NCBI RefSeq assembly: GCF_037042905.1
Contig: NC_087251.1
Span: 21,826,001-21,890,000, forward strand
Source of the DNA: Lytechinus pictus
Taxonomy: Eukaryota
Reading direction: 5' to 3'
Length of the DNA: 64,000 nt
Of this stretch, positions 1 to 64,000 are shown one piece after another. Position 1 is the first letter of the stretch, and the number at the start of each line of letters is the position of its first letter. A program made the position numbers and the translations under genes. The notes beneath the pieces are model-generated. The model was not told the origin of the DNA, searched no databases, and worked only from the letters and a program-made list of their open reading frames with translations.

Positions 1-3000
1 TATTACTTTAAATTGCATCTTTTGGTGAGCTAGTTTCTCAAATGTCATTCTGTTTTCAAGGCTTCTTCCCCAGGAAAAATGATTTTTCCGCACACAAATA
101 AAATATAATTAATACCCTTCACCGCATAGATGAAATGAAATTTTAATGTCAAGGAAACACTGTCAGATTTCGAATTTATTTGCAGTTGATGGGATATAAA
201 AAGAAGTTAAATCCACCTATGGCACAAGATAAAAGAATTTTAATGTCAAATGACATTTGACTTTTGCCTTTGTGCCAGAGTAATGTTTGGAATAGAACCA
301 AAGGAGATGTATTGAACATTTCCAGCTGCATATCAAGGGTGCCCATAAAGCTGTTTTAGAAATAGTAATTGAAGTTTAATAATGGGGAATGCATGCTCGA
401 GATACAGCGATTAAGCTCTCAACCCTATTGTTAAGACATTAATTGGAGAGGTCGGTGAAATCTGGAATACCAGCTTGTGTTTGATGGGGAAATCTCAATA
501 TCATGTGAATTACTTTTCGCAAGTCTGGCAAGACTCTTCATATGTGGAAAACAAATTGTATGTTTCTTTTCATTAAATTATAGATATTTTTGGAATTGCG
601 GATTCAATGTTATAGTAATGCAGTGGAAAAGTCTGGATTATGGCATATTTTCAGCTTTATCAAAAGTACTACTCTACAATGGCACAGTGGAATTGAGTAG
701 AAAAAAATTATATTTTTTTAAGGAGCACATTTGTTATTCCTTTTTAATACTGACATAAAAGCAATGTAGAAATGCCTTGCCTCTCATATTATATTGTATT
801 ATTATTTATTTTCTGATTTTATTATACTATGATTTATATTATACTGGGTAAAACATGAAGATAATGCACTTTTACTATGTTCATATATGCCAGTATGTAA
901 AGGGAATAATTAGTTAACTTTTTTCTCAATCCCTGTTCATATATTGTCAAAGTGTTGTGATTTAGAGAGCAATATTTCATTATTCTTATTCGAATGTATT
1001 TAGGAAATGGTTTCATGTAACTGGAACATATTTAACTTATCATAGTGAGTTTATATTACAGTGTCCTTTCCAGTGTCCTGTTAGTAAAATATTCACCCCA
1101 AATTATAATATGGAGCAAGCAATGATCAAATTTCACCAAAACATGAATACCCATGAAATTTCTGCAATAGTTGTGAATAGGCAGCATATGTCAAAAGGTT
1201 TGAATCAATGATACAGTTTTTATAGGAAGTTATAGCATTCACACCAGCAAAGTATTAGGTGTATTTTCTAATTTGACAAGTGTGAATGCTGTTATTAAGT
1301 AGGATACAAAGCTACGCTAAAAGACCTCGAATAAAAAGCCAGGAAGAAGCCCTGTCCCTCTTCCTTTTCATTTATAAATTGGGTCATCCAAACATTACTG
1401 GCTAAGCCTTTATAATGATGCTCTACTTTCAGAAGACTAGACTTCATATACAGCAATCGATTTACAGAATTAGCCCATTGCCATTTTAGCCTAGTTTTCA
1501 GGAGTAGTGGCCAGACCTAGAATGATGTCAAAAAGTGGTCATGCCATCAGGGTCCTGTTTCATGTAACTTGATATTGATTACAAGTGCAAAATCTGTATC
1601 ACTCTTAACCAACCAAAAGGCTGTCTCCAGGATTCTGTTATTGCATCAAGTTTTGATGAAATGGAGACAATATGGATGATTCTGGTTTGAACTTGGGATG
1701 TATGATCTTCATTCTTTCTTGAAAATATCTTTTATTGGAACTAAATTGGTGATGTCATGAGGAATTGAATACTTCTGTAGTCTTGATGTGCTTCTGTTGT
1801 GCCTAGTAACCATGACTATGTTGAAATCTTTTATATTCTTTCCTTGGGTGGTATTCATTGGTTCTTGACTTATGCCATTCATTCTGGAAAATGTTCTCTT
1901 TTTCGCGATGGTTTAAATGTTCATTTTCATGTTTTTAAGATGACAAATAGTGTATAAGCTCAGTTCATTTTTCCCTGAACAGATTATGCAGTGATGTATT
2001 TTTTTCTAAATTATTCAAAAAAGAATGTTAACACCAGAGCCATTATTAGAGATAATTCGGCCAACCCAGTTTCAATGGGTTACCATCATGACGCATAATG
2101 CTTTGTTAGGCAAGCCCAATACAAATTTGTTTTGCCTTGTTGGTATATTGAAACTGGGTTGGCCGCACTCTCTCTATTTATGGCTCTGGTTTACACCAAT
2201 TTCTGTTAATGTTTGATGAGCAAAAGGATATTACCTGAATAGTTGCAAACTCATTCTGCGATTGATTTGATACAGTTTTGGGCACGATTTACCAAAGGGA
2301 ATTCCCTCGTTTACCAGACCACATTCAATGTACAGTTCTCGTTATCTTCTAGTTCATTGACTGTGTTAGTTGTGGGCCTACATCATGTAGTGTCAAGCTT
2401 ATTGAATGTTCAATTAGGCCCAGAGTCTGAACTCTAATAAGTCATGGTCGATGTTGCTTGAGCGTGTCTTCAAATCAGGTGTATTCTATTTGCATCTTCA
2501 TATTCCATTCATTTGAAAAGCTTTGTATAATTCTATAGACATCTTTATTGTCCCTTCCCCCTCAAGGTGATTTCCTAAGATGCAAGATTGCTACAGTGAT
2601 GGTGATTCATTCATCAGTTTCATCAACTTGGAAATATACTCGGTCAAATTACTTTTGTGTCCCAAATTGAAATGGCCATAATGCTTGAAATTCAATAAGG
2701 TATGCCTGATGTGAAATTCATATACTGTAAATATGTAGATTTTCTTAAAGGAATTGAACAAGCAAAAAAAGGCCTCTCGTCTTATGTTGGTAATGTGTCA
2801 ATGATATGACACTTCCGTTGCGCCATATCTCTGTTTTCAATAAAACTTCCCATACACGGATATTTGATATTTTTAGGACAATATTGAAAGTAGTGTATCT
2901 CCATATTCTCATTTGTGTGAGCTGCAAACGATGAGGCTAATAAGTCCGGGCCCTGTGTCATAAAACTCTGTATAAATGTCAAGTTACTAGTTACTATTAT

Positions 3001-3625
3001 AAACTACTGATCTGGTTTTATTTGATTGGCTGAGAGGGTGTTTGTCATTGAATACTAGCATTTGATATTGATAGGTTTACAAAATGGTTCTTATCCATTA
3101 TGTGCCTAGAGCGTGGGCTAAATTCACAGAGCATTTCCTTCGATACGCAGCCATCTTTGTGCACTTTTCATGAAGTGCCTTTACAGTGATTTTACTGATT
3201 ACTTTTGCCTCATGCCAATCAGATGCCCTGATTTCAGTAGCTTATAACAGTTGCCAGTGAAACACACTCCCAAAATGCTCCATGGAACATTACTCCCTTG
3301 ATGAGGGGTGTTTGTTTGATATCAGTGAATCCTCAGGTGAATCTTATTAATCCCTTTGATTTAGCATGAGCTTTCAAGTGCTTGTTTGGCCTGTGGGTAT
3401 ATCCACTCTACTGAGTGGATTTGGCGCATTACAAATCACTTGTATTATTAGTATTATTATTATTATTATTTGTGATTGATATTATTTGTTAGCTGTAAAC
3501 TCATTCTTTTTTTACCAATTGTTCTTTTTAAAATGTTTCCCATTGATATTATTTTCAAAATATAGGTGCCAGTTTTCTAAATAAAACCATCATGGTATAT
3601 GAATTAACACATTGCTTTTGTGACT
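1..3625 (+). other. Probable 3' UTR and poly(A) site of an unseen plus-strand gene upstream of the window
   Basis: T/TGT-rich, UTR-like plus-strand composition with no credible ORF. AATAAA at 3580-3585 is followed about 25 nt later by GU-rich cattgcttttgtgact. Further AATAAA at 1330-1335 and 2839-2844. Composition judged by eye. Confidence 0.4.
3380..3470 (+). mobile_element. SINE/L2-type retroposon 3' tail
   Basis: GGATTTGGCGCATTACAAATCACTTG followed by (TAT)n at 3443-3470. Confidence 0.5.
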
Positions 3626-4118
3626 AGCAAATATGGCTAATTTAAAGGAATTAAGAACTTCTATGAAGCAATTTTTTGTTGATATTGAGGATTTGGAATC
3701 AAGGGGCGGTGATGAAAATATTATTTTTCTTATTTTACCAACAAAGAACATTTTTCGGTAAAATTATAGGAATTTTGTTTTTAATTGCCGGCTTGCCTGA
3801 AAACTTTTAGAAATGGAGTTGATTAATTAGCTTGAGACACATTCAGATTATGGACTGAAGAAATGCAGGTGTTCATCCATTTCATAGTTTTTGATCAATG
3901 GATAGGGAAGGCTGCGCTGCCTTTTCAAAGTACCTGCTCCTTTATTGAAGTCCATCAAATTACAGCTCATTATTGTAAATCATTTAGGGAATTAAAAACA
4001 TCAGTCTTATGTGCTATTTCAAAATATTCTTATTCTGACTTTAAGATTTTTTTCTCTGGATTTTTTAAACAAAATTCATTTGGGTTTATTTATTTTCTCC
4101 ACCTTTCCTATATGTATA

Positions 4119-4766
4119 CCAAGTGAGTGAAAAAAAAAAAAAACTTGACACCTCACAACTCCCCAATTCAAGGAAAAAATGTGTTATTAACGCATAATCA
4201 TTATATATGACTGAAAAGAGTATCTTCTCCCTAATAATTTGATACCATATTGATGTTGGATGTCTTCACGCTTGTATAATCAGTAGGTATTCATTGCAGT
4301 GACGTAAATTTTGATAAGCGCCAAAGTAAGGCATGACTGCATTGAATGAATTCAGATGCCAATGATGTCATAATCCTATATGAGATAGTAAACATATTTG
4401 CAAATCTCTTTTCAATGAAATTAACTTGAGAATTGATACTGAAAAGTGTTTATTAAACAATTATACTATAAATTATTGTAAAGGTGTTTTTTAAATGGAT
4501 TTTAATGCAACCCATATAGGATTAATTATTACATCATTGACATCTGGATTCATTCATTGCAGTCATGCCTTACTTTGGCGCAGATCAAAATTTACATCAC
4601 TGCAAAGAATAGGCCTACCTTCTGACCATCCAAGTGCTAACATATACCACATAAAATTCCCAAAAAATATTGGGAGAACATACTCTTTTTGGGTAATATA
4701 ATGTGTTCATGACATATTTTGTTTAAATTGGTGATTTGTGAAGTGTCAATTTTTTCATACACACGG
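4119..4766. mobile_element. Fold-back MITE (~650 bp) with ~260-bp inverted arms and TA flanks; Tc1/mariner-like
   Basis: Arm 4119-~4385 is the reverse complement of ~4510-4766, e.g. GCGCCAAAGTAAGGCATGACTGCA versus TGCAGTCATGCCTTACTTTGGCGC. TA at 4117-4118 and 4767-4768. Confidence 0.8.
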
Positions 4767-4777
4767 TATATAGGCCA

Positions 4778-4950
4778 GCGCTGTAAAAACGCTGTTTAAA
4801 ATTTAAGCACATTGGTCAAGCCTATCACTCTTAACAACTATTGTTTGAAGTTTTAAACAAGTTGTTTAAAAAGTCTAAACAAATATTTGAAAGGTTAGAC
4901 AACTAGTGACAGGCGTAAGCAATGTGCTAAAAAGTTTTACTTTGTAAAAA
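4778..4950. mobile_element. Non-autonomous DNA transposon fragment (CACTG/CACAG-ended, EnSpm-like), same family as 20070-20280
   Basis: CTGTAAAAACGCTGTTTAAAATTTAAGC...TCACTC...AACAAGTTGTTT aligns with the reverse complement of 20160-20280. Confidence 0.6.
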
Positions 4951-4999
4951 CATTTTTTAATCTCTCTATTATAATGACATCCTAACCAACTTATGCACT

Positions 5000-5640
5000 C
5001 TTTCCTTTGTCTCAATGCTCTGTCCTTTTCTATCTCTAACAATGGCACTTTGAATTTTCTTTTATCCCAATTACAGTGTATTCTCTCTTGCCCTTTCTTG
5101 CTATCTTTCACTCTCTTGATATCTCTCTCTCACCGCCCTCCCTCCTCCCTATCCCCTCTCCTTGTTTTTTTTCTTCTATCTGTTTCCTTTCACTCATTCT
5201 TAAATCTCAATCCATCCTGGGATACGCTGCTTATTACAATACTTGACATTTAGCTTCCATGCCGCTGTCCTTTATATTTTTACTTTGAGCAGAAGGCTTT
5301 TCCTTGAAAATGTAAAAAGGACAAATATCCAAAATGACAGCAAAACAAAAACAAAACTAATCAACGCAAGAAGGATAATAGTTTAACAGGATGGAGAAAA
5401 GAAGATAAAGATTAATTTACAGGAAATTGAGCATGGACATGAGGAAGGAGGATGGTTGATTAGGTAAAATGGGTAGGAAGAATCTGAAGGGAAATGAGAA
5501 GAAGAATTGAGATTAAAGTAAAGAAAATAAGAGGGAGGGCAGAGAGGTTATATCACACAGAAAAAGAGTGGGTGGAAGTTGGAAAGAAAGAGGAGGAAAA
5601 ACGGTTGAAAAGAGAGATAGATAAGAAAAAAAGATATGTT
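5000..5640. repeat. Low-complexity pyrimidine tract (~5000-5200) followed by a purine tract (~5390-5640)
   Basis: Visible CT-rich then GA-rich composition; this accounts for the spurious L/S/F-rich and K/R/E-rich ORFs. Confidence 0.7.
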
Positions 5641-6221
5641 AGTCTATATGAATATCGCTTGGGAATATTCATGAGTGAAATTAATATCATACAAGAAAAT
5701 TGTATGATTTCAATTCTCATTCACCTTGTCCTATCTATATACAATTTTCTACCTGTGAACAGATGGTGTGATCTTTTGTTCTTATCAAAGAAATAGATCA
5801 TGAGACAACAATATTTTTCTATTTTTTGTTCTTTTACAAGTACAAAATGAGTCTTTAATCAATTTATTGTTGTTAATATCAGTTAAAAGTATAGAAGGAA
5901 AATAAAGAGAGTACAACGTAGACAGAATTTATTCAATGTAGAACTTTGGACGCATAGGAATATCGATGGTTTGTCTATATTTTGTTGAATGCATATCTTG
6001 AATGCAAGTAAGTATACATCTAATATGATCATATGAAAGTTCACAGTTTAGTGCATATTAAATTATGGTTTGTGCAGACAGTCTGACAAAGCTTAGCAAA
6101 ATGGCTCTGTAATATTTTTGTATTCAATTTCAAAGTCATAAGAAAACACAAAACTCCACACCAATTGAATTCTGTGAATAAGAGGCTGTAAGGGCAAACT
6201 AATTTGTCTTGAGTAGGCCTG

Positions 6222-6378
6222 TGAAGCATTTCATCAACATTTTTCGTCCGACAAGTTGTAAGATCTGACAACTTTCCTTGATTTTGATTGTCTAAGATGC
6301 ACTCTTACTATAATTACTGTCGGATAAAACGGGACTTGTCAGATAAAACGTCCAACAAGTCCTTTATGAAACGCTCCC
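6222..6378. mobile_element. MITE with GGGAGCGTTTCAT-type terminal inverted repeats (TIRs) and CTG TSD; PIF/Harbinger-like
   Basis: CTG at 6219-6221 and 6379-6381; clearly alignable with a second copy at 62532-62673. Confidence 0.8.
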
Positions 6379-6639
6379 CTGGTCTTGAATTGCCTGCATG
6401 GAAAAACTAGTGAAATCATTCATCAGGAGTCTTGACATACTGGAATCATTTATTGTCATGGATTTGTCCTCATAAATTTTTTTTTAGACCTGGAAGTAAA
6501 TTGGTGTGATGTGTCTCACTATATCTGAATACAACAACAACAACAAATGTTGTTGAGCTTTCTCTCATCTTATGAGAATGAGCCTTTACACTTCAATTTA
6601 ACACTGTCTCTTCATTTTAATGTGACACAGGCAGAAAAT

Positions 6640-6686
6640 ATAATCAGAAACAAAGCAGAGATATGTATGAATTGAGAAGTTTTATT
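6640..6686 (-). terminator. Probable distal polyadenylation signal of the EH-like gene, implying a ~2.5 kb 3' UTR (about 6662-9174)
   Basis: AATAAA on the minus strand (plus TTTATT 6681-6686), CA dinucleotides about 12-17 nt downstream, then a U/GU-rich element (ctctgctttgtttctgattatattttctg). Other minus-strand AATAAA sites occur at 7817, 8090, 6449, 5928 and 5863. Confidence 0.5.
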
Positions 6687-7028
6687 TGTTTGACTTTGTG
6701 GAAATCATCGGCTACATGTGGGAGAATAGTGGAATGAATGGCATACAAATGTCAACAAAATTTAAAACAATGTTGTGTGACAAATTCACACAGTTCTTAA
6801 CAAAAATATATACTCTGACAGACTAAAATGAAAACTTAAAACCTTTTATACACATGTATCTCCCTTCATTTGATACGATACTGCATATTCATAATATCAA
6901 TGTAAGATTGTTTGAAAATGTGCGAGTGCTTATGATGGTCTGTCTGTCTGTCTTGCATGTTTTATCAAATGGTTTTACTCATCCATTGTTTCTACAGTTT
7001 ACTCATTAAATCTTTATAGAATTTGCAT

Positions 7029-7315
7029 ATTTACTATGGAGCTGCTCCCTACAGCGCAACAATTCTTTTGAAAATGCAAGTAAAATCACAATGGAGAGCT
7101 GAGATGCTTTTGTTGAAAGTTGGTGGACTGGGATAGATGATCATCCAAAGATTTGCATGGGATGAACAATCGCAAATATATTATGTCAAAGTCAAGACAC
7201 TACACTGCTGTCCCGGTCCACCAACTTTAGACAAAAGCCTCTCAGCTCTCCATTGTGATTTGACTTGCATTTTCAAAGGAATTTGTGCGTTGTTGAGAGC
7301 GGCTCCATAGTAAAT
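7029..7315. repeat. Inverted repeat with ~108-bp arms (7029-7136 and 7208-7315) and a ~70-bp loop, inside the probable EH 3' UTR
   Basis: TTTACTATGGAGC...TTTGAAAATGCAAGT.AAATCACAATGGAGAGCTGAGA.GCTTTTGT..AAAGTTGGTGGAC.GGGA recurs as the reverse complement; identity roughly 85% by eye. Confidence 0.9.
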
Positions 7316-7845
7316 GAGAAAACTCTCTATTAAGTGGTAAGAGAAAGAATGCCTTATCCAAAAAAATGTCAAAATGTCATCTCCGTTCTTGGGAAATTCT
7401 GATATTGTTCATAAACAATACCCTATACCCGATGAAATAAAGACCCTTTCATGAGAATCAATGGCTAGAATAAAACATCAGCCTTATAAAATCTGGGAGT
7501 TATTACCGTATATTCCCAGCATTGAGGAGAACTTTACAATTAAAGACACAATCCTCACTCGCGCACAAGAAGTTTGGTCCAGATAAATACTTCCGTATTC
7601 GTTCTTGTTAGAATGATCATTGGTAGCTAAATATACCTGGGGAATATTGATCAATGATCCAGCCATTTCTTTGATTAAGCTGGCTTTTATGAAAATTTGA
7701 TAGATCATTGATTGTAAGAAGAGAGCTCTCTGGCATTGACAGCATCTCCATTGTGAGTGAGACGAGCGTCTCCCAATGTATAGCTTTATCACTAGTACGA
7801 AATATATTTTGTACTATTTATTTTTTCCATTAGAGCATGGAGTGA

Positions 7846-8025
7846 AGGCCTGGTCACACCAAAAACTCTTTGAGGCTTCATTCTGGTGTAATGTTGTACT
7901 ATTGGTTGGTAGTCTCAATGATGAACTCACACTAAACTCACACCATGTTCTGCATGATAACAGATCTTTTGTGTTTGTATGGTTTGGGACACACTGGCCT
8001 AACCCGGTTTGGTGCGATGAGGCCT
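7846..8025. mobile_element. Degenerate PIF/Harbinger-type MITE
   Basis: Ends AGGCCTGGTCACACC / GGTGCGATGAGGCCT, with TNA flanks (TGA, TAA). Confidence 0.55.
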
Positions 8026-8028
8026 TAA

Positions 8029-8430
8029 GACCCCGTTCTCATTACAGTCCTAAAACTAGTTAAGTGGAAACCAGTTTAGTGGGAACTAGTTTATTGTGTA
8101 ATAGAAATGCTTGTGATTTGGATTTCAAGACCTCTCTGCCTCGTTAAACTACTTTAAGTGTAGATGAGGACACAGCCGTTCTTCGGGAATTGATTCCCGC
8201 ACATGTTTGGTGCGCTACTCCACATATGGTGTGTAGAACGTCTACAATGCGGTTTCAAACATCACCCCACTGAGAGCATTCCTGTAGCAACAATACTGCT
8301 TTACTCAAAGTAGTTTTGTAAACCATTTAGGGGTGATCAGATGGGAATGCTAGCAAAGCAATCTTCCAAACTGGTTTCCTCAACCAGTTTCCACTAAGCT
8401 AGTTTTAGAAAATGTAATGAGAATGGGGTC
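8029..8430. mobile_element. PIF/Harbinger-type MITE (~400 bp)
   Basis: TIRs GACCCCGTTCTCATTACA / TGTAATGAGAATGGGGTC, subterminal AAACTAGTT/AACCAGTTT repeats, flanks TAA / TTA, and an inverted second copy at ~57830-58134. Confidence 0.85.
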
Positions 8431-9174
8431 TTACACTTTAAGACAGTAGAAAACTACAGCTATGGAGTAAGAATGGCTTATTGCAACATCACATCACAAT
8501 GTAAATGGCAAGGTCAATATTGTACTGCTCTGTCATTATGACAGGGATATTTAAACTTCTTTCTCACTTTCAGACACATCCATGAATATACAAAATAAAA
8601 CTAATTTAATGTTTTAGAAATGAACTACCAGTGTGTGCTTAGATGTAAGGTTCCAAAATGTAAAAATGAAAATTAAAGATATCAGGCATAGAGCAACTCT
8701 GTATTTACATTACGTTGATATGTTACTTTTTTATACAAATTTTACAAAGCAAATCACATATTGTAAATTTCAGAAATGTGCAATACATAGTAGGTTCGTG
8801 CTTAGACATCTAACTAGAAACAAAGTTGGGAAAAATTATAGCCAATAACCTCTATTCATAAAGAAATCAATCTACACTTTAAAGTACATCTTAAGATGTG
8901 ATGAAATCATAGAGGGGCATTGATAGTTGCGTGAAGAGTAAACGGCAGAGCGTAACTTGAAGTAGATGAAGGAAAAGGGGATTGACAATTAACACCCCAA
9001 GAAATCAACTAAATGTGACAGTCTCGTGGAAGAAGGTGAAAGTGTTTCCCAGCGGTGCAAACTATCAAAAATTGACCGATTGAATGGAAATTTAAAAAAT
9101 ATTAAAGCATGTATATTATCATCTGCTTGTTTTTTGTGAGGGATGGATGAAGTCTTGAAGTTCTCAAAAATGAT

Positions 9175-9489
9175 TTATTTACGTCCACTGTGAAGGTACA
9201 TGTGGCAGGCCTTGTATGCTCGTGCCTGGCTTGGGTCTCGTCCTGCACCGTTGCAACCAGAGATGCAGTCCGTCGTTTGCATATGGGTGTTCTTAGAGCA
9301 AGCTAAACAGGTGAAGATGCAAGATTTCTGCATGAGGGCGCTTCGCTTTACCGTCTGGTCTTCCTGGTAGTTGAGGACAGGCTCCATCAGGTCCATTGCA
9401 TCTTCATCAAAGAAAGGGGCAGGGGCGGCTGGGATGAGTTCTGCTGTGAAGAGGAGCAGGCCCATGACAACCAGGATGAGGGAATTCAT
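9175..9489 (-). CDS. EH1: Eclosion hormone-type (EH-like) neuropeptide precursor, 104 aa; probable orthologue of sea urchin Spnp11 / echinoderm EH1
   Basis: Seen: hydrophobic signal peptide (about aa 1-21), acidic spacer, K48-R49 convertase site, mature region S50-S101 with C57-x3-C61-x2-C64-x10-C75-x3-C79-x15-C95, terminal G102-R103-K104 amidation/cleavage signal, and a GC-richer coding-like island in AT-rich DNA. Knowledge: insect EH has C-x3-C-x2-C-x12-C-x3-C-x10-C. The match to Spnp11 and the EH1 (versus EH2/Spnp15) label are from memory, not a search. Confidence 0.9.
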   Translation of the reverse strand: MNSLILVVMGLLLFTAELIPAAPAPFFDEDAMDLMEPVLNYQEDQTVKRSALMQKSCIFTCLACSKNTHMQTTDCISGCNGAGRDPSQARAYKACHMYLHSGRK

Positions 9490-9513
9490 CTGGTAGGAAC
9501 AAAAGAAAAATGA
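9490..9513 (-). other. 3' splice acceptor directly abutting the EH-like start codon
   Basis: Minus strand reads tcatttttcttttgttcctaccAG|ATG AAT: a polypyrimidine tract and CAG immediately before the ATG. Confidence 0.8.
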
Positions 9514-12500
9514 TGGAAATATCTCTGGTTATCATCATTGATGTTGGAACATAAGTGTTTTTATCTTTGCAATTGACAGCATTGAGGCTTGTTCAGATAT
9601 GGCAGTCTTGTGTTTGTTAGATTTTTATCGTACAAGCCAACAGAATATGAAGTGGTAAAGAATTGGAGCCATGGCAGGAGATATTCTTGTTGTAACACAG
9701 CTCAACAAAGCTGTTGACCAATCAAATCATGCAAAATATCATATCATGAGGGAGTGAGTTCAACCATAAAACCATGTTGGACAAAGATCTTTTTTACTTG
9801 GGATGTATTTATGTAATCTAATTTATTTAATTAAATTTATTTGAATATTATTGTTTCATTAAGAGTTAACCCTAATCCTGTCTACATCCAAAGGAGCCTA
9901 TGATATTATTTTTTTAATCTGAACATCTGATACTATTCTGCTATTCTGCTGAAGTTATCCACAGTTTTCTTACTAATATTTCTCAGCCCTTTTTTTCTCA
10001 CCCGAATTATGAAAGTAGTTTGATATACTTTTTAAACCTACATACACCCCATATGTTACATATGGTGAGGTGTGTCTAAGAATATTTGAAGATCACATTG
10101 GATTGGATGATTTTCATATGAAAGGCATCAAGTAATTCTACAACAATTGTGTCTATATTTTAAAGGTGAAGTGGAATGACACAAATGCCTCCTTTTTCTC
10201 AACATTTCCTTGAAAGCCAGTGAACACTTTTTGCGAGAGTGATCACAAATTTCCTTGTTGACCATAGTAGATTGCGAGACAAATGAATACCCTCTAGCGA
10301 TTATTTCAATCCGCAATAATGAACCTATTTAGTATTGCTAAAGAACTTTCTAAAGAAATAAGTTTTTAATATTTATACTCGTTCATCTCTGTCTTCACTC
10401 TTCTTACTCAATCTTGATTGTGAAGTTCATTTTAGGCAGTTCACAATATCTATTTTGTTGTTTGTGTGGGGACGGAGGGGGGGGGGGTGATGGAATGATC
10501 AGTTCAATATTAGTAGTTCTCTTACCTTTAAGGGATTCTTTTTCGTTTGCTTTCTCAAATTGGATTATTGTCTGTTCCTGGGTGTGGTTACTTGCCAATG
10601 ATATCTAATACAGAAGAGAAAATAGAATGCAGAAATTTAAATATTGATTTCACCATAAAAATATATATGGATTTCATCAAGTAATAACTAACCAGTTCTT
10701 CAAAAGAATTGTTGCTTAAAAAACTAATTTAAATGATGAAAGATATTAACAAAATTATTGTTAAAAGCATAAGTTCAACCCCACCAGAAAGGTCTTGCGA
10801 TCTCATTGTTGATCATAACTCAGGGTTGTTTGAAATTCATAAACAGATCTCTGCATGACATCACACCAGTTAAATTGGACGATATCAAGACGATTCAGCA
10901 GAGCCTCATTTCAGCGTAGGAGACGCGATTTCTAGACCAATTTGTAGCGCTTAATGATGCCGATCATATTTAATAACTACATGTACGTGCATCTATGGAG
11001 TAGGAAGGCTTGCATATATCATATCAAAATCCGATTACAAATCATCAGCAAATATTCCTTGTTGAAAAAGGTTTGTCGATCATCATTTCCTCATGATGCA
11101 AAAAAGCTTGCTTTCGTGACTTCTCGCAACTTTCAATACTACGTCTCCTTCTGTAATCCATGTATTGGGTTTTCTAGTTAATTTCATGTTGAGAGATGAA
11201 TAGTATCGCTTGCATTGTGTTCTTGAATGAAATTTATGCCATTTTTCTAAAGGAACTAATGACATGTGAAACCTTGCTGTTCGAGTTTGCTCAGATCTCA
11301 TTTTGGGGTGCTTTTTTCATGAAATGCCATGCTTGTTTTGTAAGAATAATAGATACATGAATGATTTCATTTATTATTGAAATAAAGTATGATCATCTAT
11401 CAATCTTTAAGATCATCTTCAAATTTGTAAGTCTAATAAGCTGCTTCCCCTGTAATATTTTGCCTTTTCAAGAATGAGTTTTGTCACTAAAACTTTTAAA
11501 GGTGATCTTCAACTTTTACAGGTGATGATAGGTGATGATAAACCTTAATGTACATCTACTGCATAACAGTGTATAACGTGTATAGTAAAAATCAATCATA
11601 ATTTCATATGCTCTTTATTATTTTCATGATTTCTATTCAATGGAAGGTGGAGTTTATTTGTTATTTTTAAAGAGACATTGAAAGGAATTATTAAACAAGA
11701 GCCTCCTCATTTCAATCCTTTTCATAGTAGATTGTTTTTTAAAATTCTCATCATGACAAGTGTAAATCAATCTCTTCCTACCCCGTCTCTTGTCCTCTGT
11801 TTGTTCTGCAACACATCTGTGCATTTTGCCTCCAGTCTAATGGGTTAGGATCGCTAACAAAGTGTAACTTAATTCCAACTTATGTTGCATGTTCTCATCT
11901 ACATTACTTTCTGGATTTACATCGGCAGGCCGCATACTCATAATGCTGTAGCATAGTAATACTAGCAGACCATGTCGAGGAGAACATATCTCTTGTGATT
12001 GATGCGGGACATTCACCGCGAGAGACAAAATCAAATTTTGGGCCCATTTTCCAAACTGATTCACATTAGATGAGAAAATGTGTATTTTTAGATGTACTGT
12101 TCATTTTCTGGTCTCAAATCGTGCATTAGCAATACTTTTTCATATCAGGCCATACTTAATGCCGGACTCCCTAAATTTCCCACTAAGAAACAAATCCACA
12201 ACTCTTTATGAAAGCACCGACAATGGCACTTAACCTCGTCTCACCATTGCATTTTATTGAGTGGAAAAGCCCTGTTTATTTTTCAAGTCTTTGAAGTTGC
12301 AAAATCATCAGAATAGGTCAAAGTGGGTTGCTCTTATTTTGTTTTTAACCTAGATTGTACAGTGTAGCATCATTAGATGCCAGCCAATAATGTCACAGAT
12401 TGATAAATTGCTCAATATTGCAGAGGTATTGGGCAGCCAAAGGTCTTATTTACTAAAAAGGCACTAAAACAAGCTTTTATATTATAAGTTTCATGTAAAT

Positions 12501-15500
12501 TGTCATTTGATTCATGACAACTAAAGAAAAAATATGTTTTCCCATTATATTCTTATTGTGTACTTGTATTTGGTATTTCCAGGTTAAAATAACTGCCTTT
12601 TTACTTGTGCATTTTTCTGTTGTATTAGTTTCCTTGACCCCTATCGAAAAATTAAAAAAATATGCAGGATATAAATGATTTTAAAATTTCAGTAATAAGG
12701 GAAGAAACATAATGATAAAGGGTATTAAAAAAACTGCAACTACATAACTGTAATATGTGATATCAGATTTAAGATAATTTCTTTTATTATCATTGGAATG
12801 TCTTTAGATTAGTGTCCATATGTCCACATCTCTTATAAAGAAGCACTCGTTAGGCTCGTATTTTAATGAATATCATCATTTTACTGATAATACAGAAGCT
12901 CTGAATCACGTATCTGAGTCTTAGAAGTCGATATCAGAAACCACATTATTTTGAATATATGGGGGTAACAGAGTACACCTACATTTAATACAGAACTCAG
13001 TCCAATTACTTAAGAGATTGGTAAGATATTACAAGGAGGTACTAAAGCATTTCTGCTGAAGGCATTGACCATAAACAAGTTTTAATCATATGATGGAGCT
13101 AAAGTACACGTTGGATAGAAAGAAGCGCAGGTGGATGTTTTTGCGTCATTTGTTCATATCTTCTTTCTTTTTTTGTTTTTTGTTTTTCTTTTCCTCAATT
13201 AGTTCTCAAGTAAAGAAAATATAAAAGGGTCCTCATAATAGGCATGTTGTGAGGGATTCAGAGGAAACCTTAGGATTAATCTATCATATGGCTCAGTATG
13301 TTAAGCCTTTGAGGTACAAGGTAACTTTTAGTGTAGGGTTGATCTTCCAGAAGGTCCATACATGGACCTTACATTATTCCTTAGAGTTCCTTCATTAAAC
13401 TTAGATGAATTAGAGATATCAGTACTCTCTTGGGGGCCTTTCTATCTAGTCATAACAACATTACCAAACGCTTTCAACACCTTACTTTCCAAAGGTTCAA
13501 ACAATCAAAGGCCAGCCTCAGCTGTGTTTATAGTGTCTGAGCACATGTCGAGCGTGAAATCAGGCAGTGTCGGCAGTGATGAGCCGTGGTCACTCTTGCA
13601 TTTCTTATTCTGTTATACTTTGTTTATATGATTGATCACGTGCATACATGACAGTTTATGATACTTCTGTAGCCAATCCAGACACGCTGTTAGTTCACAT
13701 GCATGGAGTAAGTGATATCTATGCTGTCAAAAGTATTGAGTTGTTTTTAATCATAGTCTTATTCCTGATAAACAGTATAGCTTTGTAGATCATGGCATTT
13801 GATTAGCAAAGAGCAAAACTGTTGCAGAAATTTAGCATTTGTTGTTGCCAATTGTTCTTTAACAGTTCCTTGGCATATTACAATTCCAACGTGTTGAGGA
13901 TTATACATGACAAGATGATAAGGGAGGCAGGGTGTGGGAATTGATCAGGTGGGATTAAGAAAGAAAATAAAAAATATGAAACAATGAAAGCAAAGGAAAA
14001 GGAAAGGAAAATGTAAGGAAGAAAGAATATAGAAAATTAAAATAAGACTCAGCTCAGTATATTCACATCAAGAGTAGATGGGGTGAATGAGTATAAGGGT
14101 TTGTCCAAAAGTGGGACAGAAATGAGAGATACACAAGATGGGAGAATTTATTGGAAGATGAATATGAATATTTCTCACTCATAATGAGTGAGAAATATGA
14201 AAAGAGGGGGGGGGGGGCAAACTAAACAGGGGAGTGATAGTGGAGTTAACAGGAAGAATCCTTGAGCGTTGTAAACATGTGAGATGATTACATTTGAAAT
14301 TCTACAGGAGAGTGAGCTGCGACTTTTATTTTTAATTACATAAACATTTTTCATCCTTACAAAGAGTATTCTGATATTGACCAAAAGAATCAAAAGAAGC
14401 TTGCTGCCATCGTTCACATTAAAAAAACTTCCCATCATGATAAAGTCATTAATGTGAGCAGTTTGGTAAGGCTACATGACGTCAAGCAAATGTTTTTACA
14501 AGGTTTTCTCATTGCATCCCTAAACTTTTTCCTCCATTGACTGCTAAAGTACCAAGTTTAAAAATCACCTTCCATATCGGGTGCTAATCTAGCAGAAAAT
14601 ATCCACACTGGGGGTTTGTTAATCGCTGTGCCTCAACACACGAGGGATAAGATAACGACCCATGTAAAACACATTCCTCCGCTTGCCCACTTTACTTTAT
14701 TTCCTTGGAGGGGTGATGTTCACACTGCTCTCCCAGTTTGAACGTTGCTGGTGTAATCAGATTAGGCCTTCCCTTTGCATAGTCATGGGGCCAGACACAC
14801 TTCCATAATTCTGAAATTTTGTCGGTTAGGGAGAGGACTTTCCCTAAAGTGCCTTGCTTCTGTGACCCACTACCAAGCCTAATGAAGATGAAGTTAATGA
14901 AACAAAAACACGAGATGGAGCGGGTGGGTTGCCATGCAAGACGAGGCATGGAAAGGATGTTTTCACAAAATGCATCATGAGCAAATAGATGTGATGTTGC
15001 ACTTTAGTGATTTGGAATCACCTCATTCATTTCCCTTTGGCGTGGAGTCTCTTTGGTGTGTTTCATTTATAATTCATGCAGTTTAGGAGAAACCCACTGA
15101 ACAATAGTTTCTGGATATTGAACATAGCCGATGCAACTGGAATGACAGTGCTTAGTTCAATGGAAAATTTGTCAGGCTTTGCCTTTTGATATTTGAATGA
15201 ATGAATCTTTTGAGAGGCGTGATAATTACACAATCATAACCCATGTACAAGGGATTTTTAAGCCAAAAATTTATACCCTACATAGTTGGTCAGAACACAG
15301 AATGATATAAAATCTAACATCAAAATAAAGCTAAGTAAAATTAAAGAACATATGATGTGCCGGAACATGTCAGTGTTCATCCTAATATCCATGGGCGTGA
15401 AATTCGTTTCCTATCAGATTAACATATCCATTTAATCTCAATATAAACAACTACAAACTTCAAGGATTCAATTTCAAGGAATCTGCAATTCAGCAGTGTC

Positions 15501-18500
15501 AATTACTCAGGAGCGGTTACAGAACCTTTCCCCAAATTCACCGAAATACCTAATTTTTCCCTGAGGTGCAAGGAATGTAGGAAGTAAGGCAAATTATTCA
15601 GCTGAATCCTTGAGAAACTTGTAGCATGCAACTCCTGAATACAATCCAGTCAGTCTTGTAATGTAAACACATGAACTTGATGAATGTAAACACATTACAA
15701 GACCGTACAGCACAAGCAGGGCTTTAGGTCTCAGTTAAAGATATTGATTAACACAATATGATTAAGTCTTGTTTTAAAAAAATCCTGCCTTTTGATTGTA
15801 TTTCGTATTGTTCATATGGTTTTTAAAAAGCATCTAGAAAACAGTCTGTGCATACACTTTCAGCTTCCTTTGACTGAAAAGTCACCATTTAATTTCTCTG
15901 ATGGGGACAGTAATTCTAGATCATAATGTAGTAAAATTTGGATGGAATTTTTTCCAGGGCTTCAGGTTTACAACATATCTATTTGGTAACAATCGGGACA
16001 TTAATGCTCAGATATAAGTCAAATGAATGTTAAACAATACATTTAACTTTGTGCAGAACAGTTCCTTGACCGAACCTGTTAATGAAAATATTTATGGACA
16101 TAGGCTTTCTTTCTTGCTCAATTGAGCTTGATGAATTGTTGTTTCCTGCATCAAAGTTACATTGTGCGGTGAATTTATTTAAAAAAAAAGCATAAAGACA
16201 TGGTTTATTATTCTTCCTTGGTCTGTGGAGCTTAATGATTTTTAGTTTCCCATGTCCATGCCCCATTCCTTGTCACTGCAGTGTAAGTGAATGAGTGATC
16301 AAGCAATCAAGCAACAGTTTTACCATCAAATATTCATTGTACTCTTTAACACCTTACAGGGAAATGACAAAAAGGGTGCAAGAAATGGTTTTTGAATGGG
16401 GTTTTAAGGATGACACTAATGCTGTCTCACAAGTTTTTGACTTGACTTTCTGACTTGATGAGTAGTGTGGTATCAACTAAACACTTTCATGATCCTGTTG
16501 TATGGTAGAGTGAAATAAATGAAAGAAAAATAAGCAGCAGGTCCACCTAAGATTTATTATATCAATATTACAGTTGATGATATTAATATTTCAACAGTGT
16601 TGATGACAACATTTATTCAACATATTTTCCCCATTTTTTTCTTTTATTTTGGAGTGTGTTGTGAAAACAAGCAGAATTTAACAACTGTAAACAAAGGATA
16701 TTTAAAATAATTATAACTACTTGGAAGAAAAAAGCTAAGAATATGTAAAGTGTTTCTGACAGTAGTTATTAATACTCTGCTCTGTGAATTTACTATAGAA
16801 AATATATTACAATCAAGACCCAGACTGTGAACTCATTAAAATCTTGCCTTTAATGCATTAATATCATTGGGTCAACAAGACACCAGCTTAAATTGTAGTA
16901 GATGCCTGTCATCCGCTTGTCTTGTGGACATACCTGTTCATAAACTTACTCTTAAATTGCGTTAATGTGTATTTTCCCAATTTTACAAAGTTTTTATTGG
17001 GAACACAGCTTTTCTTTTGGTATAGTTTTCATTTGCTCAGAATTTAATCATTTGAGCAAATAATATTGCCTTACAGTAAAACTCTCCGGGGCATTTGAAA
17101 ATCTCTAATCTTCTTTATTAGAATTTTTTGCCAATAGTTAGTTTATGTTTATACTTGAAAAATAAGGAAACATTATTGACAAAAACAGTAATGTGTATGA
17201 TACACCGTATATTATTTTTATCCGGAGGATTGATTGAATATTGATTAGTGGAAAAATTTAATGTAGAGATCATGAATGTCACCTTCTCTTGGTATGTTTG
17301 TGGTAATATAAGAAATAGTCATTGTAGTTTAATTTTAAAGCCATACACCAGGGAATAATTTTCCTGGTATCGCATCACAATTTGCTCCACATTTTTGAAA
17401 GACTGCTATGCATTGAGTCTTTTGTATAGCATATTTTTACATAGGACTGTACATTACTTAGTTGAAAGCTTTTCTCTTATGACCAAAAATGCTATTCAAA
17501 TTTGTAAAATGTATACACTGTAGTAAACTTATATTATTCTACTGTTTTGTTAATTTCTATCTTGTCAGGCTAAGAGGACAAAAAAAAAACTTTCAAAGAG
17601 CATTTACAAGGCGGGCTTGCTTGTTTAAGTTGTTTGCTTCACAAGGCTTGCGAGCTTAAAATAACAATGTAAACAAGACCTGCAATTTTTCAGTATGGAA
17701 ATGATTTTACTTGTATGTTTTATTCGGGTCAGGGGACCTTTCTTGGTTGATGAAATATTCATAATGTGTTTTCGTACTAACCCGTCCACAGAAATACTCG
17801 TAAATTAGTTGACTTAAAATTACTACAAATCTTTTTCGGACCCCCCCCCCCTGAATACCTGATAATTCATATCACACATCAACACCTGCCTGGAGCAAAT
17901 AAAACTCTTGTAGTTATGATCCAGCTACAAGACTTTTATATTCCTAAACATAGGATATGCATTCTTCTTGCCTCACATTGAAAAAGCCCTTTTATTTTTC
18001 TTTCTCACTCCACAAATTCCTGTGATTTTTGAAAAATCCTAGAGAAAGATCTCATCTTGTGAAAAATACGTAGTAATAATTTGTGGGTAATTTCTTTTAC
18101 AGATATTTTGTTTTCACACAAAAACTGATTTTTTTTATAATGATAGTATTCAATTCAGGTATCATACAAGGAGTGCATTGACAATCCTTGTATACTGTCT
18201 TTATGTTTTTAAGGAGGACTAGCTTTGCCAATATCTAGGTCATTACTGTTTTTATTTGTGAACCGTACACGCCTGTAGCAAGTCTTTGTTTAATTACTTC
18301 TCTAATGTGTTCAACCATCTCTTTTCATACTTCTTATTTATCCTTTATGTTAATACCAAGGGGATTGATGGCAGACGGATAACTTTTTTTCTGCACTTTT
18401 ATTTAATCAATTCACAGTATGAGCTGCAAAGTTTGGTAGTTTTTGTCCTAATGTACTTGGGGAAATCAGCCCAGACAGATCAAAAGCATGAAATGTTCAA

Positions 18501-20069
18501 ACTGCATAAACTAAATTTCTTATAGTGGTCATGATAGTTTTGAAAACATGTTTGTGAATGCTTTCATGTGTCATACGTTCTTCCTCACTTTCTCTTATTT
18601 TACCAGCTGGCTAAGCAAGATTTGTTTTATCTTTACTAACTGTAATGAATTTCTTTTAACAGAAAGACTTGATTTTCTAAATAAAAATCAAAGGAGTGAC
18701 TAAAATTCACCACAAGTAACATTTAATTGGTGGTTTTCAATCATTCAACAAAAAGATAATCTAGGAATTCAATCTTGTGATGAAATCTGCTCAACCTCCA
18801 AACACTGATTTGATGGTTGGCTAGTTCCATTATTGGTTTTGAAAAAAAAATCAAAATATGTGAGTAAAATCTAGAATGATATATGGTAAAGCATCCTCAG
18901 ATATTGCACTTTATCAGGTCTGGTGTAATATCTTCAGTTTAGAAGCAAAAGGATGTATTCACCATTGATGCCCTTACACCATGACAAAGTTCTTAGATAT
19001 TCATTCACAAAATAAGTTTAGGGGGTATTTCAATACGTGTAACATGTAAATGTGATTTGAATTGTTACTCAAATTGCAAATATTCAAGTCAATTCATAAT
19101 AATGTAGTTAAGAATGATTTCATTACTATGTTAGAATGGAATCATCTTAGTTAGGTATGAATAAACTAAATGCAGAGATGATTCATAAAGGATTTAGTTT
19201 GACTAAACTTTTATATAAAAAAAGACGATTTGCTCAAGAATATTACGTGTATTACAACGTAGTTGTTGCACTTTAATAAAAAAAGGCTGTTATCATTCAA
19301 TGAATGTGTCTTGCCAGCATTCTGTTTAGCGGTTAATGGGTGGATCAGTAGATAGATTCTGGAAGGGTAAATGGAAAGATATCCTTTATCATCAATTCCT
19401 TGACAATCATCTTTATGTTGTCGATCTCATAAATGGTATCGTGTTAAACAGCACTTAAAATGAGCCCAATTCCAGAATGACTTTCACTATTTGCATTATA
19501 TTGGAAACTGATCAGTGACCTTACATCACTCATAACTATGTGAGATTCATTTCCATTGTCTCTCAGTTTGATTCACTTCATTGAAATCCAGAGCTTCATC
19601 ACTCCAGGTTATTAAGTAGCAATTGATTAGAAAATTGCAATCCACATGTATGCTGATCTCTTGCAATCAATCTGAACAGTTGAATGCAAAAGTAGTCACA
19701 TAATTGCTTGAAAGGAAGAACTAAAAAGTGATTTGTGCCCCATTTCATTATTTTTTTCTGTCTGTTTGATGGATGAAGGAGATGTGAGCTTTGTTTGCAA
19801 GGTTCGAATTTCAGATTAACCGGTTAATGATTAGTGTATTGCTGCTGAATGCCTCTAAAGACACAATGGGAGTCACAGAATTCAGTTATAGTTAATGGTT
19901 CAAGATCAGATCTCAGCTACAGTCACATATATCATCAGCTCAAATTAGCCACTATAATTCAAGCCAATATTAAGCCCTTAGTACTGATCCCCATTGTAAG
20001 ACATATAGATGCTTGCAATATGCTAACTTACCAACAAAGCTCATATTTTCTAAGTGTCGGGTAAAAATA

Positions 20070-20280
20070 CACAGTAAAAAAATAGAACGCTGTTTAAGCC
20101 AGTCACTCTAACTACAAATTGTTTAAACTTTTTGAAGTTGCGTGAACTATTTTAACAACTCGTTTGAAACGTTTAAACAAATCGTTCAAAACTAAAAACA
20201 ACTTGTTCAGAACTTTAAGCGGTAGTTGTTGGAGTGACTAGCTTAAACAACTCGCTTGAAATTTAAACAGCGTTTGTAAA
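20070..20280. mobile_element. Palindromic non-autonomous DNA transposon starting CACAGTAAAAA (EnSpm-like)
   Basis: Inverted AACGCTGTTTAA(GCCAGTCACTC) versus GAGTGACTAGCTTAAAC...TTAAACAGCGTT, internal TTTAAAC repeats, and a second copy at 4778-4950. Confidence 0.6.
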
Positions 20281-23176
20281 TAATTTGCCACTGATATTGC
20301 ATAGTCATCTTTTGACTATTATTAATTTAATACTTAGATAAAGAATTATTGACTATAAGTTTGCTCTAAAGCTTCTTATAATTTGCACATGAAACATTAA
20401 CATAGAGTGATGTGGCTTTTGCAGTTTCCCAAATTCCCCTCTTTTCTGAAAGTAGGGCATTTTGCTCATGACCACCTGGACAACAGGTTGCTTGACACAT
20501 TTTAACAAAGCCCTTCTTCTTTCTGGGCATGCTGTCATGTGCAAATTTGATGATCATGGAAGTTATCGTGTCTTGAAATCTTTGAAACTGTTTACTCCTA
20601 TTGATGTAATCTTGGTGTGAAGTTGGATACGATCATGTATATCATTTTACTCATTGTTGCCTGATTCATATCATACAAACTACACATGCCCACCTCTTCA
20701 AAAGGGCTTTTGCACTTTCATCATGTACTTTTAGTCATAAAAATGGAGAGAATAGTGCAATTTATAGACATGTTTAGAATGTCCTTTCCTTGTGAAAAAA
20801 AAATCTGTGGAGTTACCTGTCTCTTTCTGTCCTTTGTTTGTTTGTTTTTTAGATGGAATGGTGAGTAAAAACTCTTAATGATCAAAGCAATCGATGGAAA
20901 CATATTTAGTTTCACCTGCCACTTGAAGTCAAAATTGAAGGGTTTATAACAGTTTGTTTTTCACCTTCTGCATACATTATATATATTCGGGTATGTAGTG
21001 AATGTTTGTTTTCTCATTGTATGCTGAAAGAGGTTTTAGAATTTTTCAAATAAAATGTAGATTTGCAATGCAATAGTCAGAATACTATTATAGCACTGAC
21101 AAAGATATCAAATTCCCCTTTTTACCTTATAAGACAATTCTTTTAAACATTGTGGTAACATAATTGCACTGATCAATCTAATACTCCTTGTGCATTATAC
21201 TACAAATTTGATAAAGCTCATCTTTCATATAGGGGAATATACCATGGACTTACTAATGGCTTTGGATATAAATTTTATGATTATTTAATTTGTTTGAGTA
21301 GCTCTGTCACAAAGCCATTTGATATGATTCTTTTAGATGTAGTTCAAATGCTGTTGGAGTATAGAAGTCCATTGCTTAGCAATAGCACGTATGCAAGCAC
21401 TAAAGCTTATTTTATTGCCTATTGCTTGTAGAGACATAAGCTTTCTGATTTGTTTAATTAGCAGTTCAAGCATGTAGTGGGAGTACAGTTGTATTTCTCA
21501 AAAAGGTTCTTGTTTTGAGAATGTCCTTTCCAATGTAAAGTAAATTACGGTCAAACTTCAGCTTTAAAGAGGGTATCTTTAGTAGCTATTTGTGAAGAAT
21601 TGATTGTGCCATGGCAAACCATTAATAGCCCGGCATACAAGTAGGATTCCTGCCGCGTGGTGAAATATGACCCTAAGAAAATGTTTGGCAGATCAGATAT
21701 ACAATCCCAGAATATATCCCTCTGCAGAATAGGACAAATGCTTGTGGATAGCGCTTGCCTTGTTTCCTGCCAAACTACCAAGAGTATATCGAATGAATAT
21801 TGAGGCTTCTCGTTCTAAATCACAGTCATGCATGACTCTACCATTACCAATCCACTGGGTATGGGAATTACGCTTGCTGTTTGTCATAATTTTCAGGAAG
21901 AGGAATTGGGGGGTGGGTGGGGGATATCTTAAATTGGTAGGGAAGGAATTTTTTAATACAGACCTTAAGTGCCCTCCTCTAAAATGCACTAAGTGGCTTG
22001 ATGTGATATTGCAACAAGTGCATCAAAGGTGAAATTTCTGTGATTGCTTCTTCTCCAAGAAAAAAACGATAGAAGATGGAAAGAGATGATGAAAGGCGTA
22101 ACCTTGGCTCATGGGTAATGGCATGTAACATTTGGAGAGTGTTTCCGACTTTGATAGTAGATTTCATATACGATTGCTGCCAGGCTGCAGAATTGGGTTT
22201 AAACTACTTCTTCAGCATACTTGATAATCATGTATACAACAAGAAATGTAGTCATGAAGGTTTACTGTACTTTTGGACATTTCACGGTCTAAATTTGGAT
22301 ACAGGTTTTCAAATCAGACATGAAATTGTCCAGATACTTGGAAGAATTACATGTTTATGATTCAGTCCTTTGGTCATTATTCATTCCAGTTAATCAAATT
22401 GAATTATTGGTCTTACTAGGTGCATATTATAAATTGCACGTATAGAAACTCTTGACTTTTACTGATTTTGGATAGCACTTTTGATTCCCTTTTAATGTAT
22501 ATAAGGAAGACTATCAAACAATAGTACTTATTGTTGATTCACAGTTTGATTTGTACTTTTATATTGCTAACTTGAATTGTTATCATATTTTCAATTATCT
22601 TAATAAGTTATATCATGTCCCTAATGTCACAGGTTAGTCCCTTTTTTTACACATAGTGACCCATAAATCAATGTGTAGTTTCTCTCAGCCAGTGAACTGA
22701 CAAGATTTCAGGGGGGTATATTAACTGGGGGCATACCATTGATTGTGGTGTATAGTCCTACATAGTCCTACTTTGTTTTTTCACTATGAGTTACTCCATT
22801 GCAGCAGGGATTGTAGACCCCAATTAGTCCATTTTATCATGTTGAACTTAAACGTTTGGTTGTGTGAGACTGTGAGATGGTATTATGGTGTGCTTTTACA
22901 AGCTCTATACACATAAATTAAGGTCTTGAAGCTAAGGATTTAAATAGACCCTAGTTGTATCCATGATTGCATGATAAAAACATGATGCATTTCAAAGATG
23001 TCTTGATTCACTTCAGAAAAAAAATGAAGAAGAAAAGACACAGTAAAGCTGCTTGAAGTGTTATGACGATATTGCAGACTTAAATTGCACAACTGTATCA
23101 ACTTTACTTAATTTGTGTGGGAGACTATTCCAGAGTTTTGACACAGCATGTGTGAAATACCTTTTTACCACATGTA

Positions 23177-23857
23177 GAAAATGGTCAACACGAATTGGAA
23201 GCCTTGAGTGAAACCCTTAAAATGCTTGATGTTGGTTCTTTGTAAAGGAGTGATATTACAACAGATTAATCACACTTTAATTACATAGGTGAGGATGATC
23301 CTAAAATGTATTCAGGTGCATCATCATTGTTGTGAAGCTTAGAGTATAATTTGTCATACATCTATTTGTTAGGTTTTTTCCAGTCATTTAGAAGGAAAAA
23401 AATGGTTAACACGAATTGGAAGCCTTGAGTGAAACCCTTAAAATGCTTGATGTTGGTTCTTGATTTTTAAATGAGTGATATTACAACAAATTAATCACAC
23501 TTTAAGTATAATATAGGTGGGGATGATTCTACAATGTATTCAGGTGCATCATCACTGTTGTGAAGCTTAGAGTATTATTTGTCATACATCTATTTGTTAG
23601 GGTTTTTTCAGTCATTTTAGAAGGAAAAAAAGGGTTAAAATGAATTGGAAGCCTTGAGTGAAACCCTTAAAATGCTTGATGTTGGTTCTTGATTTTTAAA
23701 TGAGTGACATTACAACAAATTAATCACACTTTAATTATATATGTGGGGATGATTCTAAAATGTATTCAGGTGCATCATTATTGTTGTGAAGCTTAGAGTA
23801 TAATTTGTCATACATCTATTTGTTAGGTTTTTTCAGTCATTTAGAAGGGGAAAAAAG
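23177..23857. repeat. Tandem triplication, ~220-230-bp unit x 3
   Basis: GAATTGGAAGCCTTGAGTGAAACCCTTAAAATGCTTGATGTTGGTTCTT is identical at 23192, 23413 and 23642, and the rest of each unit is near-identical. Confidence 0.95.
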
Positions 23858-26800
23858 ATCAAATTATACCATGATGAATTATTTGGGGATAAATATAATG
23901 ATTTTGTAATGATTTAAAATGATCACTTCATGCCTTTAACCCGACATTTCACTTCATACTTCAGTTCCATGTTTTTGAGATGGCTCTTTTCAGCCTTTAC
24001 CTTCTCATTTTTGAGTGATATGATAATAACAAGCATGTCATGAATTATTGATTAAATTCTATGCAACACAATAACATAATAAGTAATCTATATTCCTACT
24101 GATCATTGTGTCAACTAATATGATTAGTTGCGGTGGATTTTATGCATTTATGACAAACATCCATTAGTGTAGGCTATATGGGAATGGAATAGCCATGAGA
24201 TCTCCATCATGTCTTTTTAATATCAAACTCTAACTGAATGATGATGAGTTATATTATGTCAGATCATAAAGAGGTTTATTGGAAAATAATAAATCAAATT
24301 TATCCCTAAAAGGATAACTGTTTTATATTTCTATTAAATGAATAATTCATGCTTTTGAGCTTATAGTGTTTTATGATGAACTAAAAATACAATAAACCTG
24401 AAAAACACTTGAAAATACATTTCATTATTTATTTGAATAACCAAAGCATAACACATTTTGATAATTTGATAATTAAAAAAAACAGGATTCATAAGGAATA
24501 CAATGCAATGCATTAATTGGATAACAAATAATTGAAATTAAAAATTGTAGAAAAAATGAGCTCACAGCAGAAGATTCTAAGATACTATACTATCTTTTAA
24601 GTGCTTTTTCTAAGCCATTCATTGCAATTGAACAGTTTCCTACATATCTGAGAAGGATTCCCTTCCTTTCTTCTGCCTTTGCTTGAGTAGAAGAAGATGA
24701 TAACATCCTAAAGCTTTTCTTCCTCTTATCTGTAATGGATTTTAGGATACTTAGAATATCATTTCGAAGTAAGTGGGAAAAATAATCTGGTGGATTGAAT
24801 TTTTGTGATGAGTTGAATTGTTTCATTCAAGATTTCACCAATACCCAGCTGGGATTTTGAAACAGTTATTATTTTCCATTTTCTGTATTTATTTGAGGAA
24901 GACGAAGAAATTGTAAAAGAGGGGTACTACTAAGCAGGGAGATTTTCTTATTCCTATGTGAAATCAATGAGGAAATGTATATACATGTATATTATGGGGG
25001 AGATTTTACCTAGGGGGCACCAAGATGGGCTTTTACTATCCTGATTTCATGCATCTTCATTGATACCCCCACCCCTAAAAGTGTTGAAATTTCGGACATT
25101 ATTCTATCTTTTTTAAATTAATCTAGGGTAATAAATAGCAATTATTACCGAGAGTGACTAGAAGATTATATTCACAGATAAGTCTCTCCATGTTTCTACC
25201 AACTTGAAAATAACCCCTTTGTTTTTCTTACAATTCCAAGTATAATTGGAACATAATTAAACTATCAGGAGGCCTCAGTATTTGGAACTTTCCCTTAAAA
25301 AATCATATTCATGGCATGTTCAAGTTTTACAAACTTTTCATTTTCAAAGGAAAGGGGTAAGACCCCTAATAGTCTTTGATCCTTAGATAGGCTTTTGACC
25401 ATAGACCATTATCATGTATACAGATCTACACATAAACATCTGTCAAGTCAGAATCACCCAATTAGGGATCATCATTGTACATGTACTTCATCTGTAATTT
25501 TTAAAATCAAATTCTAACTTTTGCAACATCAAAGGTAACCTATTTCATTGATCTCTCTAGAGATACAGTATGTATGAGTATTTTGCCATGTTCTCTTTTT
25601 TGGGATGAGAACCTCTTTTACTATGTTTACAATATTATGCTAGGTTATCAAAACCAGTTTCTGAAAATTATTTTGAAAGACAGTTCAAAGTGAAGCCTCC
25701 GTACTAGCCTAAAGAAGTCAGAGGCATGAACATTTATCAAAGGCACTTGAAAGTACTTATGAAAGTTGCTTTGGAAGTTCTGAGTGATGGACTATTTAGA
25801 GGTGGATGCGTGTAAATCTCCTTACTCTGTCTTAGTGGAAGTCATCACCTGGGATTGGTTTTATGTGATATTACATGCACAGATTGATGGCACCACGTGA
25901 GGTCTTGGCAGGTTTGGTTCAGAACCTGAACCCTAACATTCATTTCAATCCGCTCATTCACTTTGATTTTTCATCATTTCTGCTCTGCTACCCATGTGTT
26001 TCTGTCTGTCAGTCTGTTAGCTTATTCCTAAACTGCATCGATGAAGCAACCGAGCATCAATGGTAATTTGCAGTAAAAGAAATACCAGAATGTGTGGGCG
26101 GGGCATCTGCACCGTGGATATCATAATTTCATCAATAGTTAAGCTGTGAAGTGACAAATTTGCGGCAGCGAGCGGAATCTTTGTGAGAAACGAACTTGTT
26201 CTTCTGAATATTGCATGATTTACACTTGGCGGAAATCATTTTCATCATCAATCTTTGTCAATAGAAACAGCTTGGATTTCATTGGCAAGAGAGTAAAAGA
26301 GGTCACACCTACATGAAATCATGCAGTAATTGAGTGATAACATACTTTTGTTATCTTCTGAGAAGAGCAAACTATCGCAAAATACAGATTGATTGGAACT
26401 CATGACATGTCCACCATGGGAAAGAATGATGTACTTTGCATTGCAGGCGTTCAAAAAATTCACTCCCTACAGACTTGCAACTTAATTAAAATTCTTGTAA
26501 GAAAGAATCCAGGAAAGAAGCAGAAACTCCAAACACCTTGTCTATACATTCTATTATCACGACTGCCCCCATCACCAGACAAGAAGTCATGTTTTATTTG
26601 CCAAGTAGCCCCCTCTATCAATATTATCCCAATGCAGACCTGGTAAACATCAGGCTTGTAAGGACCTACAGTGAAGGAGACCACATTCACAGTTGTGTCT
26701 CTCTTTATCTCGAGGGAGAAGCAGAATCATGATGTCCGTCTTCAATCCTAGCATGACTTTTGAAAGGAAAACAGCCGACGACCTAATTTGAAGATGGCAG

Positions 26801-27134
26801 GACAAATTTGCGGAGGTTTAGTAGTATTTTCTCATAATGCCTAATACAAACATCATCCTGAGAATTCTCATATCCTCTTCTTACAGGTTGCGGAGATGTA
26901 GTCCAAAGAAAAAAGAAGAAGTCATTTTGCTTCTTGGATAAAAAGTGTGTCATGTCTCTGACTAGACTTGTAATGAATATATGTTTGTGCTTCATATTGC
27001 TTTTAAGAGAATTGATTAAATATATCAAAATGTCGTGCTACTTTGATCACATATTTTCTCAGTAAACATGTGTTCATCTAAATTTCCTGTTGAGAGGTTT
27101 CGTAGCAGGATTTCATAATTTAAGTCCAAATTTA

Positions 27135-27290
27135 AGTCCACACTACTTGGACTCTAGTACTAGTTGGTCTACTAGTTGGTCTTGTCCCACACAGTCTGAT
27201 ACTCACACCATGGTAGTTAAATCCATTTGGTCTACTACTACACATATATACTCTCATTAATTACCATTTGGTCCAATCATCACTCCAATA
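27135..27290. repeat. Degenerate (CCA)TTTGGTCTA/GTTGGTCT short-period repeat relic; a similar relic lies at ~33420-33560
   Basis: TAGTTGGTCT twice, CCATTTGGTCTA and CCATTTGGTCCA within 150 bp. Confidence 0.45.
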
Positions 27291-30200
27291 TACCCTAACC
27301 CTCTCGTGAACCAAAGTTGACAAGGCAATTTGTGTCGGGTGCCCACCTCACCTGCCTTCCTGCCCCCAAAATGGTGTTTCTAAGGCCATTTTCAAAAACT
27401 GCCCCGCCTTCCTGTGGACGTACTGCAGAGCTCTACAACCGCATAGGCTAATTGTTAATGTTGGCTACTAGTATACTGGTTAATTTTGCAAAGTGTTAGC
27501 ACATTCCCTAGATCCACAAATGTCCCATCTTTAATGCAATGAAAAATAAATGAAATACCAAAGAAAGTACTATACAGTCATGCCTCGAACATTGTTTATC
27601 TTCACCAGGTTACTTGGTCAAGATCAGTAATGTATATTGTACCTCCCTGTGTATATTTTGAACTTGATAAGCTCTTATTATTACACTAATTTTGCAATGT
27701 GTTGGAAATTCCCAATGGACACTCATATCACAATCTCCTTAAACTTTTAGGATTAAGCATTTGATTTTTATTGAATGGAACATACAACCCAACTGGCAAC
27801 CCTCCTCCTCAAGCAACCTTGTTTATCCTGAAACATGGTACATTCCAAAATTCAAAATTTTGGACAGTCAAGTTAAACTTACCAAATAGAAGTATTGGTG
27901 ATGTGTTTCTTTGTTTAAATCCACTTTGTGGCAGAATCCTAATCATGTTGGATGAACATTACACACTTTTGAATTTCATGGTTGCCTCAGGCAAGGGAGA
28001 TAATTTTGTCCATTAGAGAGAGTCTAACATGATTTGGATTAACATATTTTAATCTAAAAGGAAAACACTCTAAAATAGAATATACATTAAAGGACTGTAA
28101 AACAAAGTCACCACTTAAGTGAATAGATAAGTGTTTGAGACTTTGTGTTGTATGGTGCAAAAATGAGATAAGAGAAAAGGGGCAGGTCAAAATCATCTCA
28201 TCCTTCATAAGCTTCAAAAATACATATTTTTTATTAAAGATATATTTTCCACTGTATTCATAGTGACTTAATGATTTTATTCTATGGTAATCTTTAAGTA
28301 TAAAACTATACATTAGGGGGCTTAAATGGCTAAATTTGATATCTTTTGATGTCTTTGTCTCATAAAATAATGGCTAATATCTTCAATGAATAATGGATTT
28401 TCAATCAAATGCGGTGATTTTTTTCATTTGAGTTTTCTCCTCAAGTTATTTTGGGTCCTCTCATTCGTCTAATCCCCAAGATATGGGTGATCCCGTTAGG
28501 GTGAAAGTTCATCATGAAAAATATTGCCGTAGTCATATCCTGGATGATAAGATTACCTTGGTTAGTAAGAAAAAGAAGGGGTCATTATCCATAATAGCTC
28601 TTGCCTTGAATGCCGACACGATCCTTCATGATGGACATTAATGTCAAACTTGATAGGATGGGTGGCAGTATTTTTGTTGCTTATGTAGGCATTAGAGGCT
28701 ATTGATTGATTATCCCTTCACCTAGACGGATATTATCCTAGCTCATTTGATACGCTAATACATGCCAAGTGTACTTTACGCCCACCGTGCTTCCGCCTCT
28801 GTACAGATGCATTTCCGACTCACTTTTACTTTGCTTAATACCAAGATCATTCCAGTTTGACATTTGATGTAAAAATGTGTACGTTCTGCCCTGATTTTAC
28901 CCATAAAATTTGTGGATTTATTCTTATATATTATATGGTACCTGCTACCTTTGAATAAAATATATTTCATTCTCACTGTGGACTTGAGAGTACTAATCCA
29001 GAACCTGATTTAGAAATGTCACTTTCAGCGATAACTGTTCAAATGGAAAAAATTGAATGCATTAATCATGTACCTTCATGATTCATGAAGTTTAATATGA
29101 AGGTGTTGCTTTTGAATAAAACATTCATTACTTTACATGCATTACAGAGTTAAAGTGTTAATGCTGAATCTGATTTCCAAATGTCACTTTTTATCACTAT
29201 GTTCACATGAAGAAATTCAATGTTTTAATAACCTAGCCCTGTGGATCATGAAGTCTTAATAAGAACTCAAACTTTCTATCTGCATAGTAGAGTAGAAATA
29301 AATTACAATGAATATACCTAACATTAAAAAAAATTCAAAGCAAGTGGAATAATGCTAAACCAAGTAAAGTAAAAGGTTATTTTCATAGTTTTCAGAAATC
29401 TGATATTCTACTTAAAGATATTGGTATGAAAATAGTGAACATTGAAATACAAACAGCAAGTAACAAAGTTTTTATCCCCTTAGATCAACCTACTAGGTGT
29501 GTTTTTCTACCATTTTTACCTTTCAGAAATGTGACACCAAATCAAAATATCCTTTGAATCTATGATTGAATAAAAAATATAATTTTTTTGTCATGAGTGC
29601 ATCTGTGTCTATCACATTTTGCTTAAAATTTCAGTTCTGATTTTGAATATTCCCCTTATTTCAACATCATTCTTCATTGAGTTCTTTATTTCATCTGTGA
29701 CAGTACAGTACTAAGGTCACTGCTCTTGGAATTCAGACTGGCGCAATGGGAAGCAAGCTTTACTCTATTAATCCACTCAGTTGGACTCCGTTGTCGTGGT
29801 AAACAGTTAAATTTCTTGAGCTAACAAGACATCTGACAGAGCTTACTATCGGGCCTGGCTTATTTGGTGCATTTGCACTCAAATCAAGAACCATTTTCAC
29901 TGAATAACACCAAGGTGTGGAGATATCACGATTTTCATAAAGTCTGTCATCCTTGTATTGTGACCAATTGTCATTTTACTACATGGATTGATCACATGAT
30001 ATGGGGTTATTTCAGATGGGCTTTCTTTTTTTCAGTCAATTTTTATGTTATTGTGCCGGAATATAGTGCTGAAACTTTTTGAATTTTTTTTTCTGAAGGG
30101 AAATTTAATGTCAGCCACATTACAAAATGTTTCAGAACATTCTGATTTTTTTTTGTTCAGCAATAAGATTTATCAGCAGCTATCCATTCAAGCCCAAGTA

Positions 30201-33200
30201 GACATGCGGATGAACTATATAACTTTGAACATGAACATATTGCTCATATACTTATCAATAGAGGTTATGTTGTTGCCTAGACATATCATTCTTTAAAAAA
30301 AATCTAGTTGCAAAAGACAAGAGGAAATATTGCTATGCATCTATTGATTATTATATATAATTCAAGGTCTATTTCTAAAACCAGTTTTATTTATACTTGC
30401 ACTCTACCCTTTAAAGTTCACTTCATATTGAAATATATTAAACATTTTTCTATATTAACAGACTCTGATAAGAACTATTTTCTTCCATTTAGAGCAATTC
30501 TTTGTGCTTAACCTGATTGTATTTTCTGACTTTTAGATATAGGCTATATTAATAGTTCCATGACATTTAATCACTTGCTTCTTTTTGTGTCAATTTTTGT
30601 GTAGCCCATGCAATAATTCATTTTGGGGAAAGTGACACAGTTATTAAACCTTCCACTGAGATGAAGGTTAAGTGCCTTATCTTATTTATGCAGGCTGTTT
30701 ATCATATTTGGAGGTAATAAATATAAATGAGGAGGGAGGAGGGGGGTCATGTAAAGAAGCTGGCCTTTTGGAGTTACTGTTACCATGGTGATAAGAGGGT
30801 TACATTGTCATTTATCACTCTAGTCACCAATTATTGTAGGGTAGATAATGTTGAAAAATATATTTTTAAAAATAGTAGTAAGTGAGGCACAAGTGAATTT
30901 GTGAGTTTGTAATCTGGCATGAACACAACTTATAGAAGCTTAAATACAAATTATTCTTATTTTAACACACTTCATTGCATTGGGTAGGGACATGGTGTCA
31001 TTTTGAATAAGATAAGTTACCTTTGATTATGAAGTAGTGGAATTTAGTATGTTTTATTATTTGCATTTTGAATGAACAAATTGCAAATTGGAAGTGAATG
31101 TGGTAAAGTAACAAATGAAAAAAAATTGAATGTTCTAATAATTTATTCTTGGAAATCACTTGCAAAATGATGCCTAATGGTCATGTACTATACCAATTTT
31201 CAAAAATGGCAAGTTTTTCATGGTTCATGATGATTTAATATTTTATTGTTGTCATTAAAGAAATGACATAATGTGTTTAATAGTATTCTGAATAAATAGG
31301 TAAATAATTTTCAATTTTCAGAGAAGATGACAATTTGTGTTCTTCATATGAGATTTGAAATCAATACAATATTGAAGTCCGTAACAATGTTACTCTTTTA
31401 TTTTTTCTAAAGTTTCTTCATTGCTTCTTCCACTGATCTGCCTTTATAAAAAACAAACTTGATTTCAGCATGAACTCCCACTTTAATGCATGGGGACATT
31501 GAGAGGAAAAAAACATGGATTTACATGACGAAGGTGATAAAGGGTTGCCTGAGCTTCTTACCAGAGTTCCTTTGTCGGTGCAGCTAGACCTCTTCACCGA
31601 GGCTTAGCATCTGAGTGGTACTGCTCCAAGGACTTTCTCAAATTTTGGTCGAGAATCTTAAGGTGTGTGTCATTGAAACCCTAAGGTGGGTTAAAGAAGA
31701 TCCTATGCAGTGGTAAATCTATGCAGCCAATTAGCAGAGTGGGATGGGGAGGTGGGGGGGGGGGGGGCATTGGCATCAATCTGCAATCACGATATATTAA
31801 TCTAAGTCTCATCTATTCCTCTTTTTTTTACCCAGGCTTTAAAAACAATATCTGAGGATGACAGATATTCGGTGCAGAGGTTTTATTAATGATACAATTA
31901 AAAGGTCAAAAGACACTATAACATATATGTTTACAACTGTCAGGGAAAAGTAATTAGAAATGTATGATGAATGTAGGGTCAATGAGTAGGAAATGCTTTG
32001 ATAGGTCATTGAGCAGTAATTTGTCTTGTTGGGTTGTTTTCAAATGTCATGTTCTTAACCAAGTATAATAGACGTGATTGGATCCAATATTCAATCAATA
32101 CATATTTTTGTTCTAGAAAGGAAATAGTATGGTATTATAGTTCATTGACGTAAGTTGATTTAACCTTAAAAATTGTTTTAGCTGCCTCCGCCTTCCAAGT
32201 TGATGGTTTGAACTGCTATTAGACATCAAATATTATCAAGTGCTATATTATACTAAATGATTAAATTCACCTTTGGTTCTCTTGTCTGGATCCATCCTAA
32301 CACTGTCCCTACTGGAACATGGTTGTCCATTTACGAATCCTATGGAACTACAGAATTCAGTAGTTTGCAGGTTTAGTAAACATAATTAATTTTTATAAAG
32401 TGTAACTCAATTGATATTGTATTGTACACAATTGTGATATCATTACATGGTTGGTAGTTTAATTTCTATTTTGTGTAATCCATAGAAAATGAAAAGTAAT
32501 GTTTTCAGCTCTTAAAGTGTAATATGTTTTGATAGATAAGTAGATTTAATCAGAAATATTGGGTAATGTTTGCAGTGTTAAAATAGCATATCCTTGGAAA
32601 ATTCACGTGACGCATCTCGCCATTGACTGTATGAAAGATGCAATGTGCATTGACGTAGTATACCTTCTGATGTACCTATTTGTATACCTTGACAGCTTTG
32701 GGTGAAGGAGTTTCTTTTTTTAGGAAAGCATTACCTCACACCTGTCATGGATTCACATGTAAAGAAAGATCTATTAACCCTTTGGTCACAGGAACTCAAA
32801 AGGCCATATGATGAAATATTGAGGAATTGAATTCTGAATAGATTTTATAGTCAATGGCTTAGCTCACCCCCAAATCCGTAAGATAACCTCTTGAAAAAGG
32901 TGGATCACCCATACATACCTAAAGTCCCGTGACTTTGGTCCACCATCAGTATTCACCTCTTCGTTTCTATCGATCCATTCCCAACAACTCTGGACGAAAA
33001 AATTGTCATCATAACGTCAACTAGTCATTAAAGGAGTGAACTGCGGTGGAAAAAATAAATCTTGTGGACATCTGCTTGCACTGTGCTTGCTGTTGTACCC
33101 TGACCCCATTTTCTTTTTCAACCAAAGTTTGTGGCAGGAACCAAAGCGTAAACGAACACCCATAAATAAATCTTTGGCTCATCTGATCTAAAGCATGTCA

Positions 33201-35129
33201 GTATTATGCATCTAGCCTCTAGTTCTGTGCTTGGATCCATAAAATATGATTCATTTTTGACTGGGAGGGAGAATTTATGAGGAAAGGCTACAAACTTGCC
33301 TCTGACATAGGTTGCATTTAGTGGGATGCATTAGTAGGATAAAATAATCCTGGTTTCATCTTTACACTTACTTCACATCTACTTTAGATGGAAAACTACT
33401 AGAGTTTACATGTTATGGAATTTCTATTTGGTCTAAGTCCATTTGGACCCATCAAACATGATCTGACCCCATCATATCAGCAGCCAGTTTATTCAGCATT
33501 GAAGTCTAATTGCCCACTTGCTTACTAACTATTTTGATTGATATCCAGTTAGTCCTCTGATACAAATGTTGTACCTTTCTGACAACTATCTGCTGATTTG
33601 ATCTTCATTTGAATTGAATTAGTCAGTGAAAAAAAGCAAAAGGTTAAATATTTACACAAATATCATTCTGCTTTTGACCACATTGGAAACTCGTCGAATC
33701 GTTCATTTTGATAGATTCATTATCTTAATAAGTAAATGATTTTATAATATAAAATAGTGAAATATATAAAGATTATTGTCATCTGATATTTAACCATTCA
33801 AATGCTGATTCTTTTCCTGGAAAAAATATCACATTTGGCATTTGCAATAAAAGGTCACAGGTACTTCTCTTATATCTAAAAAATATAGATGACATCATAT
33901 TGCCGTATTTTTCTGTGAGGATTAAAACTCTTCAAAGTTCAAGGGATTCTGCTGGTCAGTGTGTTCATTTGAACAATATTTGCTAGTTCAATACTTCAAC
34001 TTTATTGAATCTCACTTGTAATTGGGACATTTGCAATCAATTTCTCATCAAACTCTCGGGATGGTAAACAACCACCAAATAAGCTTCAAACATTTTGCAG
34101 CATGTCTGTAATTCAGTTACCAAATATTTTATCCAGCAAATGAATGTCCCAGCTTAGTTGATGATTTTATATAAAAAAAGTAAGGGGAATAGAGAGAGGG
34201 AGAGAGAGAGAGAAGGGGGAGTGGGAGGGAGGTAGAACAAATATTGAGTTGTTTACAATATTTGTTGTTCAGCCATCCAAATATGGAGTAATTAAGGTAT
34301 TTCATTTACAAGCCTGGAATTAAATTTTATTAAATGCCCCTTCTTTCACCTTTTGTCTTCTCATGAATCTTTTAAGTTTGTTGAGGTGGTTTCAAATGCT
34401 CAGAGGCTTAATCATAGAGGTTCCCCATGGTTTATATGACTTGAGGGTGAGGTGAATTGCTATTGAAATCATATTGTGTGATTTGTATATTGTATTAGAC
34501 ATGTTAGATATATGAATAAAGTCCCTCCTTGAGGTTAAAAGAAAAAAAAATATATTTGCCATATTCATGAATTAGTTGCCTTCAAAGTCAGTCTTTTGAT
34601 TGTTAATGCCCATAGGATTAAAAAAATTGATTATTATCATCATAGTTGATCATGGTTCAGTTTTAAAATTAATTCGTATAACAGAAAGTTATTCTACATT
34701 CTCTTATGAATGATAAATGCTTCTTAAATGTTGGCATCTCAAACATGAAACTAACATCTTTTTTGTAAGTTGACCCCCACAGACTAGTTAGCATTAAGTG
34801 TATTTTGTTGATGTAATTGTAATAGAAGAACATTGTATGAATGCATTATCTACTTACTTATATTCCATTATTTTATTCCCATGTGTAAATCTCTTCCATA
34901 GAGTGATGTGATGATGGAATGCTGGACAATATTGATACTCTTAGTAAATTGGTGGTGAGCATAGAAGTTAATCAAGGGTAACTAATATGATATCAAGAAT
35001 AGGTTTGGTAATGGCAAATGAAGGACATTTCAATGAAGAATACAATCTATGAGAGTGGTTGGAAGATTCAAGGTGTACATCATCTATTGAGAACCAATAT
35101 GTTAACATTAGATGGAAATTTAAAAAAAT

Positions 35130-35328
35130 ACAAGCCATCACACATGAGTGACGTCATTGACTCTCTCATTTGAATATCACTGACCTTTTGTGAAAAGTAA
35201 GCGAAACTTTATGTCATAACTTTTTTTTTTTTTTTTACAAATTTTTATGAAATTTTCAGCATTATGCTTGTTTGATTTTTCTATATTGATTTAATTCAAC
35301 ATTTTTTTGGTTGGACTTGACATTTTAA
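35130..35328. mobile_element. Right-hand part of a Kolobok-like (TTAA-flanked) non-autonomous element
   Basis: TGACGTCA...TCATTTG..TAT...GTCATAACTTT...TGAAATTTTCAGCATTATGCTTGTTTGATTTTTCT...GGACTTGACATT|TTAA is a recalled abundant sea urchin MITE end. Similar CT|TTAA or TTAA|AG ends occur near 31485, 15737 and 29412. Confidence 0.6.
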
Positions 35329-37490
35329 TTCAATTTCAAATTATTTAAATATTGATTTGGTACACTTCTTTGATTTGTTTCTGTATTGATCCCTTGAAGT
35401 CAAGTGTTCATTCTTACAAAAGAAAGTATTAACCAAAATATATGATAATAAACACCCACATTTACTACCTATTAAAATAGTAAATATCTAACTTTAAGAG
35501 GGTATGAAATGTTCAGTTTTTATAAACTTGAAAGATAATGCATTTAAAATATTTGTTTCATTACTTATAAGAATTATAAATAACTGAACTGGTTTTACAG
35601 ATATAACCCAGTGAATTAAGGCAATATGATTTGTTGTAAGCCTCCGCTTCATACAGATTTTGGGATAAAATAAAAGTAATTTGAAGTGTGGCTGCTAATG
35701 GTTTTAATACAATTCTGAATTATTATTAGACACCATATAAAAAACTGTCCCTATTCAGTCTTACTTACATACAGCTTTGCCCCATATAACTTTGCCCCAC
35801 GAATATAAAGCAAAGATGATGTTTTGTCTGGGTGAATGAAAATTAGGACGTTCAAGCTCATGTGGTGAACGAGCTTCTAATTTGATTACAAGAGAGCCGC
35901 TAGCAATCCTTCTCGCCAAATATTTAGTAATAATCTGATTTTGTTCATTGCTTGATGGCTATCTAGCATGATTGGGTCTGATGACTATCCGCGCGCCGTG
36001 GTTCCTCTCCCTATTCATAACTACATATCTCTGGGACTCATCCTACATCACTCTTTCTGTTCAACCCTGGCTCGGTCTTTCTCTTTTATAGTTACTTTCT
36101 TTCCTTTAACTCACTTTCTACTCCCAACCCATCACAGAGTATTTCCAGTCTAACTTACAGGAATTTAAAATGACACAAGATTGGCTGCAATTAATAGTGA
36201 TAATTTGAACCTCTTACTTTGAAATGAACCTTAAATAATTTTGGTTCAAACATTCCAGATCCAATGCTGAATCCAGGTTTGGAATGTGCAATTTTCTCAG
36301 CTAATCCATATTTATTTATTCTAAAATAAAAATAAAGTCTCCTTATGTTTCTGATAGTATTACTTTAACAGCCATATCCCCGAAGCTACAAGGTATCTGC
36401 TTTTCATTTTCATCACTCTCTTCGTACTCTTTCTCTCTCCCTCCTTCCCTCTCTTATGCTCTATCAATCTCCCAACTTCTTTCTATCTCCATTCCTTACC
36501 TCCTACCTACTCCCCTACTCTCTCTCTATTTCACTTTTAGTCACCAGCCTTGGGCTGTGCACAGCTCCTAGTAATAGAGACACGATTCATTGTTGATGAG
36601 CCACTGAACATAATTGATATTTTTAGCCATAAAAAAAAGAGGTAAAAATAGAAGTGGTGTGTGGAGAAGGAACTGTCATAAGCTAAGCCAGTATACGTGG
36701 ATGCTCTCTTAAGTGGGCAGGTAGTACAAAAGCTACCAGATGTGGCTTTATTACAGAGATTCAAGATAGGGCTCATGTCCCATGTCAAAAGCTCTGAGCC
36801 ATTTGAGCCTGTAATGCCGAGGTGGCAGCTCATCATTGAGCAGGGCGGGAGACGTGCGATGGGTGAAGCTGGTGGCCCCTAACGACTATTGACATTCTGA
36901 ATCCCTCCTTTAATGATGTAGGCTGACCCAGCCTCAAGACAATCTTGCCAGATCTAAAAAGACATTCACTTCATGAAAAATCATGTGAGTGATGTCCTTC
37001 TGTCACGCTGCTGATAATGTATATGGGTAAGGGCCAGGGATTGGATCGAAATGCAAAGTTTAAGACATCAGAAGAAATTGGGACAGGGATAAGTCCTGAC
37101 AAGCATGAGAAAGAGTAATAGAATTTGCCATTTTTAGGTTATGATGAAGTTGCCTGAAAGCTCATTGCTCTATTTCATTCAGGAGATAACTTTCAGGGAT
37201 GAAATATTTAAGCTGGGACAGACAAATGGCATTTGAGCGTATTCTCTTTCGCTATATTTCCAGTCTATTCGAGAAGAGGACCATATTGCTATGCAGCAAG
37301 CAACGTGTAATGCAGAAAAAAAGGAACAAAGCAGTCCAATATCAGATGGCTTCTTGCTAACATGTTTTTCTGAGCCTTTAAACTATTGAACATCTTATCT
37401 TCAACAAATCACCACTTTTTATAATTGGGCAGAGATTATATCCTGTGTATTGTAATACAGTGTACAATCATTGGCTTAGCAACATTTCTG

Positions 37491-37662
37491 GCGGGTGTTT
37501 CATAAAGCTGTTCGTAAGTTAAGAGCAACTTTAAGAACGACTGGTGATCCCTTCTTGTGGTAAGTGGTATATTCATTGGCGATGGTTTAGCACGTAAGAA
37601 AGGTTCACAAGTTGTTGTTAAAGGTCGCTCTTAACTTACGAACAGCTTTATGAAACAGCCCC
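37491..37662. mobile_element. Hairpin MITE (172 bp) with long TIRs and CTG/CAG flanks
   Basis: TGTTTCATAAAGCTGTTCGTAAGTTAAGAGC versus GCTCTTAACTTACGAACAGCTTTATGAAACA is a perfect 31-bp inverted match, with further imperfect pairing inward. Confidence 0.9.
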
Positions 37663-40600
37663 CAGAACATCATCATGGATAATGTGAATTGTGACTCAAC
37701 ATACATTACAATGGTGCTGATAAGGGATGTAAAATGTATTACATATCACAGGTGATGATGATGTCTAAATGACATGTTACAGGTTGTCTGTTGCAATCTA
37801 TGATAAGAAGTGGTATCTTGCAATTAACATGTTACTGATCACCGCTGGTAATCTGAACGAGTGATGGATTAAACACATATCTTTCATTCATGTTCTTTTG
37901 TTAAAACAATCTTGGCACCAAGTGACCTTCCCCTTGGAGCTTGGTACATCTATGTGAGTATGGATCACCATGAACTAATATATACTAGTATATTGCAGAA
38001 AGTGACATTTGGAATGTGTTTGGTCATAGGTGTTGCTGTTGTGTTGCAGTGCAAAGCAGCGTACAGATGTTCTGATAAAAGACTTCAATCAATGGTTACT
38101 TGTATTTACTTGTATTTCTTTAAAATTCCCTAATGGTTAAGTCCTTCCATTATACATGCACTTTCCTCAGATATGGAAAGCACTCAAAAGCAGTAAGAGA
38201 ATGTTGGCATGTCAGGGATTACCATGCAGAAATCGTACCTATACGAGCATATTAGTCTTGCAAATCCCCATGCGGAAATGGCCGGACACTTTTACAGTTT
38301 CCTGAGTTTGAAATTCATGTTTGCTGAATATAAGTGGTGCCATGCTATTACATATGTTCAGAGCTTCTCTCTCAGTACATGCACTTGTTGGCCTGTCTTA
38401 GTAAAAAAAATCTTTATTTTAAAAGGGGTTTTTATAGTTTTTGTTAATATCATTAAATAGTTTTACTTTATATAAGATGGACTTTGGTCTCTAATATATT
38501 TCAATAAAAAATAGGCAGTTCTTGAACCATTCTCTTGCTGATTGAACATCTCTTATATTTTCTCTATGCCCCGCTTCAGTATATAAATGATCTGAGAGGT
38601 AATTGAACTCAGTTAGATTAAAATATTGTGAGCATGGTATGAGAATTTCTGAGAATGATATTAAACTTCTATAAATTGCATTACACATTCTAACATAATT
38701 TCACAAAGCTCTTTTGATTGTTCTGAAAATTTCTCATTTATCACTGAGCCTAGTCTGGTCGGGCAGAGAATGGTGCCATGGATGGGAATGTTCTGCGTTC
38801 ATGATTAAAAGAACATTACTGTCTGTGCGCAATCTATCCATCATTCATTAGTCCTTTTGTCGGGTTGGATTAGGCATTATTGAATCGAGATTTGGACAAA
38901 ACTTCAAATCAGTCTGGCAAATTGTTCTGCTTACCTGCATTCAAATTTCATTATTCACGTTCTATAATTTCCTTTGTTTAATGTCCAATGAAGCCTCTCG
39001 GGGTACCAGGGTTTTAAAGCATTAAAATTGTAAGCACATGAAGGGAAATACTGCTGGACATTTTCTAAATTTTCTATCAGCGCGTTTCTCACATCAGGAT
39101 ATCGAGATGATTTGAAAAAAACGTCTAATATGAAGCTGCACATTCATTGAACATTGCCGACACATACAGTGTGTGAGGTACTTTAAATTCCAGTGGATAT
39201 TAATGTCATGATTTAAAAGCTTTTATCATATTCTTCATACATTTTTTTGTTTCATTTGTGTGAAGAGAAGATGATTAGAAGAGATGAAAGTGATGAAATT
39301 TCCATCAAATAATCAATTTCAGATGCAAAAAAGAAAAATTGAATTAGGGTCAGTCATTGGCAGTGGGGTCGAAAATACCAGTCAGTACAAGTTAAGTGTG
39401 GTATCCCGTGATTTCAGGTTAGGCTTAATGTTTTAGTTGAGAGGGGAGGACGGCGCCGCTTTCATACAATCACAAAAAAAGTTAAAGAGTATTTTTTTTG
39501 CAATTTGTGATGACTTTTCAAAAATACTGAATTTTGGTTAAGATTGTTTGCTGCTAAATCAGGACTTTCATTCCTTCTACCTCTTGTTAAGGGGTGTAGG
39601 TGCTACAGCTTTTTAGGTCAGGGGTAAAAATTAGATTACCAAATGAATAATTATGAGTAATATTAATCAATTTTAACATGTATAATAAGATAGTAAGGTG
39701 TCACAACCTAGTATTAATTGCTATTCCAAGCTTCATTTATACCAATCAAAATTACAATAAAAAAGAACAGATTGATATACAACATTTTGATTACGATAGT
39801 TGAACTATTCTTTTAAAGATAGAGTAACATTACTTTATCACTGACAAAGAAACCATGCAGATTTGATTGCTGGAATAATCTGCCATAATTATACAAAAAA
39901 AGAATATTTTTACAACACCATGAACAAACCCATGAGGATATAGGCAAATTCTGCCAACAAATGTCACTTGGCGCATAATTAGAATAGAGTACGATAGCAG
40001 AGGTATTTTACTATGTTGCTCTTTATTTTAGAAGATATGGGAGCATTCTTGTCATGTCACAAGACAAAATCTACAACCTAAATATTTTTCTTGCTTGCAG
40101 TAATTTGGTGCTTGGGTAAAGAAATTCTCATTACAATTCTCCAATCTATGTTGAAATCTTTATTTAATGAAAAATTTGATTCATTTGCTTGAATAATGAT
40201 ATTGTAATGGATACCTCAAATATATTTGTCTCTGTTTGAAAACACTCTTGCGAATATAATACACGGAAGAGAGACATCAATCTTTAGAAAATATCATTAA
40301 AACTATTATATGGGAAATTGTGATATTTTTTTCTATATTAGGAAATGTATTCTGTTATTTTTTTCATTGATAGAAGAATATTCAAAGATATCTGGATCCT
40401 CATTCTTCAAAAAGATTGCTATTCCATTCACACAGTGTTTGTGCTAGAGATTCCCAATTTTACATTTATTTGTTTGATTGGTTGCAGGATTATCCGCAAA
40501 TGGATATCAGATCTGGAAACGTGACATGAAAATTGAGTGAAATTCATAATATTTTTTTTTGAAATTATATCAATATATGTCTATTCTCTCAATTTCTTAA

Positions 40601-41094
40601 CCTTAAGCCTGGCGGATGCAGCTGAAGTTCCTTCTCTTTCACTTTTATGTGGATTAGAAATTGATTGTTTAACTACTTCAGATGGGATTTTGTGAATTAA
40701 AGTACATGTAGGTAGGTAATGAATATTTGCTTGGACTGTCAATTCTCTATCAGCCAATGTTTTTGTCATCCTTGCCATATTGTCTTCCCTTCCCCTTTCT
40801 TTTCTTAGACTGTCATATCAAATATATTGAACAAATTGTATATATTTTAATTTTGGCTTAAATTCCTCTGGGTTTCAAATTTGTCTATTACTTAGATTTG
40901 TATGCAGGTTGGCAATTTTTGACATGAAATATTGTTAGTAAGCCATGTTTTCCCTTTCTTGAAATGCCTACCTGAATAAAACTGAAAGCCTTTCTTTCCA
41001 AAACTTTATAAAATAATGTCCTATTTGGTAAGCATTGTATACAAATCTTCAGATCATATGTCATTTTTCATTACTTTGATACTGAAGCAATATG

Positions 41095-41292
41095 TTTCTC
41101 TGGTAACCATAGAACAGATTTTCTTGTTACTTGATTGGTTAGCCATGAACTGAAGAGAAAAGAACTGTATTGCTTTCACCACCAAAACGATGAAAAACAA
41201 TGATATATCATCACAAGATCTTTGTTTGGTAACGGTCATACTGAATTTCTTGTTACTTGATTGGTTGGCCGAGAGGATGAAGAGAATAGATC
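41095..41292. repeat. Diverged direct duplication with period ~126 bp
   Basis: TTTCTTGTTACTTGATTGGTT is identical at 41120-41140 and 41246-41266; TGGTAAC and TGAAGAGAA also recur at 126-127 bp spacing. Confidence 0.75.
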
Positions 41293-44200
41293 GCGCACCA
41301 TTTGACCTGGAAATAAGAAACAATTTGCAAGTGGCAGGTGTCTCTCGTTCTGTGAAACAAGCAAGCGACGATTGATCCCCTCCAATAATTGTTTTCCCAC
41401 TGTGGAATCACGGCGGAATCATGGTGGAATCGCTCTCCGTTCACGCACTCTCTCTCCCTCACCCCTCCAGTTGGAGTAGGAGGTGTCATAATGCATTGGA
41501 TTCAAAGTGTACTGTATCCCCTTGCCCTTATAGAGCGGTCTGAACGTTCGGTGAGAAATGGATAATGGCCTTGACTCTTGTCACATATTGGCATTGTTAC
41601 AATCGAGGATTTAGAGAATTGAGTGATTGGACGAGATTAGGTGTAAAGACAATCATGTATATTTCATTGCCCAGGAGAGGTTCCACCTGTTTTGCGGTTG
41701 ATAGGAAATTTTCCTCATTAAACTTGAGTAGAATGATGACCAAGCATGATGCAAAATCAATCACAAGAATGGCCTTGTTATTTCAAGATGGGAGGAGTAT
41801 TTTAATTTTTAACAGCTTCTGAAGTTTTTTAGAAAATTGTTGTAAAGTGACGAAAGTCTGACTGGACAGCATTATAGGGTCAATGTTCAACTTTCTGTGA
41901 AAGAGCCTGTAAATCGGAAATACCTTTCTTTGTGAATTGACTGAGAAGATATTTTCCAATTTGTTTGAACATTTTTAATTTTTTTTGGGGGGGAGTAAAG
42001 TCATTTTAGTTGAGCTTTAAGAAAGGCTGATAAAAGACTGCTCTATGTTACCACCAGCACCACTCCCATCATCTTTATTGTTAACATCATCAATGTTACC
42101 ACTGACATCACTCAATTCTTGTCAGGAAAGTTATTCAAACGTTTGTCAAGAACCAAAAAATTATGCTGTCATTTGAAATATTCAAGCTTACTTCTCTCAT
42201 ACCCCTATCATTATGTCCTACATCATATTTTCAAGGAAATTTAATCTAAATCACAAACGTTTTAAGGATTTATGTCAAGCATAGGAAGATGAAGCGTTGT
42301 GCTATAAGGTTTAGTTTTTCCCAGTATACATCTAATCACTCATTCGTGTGGGCATCCTATTTCATGCAGCTGCAAAGTTGCAGACGGAAAATAGAAGGCT
42401 TTGAAGAAACTTTAGAAGAAAGAAAAGGAAACAGCAATCTGCCTCTTTGAAAGACATTTATCATCAATAAAACATGTCACAATGAAAGGATTTTCAGGAT
42501 ATTGGCATGTGTTTCATAAACCATCATAATTTGATATTTTTAGAAGACTCTTGGTATGTTGGTATAATTTCTGGTCATGGCACGTTGCTATCAATCACTG
42601 CTTTAGAATGTGGAATTAATTTACAGTATTAATATCAGGAAATTTGACTAATGCCTTTTAAATGAAAATGAGATTTCTATACGGCAAAATTCATTTCCTG
42701 TTTTATGGATGTTGTACGTTTCCAATTGTACTGATTATATCATTCTTGCTTCTTTTTGGAGCTCAGGCACATCAAAGAAATACCTCTTTTCTTACTTAAG
42801 CCATGGAGCTATTAAACACAGAAAACAAAACATTTGTAGTGAATAACAATCACAGGATTATGATTATCATTTACAAGAAATCAATGTAATAACTTTGCAC
42901 ATTTACAAGATGAATCTGTTCCCCTTATCTTATTGGTATTTCCATATGGTATTTCAGATAATTTAAACACTGTAGGCTCATAAGAAGGAGATATTTTGAT
43001 AAACATTTCTCTTACCGGAATTTAGTGAAACATCAGTATGGAAATTTTATGACAATGATATGGAAAATATATTGTATTGCTTCATCATAGACTCACACAG
43101 AATGAATAAAACTTGACGCTGGCTAAATAAGCAATTTATTTTGAACCTGGAAAATCTCATTATCTTCATAAAGTGCCCTCATCTTTTCAATCTGAGATAC
43201 ACAGTCGCATCAGTATGTGCAAATGTTATTCTAGCCTAGCATCAAATATCAATATCATACTGCCACTCTCCAGAACGAGAAGTGATGTTTAGTTTAATTT
43301 CTATTCCTTTTCTTCACCACATGATCATGAAGCAAACATCAATATGAGGGCTTTAGCAAGCCAGTCACTCTCTAGAGGATGGGTATCATGAGTTATGAAT
43401 TCTTCCAATCATACCACCTCGGGTGCATATTTCTAAAATCAGGATCACTATATCATCTTTAGTTGCTCTCCTCAAAGTGCTCTGGGCAACTTCTATATTA
43501 AATGTCATTATTTTTAGATAAAATTCTATTTGTCTGAAACCCAAGATGATGGAAGGGAATTCAATAGCCATCAAGAATTAGTCTGTTGAATATGGCAAAT
43601 AAATGTATTAGCTTAGAACTCTTGATTTGTAGCAAGAGTCTTTGATTTCTAATAGATAGCCCAGGTGTCGATTTGCACAATTAATTCGCGAGAAGGCCGA
43701 AAGGATTTTGTCAGCGTCTCTATTCACCCTAGGGCAAAACTAATGACGGCTTATTAAAATATGAATGCTTGCGCATTCAGAAGCCCCAGGTTAAAGAATT
43801 TTTCAAGATAGAAATGTTTTTCCTCACTTGAAAACCATGCATTGTATGTAAAGATTGCTGGCAGGCAATGGCTAATTATTCTTAAAGTGATGTAGGCTTG
43901 CTATATGCATAGGCATGGTAAGGCTGTTGAATTTCTCTTTTCTACAGTGCTAAACACATAAAGCATTGCCATATTATTTTCACTTTGAAGAACCTTTTTT
44001 GTAAAACACACAAAAAGAACAACCTGAGACTTAAAAATTAACGTTAAATGAATGCATACATGTATTCAAAGATAATGCAATAATGATTTAATGTTTCTTG
44101 CCCATATCTTCCAAGGGGGATAAAGATGATTAATTTATGACCAAAAAAAATACATCAACCGATCAGCTGGGGTGAAATGAATTACAACCCAGTGCTCATT

Positions 44201-45500
44201 AAGTTTCTGCTAGTGTGTAATTCATGCCATTTTGATTGAGTTGGTTTCACAAGGTTTGATTTTTGTAAAAATATCTTTTAAATCTTACATTAAAGTACTT
44301 CCTTGGTCTAAATCAAGCACCATGATTGTCAATCTTGGAAAAGAGGGATGTCCCAACACATATCTTACAGGTGCAGTTTAATAATTAACTCAAACCTGTA
44401 GATAAATGTCAAATGTTCAACTAACTATTTAGTGTGATTGCTGCATTTCAGAATTTTCTTGCAGAGCACAGTTACAAAAGGATTTTTAAAATAAATATCA
44501 GTGATTATTTGTTTTTCATATACATGTAGCTTTTAAAATAATGCTCAGAACCACAGTAAATGTTAGCAAATAAAAATAACTTCTAAAGCTGTGAAATTGG
44601 TCCAAAATGGCTGAATAGGAAAAGTGAATATTTGAAGAGCAGCAAATCAATCCACATGTTTAAGGAGAACCCAGACTGGTGTTGAGATACTTAGAAATGG
44701 TATTCAAACCTAAAGTATCAACATAAACTCTAATAATGCACCAGTACTTTGTTAGTCATCCACCAAATTATGACCCTTCTCATGTAATAGCACTCACATG
44801 TGAATGCATGAAGAAATTAAAAGTAACTTTAGCAAACTAGATATTATTTCCAGCTACTTCGGATTGGAAAGTTTAAGAAAACCATATAAAGTATAATCAC
44901 ATTTCCAATTTTCAGATGGTGAAGAAAATAACATGAAGTAAATAAAGTACTGGACCATATTTGAAAATTGGTGCGTTCACATCTAAGCAAGATCGGTATT
45001 GAGATATCAATCCAATTGTTTCTATATCTTTTCATCAAAATTTAAATGGGTGTATTTCATTAATGTGATTACACTAATGAATGTTAGATTTGGGCTATCA
45101 TTCTATTTATTTTCATTTGCTTTTTCCAAACTACAAGTAATCATGATTTTATTGGTATGTTTATATCTAAGACAGATTAGATTTGGGATATCAATGCAGT
45201 TATTTTCCTCTCCTTTTGCAAAATGTTAGCAGTCATATTCGGTTGTTGGAATCAGATAGTGCTAGCATTTTTCACAGCTGCTAAGAATCTTCATTCTGTT
45301 AACACCAAGGGTATTAGAAATATATCTCAAGAATGGATATTGAAAGGGAAAAAATACTTACTGAATAACTTGAAAGATGAAATTTAAAAAAAGAACAGCC
45401 GATAAAATTTAAGGTTGACTACTGACAGATGATATCTCAAGATGATGTCAATTATTCCGCAAAATACTTAAAATGTGAAGTGTTTTTGCAGGTTTCTTAC

Positions 45501-45675
45501 CTTTATCAAGCAGGTGAGATGTTGAACTTGGATGATACGAGGCTTTGTCAGCCGAGATTCCTCTCCGTGTCGGTATCCGTTAAGTTGCTCTCGTGTCAGG
45601 ATGATAAAAAATGCTGCCTACCAACGTTCACTCTCTTCTTTTGAAGCTTGCAAAAAAGCTGTTTTTCTTCAGTCA
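45501..45675 (-). other. Candidate non-coding first exon (5' UTR) of the EH-like gene
   Basis: Consensus donor AAG|GTAAGA on the minus strand at 45501/45500. The 175 nt from 45501 to 45675 contain no minus-strand ATG and are CpG-richer than the flanks. Splicing to 9489 gives ...GATAAAG|ATG with A at -3. It sits directly downstream of a promoter-like block. Linkage to the CDS is inference. Confidence 0.5.
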
Positions 45676-45860
45676 CATGCCACCAGTCACTCAGAGAAAC
45701 AATCAGCCAATCGGGTGAAGTCATGACCACTTCAGACCACGCCTACCCTCTTAAAAGTGAGGAAGGATGTGTGTGTGTAAGAGAGAGAGGGGAGAGAGAG
45801 AAAGAGAGAGGGAGGAGAGTGATCAGACAGGAAGCTGTGTGATGGAGTTGTAAAATGACG
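45676..45860 (-). promoter_or_regulatory. Candidate core/proximal promoter of the EH-like gene
   Basis: NF-Y-type box CAGCCAATCG (CCAAT at 45707-45711), a weak TATA-like TTTTAAG (minus, 45756-45750) and a (GT)n(GA)n tract at 45768-45819, adjacent to the candidate exon 1. Confidence 0.4.
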
Positions 45861-48800
45861 TTTTTTGTTTGGTGATGCTGTGTCTGTCCATCGTTGTGGT
45901 GGGGTATTGGTAGAGGGAGGTGGATGAAAGACAACGAAGCAGTGTCAAGATAGTGATAGAAAAGGCTGTGGATCAGAGATGATTAGTCTGGGTTTTCCAG
46001 ACTGCAGTTTGTTTCTAATTGATTTGATTGGCCAGGGCTTAGCAAAGAGAATTTGTAAGAAAAAATTGTGGTTAATAAGAAATGTTTAGGGAAAGAGCAT
46101 AGATTGACATAGAGAATATTACATAGGAGGCAGAAAATGGTGAGGGGCAACAGGAATAGCAAGCTATTCTCAAAATAATATGCAAGATCAGAGAAGAAGA
46201 TATATGAAAATTTAAGATGTGGATAGTAAGACAGTAATTATTTTTGAAAAAGTTATTAACAGATGTTGTAGAATAGGTAGTTATTCAGTTTAAGGTACCA
46301 TCGTTGCTGTGTAACACTAGCACAACTTTTGCAGCAATTTAAAAAATTGTCATTATTTTCAAAAGTTTAACTCGGAATTGTTCTGTCATAAGGACATATG
46401 ATAGCATGTTATCTATGATATTTCTATTTTATTGCCCAAGAAAAATTATTAGGGGAAAACCACAAGTTAATAGTAGGCTAATCAAATACATTACGAAGGA
46501 GAGAGTAATCCTTACTACTTGATCCCACTTTGACCAACAAATGTTCAATTTGAGATTTACATAGATTTAATGATCACCTTATGATAAAAAATATACAAAA
46601 ATACAAAATATTTGATTATCAAACATCTGCTTTATCCAACAAACTCGTATTTTTCTTGTTCTATTGCTTTTAAACTTTCTCCATTTACTCTTTTTCTTTC
46701 AACTTTCACACAATTGATTTTTTTTAACAAGTTATAGAGCACTTTTGAATTGCCAGTTAGTTTTTATATGCAAAATGAAGATGTATTAAGGTTTAGATTT
46801 TGCTTTAAAGAATGTTTCAACATCTTACAAAACATCCATCTCTAGCTGCTGGTCCGACAGTCAGGATGGCGAGTCTACCAGCTGTTATACATTTTGGGAA
46901 TATCAATCGACAGTCTCCGTTGGTAGACTATTTCTGGCTTCAGAAAGAGAGAGAGAGCGCTCTTCATGGAGCAAAGCACACCTTTCTCTGGTGCTACTCT
47001 CCCTCTTACTCTCTCACTCCAATACACTTAATGACTCAACAACTCTGAGCCAATTCACTGCCCAATATCATAGAGCCCTTCTCGCTGCTGCGTCGGTCGC
47101 GCTTCACGGCCCACCTGTTTGTTTGGCTAAGAAGGATGTTGCGCATTTGCAGAATTGACAGCTCACGACACAAAAAAAGGGGAAACCATGCTCAGGAACG
47201 CTATGTACACGATTTCAAACGGTTCTGAAATCGATATCGGTTTGATATGCAAGTAATGTAACATTCCTGAAATGAGCCCTCAGAGTCAGTAAATAGACAG
47301 TGTCAATACTGGTCCATGGTCTCTGTCTAGTAGGTATGACATTAGAAATGCATGCTATGAGCTCAATCCCACTGTGTTTGTATTTCTTTGTTGATTGATC
47401 TAATTGTAGTTTTCCCCACAGAGATAGTTTTGTGTGTGGCATGGATGAGAATGTTGTAATAGGCAATCAGGTGAATTTCAGCAGGATAATGAATTAAGCT
47501 TCTTTAGATTTTTTTGTGATATACTGGATAAGATTATCCTATTTAAAACTATTTCTAACCTTATTCTTTAACAGACTTTTTAAAAGGAATGATGAATACA
47601 AAAAAAATGCCAATTTGATATATATATAATCATTGGTCAATAAATATCCTTGCTGATCAATTCCTAGTCTGGTTTTACTTGTAGAATTGATATAGACTAG
47701 GTACTTATTTTAAATTGATTAAATTGTTTAAAACCATGCAGAGTAGGCAAACATGATTCATCAAACTGTCCTCAAATTTCATTCACTTTTGATTGTTATG
47801 ATTCAGAAGACAAGTGTAACAATTTACCCCAAAACCAACGATTAGTCCCCAGGGAAGGTTCTCTGTAAACACCACAAAAGGAAATTTGGTCTTTGAAAAA
47901 AAAAATGAGAAAATTAGTTCATCTAGCAAAGTAATTCTTATTCTTCACACATCTTCTTCATTCTTCAACATATGAAGTTATAAAGTTAAATAAAAGACTA
48001 GATACAAGAGTTTCTAAGTTTCTGGACTGTTACTGTTAGAAAAGATGAAATAATGTTTTGTCACACTAAATCGCAAATGCATTTTTAAAATAGTGTTAGT
48101 AATGCTTAGAGTCTCCTCTTTTATCTCTTTCAAGTTATATGATACAATCAATTTTTCACCCATGAGCCTTTTTTAAAGGATACCAACAGTCATTTGGCAG
48201 ATTGAATTTGAATTTCAAAAAGAAATCACATATCTCCAAAGTTCCATATTTGCTCCTAAATATGATACATTAACCAAAGAAAATGCCATAGAAATTACAG
48301 TCTTTTTTTCCTTTGAAATATTGCTTGAATGTCCAAACAAATGGATTATCATTAATTGTTTCTCATATCAGTAGCAGATTATGTAATAAAAGACTTCAAC
48401 AAGACAGATGGGTAACTACAACTGTCTTACAGGCAGCCTGTGAAAATGTCTTGTTCAATAAAGTCACAGAAATTTAAGCATTAATTTAAAGAAAGATAAC
48501 TTTGTTATTCCTTTGCTATTTTCTTTGTTTGGGGTATCAGATGTCAAACATTTGAGACTTGATTTTCTTCATGAAATTTAGATATCACCTGGCATTTTGG
48601 TGCCCTTTGAATGAAGTTTTCACTCAATCATTACTGAAGTATGTACCATATGACATATACCAGACGAAAGAGGAGACTATAAGCTTTACAAAGATATGTC
48701 ATTTGTTCATCGTAATTGTGATGAAGCTATGATTTAACTATGATAATTGTCAGGGTTTTTTTTTTCTGGTAAGCACTGTTCATTGACAAAATGCCATATT

Positions 48801-48883
48801 GTTTAGTATTAAAATGAAAGACTTTGTATTTGACACATTATGTATGTACTTCCATGCTGCTGAAACATACTAGAGCTCTTGAT

Positions 48884-49790
48884 AGGCGGTGCTGCACCAT
48901 CCCGAGTTTGCTCAATCTCGAGATTTTAGCCCGATCGGCCCACTTCGCGATTAATCTCGAGATTCAAGAAACCCCGTCTGCACCATCGCAAGACAGCGAT
49001 TCCTGCTCGAGCGAGGCAACAAACCCGATATTCCGAGCATGCGCACTTTCGGATCTTGGAGTTTCAACGGCCCGCGCTTTTGAATAACTTCCCGCGATAT
49101 GCAAGCAATGTACTCCTTTCACTAGCACTTTCGCCGGTGTTATGCAACAATCCTCTCAGCTCAGCGAGTGAAGAAGTGATGTATTCTTCGTTAAATATGA
49201 TGGCGGAGTAGGAGGCAACGACAGAGAGAGAGAGGGGGAGAGAAGGAGGAAAGAAATGCTATTTGCTCACATTTTGCGAAGGAATAAGACGACACTGCTG
49301 TCAGTGTTGTTATTGAATATGACCATCGTCGATGAGCACCTCCCCCTTCGGTCTGGTCTCTCCCAAAATCCATTCACTGGTGGGACACCATCGTTGCTGA
49401 TTAGGCAACTGATGAACGCTATTCGCATACGTATAAAGTTGACTTTCGCACGTGTTTATGTTTTGACCAAGGCGGAAGTGGAACGCGAATTGCATTATGG
49501 ACTGACGTCATGAATAAATTACCCCGAGTCCAATCTCGAGTGCGTCTGCACCTACGAATTAGCGGGATAATTCGTAAAATAGCGCGCTATTTTGCAAATA
49601 AACCCGAGTTGACTTGGGATTGCAATCTCGAGATTAATCCTACAAACTAGCGCGATAATTGCGTCTCCACTGCAAACTATCTCAAGATTTTTCAGATCGG
49701 GATAATTTGCCGGATCAGAAATAGCGCGCTAATTTGAAAACTCGGGATGGTGCAGACTAATTTGAAAACTCGGGATGGTGCAGACGGCCC
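48884..49790 (+). mobile_element. CpG-rich PIF/Harbinger internal-deletion derivative (~900 bp) with a transposase 5' remnant
   Basis: TIR CTGCACCATCCCGAGTTT / AAACTCGGGATGGTGCAGACGGCCC, repeated AATCTCGAG motifs, and an internal frame HRR*APPPSVWSLPKSIHWWDTIVAD at ~49324-49401. Confidence 0.8.
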
Positions 49791-50829
49791 TTTATTATAC
49801 CGAGAGGCCCAGAGAAATATATTGATAACGGTTCATTTATTTGAGAGACCACTTTGTCATTATAAAACTGCAAGTAAATGAATAGGTATGTAAAATGTCA
49901 AAAGCACATTTTCAGTTATAAATTGCACTATTCGTCGTTTTCTGTCTCACGGGCCTATTCGACATTTCTGCCTCTTATCCGGTCAAGTAATTTGAGATTT
50001 CAGTGAAAGAAGACGGGCTGACCTATCGCTTATCAATTTCACTGCTTTTGCAATTATGAGATTGATGTTGCCAGGACTATATAGTAAGTGCTTATTACTC
50101 CAAATATAGGCACAACAGGTGCATTAGCACTTACTCAAACGTTTGTGAACATAATCTTTACAAAACTTGAACTGAGTTAATATCTGACTGCTGAGAAGTA
50201 ATAATGTTTAACTAAACTTGGTATAAGATGTGAGGGAATTCAATGTGTAAAATGAAAATAATCAGTAACCTTTTTTATTCACCATTCCCCCCCAAAAAAA
50301 ATGTGTGATCTTTTATGTTCCATGATGAAATATCAAAGGATTTAGTTTTTCTGTGCATGATGCTATTTTTCTTTGAATAAGTGAAGAAAGCATATGTTGT
50401 GGCATTCTGTCTGTTAGAAGTGGAATTTATTCTTTATTATTTTAGACAATGAATTTCTATTACCCGTTCAATGTGCTTAATTTTTACAGTATAGCATAAT
50501 GTACACAAAATTTTGGTAAAGATGTTAATTATTCATAGCTTTGTATGGTTTATGTTTTTAATTTTGTCTGACATGGATTTTTTTCCCTGAGAGTTTATAA
50601 GCAGACTACAAACAACTTGAAATAAGTGTTTTCAAGAAACTCAAGGCTCTGGTATTTGCATTTTTATTTGTCTGATAAATGCAGAAATTTGCCCTGCATT
50701 GAGAAAAACATTTGTCAGGAAAAACAATCATTTACAGCATTAAAACATGAAATACACAATCAGTTTAAATTTAGATATGTTTCAAACTATGTACATATTA
50801 TGTTGATTGTAACTACGGCTAAGAAGCTT

Positions 50830-51328
50830 TTTATTAGCCTTTCTAAAAGTTATTAAAATAGGTGTAGGCCAAGAGTGTTAGGTCAAAATAGGCTTAAACA
50901 TACAAAATCATGGTAACAAGGTGTGTTTTTTAAATAGGTCCAGGAATATGTCTAGAGTAACATACTAAAAGTCCTCATATATCCTCCTTGAGCGTTTTCC
51001 ATAATCCAAGATGGTGTCCAAAATGGTTGCTGATTCTTGAATTTCTCATAACTTTTTTATTAGAAAACCCCAAATAAAAATTTATAAGTCGAGATGTATG
51101 TTTCGAGACATAGGGAACTCAATAAAATACTTAGTAAGAGATTTTGGAACATGCAAATTGCAATACAACTGCTTGAGACCTTCCTTGAATTAAAAAAAAA
51201 TAGCGCCCAAAATGGCAGTGATTTCCATTTTTTCAAAATTGTAAACAGATATGTGTTGAATATAATCAAGAGTGCAGACTAAACTAGAGGCATTATAATA
51301 TCAATGTTTCAGCTGCTCATGGACTATG
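50830..51328. mobile_element. DNA transposon remnant with CAAGATGG/CAAAATGG repeats, ending GCTCATGGACTA (Academ-like TAG terminus)
   Basis: Repeated CCAAGATGG/CCAAAATGG motifs; the terminus resembles that at 52678-52688. The superfamily call is tentative. Confidence 0.4.
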
Positions 51329-51538
51329 AATATACTAGGCCTATAAATTGAAAATATGAAGAAAAACAAAACAGCCGGCATATTAGTATCGTTTAATTCA
51401 GACAGAACTTCTGGGTTTTAAAGTCTATTTATTTTTATTGATTTATTTACTTAAGTTTTCTTTTACCAGGGTAGCATGTTTAGTTAGGCAAACAAGAATT
51501 ACAAGAGGGCCCTGGGAATTTTAAAAAGACATAAAAAC

Positions 51539-52195
51539 ATATTTCGACGGCGGTCATCCGAACCATTGTATCACACATATGACGGTGCAAACCCATCTCA
51601 GAGAAAATAGACTTCAAAGTTTACTATAATTTTAACCAGCCTTTAACAAAATTTTCATCGCTTGAAATTCATGGTTGGATAGACAAAGACAATTGCTTGA
51701 CATTGGTATCCTTATTTTTACACAAAACTAAGGATCAGAGAAAATATCGCAAAACAGCTACATGCTTTAATTTCGGTTTGAGCGGCTTAGATTTTCCCTG
51801 TACAAAAATGCCGTAGGGAAAAAGGGATACAACGTTTTGACTGACCGCAATTCCAATGCGCGCGATCAGTCAAAATGTATCGCTTTTCACACACAAAGTC
51901 AATGCAGTGCCTAGTGCCGATATATTTTGGCTGACCGCGTGCATTGAAATTGCGGTCAGTCAAAATGTATTGCTCTGTTACAGTACACGTTTCCAATGGC
52001 ATGTGCGCATTTTATTGAAAATTTGTGTGGCATCGCAGTGAAAATCATCTCATATCTCAAAAACTTAAATAAATTTCTGCATAGAATTTAGTTATGAATA
52101 GGACTTGTACTTTCATTCTCTGCAAAAATCTCAAAATAAATTTTTTTTAAACCAAAATTGACTGATAAGATGGTTCGGATGAATGCCAACAATAT
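51539..52195. mobile_element. MITE (~650 bp) with TCATCCGAACCAT-containing TIRs and an internal double palindrome
   Basis: ATATTTCGACGGCGGTCATCCGAACCAT versus ATGGTTCGGATGAATGCCAACAATAT; internal palindromic units at 51835-51875 and 51925-51965. Confidence 0.7.
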
Positions 52196-52329
52196 TCATA
52201 AATCAATTACAATAAATAGTCAAACACATCATACAGGTAAGTATTTAAGTATTTACTAACCTACTAACCTAATAAAGCTGTAACTTTATTAGGTTTTGAT
52301 TCCTTATATCTTGAAAGCAGGGTATATAT

Positions 52330-52688
52330 TTGTTTGCAGCTTGTCTGTCCAAAATTTTGATAGAAAGTACAAAATGGTGGCCATTGTGGGAGCCATTTTG
52401 GATTTCAGAAAGAGCCTAAGTGGTTTTATTGGTTTAAGTATTTTATTGGATTCCTTATGTCTCAAAAAATCTATTTAGACATTAGAGTGTGAATCGGGCT
52501 AGCTTCAGAATTTGGAGAAAAACAGGAAATGGCATTTTGGAAGCCATCTTGGATTACAGAAAACAATCAAGGAGGATTAATGAGGACATTTAGTGTGGTA
52601 TTCTATACATATCTTTGGACCTCTCCTGAAAAAACAACAACTAGCTTGTTACCAGAAATTTCCATATAATAACTAATGCTCATGGCCT
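52330..52688. mobile_element. DNA transposon remnant with GCCATTTTGG/GCCATCTTGG repeats, ending TGCTCATGGCCT
   Basis: AGCCATTTTGGATTTCAGAAA (~52391) and AGCCATCTTGGATTACAGAAA (~52542); the terminus resembles 51316-51327. Confidence 0.4.
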
Positions 52689-53009
52689 TGTGGGTGTTTT
52701 TCAAGTTGCCAATGCCATACATGAAAACACTATATCATGTGACTTTCATGTCACATGTATCTTTTTAAGATGCATATTCTCCACTTTGCCATTTAATTAA
52801 CTGGCACTTCTGAAACATTGAAAGGATAACTTGTAAAATTCATTTCAAAATGCTTGTGTTAGAGCCCAATTTAAAGGCTTCTTTATGATTTTACTTCTAT
52901 TTTTTTTTATTGAAATGGCATTTTGTGACAATCATATGCCTGTCTGTCTTTCCATTAATGCCTACAATCATTATATTGATTATTGTGGCATATGAACATC
53001 AAGATTGAC

Positions 53010-53331
53010 TTGACCTGAATTTTGGCGGGACCGGCAGGTGCAATACACCGGGTGAACACCTTACTCCTTGACGAATAGTGTATTGGTTTCAACGTGCATA
53101 GTTTGTGACTCTCCTACACACGGGACCAACTTTTGCGTCCTTCCCAATGGACAGAGTGTTTTCCAACTGAATTCACACCTGCACTAAATACAGCAGTGAG
53201 GCACGCTTACACACAATGCTATAGCATCATTTTTTTTTGTTAGACGTGTTTCGGCATGAGCGGGACTCGAACCACTCCCGTTGAGATCTATGATCCGAAA
53301 CATGCGCTCTAACTCACGGAGCTACGCTGCC
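53010..53331 (-). mobile_element. tRNA-derived SINE with a Deu/Nin-type central domain
   Basis: Minus-strand head GGCAGCGTAGCTCCGTGAGTTAGAGCG (A-box-like) and GGTTCGAGTCCC (B box). The body GGACGCAAAA..GGTCCCGTG...GCACGTTGAAACC..TACACTATTCGTCAAGGAGTAAGG....CCCGGTGT matches the recalled Deu/Nin-domain pattern. Confidence 0.75.
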
Positions 53332-54792
53332 TTGTTATATACCACACACTGCTCTCTATATTTCCATGATTTATGTATTTGAATTGTCTCTTCATTTGAG
53401 TCAGATAGTGAACACTCTGATTTTGTCAATAGTGGTACTACTTCTTGGGTAAAACTTCTGTGGTCATCACTCCAAAACTATGACGTCCTGTTGAAATCGA
53501 CATGTGGGCGATAGCATGCAGGCTTGAACGCTTGATATAACAGAACCTCTGAGATTTGCTTCCAATTTTCAGACTGGTTATCATGATGATTATTGGGAAC
53601 ATTCATAATGCATTCGTTGGAAATCTCTCTCTGCATTTATGTCATGCCGAGACAGGTGCGCAAGATGAAAAGATCATTGTGTGGCCAAGATATCAAGATG
53701 CAATTGGGTTTGCTGGTGCCTTCATGGGGTTGGCTTTCTAAGTCATTACCCCTTCTCCTTTCTTCCAGCTCTTTGTTCTTCATACACTTTAACCGTATTG
53801 AATAATGTAAATAGTCATTTATCAAGCAGTCCAGCTTGGTCTTCCATGTCTGTATTCATAGTATGCAATCTCATCTATTTTGCATAGTAAAAATGAAAAA
53901 AAAAAGACAGAACAACAATCAAGGAATCAAAAGAATATTGATTTTTGTCATGAAGAAAGTAGAATTTTCAGGTGGCCAGGAATATTGTGCTGCAAGCAGG
54001 TGAAGTTTATTTGTATAAGATATTTTTTCCAAGTGCATGTGACTTGGGCTGGACTGATGTTATTGAAGAGGTGTGTTAATTTCTTATTAAAGGGATGCAT
54101 AATTGATTTCCTTGCCATAGGTTTCTTGTTAAGGTGGATTGGGGTTATAGGTTATCATCCTTTTCTAATTATTTGCTGTGTCAAATTTCAAGATCAGTGT
54201 TTAACCATTTAGCATATAACAAACATTCAGACAAGAACATGACCATTTTTTAGAAATATCGTCATGGGAAATGTGCAAATAATTTTGAAGATTTTTCTCA
54301 CACTCTAGATTTTTTTAAATATTTGCTTACATGCTAATATTCAGAGATTTATTCTCATTTTGTAGATGAAAATAATACCTGCCTAAATTGTTCAAGATTC
54401 AGACAAGGACGACTGACTTCCTCATCTCGTAAAAATATACTCCCCAATCGTTTTAAATTGATGAAAGTTTTATATGAATTAGTGTTGATAACGTCTCCGC
54501 TCTCATATTAGAAGACTGTCAGTTTATTATCTTCTCATCCATCTTTTGGTGAGATAATCTTTAGTACTACCATCTCATCTTTTATGAGGATTATGTTAGT
54601 TATTGTTCCCATATTGATCAGTGATTATATGTGCATCACAGAACTAACCTTGTTAAGGCGGTATAGTGCTGCGTACGTGCAATTTTGTTGCCATACCCCC
54701 ATGTGCCGATATTTCCTCTCTTACATGTAGTCACTTGCACTTTGTCCTGTTTGTAAGAATTTCTTCAATTTCTTTTCCTGTCTCATACAGCG

Positions 54793-54954
54793 CACATTCT
54801 CAGAAATGTTTTAACCAACCTATTGGATTGGTGAACGCATTTACCTACCAACTGTTGTTGGTTAAGAAAAATCTCCATTAAATTTGCATGCAATTTTCTT
54901 TTAGCCAGCTGTTGGTTGTTTTAAGAAGCCTAACATTTTTTTACTGAGAGTGCA
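54793..54954. mobile_element. Small palindromic MITE (CACTCTCAG-like ends) with AACCAAC/GTTGGTT repeats
   Basis: GCACATTCTCAGAAATGTT versus AACATTTTTTTACTGAGAGTGCA; internal inverted TTAACCAAC / GTTGGTTAA. Confidence 0.5.
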
Positions 54955-56956
54955 CCTCAATCTGCCATGAAAACATTCTGCTATGCATATTTGAATGTAC
55001 ATGTAACAGAGTTCATTCTTTGAAATGTAAAGATAAACACCGTATTTCATAAAAGTGTTTGTAAAGTTGGGAATAACTTTATAATCAACTGAGATATAGA
55101 TTGGCCTATTGTGAAATCATTGTTTCAAAATCAATTTCAATTTTGTAACGCTTCTATTAATATTTCTTGTTTTGTGTTTTTCCTGTCCTTTATATCCATA
55201 TCTCTATTTCACCCCCTTTTTTCTTTATTTCTCTTTTCTCTGTCCTTTTCATCTATCACTTCCAACATCCCTTCTCTGCCATTTGTTTAGCAGCTTGGTA
55301 GTTTCTAGCACCTTTAATATTTTTATTTCTATTCTTGGTTCTATGTTTTAATGTGTCAATGTAAGCTTGATGTCATACTCTCTCAGAATGCAATCTTGCC
55401 CAAATGACCTAGGCCTACTTTTCTCTCTATCCATTTCTTTAATCCAATCTCATAGTTTCTCCTTTTATTTCTGTGTCTGTTCTCCATGAAAATATGTAAA
55501 CTGAACAATCTTAGAATTATTTTAAGTGCACATTTGATTAAAAAGGTATAACAATAAAAGTAATCAATTTTTGTAAAATCCAAAATATCTGCATCTTACA
55601 TTGGCAATTTTCTCATGCTTATAATGTGACACACTGAAATGTAAACAAATATTTTTGAGAATTGTAAATCTATAGCTTCTTTCTCCTTTTAAGACAACAC
55701 ATTTGTGGAGTTGAGAATAAACAAAATTCTTAGTAATTTTCAACGTGAGTTTTTCTGATCTGTCGTTAGCGATGGAGCCTTTAGGTTTTAATCATTTGCA
55801 TGCGAAACTAGTATTGAGGGAAAAATCGTTATAATGATTTTCTTTCAATCTAGTCATCTTTATCACACCATAGATATAGGTAAGAATTCTAAAAGATAGG
55901 CACTTCAGTCATTTATTGATATGAAGGAGAAAAATAATTATTATGATTGTTCCTTGACTCCATTTCAATCTATTATCTCAGCCTTCTCTCTTCCCCTTCC
56001 CTTCAATCAACCTTCTTTTCTTTATAACATTTCCAGCCCCTCTTTCAGTGTGTCATCTGAACTTTAAAGATTCAGTTCCGCAGAAAATGCATTTAAGATT
56101 GCGATCTCTTTCCGGCTCTAGCGATGTAGCCTCAGAAGTCTGTCCAGGAATGCCAACAAGCTTTATGGTTTGCAGCCTAGCTTACCATTGTTAGCCGTTC
56201 TTTTCAGTAACAGTAGGGAAAGGGCGGAAGATTCTCTTCATTGAAAGGACGATATCCACTAATAAAAACATTGAAATGCCCTCCACTGTTTAAATGTCAT
56301 ATCGAGTTAAAATTAAGTTGTAGCTACTTTATTGCAATATCATTCTCACCTTTTACTGGTCATCTAGTATTTACACTTGAAGGATCCTTCTCTTTGAAAG
56401 GGGTTATTTTTAAATGGAGTATGAACTTATTGAAATGTATCAAATGGCAAGTCCCTGTTTCATATGAGCTTTAAATAATAGCTTTAGAAATTCTTAGTCC
56501 TTTCAATATCAAGTGTCACTGGCTTCTGGGTCGTAGTATATTTACATTCTATATTAAAAAAATAATTGTAAGAATGTAATATGATGTTTAATTTTTGAGA
56601 ATTAAACATGCTTGTCTTTCTCCAGAGATTAATGTATAATAATTTATGTATTGTGTTTGTTTGTGTTTTTTTTTTTTGCTCTTTACCTTAAAATCTCCCT
56701 TTTATGTCTTTTTTTCATACACGCTTTTCTGAACGCTTTCTCCGTTCCCTCTATTTTGTTACATAAACAGATTTCATGCTTATATATTGCATATAATTAT
56801 AAACTCAATATTTTTTTTATTATCTCTTCTCTTCTTACATGCTATCCATGCTGCCTGTTGCTGTTCTCTTACTATATAGGTAAGTAATTTCAGATTCTGG
56901 TAAAAATTTGAAGCCCCCTTATAAACAACTAATACAAAAAAATTATATATAGTATG

Positions 56957-57239
56957 CATTGGCATACAGATGGGGGAAAGCTTTGGGGCCGTGGATTCCC
57001 CCCCCCCCCCAAGAAAAAAAAAAAATTCACAACCCCCCAAAAAAAAGAAAGAGAGAGAAAAGGAAAGACATAAGGGCAAATATGATAGTATTTTCTGAAT
57101 ATTATAACAAAATTACAAAGTTAGTGTTTTGTAATAAGAATTTATTGGGTTTTTTTTTTTGCTCACAACTTCTTTTTACAAATGTTGCCCAATACATCAT
57201 ATCTAGCCCTCTCAAAATTTGTGGCTCATTACACCACTG
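56957..57239. mobile_element. hAT-type MITE with an 8-bp TSD
   Basis: Ends CATTGGCATA / TACACCACTG; flanks ATAGTATG (56949-56956) and ATAGCATG (57240-57247); shares a module with 60064-61639. Confidence 0.8.
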
Positions 57240-57529
57240 ATAGCATGTTACGATAACCAAAATTGATTTACTCAATTTTGTAATGGGATCACATATATTA
57301 CTATTCCTGCCCATTAATGTTTGATATAGTTACCGGTATACTGAATTGGCAGTCCAATAAATATACTTTTATCAAGTGATTTTGATGGATAGGAATTAGA
57401 TGGAAGGGCTTGATCATGCATGTGTTGTCATTGTTAGAAGTGGTGGTTTGGTTGAGGAAGGCAAGTAAGGTACATTTGTATGTGGTGAAGAGGGATGATT
57501 GGCACATTAAAAAAAAAATTCTAAGCTCA

Positions 57530-57697
57530 AGGAGGAGGGGACAGCCAAAGAAGACATGAAAGAAGCAAGAAGAGGAGGAGGGTAGTTGGCTTAGGATGGA
57601 GGATGTAATGAATCATGTAAAGCCTAGGGAGGAGTAAAGATGATTCCCGTGAGTGTTTTGTGAATTCAGCCACCCCCATTCTGTGGGAACTAAACCA
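57530..57697 (+). mobile_element. 3' end of a degenerate RTE-clade LINE
   Basis: Translates from 57530 as RRRGQPKKT*KKQEEEEGSWLRMEDVMNHVKPRE, then with frameshifts GVKMIP...VNSATP. This matches the recalled RTE C-terminal pattern RxRGRPKKTW...GL..EDA.NR..WR. Confidence 0.65.
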
Positions 57698-57699
57698 GG

Positions 57700-57830
57700 G
57701 CCTGTTTCACGAAGAGTTACAACTATAGTAACTTTGCCATTATGTCCTGTACCATGTAAATTTTGATTGTAAATGCCTGCTGAGCCCTGTTACCATGGAA
57801 GTTGCCATAATTGCAAAGTTACAACAGTTA
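57700..57830. mobile_element. Palindromic MITE (CAG|GGCCTGTTTCA start) lacking its right terminus
   Basis: GTAACTTTGC.ATTATG versus CATAATTGCAAAGTTAC inverted pair. Similar left ends occur at ~1548 and ~2948. Confidence 0.55.
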
Positions 57831-58134
57831 TGCTATGGTAACGCTCTCAGTTGGGTGACATGTTTGGTGTGAAATTCGAAACTGCAGTGTAAACATTCCG
57901 CAGTGTGTAGAGTAGTGCACTCAAAATGTGCGAAGATCGCTTCCCGAAGAACAGTTGTGTCCTCATTTACGCTAAAACCAGTTTAACGAGGCAAAGTGAT
58001 CTTGAAAACTACATCGCGATTTGGTTTTCCAAACTGGTTTGGATGATCGCTTGCAAGACAGCTTCGACCGTTCTCATTACACGTTAAACTATTTTCTACT
58101 AAACTAGTTTTAGGGTGGTAATGAGAACGGGGTC
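57830..58134 (-). mobile_element. Truncated, inverted second copy of the 8029-8430 MITE family
   Basis: Ends GTAATGAGAACGGGGTC|TAA. The interior is the reverse complement of 8100-8290 (TGCCTCGTTAAACT, ATGAGGACACA, GTTCTTCGGGAA). Confidence 0.8.
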
Positions 58135-59264
58135 TAATTACCACCAATTACTCAACAAGGAATTTTTGTGACATGTACCTCTCATTAAGCTAAATGTAGA
58201 AGTTATACATGTATAACTGATTAAAAGGTACCTGGTTTGAGACCTAGGTAATTTTTTTTCAGATTGTGACATTTAAATTTGGTCCCCAGATGTATTGTAA
58301 GCAATCGTATCTGATTTAAATCCATCCATAAACCCAATTACTCTCACACACACAGGGCTGTCCCTGCACACAAACAAACAAACATAAAAATGGATGGGAA
58401 TTAAGAATGCAATCGATTGTGATACAGTATTAACAAGGTATTCATGCTATCGGATTTAAATGCCACACTTAGCCTAAGTCAGAATTTCTGCAATTTCAAT
58501 TTGTTTAAGCACACATTCTTTCCTGTCATCTTGTTTTCATACAGCTGTAATATTTATTATTGCATTGCCCTTAAAGATGTACATTACTCTCCATTTTAGC
58601 TTTGAACAAATACCTATTAAAAATTTGAAATAAATAGATATAAAATAAAAAAAGCTTAATCATTTGAAATTTGCTTGTCATTTTATAATGTCAACTCTGT
58701 GCCATCTAATGTCGACTGAGTTCATAATAGCACAAATTTAGAATTTAATTTTATAATCTTAGTTATCAAGTTTCTTTCATTATTATACTGTAACTTACAG
58801 TATAATAATGAAAGTGGTGGGCTATACAGGATGAAAAAATGTTATTGTTTCAAATCACAGATAGGAACAATTCCATAGGTACAGTTTGTGCTCATGAGCA
58901 TTTTGACACCTTTTTTGGAAAAATCGGTCAAACATTGACGGGGTGCCACACCAAAAAACAATTTGGGGCAAAAAGGTCGTTGACCCCATTTCATTTTTGT
59001 CAAAATTGTATATCTCGTTTTTTTGCATACATGTAAGCTATTTTAAAGATTTTGTGTGAATTTCCATGTAAAAAGATCAGTAAAAATCTAAAACATTACC
59101 ATTCTACTGTATAGCACACCACTACTGCAAGAGGTAAAAATTGCATGCCTTTAAAACATTAATATTACAATTACCAGTATCAAAGACACCTAAGATAAAA
59201 ATATCACAATTATTCAGATGAAATTCAACAGTTGAAATGTGGCTTTTGATGTGAATTCACCTTA

Positions 59265-59375
59265 AGCCCCTTTCACAATTGGTGGTGCGAGTGCTTACAA
59301 TCGTTGCTATCGTGTGTAACATATATTGTGACCAAATGATCGCAAACGATCGCAAGAGCAATTGTGAAAGCCCCT
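59265..59375. mobile_element. 111-bp PIF/Harbinger (Tourist-like) MITE
   Basis: TIR core CTTTCACAATTG / CAATTGTGAAAG; TTA on both sides (59262-59264 and 59376-59378). Confidence 0.8.
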
Positions 59376-60063
59376 TTACTGTAGTCATGAAAAGCTTTAA
59401 GAATGTACTTCTCTCATTGCTCTGTTCTTTGAAATGGTAATAGGGGAAATTCCGTTGATCTAGAGATCTACTGCATACCTTCCATACCACCAAGACCGAG
59501 GAGGACCAGCCTTAATTAAAGCCTGTAGCAACGAACTTGGAAGTCCTTTCATACCACAAACCCAGGACAACCCTTGGTCATTCAATGCAGCCTTGCAAAC
59601 ATTACCCCCACACCTCATAAATGCAGTGATGGATCCAGGCAGGGGGCACAAGGTGTGCATGCCCCCTCTATATATGAGATTTGCACATTCAACATATATT
59701 TTGATATCCTTGATCTACCTTTGCATCGTGTTAGTGCATGTGTCAGTTCTAGGCTTTAGGCCGATGGTATCCTTTTATCATGTTGTTCGTATGTCAGGCT
59801 TGACAATGTTGGGTCAGGTCTACCCTAATCTGCCTTATATACAAGTAAGCTAGCACATCGATGATCAAGGTGGACTGACTCTGACCAAGGAAGATAGGGC
59901 CCGATGCCCTCACCATTTTTCTTTCGAAGCCAGACTGACCAAGCCAAAAATTGAGTTGGTTAGGCCTGATTGAGTCGATAGATAGGCAGTGAGAACCCAG
60001 CATGAAAATTGTAGCTTCTAGCAGCAGATGTTTGTAAAGCGATAACCTCCACCCACCCCACTC

Positions 60064-61639
60064 CAGTGGCGTAACAGGCGGGGGGGCAGGGGGGGCAAGC
60101 TGCCCCCCCCCTGGCGGAGCTCACCGGGAAAAAAAAAAAACGGGAAAAAGAAAAAAAAGGGGGGAAGAAAGGGAAAGGAAAGAAAAAAGGGGAAAGGGGA
60201 AAGCAAAAGGGAAAAGAAAACTAAGAAAAAACATAAAAAAGGGAAAACGGAAAGATAACGGGGAAAAGGAAGGAAAACAGAACAAGTGAGAAAGAACAAT
60301 TCGCCCCGATATACAGATACATTAGCATGATTAGTAAGACAGGGAAATAAATTAAAGATGACAAAAAGGCAAACAAAAGCGGGAAAAAAAGGCAGAATGG
60401 AATTAGCCAGAATCTAAATTGGAAAATAAAGAATAGGGACAAGATAACGTACACTACCGGGCTGCCGAGGATTGAGATAACGAGCGGGAAGAAAAATGGA
60501 TGGTATATAGCATAATGTCGTATGAAAGTCTATCATAAACTTGCTAAATCTCCAAAGGCTCTGTCCAAGAGTCAAGACCCCGTGCAGTGGGGGCTCTTCA
60601 TCTGTAACCTTTAATGGGTTCTATAACGGGCCCCTATATGGACCCTTCCTGCATCAAGCTTTACGTTGAAGCACTGGCGTACCGGGGGGTGGTTCCACAG
60701 CCAAGGGGAAATAAAAGAAAATAAAGGAGGCAGCGAAATGAGATGAATGAAAAAAAATATATGACATGATATTTGCTATAATGATGTAAAAATCTATCAC
60801 ATAATTAGAATTTGATTTTAACAGGCCATTTTTTTTTCTGGCTCGCTGGCGACTTTTTACAAATTTTCCCACATTTGCTATGGTGTGCCCCTCACAATAT
60901 TTGGATGATTACGATACACAACTGCATTGAATTTATGTGTTGTGTTAAAGCTATATAGATATACACGCAATTTGATTAAAATAAGTGGCCATCTGTAAGG
61001 TTTAAAATGGCTTTGATATCAAGAGGTTCCGGGGCTCTGCCCTGGACCCCACCCATAAAGCACTGTTATATGGATGAGTTTGGACCATGGCCCCCAAAAG
61101 TTCTACAACCAAACAAAAAAAAATGAGGAAAGAAAGGAAAGTGTATTATATTTTTCTGAATATCACGTTAAAATCTATCTTCATGTTAGATTCTCATGAA
61201 AAGGAGATTTTTTATCTCGCTCGCATCGCTCGCTCGGGACCTATATTAAGCTACTTCTTGCCAGAAGCGCCATACTCAGCCCCCTCGAGCATATAGAGCT
61301 TCGCCCTCATGCTCACAATCATAACAAAAATCCTGTTCACTGTGGCGTACAAAAAAGAGAGAAAAAAGGAAAGAGAGAAGGGTGAATATGATATCATCTT
61401 TTTAACATTATGTCAAAATCTATCACAAAATTTTATCACAATCTATCACAAGATTTTTGCAATAAAAATGTCAAAATTTTTTGCTCGCTCGCTTTTATAT
61501 ACATATATTTATATTTGCCCGATACGCCATATCGCCCCCTCAAAATGTTTGCCTTATGACGCCATTGCCTGTTCCATGATATGACCGGGAAAGTTTTGAC
61601 TCTTGCCCCCCCTGGCCACCGACCCCTGTTACGCCGCTG
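60064..61639. mobile_element. 1576-bp composite non-autonomous hAT element with a perfect 8-bp TSD
   Basis: TIRs CAGTGGCGTAACAGG / CCTGTTACGCCGCTG; TSD CCCCACTC at 60056-60063 and 61640-61647; no transposase ORF; purine-rich tract at 60128-60300. Confidence 0.92.
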
Positions 61640-62239
61640 CCCCACTCAGTTCCCATCAAGTGTCCTTCCATCTCTTCAAACATCAATCTTCCAAGCTACC
61701 AGACACACGAGGATGATGGATGCTCCTCACATCCCTGTAGCTTGCCGTTGCCATGGTAATGATTTGATGGCAACATCTTGTAGGTATCTGTGACCCCTCA
61801 TGGGTCCATTGTCATTGCATCATACGATCTGTTAGAAAGGTGGTATCATTGATTTGGAAGGGTGCCTGCACAGCCACCTTCATAGGGCAAGGTCCTGACG
61901 GGCAGTCATCCGAGATTGTTACCCTGCTGTCACTTTGAATATTCATCATGTTCTCAGGGATTTGCAATGAATAGATAGCGCAAAAGCTCCTTATAAAAGT
62001 CACCATCCTTAGGCTCCTCTGCTCATCAGCATTTCAGAACGTCGTGACATTTTGATACATCCACAAGAGGAGTTGGAGTCCTGATTGATTTGTCGTAGAA
62101 TGTCGGGAAGAGATTGATTCATGAGAGTTTGAAATACAGAGAACTGATTGATTCTATAGAGAAATATGTGATATATGTCATTCAGCTTAATGCAATGTAG
62201 AATGAGCCAAACATTTTCAGAGGGCTAAACATGGCGTAT

Positions 62240-62377
62240 CGAGCAAAATTTTTTAAAAGCTACGAGCAAGTAAAAAACTTGACCTTTTTCATAAAAAACA
62301 TGAATTTTGTGATAGATTGTGACATAATAATATAACAATTAACATATACCATATTTTACCCTTTTTCCCTTTTCCTA
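62240..62377 (-). mobile_element. Inverted fragment of the internal module of the hAT family above
   Basis: The reverse complement reads AGGAAAAGGGAAAAAGGGTAAAATATG...TATGTCACAATCTATCACAAAATT...TTTTGCTCG, as in 61365-61492. Confidence 0.65.
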
Positions 62378-62409
62378 CTGTGCATATGAAAGAAAACGTA
62401 ATGCTTGAA

Positions 62410-62685
62410 TATTGTCCCATAATGTGTTCAGAATCATGAAATACAGGACAAAATGGCATCCCTGACATGGTCGTGGGACACGGGACAAATTGCTGAAATA
62501 CAGAAATGTCTCTTGAAATCTGGGACATATGGGGAGCGTTTCATCAACATTTTTGTCCAACAAGTTGTCAGGTCGGACAACTTTCCTTGGTGTTGATTGG
62601 CTAAGACGCTCTGTTACCCTGGATGGGACTTGTCGGATAAAACATCTGACAAGTCCTTTCATGAAACGTTCCCCTGGTCAACCTG
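62410..62685. mobile_element. hAT-like non-autonomous element end with GGGACA repeats, interrupted by the MITE at 62532-62673
   Basis: Repeated GGGACA/GGACA and GAAATAC motifs. Removing the MITE restores a terminus ...TCTGGGACAT(A/C)TGGTCAACCTG. Confidence 0.55.
62532..62673. mobile_element. Second copy of the GGGAGCGTTTCAT MITE, inserted into the end of a hAT-like element
   Basis: TIRs GGGAGCGTTTCAT / ATGAAACGTTCCC, flanks ATG / CTG, and homology to 6222-6378. Confidence 0.8.
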
Positions 62686-63156
62686 CTTGAGAGTGACCTT
62701 GACATTTGCATGATTTTCAGCTCACATCCTAGGGCTCTTCAGCATTCATGAGATGAAGATTGTAAATGCTGTTTGTAGATTGCATTAGTCCGACCCGCCT
62801 CACTTACGCTGCCAGTGACACAAATAAGGTTTGTTCTGCATAATGTAAAAGTGGTAATTTCTTTTAAGTTTGAACTATTGGCTTTTGAAGGTAAGAAAAA
62901 AAAAGAAACATAGTAAATAATATTGTTTATCAATATTAGCCCAGACTTATGGATTAGTCTTTGTGTTGGGAGAAGCCACTCATTTATATCAATGTAAAGC
63001 AAATAAATGGCATATGTTGACAGTATGCACGATTGGTGTTTCTGCTCATACTCATAAATAATTCATGCTCTTTTTGTTTTGCCAGAAAACACTCATTCTG
63101 TTTTGTTGGTAGGCAAGTTTGCTCTTAATCACTCTTCAGAATGGGAAATAACTTTA

Positions 63157-63436
63157 AGGCCTGGTTCCACTGGCCGACAGACACAAAACGTATTCATAAC
63201 AGATACAGCGGACAAGCAAAATTTCAGGATGGCTCTATCCGTTTTCATCCACTCTAGACAATGGACAAAACGGGCGAACAATGAAATCTCAGTGGACGGA
63301 TGCTTGATGGCTATAGAGTGTATGAAACACGTATGCAAAGAGTACACAACGGAAACATAACGTTTTCCAGCGGATGGCAAGATTTCTTTCCGTTTTACAT
63401 CCTCTCTGCATCTGTAAGTGCAGTGGGACCAAGCCT
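63157..63436. mobile_element. PIF/Harbinger-type MITE (280 bp) with TTA TSD
   Basis: TIRs AGGCCTGGTTCCACTG / CAGTGGGACCAAGCCT; TTA at 63154-63156 and 63437-63439; internal ACGGA/TCCGT repeats. Confidence 0.85.
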
Positions 63437-63583
63437 TTACCTTCATCCCATATCCTTGCTGAAATTCTACTTACATGTAACAATTGGGAGTGGATTATAT
63501 GGACAAAGTCGTGATTTCAATATAATGATAATTGTACATTTATGTTGCAGAATTTCTATATGTATATACTCAACTGCGCATTA

Positions 63584-63749
63584 CAATAATATTATTATTA
63601 CCCTGGCTATAGCCGTATTATCTACAGGCGCTCTGGCATTCGAGGATTTGTTTCCTACTGGGTACCCATTCACCTCACCTGGGTTGAGTGCAACACAATG
63701 TGGGTGAATTTCTTGCTGAAGGAAAACATGCGATGGCTGGGGAATCATA
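63584..63749 (-). mobile_element. 5'-truncated tRNA-derived SINE with an (AAT)n tail
   Basis: Minus strand: B-box remnant GATTCCC, core TCCTTCAGCAAGAAATTCACCCACATTGTG..GCACTCAACCCAGGTGAGGTGAATGGGTACC, and tail CCAGGGTAATAATAAT. Recalled as a common sea urchin SINE2 core. Confidence 0.7.
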
Positions 63750-64000
63750 TTTAATGTCTCGTATTTCTTTGACTTTGTACACAAAATGTTGCAAACCTTT
63801 GTTGCTCTATTATTGACAATATATTAACACTCTTATCAAGTGTTGGTAGCAAAAAATGTTGATCTGAATCTGATGAAATATAGTGCCATACTGTCTGCCT
63901 TGAATACCAGTGCATGATCATTTCACTCATGATTTCTGGTAAATTGTAACATTTTTCCTGAAATTCAAGTGATTTCTTACCAACATGTCAGTGGGCATGT

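Follow-up and report, generated by a model that had tools for sequence, protein, structure and literature searches.

What is an eclosion-hormone-like peptide doing in Lytechinus pictus, an animal that does not moult, and how far does the eclosion hormone (EH) label hold for the gene that encodes it? The question is raised by an open reading frame in the window, by which we mean the whole stretch of 64,000 nucleotides that was analysed (NC_087251.1, positions 21,826,001 to 21,890,000). An earlier note had read this frame as the gene of an EH-type neuropeptide and had found its presence in a non-moulting animal surprising. The surprise does not stand, as such peptides are already published: Spnp11 and Spnp15 were renamed echinoderm EH1 and EH2 in 2017 (PMC5627052), the EH ligands have been extended to cnidarians, acoels, hemichordates and lophotrochozoans (PMC6660194), and an EH fragment has been described from a crinoid (PMC9793003). 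The statement in the same note that EH-like precursors had been reported in echinoderms was correct, and the reports reach other non-moulting phyla too (PMC5627052; PMC6660194). The EH family in echinoderms has thus been in print since 2016-2017, and the gene discussed here is very probably an orthologue of a published family and not a discovery. The details that are new are its gene model, its amidation signal and its linked paralogue.

The precursor and its spliced gene

The open reading frame of the 104-residue precursor occupies positions 9175-9489 of the window on the minus strand and was confirmed by the list of open reading frames and the translation. Its N-terminus is hydrophobic at residues 4-19 and forms a helix at residues 3-15 of the structure model, and a signal peptide of approximately residues 1-21 (9427-9489) is predicted by eye from the sequence. 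It is followed by an acidic spacer with seven D/E (residues 22-47, 9349-9426), which has the same layout as in Arnp11, and by the convertase site K48-R49 (9343-9348). The predicted mature peptide, S50-S101, comprises 52 residues with six cysteines and three predicted helices (9187-9342), and the precursor ends with G102-R103-K104 and the stop codon (9175-9186), a predicted amidation signal. All these parts lie on the minus strand. The cysteines stand at positions 57, 61, 64, 75, 79 and 95, which corresponds to the spacing 3-2-10-3-15, and the C-terminal peptide counts 55 residues from the KR site. Since the precursor terminates in G-R-K, the established processing rules predict a 52-residue amide. 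The earlier note had described a complete precursor with a KR site, six cysteines and inter-motif spacers of 10 and 15 residues, all of which is confirmed (the signal peptide by eye). Its extent of the gene was right for the coding frame; the terminal G-R-K amidation signal and two upstream exons had been missed.

A homologue in another assembly is 74% identical, signal peptide and spacer included; none of the six cysteines is lost in it, and the KR site, the G-R at the end and a splice acceptor just before the ATG are retained as well. The homologous sequences P0002-P0006 end in G-R, G-R-K or G-R-R. The precursor protein is already present in NCBI nr, and a search of 1.84 billion proteins with the precursor returned only itself. 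The codon pattern of five cysteines was found a single time in the window, where 0.01 would be expected, and was matched in 1 of 100 shuffles, a count that shows rarity only, because the pattern was derived from the same gene.

According to the transcript contigs the gene has three exons, of which the first two are non-coding, and its two introns measure 34.9 and 1.0 kb. Exon 1 lies at about 45501-45600 on the minus strand, with an approximate 5' end and the donor AAAG/GTAAGA (the slash marks the exon/intron boundary). Positions 1-79 of a contig from run X5 (476 nt, depth 30.2) align with window positions 45579-45501, positions 1-100 of an X2 contig align with 45600-45501, and one piece of an X1 contig (depth 55.6) likewise ends at 45501. 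Intron 1 (34,896 bases, GT..AG, 10605-45500, minus strand) is deduced from contig pieces in two separate alignments, where the contigs were recognised as identical by their length or depth; the arithmetic of the X5 contig is exact, with 79 + 79 nt adding up to the 158 nt found in front of the coding exon. Exon 2 (79 nt, 10526-10604, minus strand) is delimited by the X1 joint between 9489 and 10526. It contains no ATG and an in-frame stop lies upstream of the start codon, therefore M1 is the start. Intron 2 (1036 bases, GTAAGA..CCTACCAG, 9490-10525, minus strand) ends directly before the ATG: the 1545-nt X1 contig (contig 4) matches 8123-9489 without a single difference and passes directly from 9489 to 10526 at GT..AG borders, the alignment skipping 1036 bases with the ends CT..AC, and a contig of X5, which comes from a related organism, joins 9491 to 10545 with 19 other letters. 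Contigs of X1 and X5, two of the four runs aligned to 7500-27400, thus cover the open reading frame and skip intron 2, and they must originate from RNA because they contain spliced joints. Transcription, on which the earlier note had made its reading depend, is borne out by these contigs. The 3' untranslated region extends over at least 1.05 kb (8123-9174, minus strand, contig 4 of X1); its true end is not fixed, and the nearest AATAAA motifs are at 8095 and 7822. With about 6 in 100 raw RNA reads taken from each of the runs X21 and X22 (tissue unknown), the depth over 8828-9491 was zero; therefore, expression of the gene is restricted or low.

Several further features were observed around the gene. 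A separate transcript contig covers 7274-8059 in both X1 (797 nt) and X5 (822 nt), with an extrapolated left end, and may represent either the remaining 3' untranslated region or another transcript. Repeat-derived stretches at 8030-8390, 10205-10285, 17350-17510, 48900-49760, 57790-58000 and 60200-63750 stand out by a high depth of reads or contigs and by numerous loose ends, and one of them breaks the contigs at the 3' untranslated region near 8060-8120. Upstream of exon 1, at 45620-45760 of the minus strand, an ATTGG (reverse CCAAT) box, two TGACT motifs and a GC-box-like stretch can be recognised by eye, and no clear TATA box is seen there. Run X15 yielded a 2051-nt contig of low depth at 45824-47873, also upstream of exon 1, which may be DNA or pre-mRNA, given the other long low-depth pieces of this run.

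Probable membership in echinoderm EH1 and a linked paralogue

To judge from cysteine spacing and precursor layout, the gene very probably encodes a sea urchin EH1 precursor of the Spnp11 type. The spacing 3-2-10-3-15 is identical to that of Ophiuroidea EH1 from O. victoriae and EH1.1 from A. filiformis in the supplements of PMC5627052, where, counted by eye, the spacers are 10-11/15-17 in five of five ophiuroid EH1 sequences and 11/9 in five of five ophiuroid EH2 sequences. As the 10/15 spacers fall within the range of the five ophiuroid EH1 sequences, the seemingly odd values are an EH1 signature, and the EH2 values of 11 and 9 are not found here. The residues K55-L99 align with O. victoriae EH1 without a gap, and 17 of these 45 positions are identical, 11 of them non-cysteine (PMC5627052 supplements; a comparison by eye that carries no E-value). 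The layout described for EH1 in PMC4772807 is present as well: a signal peptide (by eye), an acidic spacer, a dibasic site and a C-terminal six-cysteine peptide.

We consider the gene very probably an orthologue of Spnp11. The Spn11 peptide has 54 residues (PMC4772807), and the peptide counted from the KR site has 55 residues here, 54 in the homologous alleles P0005/P0006 and 62 in the S. purpuratus orthologue of the paralogue described below; therefore, Spn11 fits the window gene and not the paralogue. Since Spnp11 was compared by its description only, the one-to-one orthology rests on this length and on the ophiuroid match.

The paralogue, a second EH1-type precursor gene, is located at C7:22002512-22007518 on the same (minus) strand, 167 kb upstream. 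Its coding parts (2512-2916 and 7516-7518 of locus L021, minus strand) are separated by a 4.6-kb intron directly after the ATG. The encoded protein is 96% identical to Lytechinus variegatus LOC121418834 and its S. purpuratus orthologue is LOC105444880 (XP_011677983), both of which are annotated only as 'uncharacterized'. It shares 30% identity over 57 residues with the window protein (pairwise E 1e-6), and the S. purpuratus copy matches the window protein at E 2e-9. The paralogue differs from the window gene in its spacing of 3-2-13-3-16, a longer spacer, a W before Cys6 and the lack of an amidation signal. Its ATG is found on the upstream exon, whereas in the window gene the intron precedes the ATG, and both introns fall in the same alignment column at the start codon in an alignment of the signal peptides, which is weak. 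The simplest reading is that the two EH1-type genes arose by local duplication. One EH1 is named for S. purpuratus in the available part of PMC5627052, thus the pair may be unrecorded.

When the two mature peptides were searched against the genome at the protein level, each found its own gene and no other, and this search is blind to diverged paralogues; neither did the EH1 mature peptides locate EH2 in it, which is no evidence of absence. A scan of 59 loci for five-cysteine patterns with spacers of 10-13, blind to genes split by introns, detected both EH1 genes and, in addition, a single false match; the latter spans a stop and lies antisense to another gene, and was rejected. An open frame of 791 residues with a PPPPY motif and no Pfam match lies at C7:22170858-22173233 (858-3233 of locus L058, plus strand). 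By its motifs we take it to resemble the linker exon of the PTPN14/PTPN21 (pez) phosphatase, and it is a possible synteny marker.

Arthropod eclosion hormone and other six-cysteine families

The EH label of the earlier note is sound as far as it means the echinoderm EH1 (Spnp11) type. The analysis did not recover homology to insect EH independently; the name is based on the positions of the cysteines and on the clustering in the literature, and is not firm. Six cysteines and the motifs C-x3-C-x2-C and C-x3-C are common to arthropod EH and the window protein, the EH cysteine positions are reported as conserved in the echinoderm EH-like precursors (PMC5627052), and EH1 and EH2 cluster with arthropod EH in a CLANS analysis (PMC5627052 section 2.1.1). 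The match to the Pfam Eclosion family (PF04736), by which the earlier note would have had the protein checked, failed to appear in any of six aligned family members at E<=10, with a profile that consists of arthropod sequences (Atlas clusters) and may not reach echinoderms. The same profile gave eight sub-cut-off matches in the genome, none at either EH1 gene, and these loci (L002-L009) were rejected, as neither motif scan nor list of open reading frames offered a credible precursor. The sole Pfam match of the precursor, NCD3G (15.9 bits against a cut-off of 38.9), was rejected as cysteine-pattern noise, and so was a weak Cdd1 match among the Pfam scans, which included the mature part, the homologues and the paralogue. 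Three homology searches returned only sea-urchin-type sequences and no arthropod EH, and PDB sequence searches gave no match. In the Atlas feature search, Eclosion clusters were first and third of the top three with a score of 0.77, a weak lead that lies within the range of shuffled proteins and is tied with a spider-toxin cluster at 0.77. With the mature peptide alone the Atlas search gave no usable match, and its structure rows were rejected as unrelated proteins.

In insect EH the inter-motif spacers are 12 and 10. The 11/9 of EH2 is nearer to these values than the 10/15 of EH1, and one might argue that EH2 is the only true EH, and EH1 a sister branch within a wider helical six-cysteine family that includes CHH, ITP and MIH; on this view EH1 would remain a secreted hormone, but its receptor cyclase might be another one. 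We regard this as unlikely, although it is the likeliest of the alternatives. The AlphaFold2 model, built on a six-sequence alignment, has helices at 44-68, 72-79 and 86-100, with pLDDT of 70-79 over residues 51-100 and a mean of 59. A fold search with it against 48,161 solved chains gave none at Z 5 and a top Z of 4.2, and no EH chain is among the 50 matches listed. Four small helical disulfide peptides are among these 50, at Z 3.3-3.8: Ta1a (Z 3.8, rmsd 2.3, 43 residues aligned, 21% identity), Ssm6a (Z 3.7, rmsd 2.2, 39 aligned), k-Ssm1a (Z 3.6, rmsd 3.1, 45 aligned), all three of which we take to derive from ITP/CHH, and the moult-inhibiting hormone MIH (Z 3.3, rmsd 3.4, 52 aligned). However, unrelated helical proteins score higher than any of the four, and the likeness may reflect a common arrangement only. 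Similarly, weaker BLAST links to ITP are reported in PMC5627052, but according to the same source the ITP cysteine positions do not match the echinoderm EH-like precursors.

It could also be supposed that EH1 corresponds in echinoderms to the N-terminal domain with six cysteines that opioid precursors carry, and that it is released there as a separate peptide; we consider this improbable. The opioid-precursor domain has the layout C-x3-C-x2-C ... C-x3-C ... W-x-x-C, and it shares with EH1 an aromatic residue three positions before Cys6. However, Pfam Opiods_neuropep (PF01160) matched none of the six family members, neither EH1 gene is among its 11 weak sub-cut-off matches in the genome (loci examined by pattern scan alone), and the cysteine domain of EH1 stands C-terminally, after the KR site and with nothing behind it. 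Furthermore, of NKAIN, ATP6V1H and FAM110, which we take to be genes linked to the vertebrate opioid loci, none is found on C7 (the first two are on C1, FAM110 is on C17), although three markers make a small test. The PF01160 and linkage results lower the opioid idea. Little credit can likewise be given to the broader notion that EH1 is misnamed and represents a surviving free-standing helical six-cysteine module from which insect EH, the CHH/ITP hormones and the first domain of the opioid precursors of vertebrates also arose. Sea urchins would then keep this module in duplicate on a single chromosome, with only one of the two copies amidated, and it would have an orphan receptor of its own. 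If this were true, deorphanising EH1 would provide a function for a domain to which none has been assigned in vertebrates. That the product is secreted for defence or as a venom-type peptide, instead of being a neurohormone, is highly improbable: spider-toxin clusters at 0.76-0.77 in the Atlas list and the helical toxins in the fold list point that way, but every toxin score is below the tools' own bars, the gene is single copy by protein search, the 74% identity to the homologue includes signal and spacer, and the gapless match is to ophiuroid EH1, a published neuropeptide precursor (PMC5627052).

Proposed hormone and comparison with known systems

We have a spliced, transcribed and conserved open reading frame that matches published EH1. 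Our preferred reading, with a probability of roughly 0.6, is that the EH1 precursor is secreted, cut at the KR site and likely amidated, and gives a neurohormone, likely with three disulfides, that acts through cGMP made by a guanylyl cyclase of the EH-receptor clade. Following established precursor processing, signal peptidase would remove the signal and the precursor would be secreted, a PC2-type convertase would cut at K48-R49, and carboxypeptidase E would trim R-K before PAM amidates the 52-residue peptide, in whose helical structure three disulfides would form. By analogy with insect EH, the peptide would then raise cGMP by activating a membrane guanylyl cyclase that belongs to the EH-receptor clade. 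We lean slightly towards this cyclase mechanism when it is taken by itself: EH-receptor-like guanylyl cyclases are described in ophiuroids (PMC5627052) and an EH receptor is reported in ambulacrarians (PMC6660194). A gene of the EH-receptor clade was not identified among 78 ANF_receptor matches in the genome, and the HNOBA search singled out none.

As for the role, our best guess, a tentative one, is that the peptide may time a life-stage transition or a stereotyped motor programme; the earlier note had thought of hatching, metamorphosis or spawning as possible settings. A 2021 study reportedly dealt with ecdysis-related neuropeptides at life-cycle transitions. Sp-EH2 is highest at the pluteus stage according to PMC6209648, the main text of which does not contain the term EH1. 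The earlier note held that neither the function nor the receptor is established in echinoderms, and it agrees with the literature searched (mostly open-access), in which no work on the function or the receptor of echinoderm EH1 turned up. A knock-out or a receptor assay in this sea urchin genus, which is used in the laboratory, can build on the complete gene model, the predicted amide and the linked paralogue, and the possible redundancy of the two EH1 genes is to be allowed for.

Several known systems were compared with the window protein. In arthropod EH (PF04736) the spacers are 12/10 against 10/15 here, no Pfam match connects the two, and the receptor and role of this hormone are demonstrated in insects only. 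Echinoderm EH2 (Spnp15 type) has the same six-cysteine frame and the same type of precursor, but in five of five ophiuroid sequences it shows 11/9 spacers and no aromatic residue three positions before Cys6 (PMC5627052). Arnp11, the EH1 of Asterias rubens (Arub EH1, KT601734), is by description a 103-residue precursor with a 21-residue signal (PMC4772807); it resembles the window precursor in its acidic spacer, its dibasic site (45/46 in Arnp11) and its six cysteines, and differs in its peptide of 57 residues instead of 55. The closest likeness is to Spnp11 of S. purpuratus (Spur EH1) and to the ophiuroid EH1/EH1.1 (O. victoriae MF155236 or MF155237; PMC5627052), with which the window protein has the precursor layout and, as far as the O. 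victoriae sequence goes, the spacing 3-2-10-3-15 in common, the mature length being 54 residues in Spnp11 by description and 54-55 in the window gene and the two homologous alleles. In contrast to the window protein with its terminal G-R-K, none of the five ophiuroid EH1 sequences in PMC5627052 carries this amidation signal, and the W that all five have three residues before Cys6 is replaced by Y92 in the Lytechinus pictus protein.
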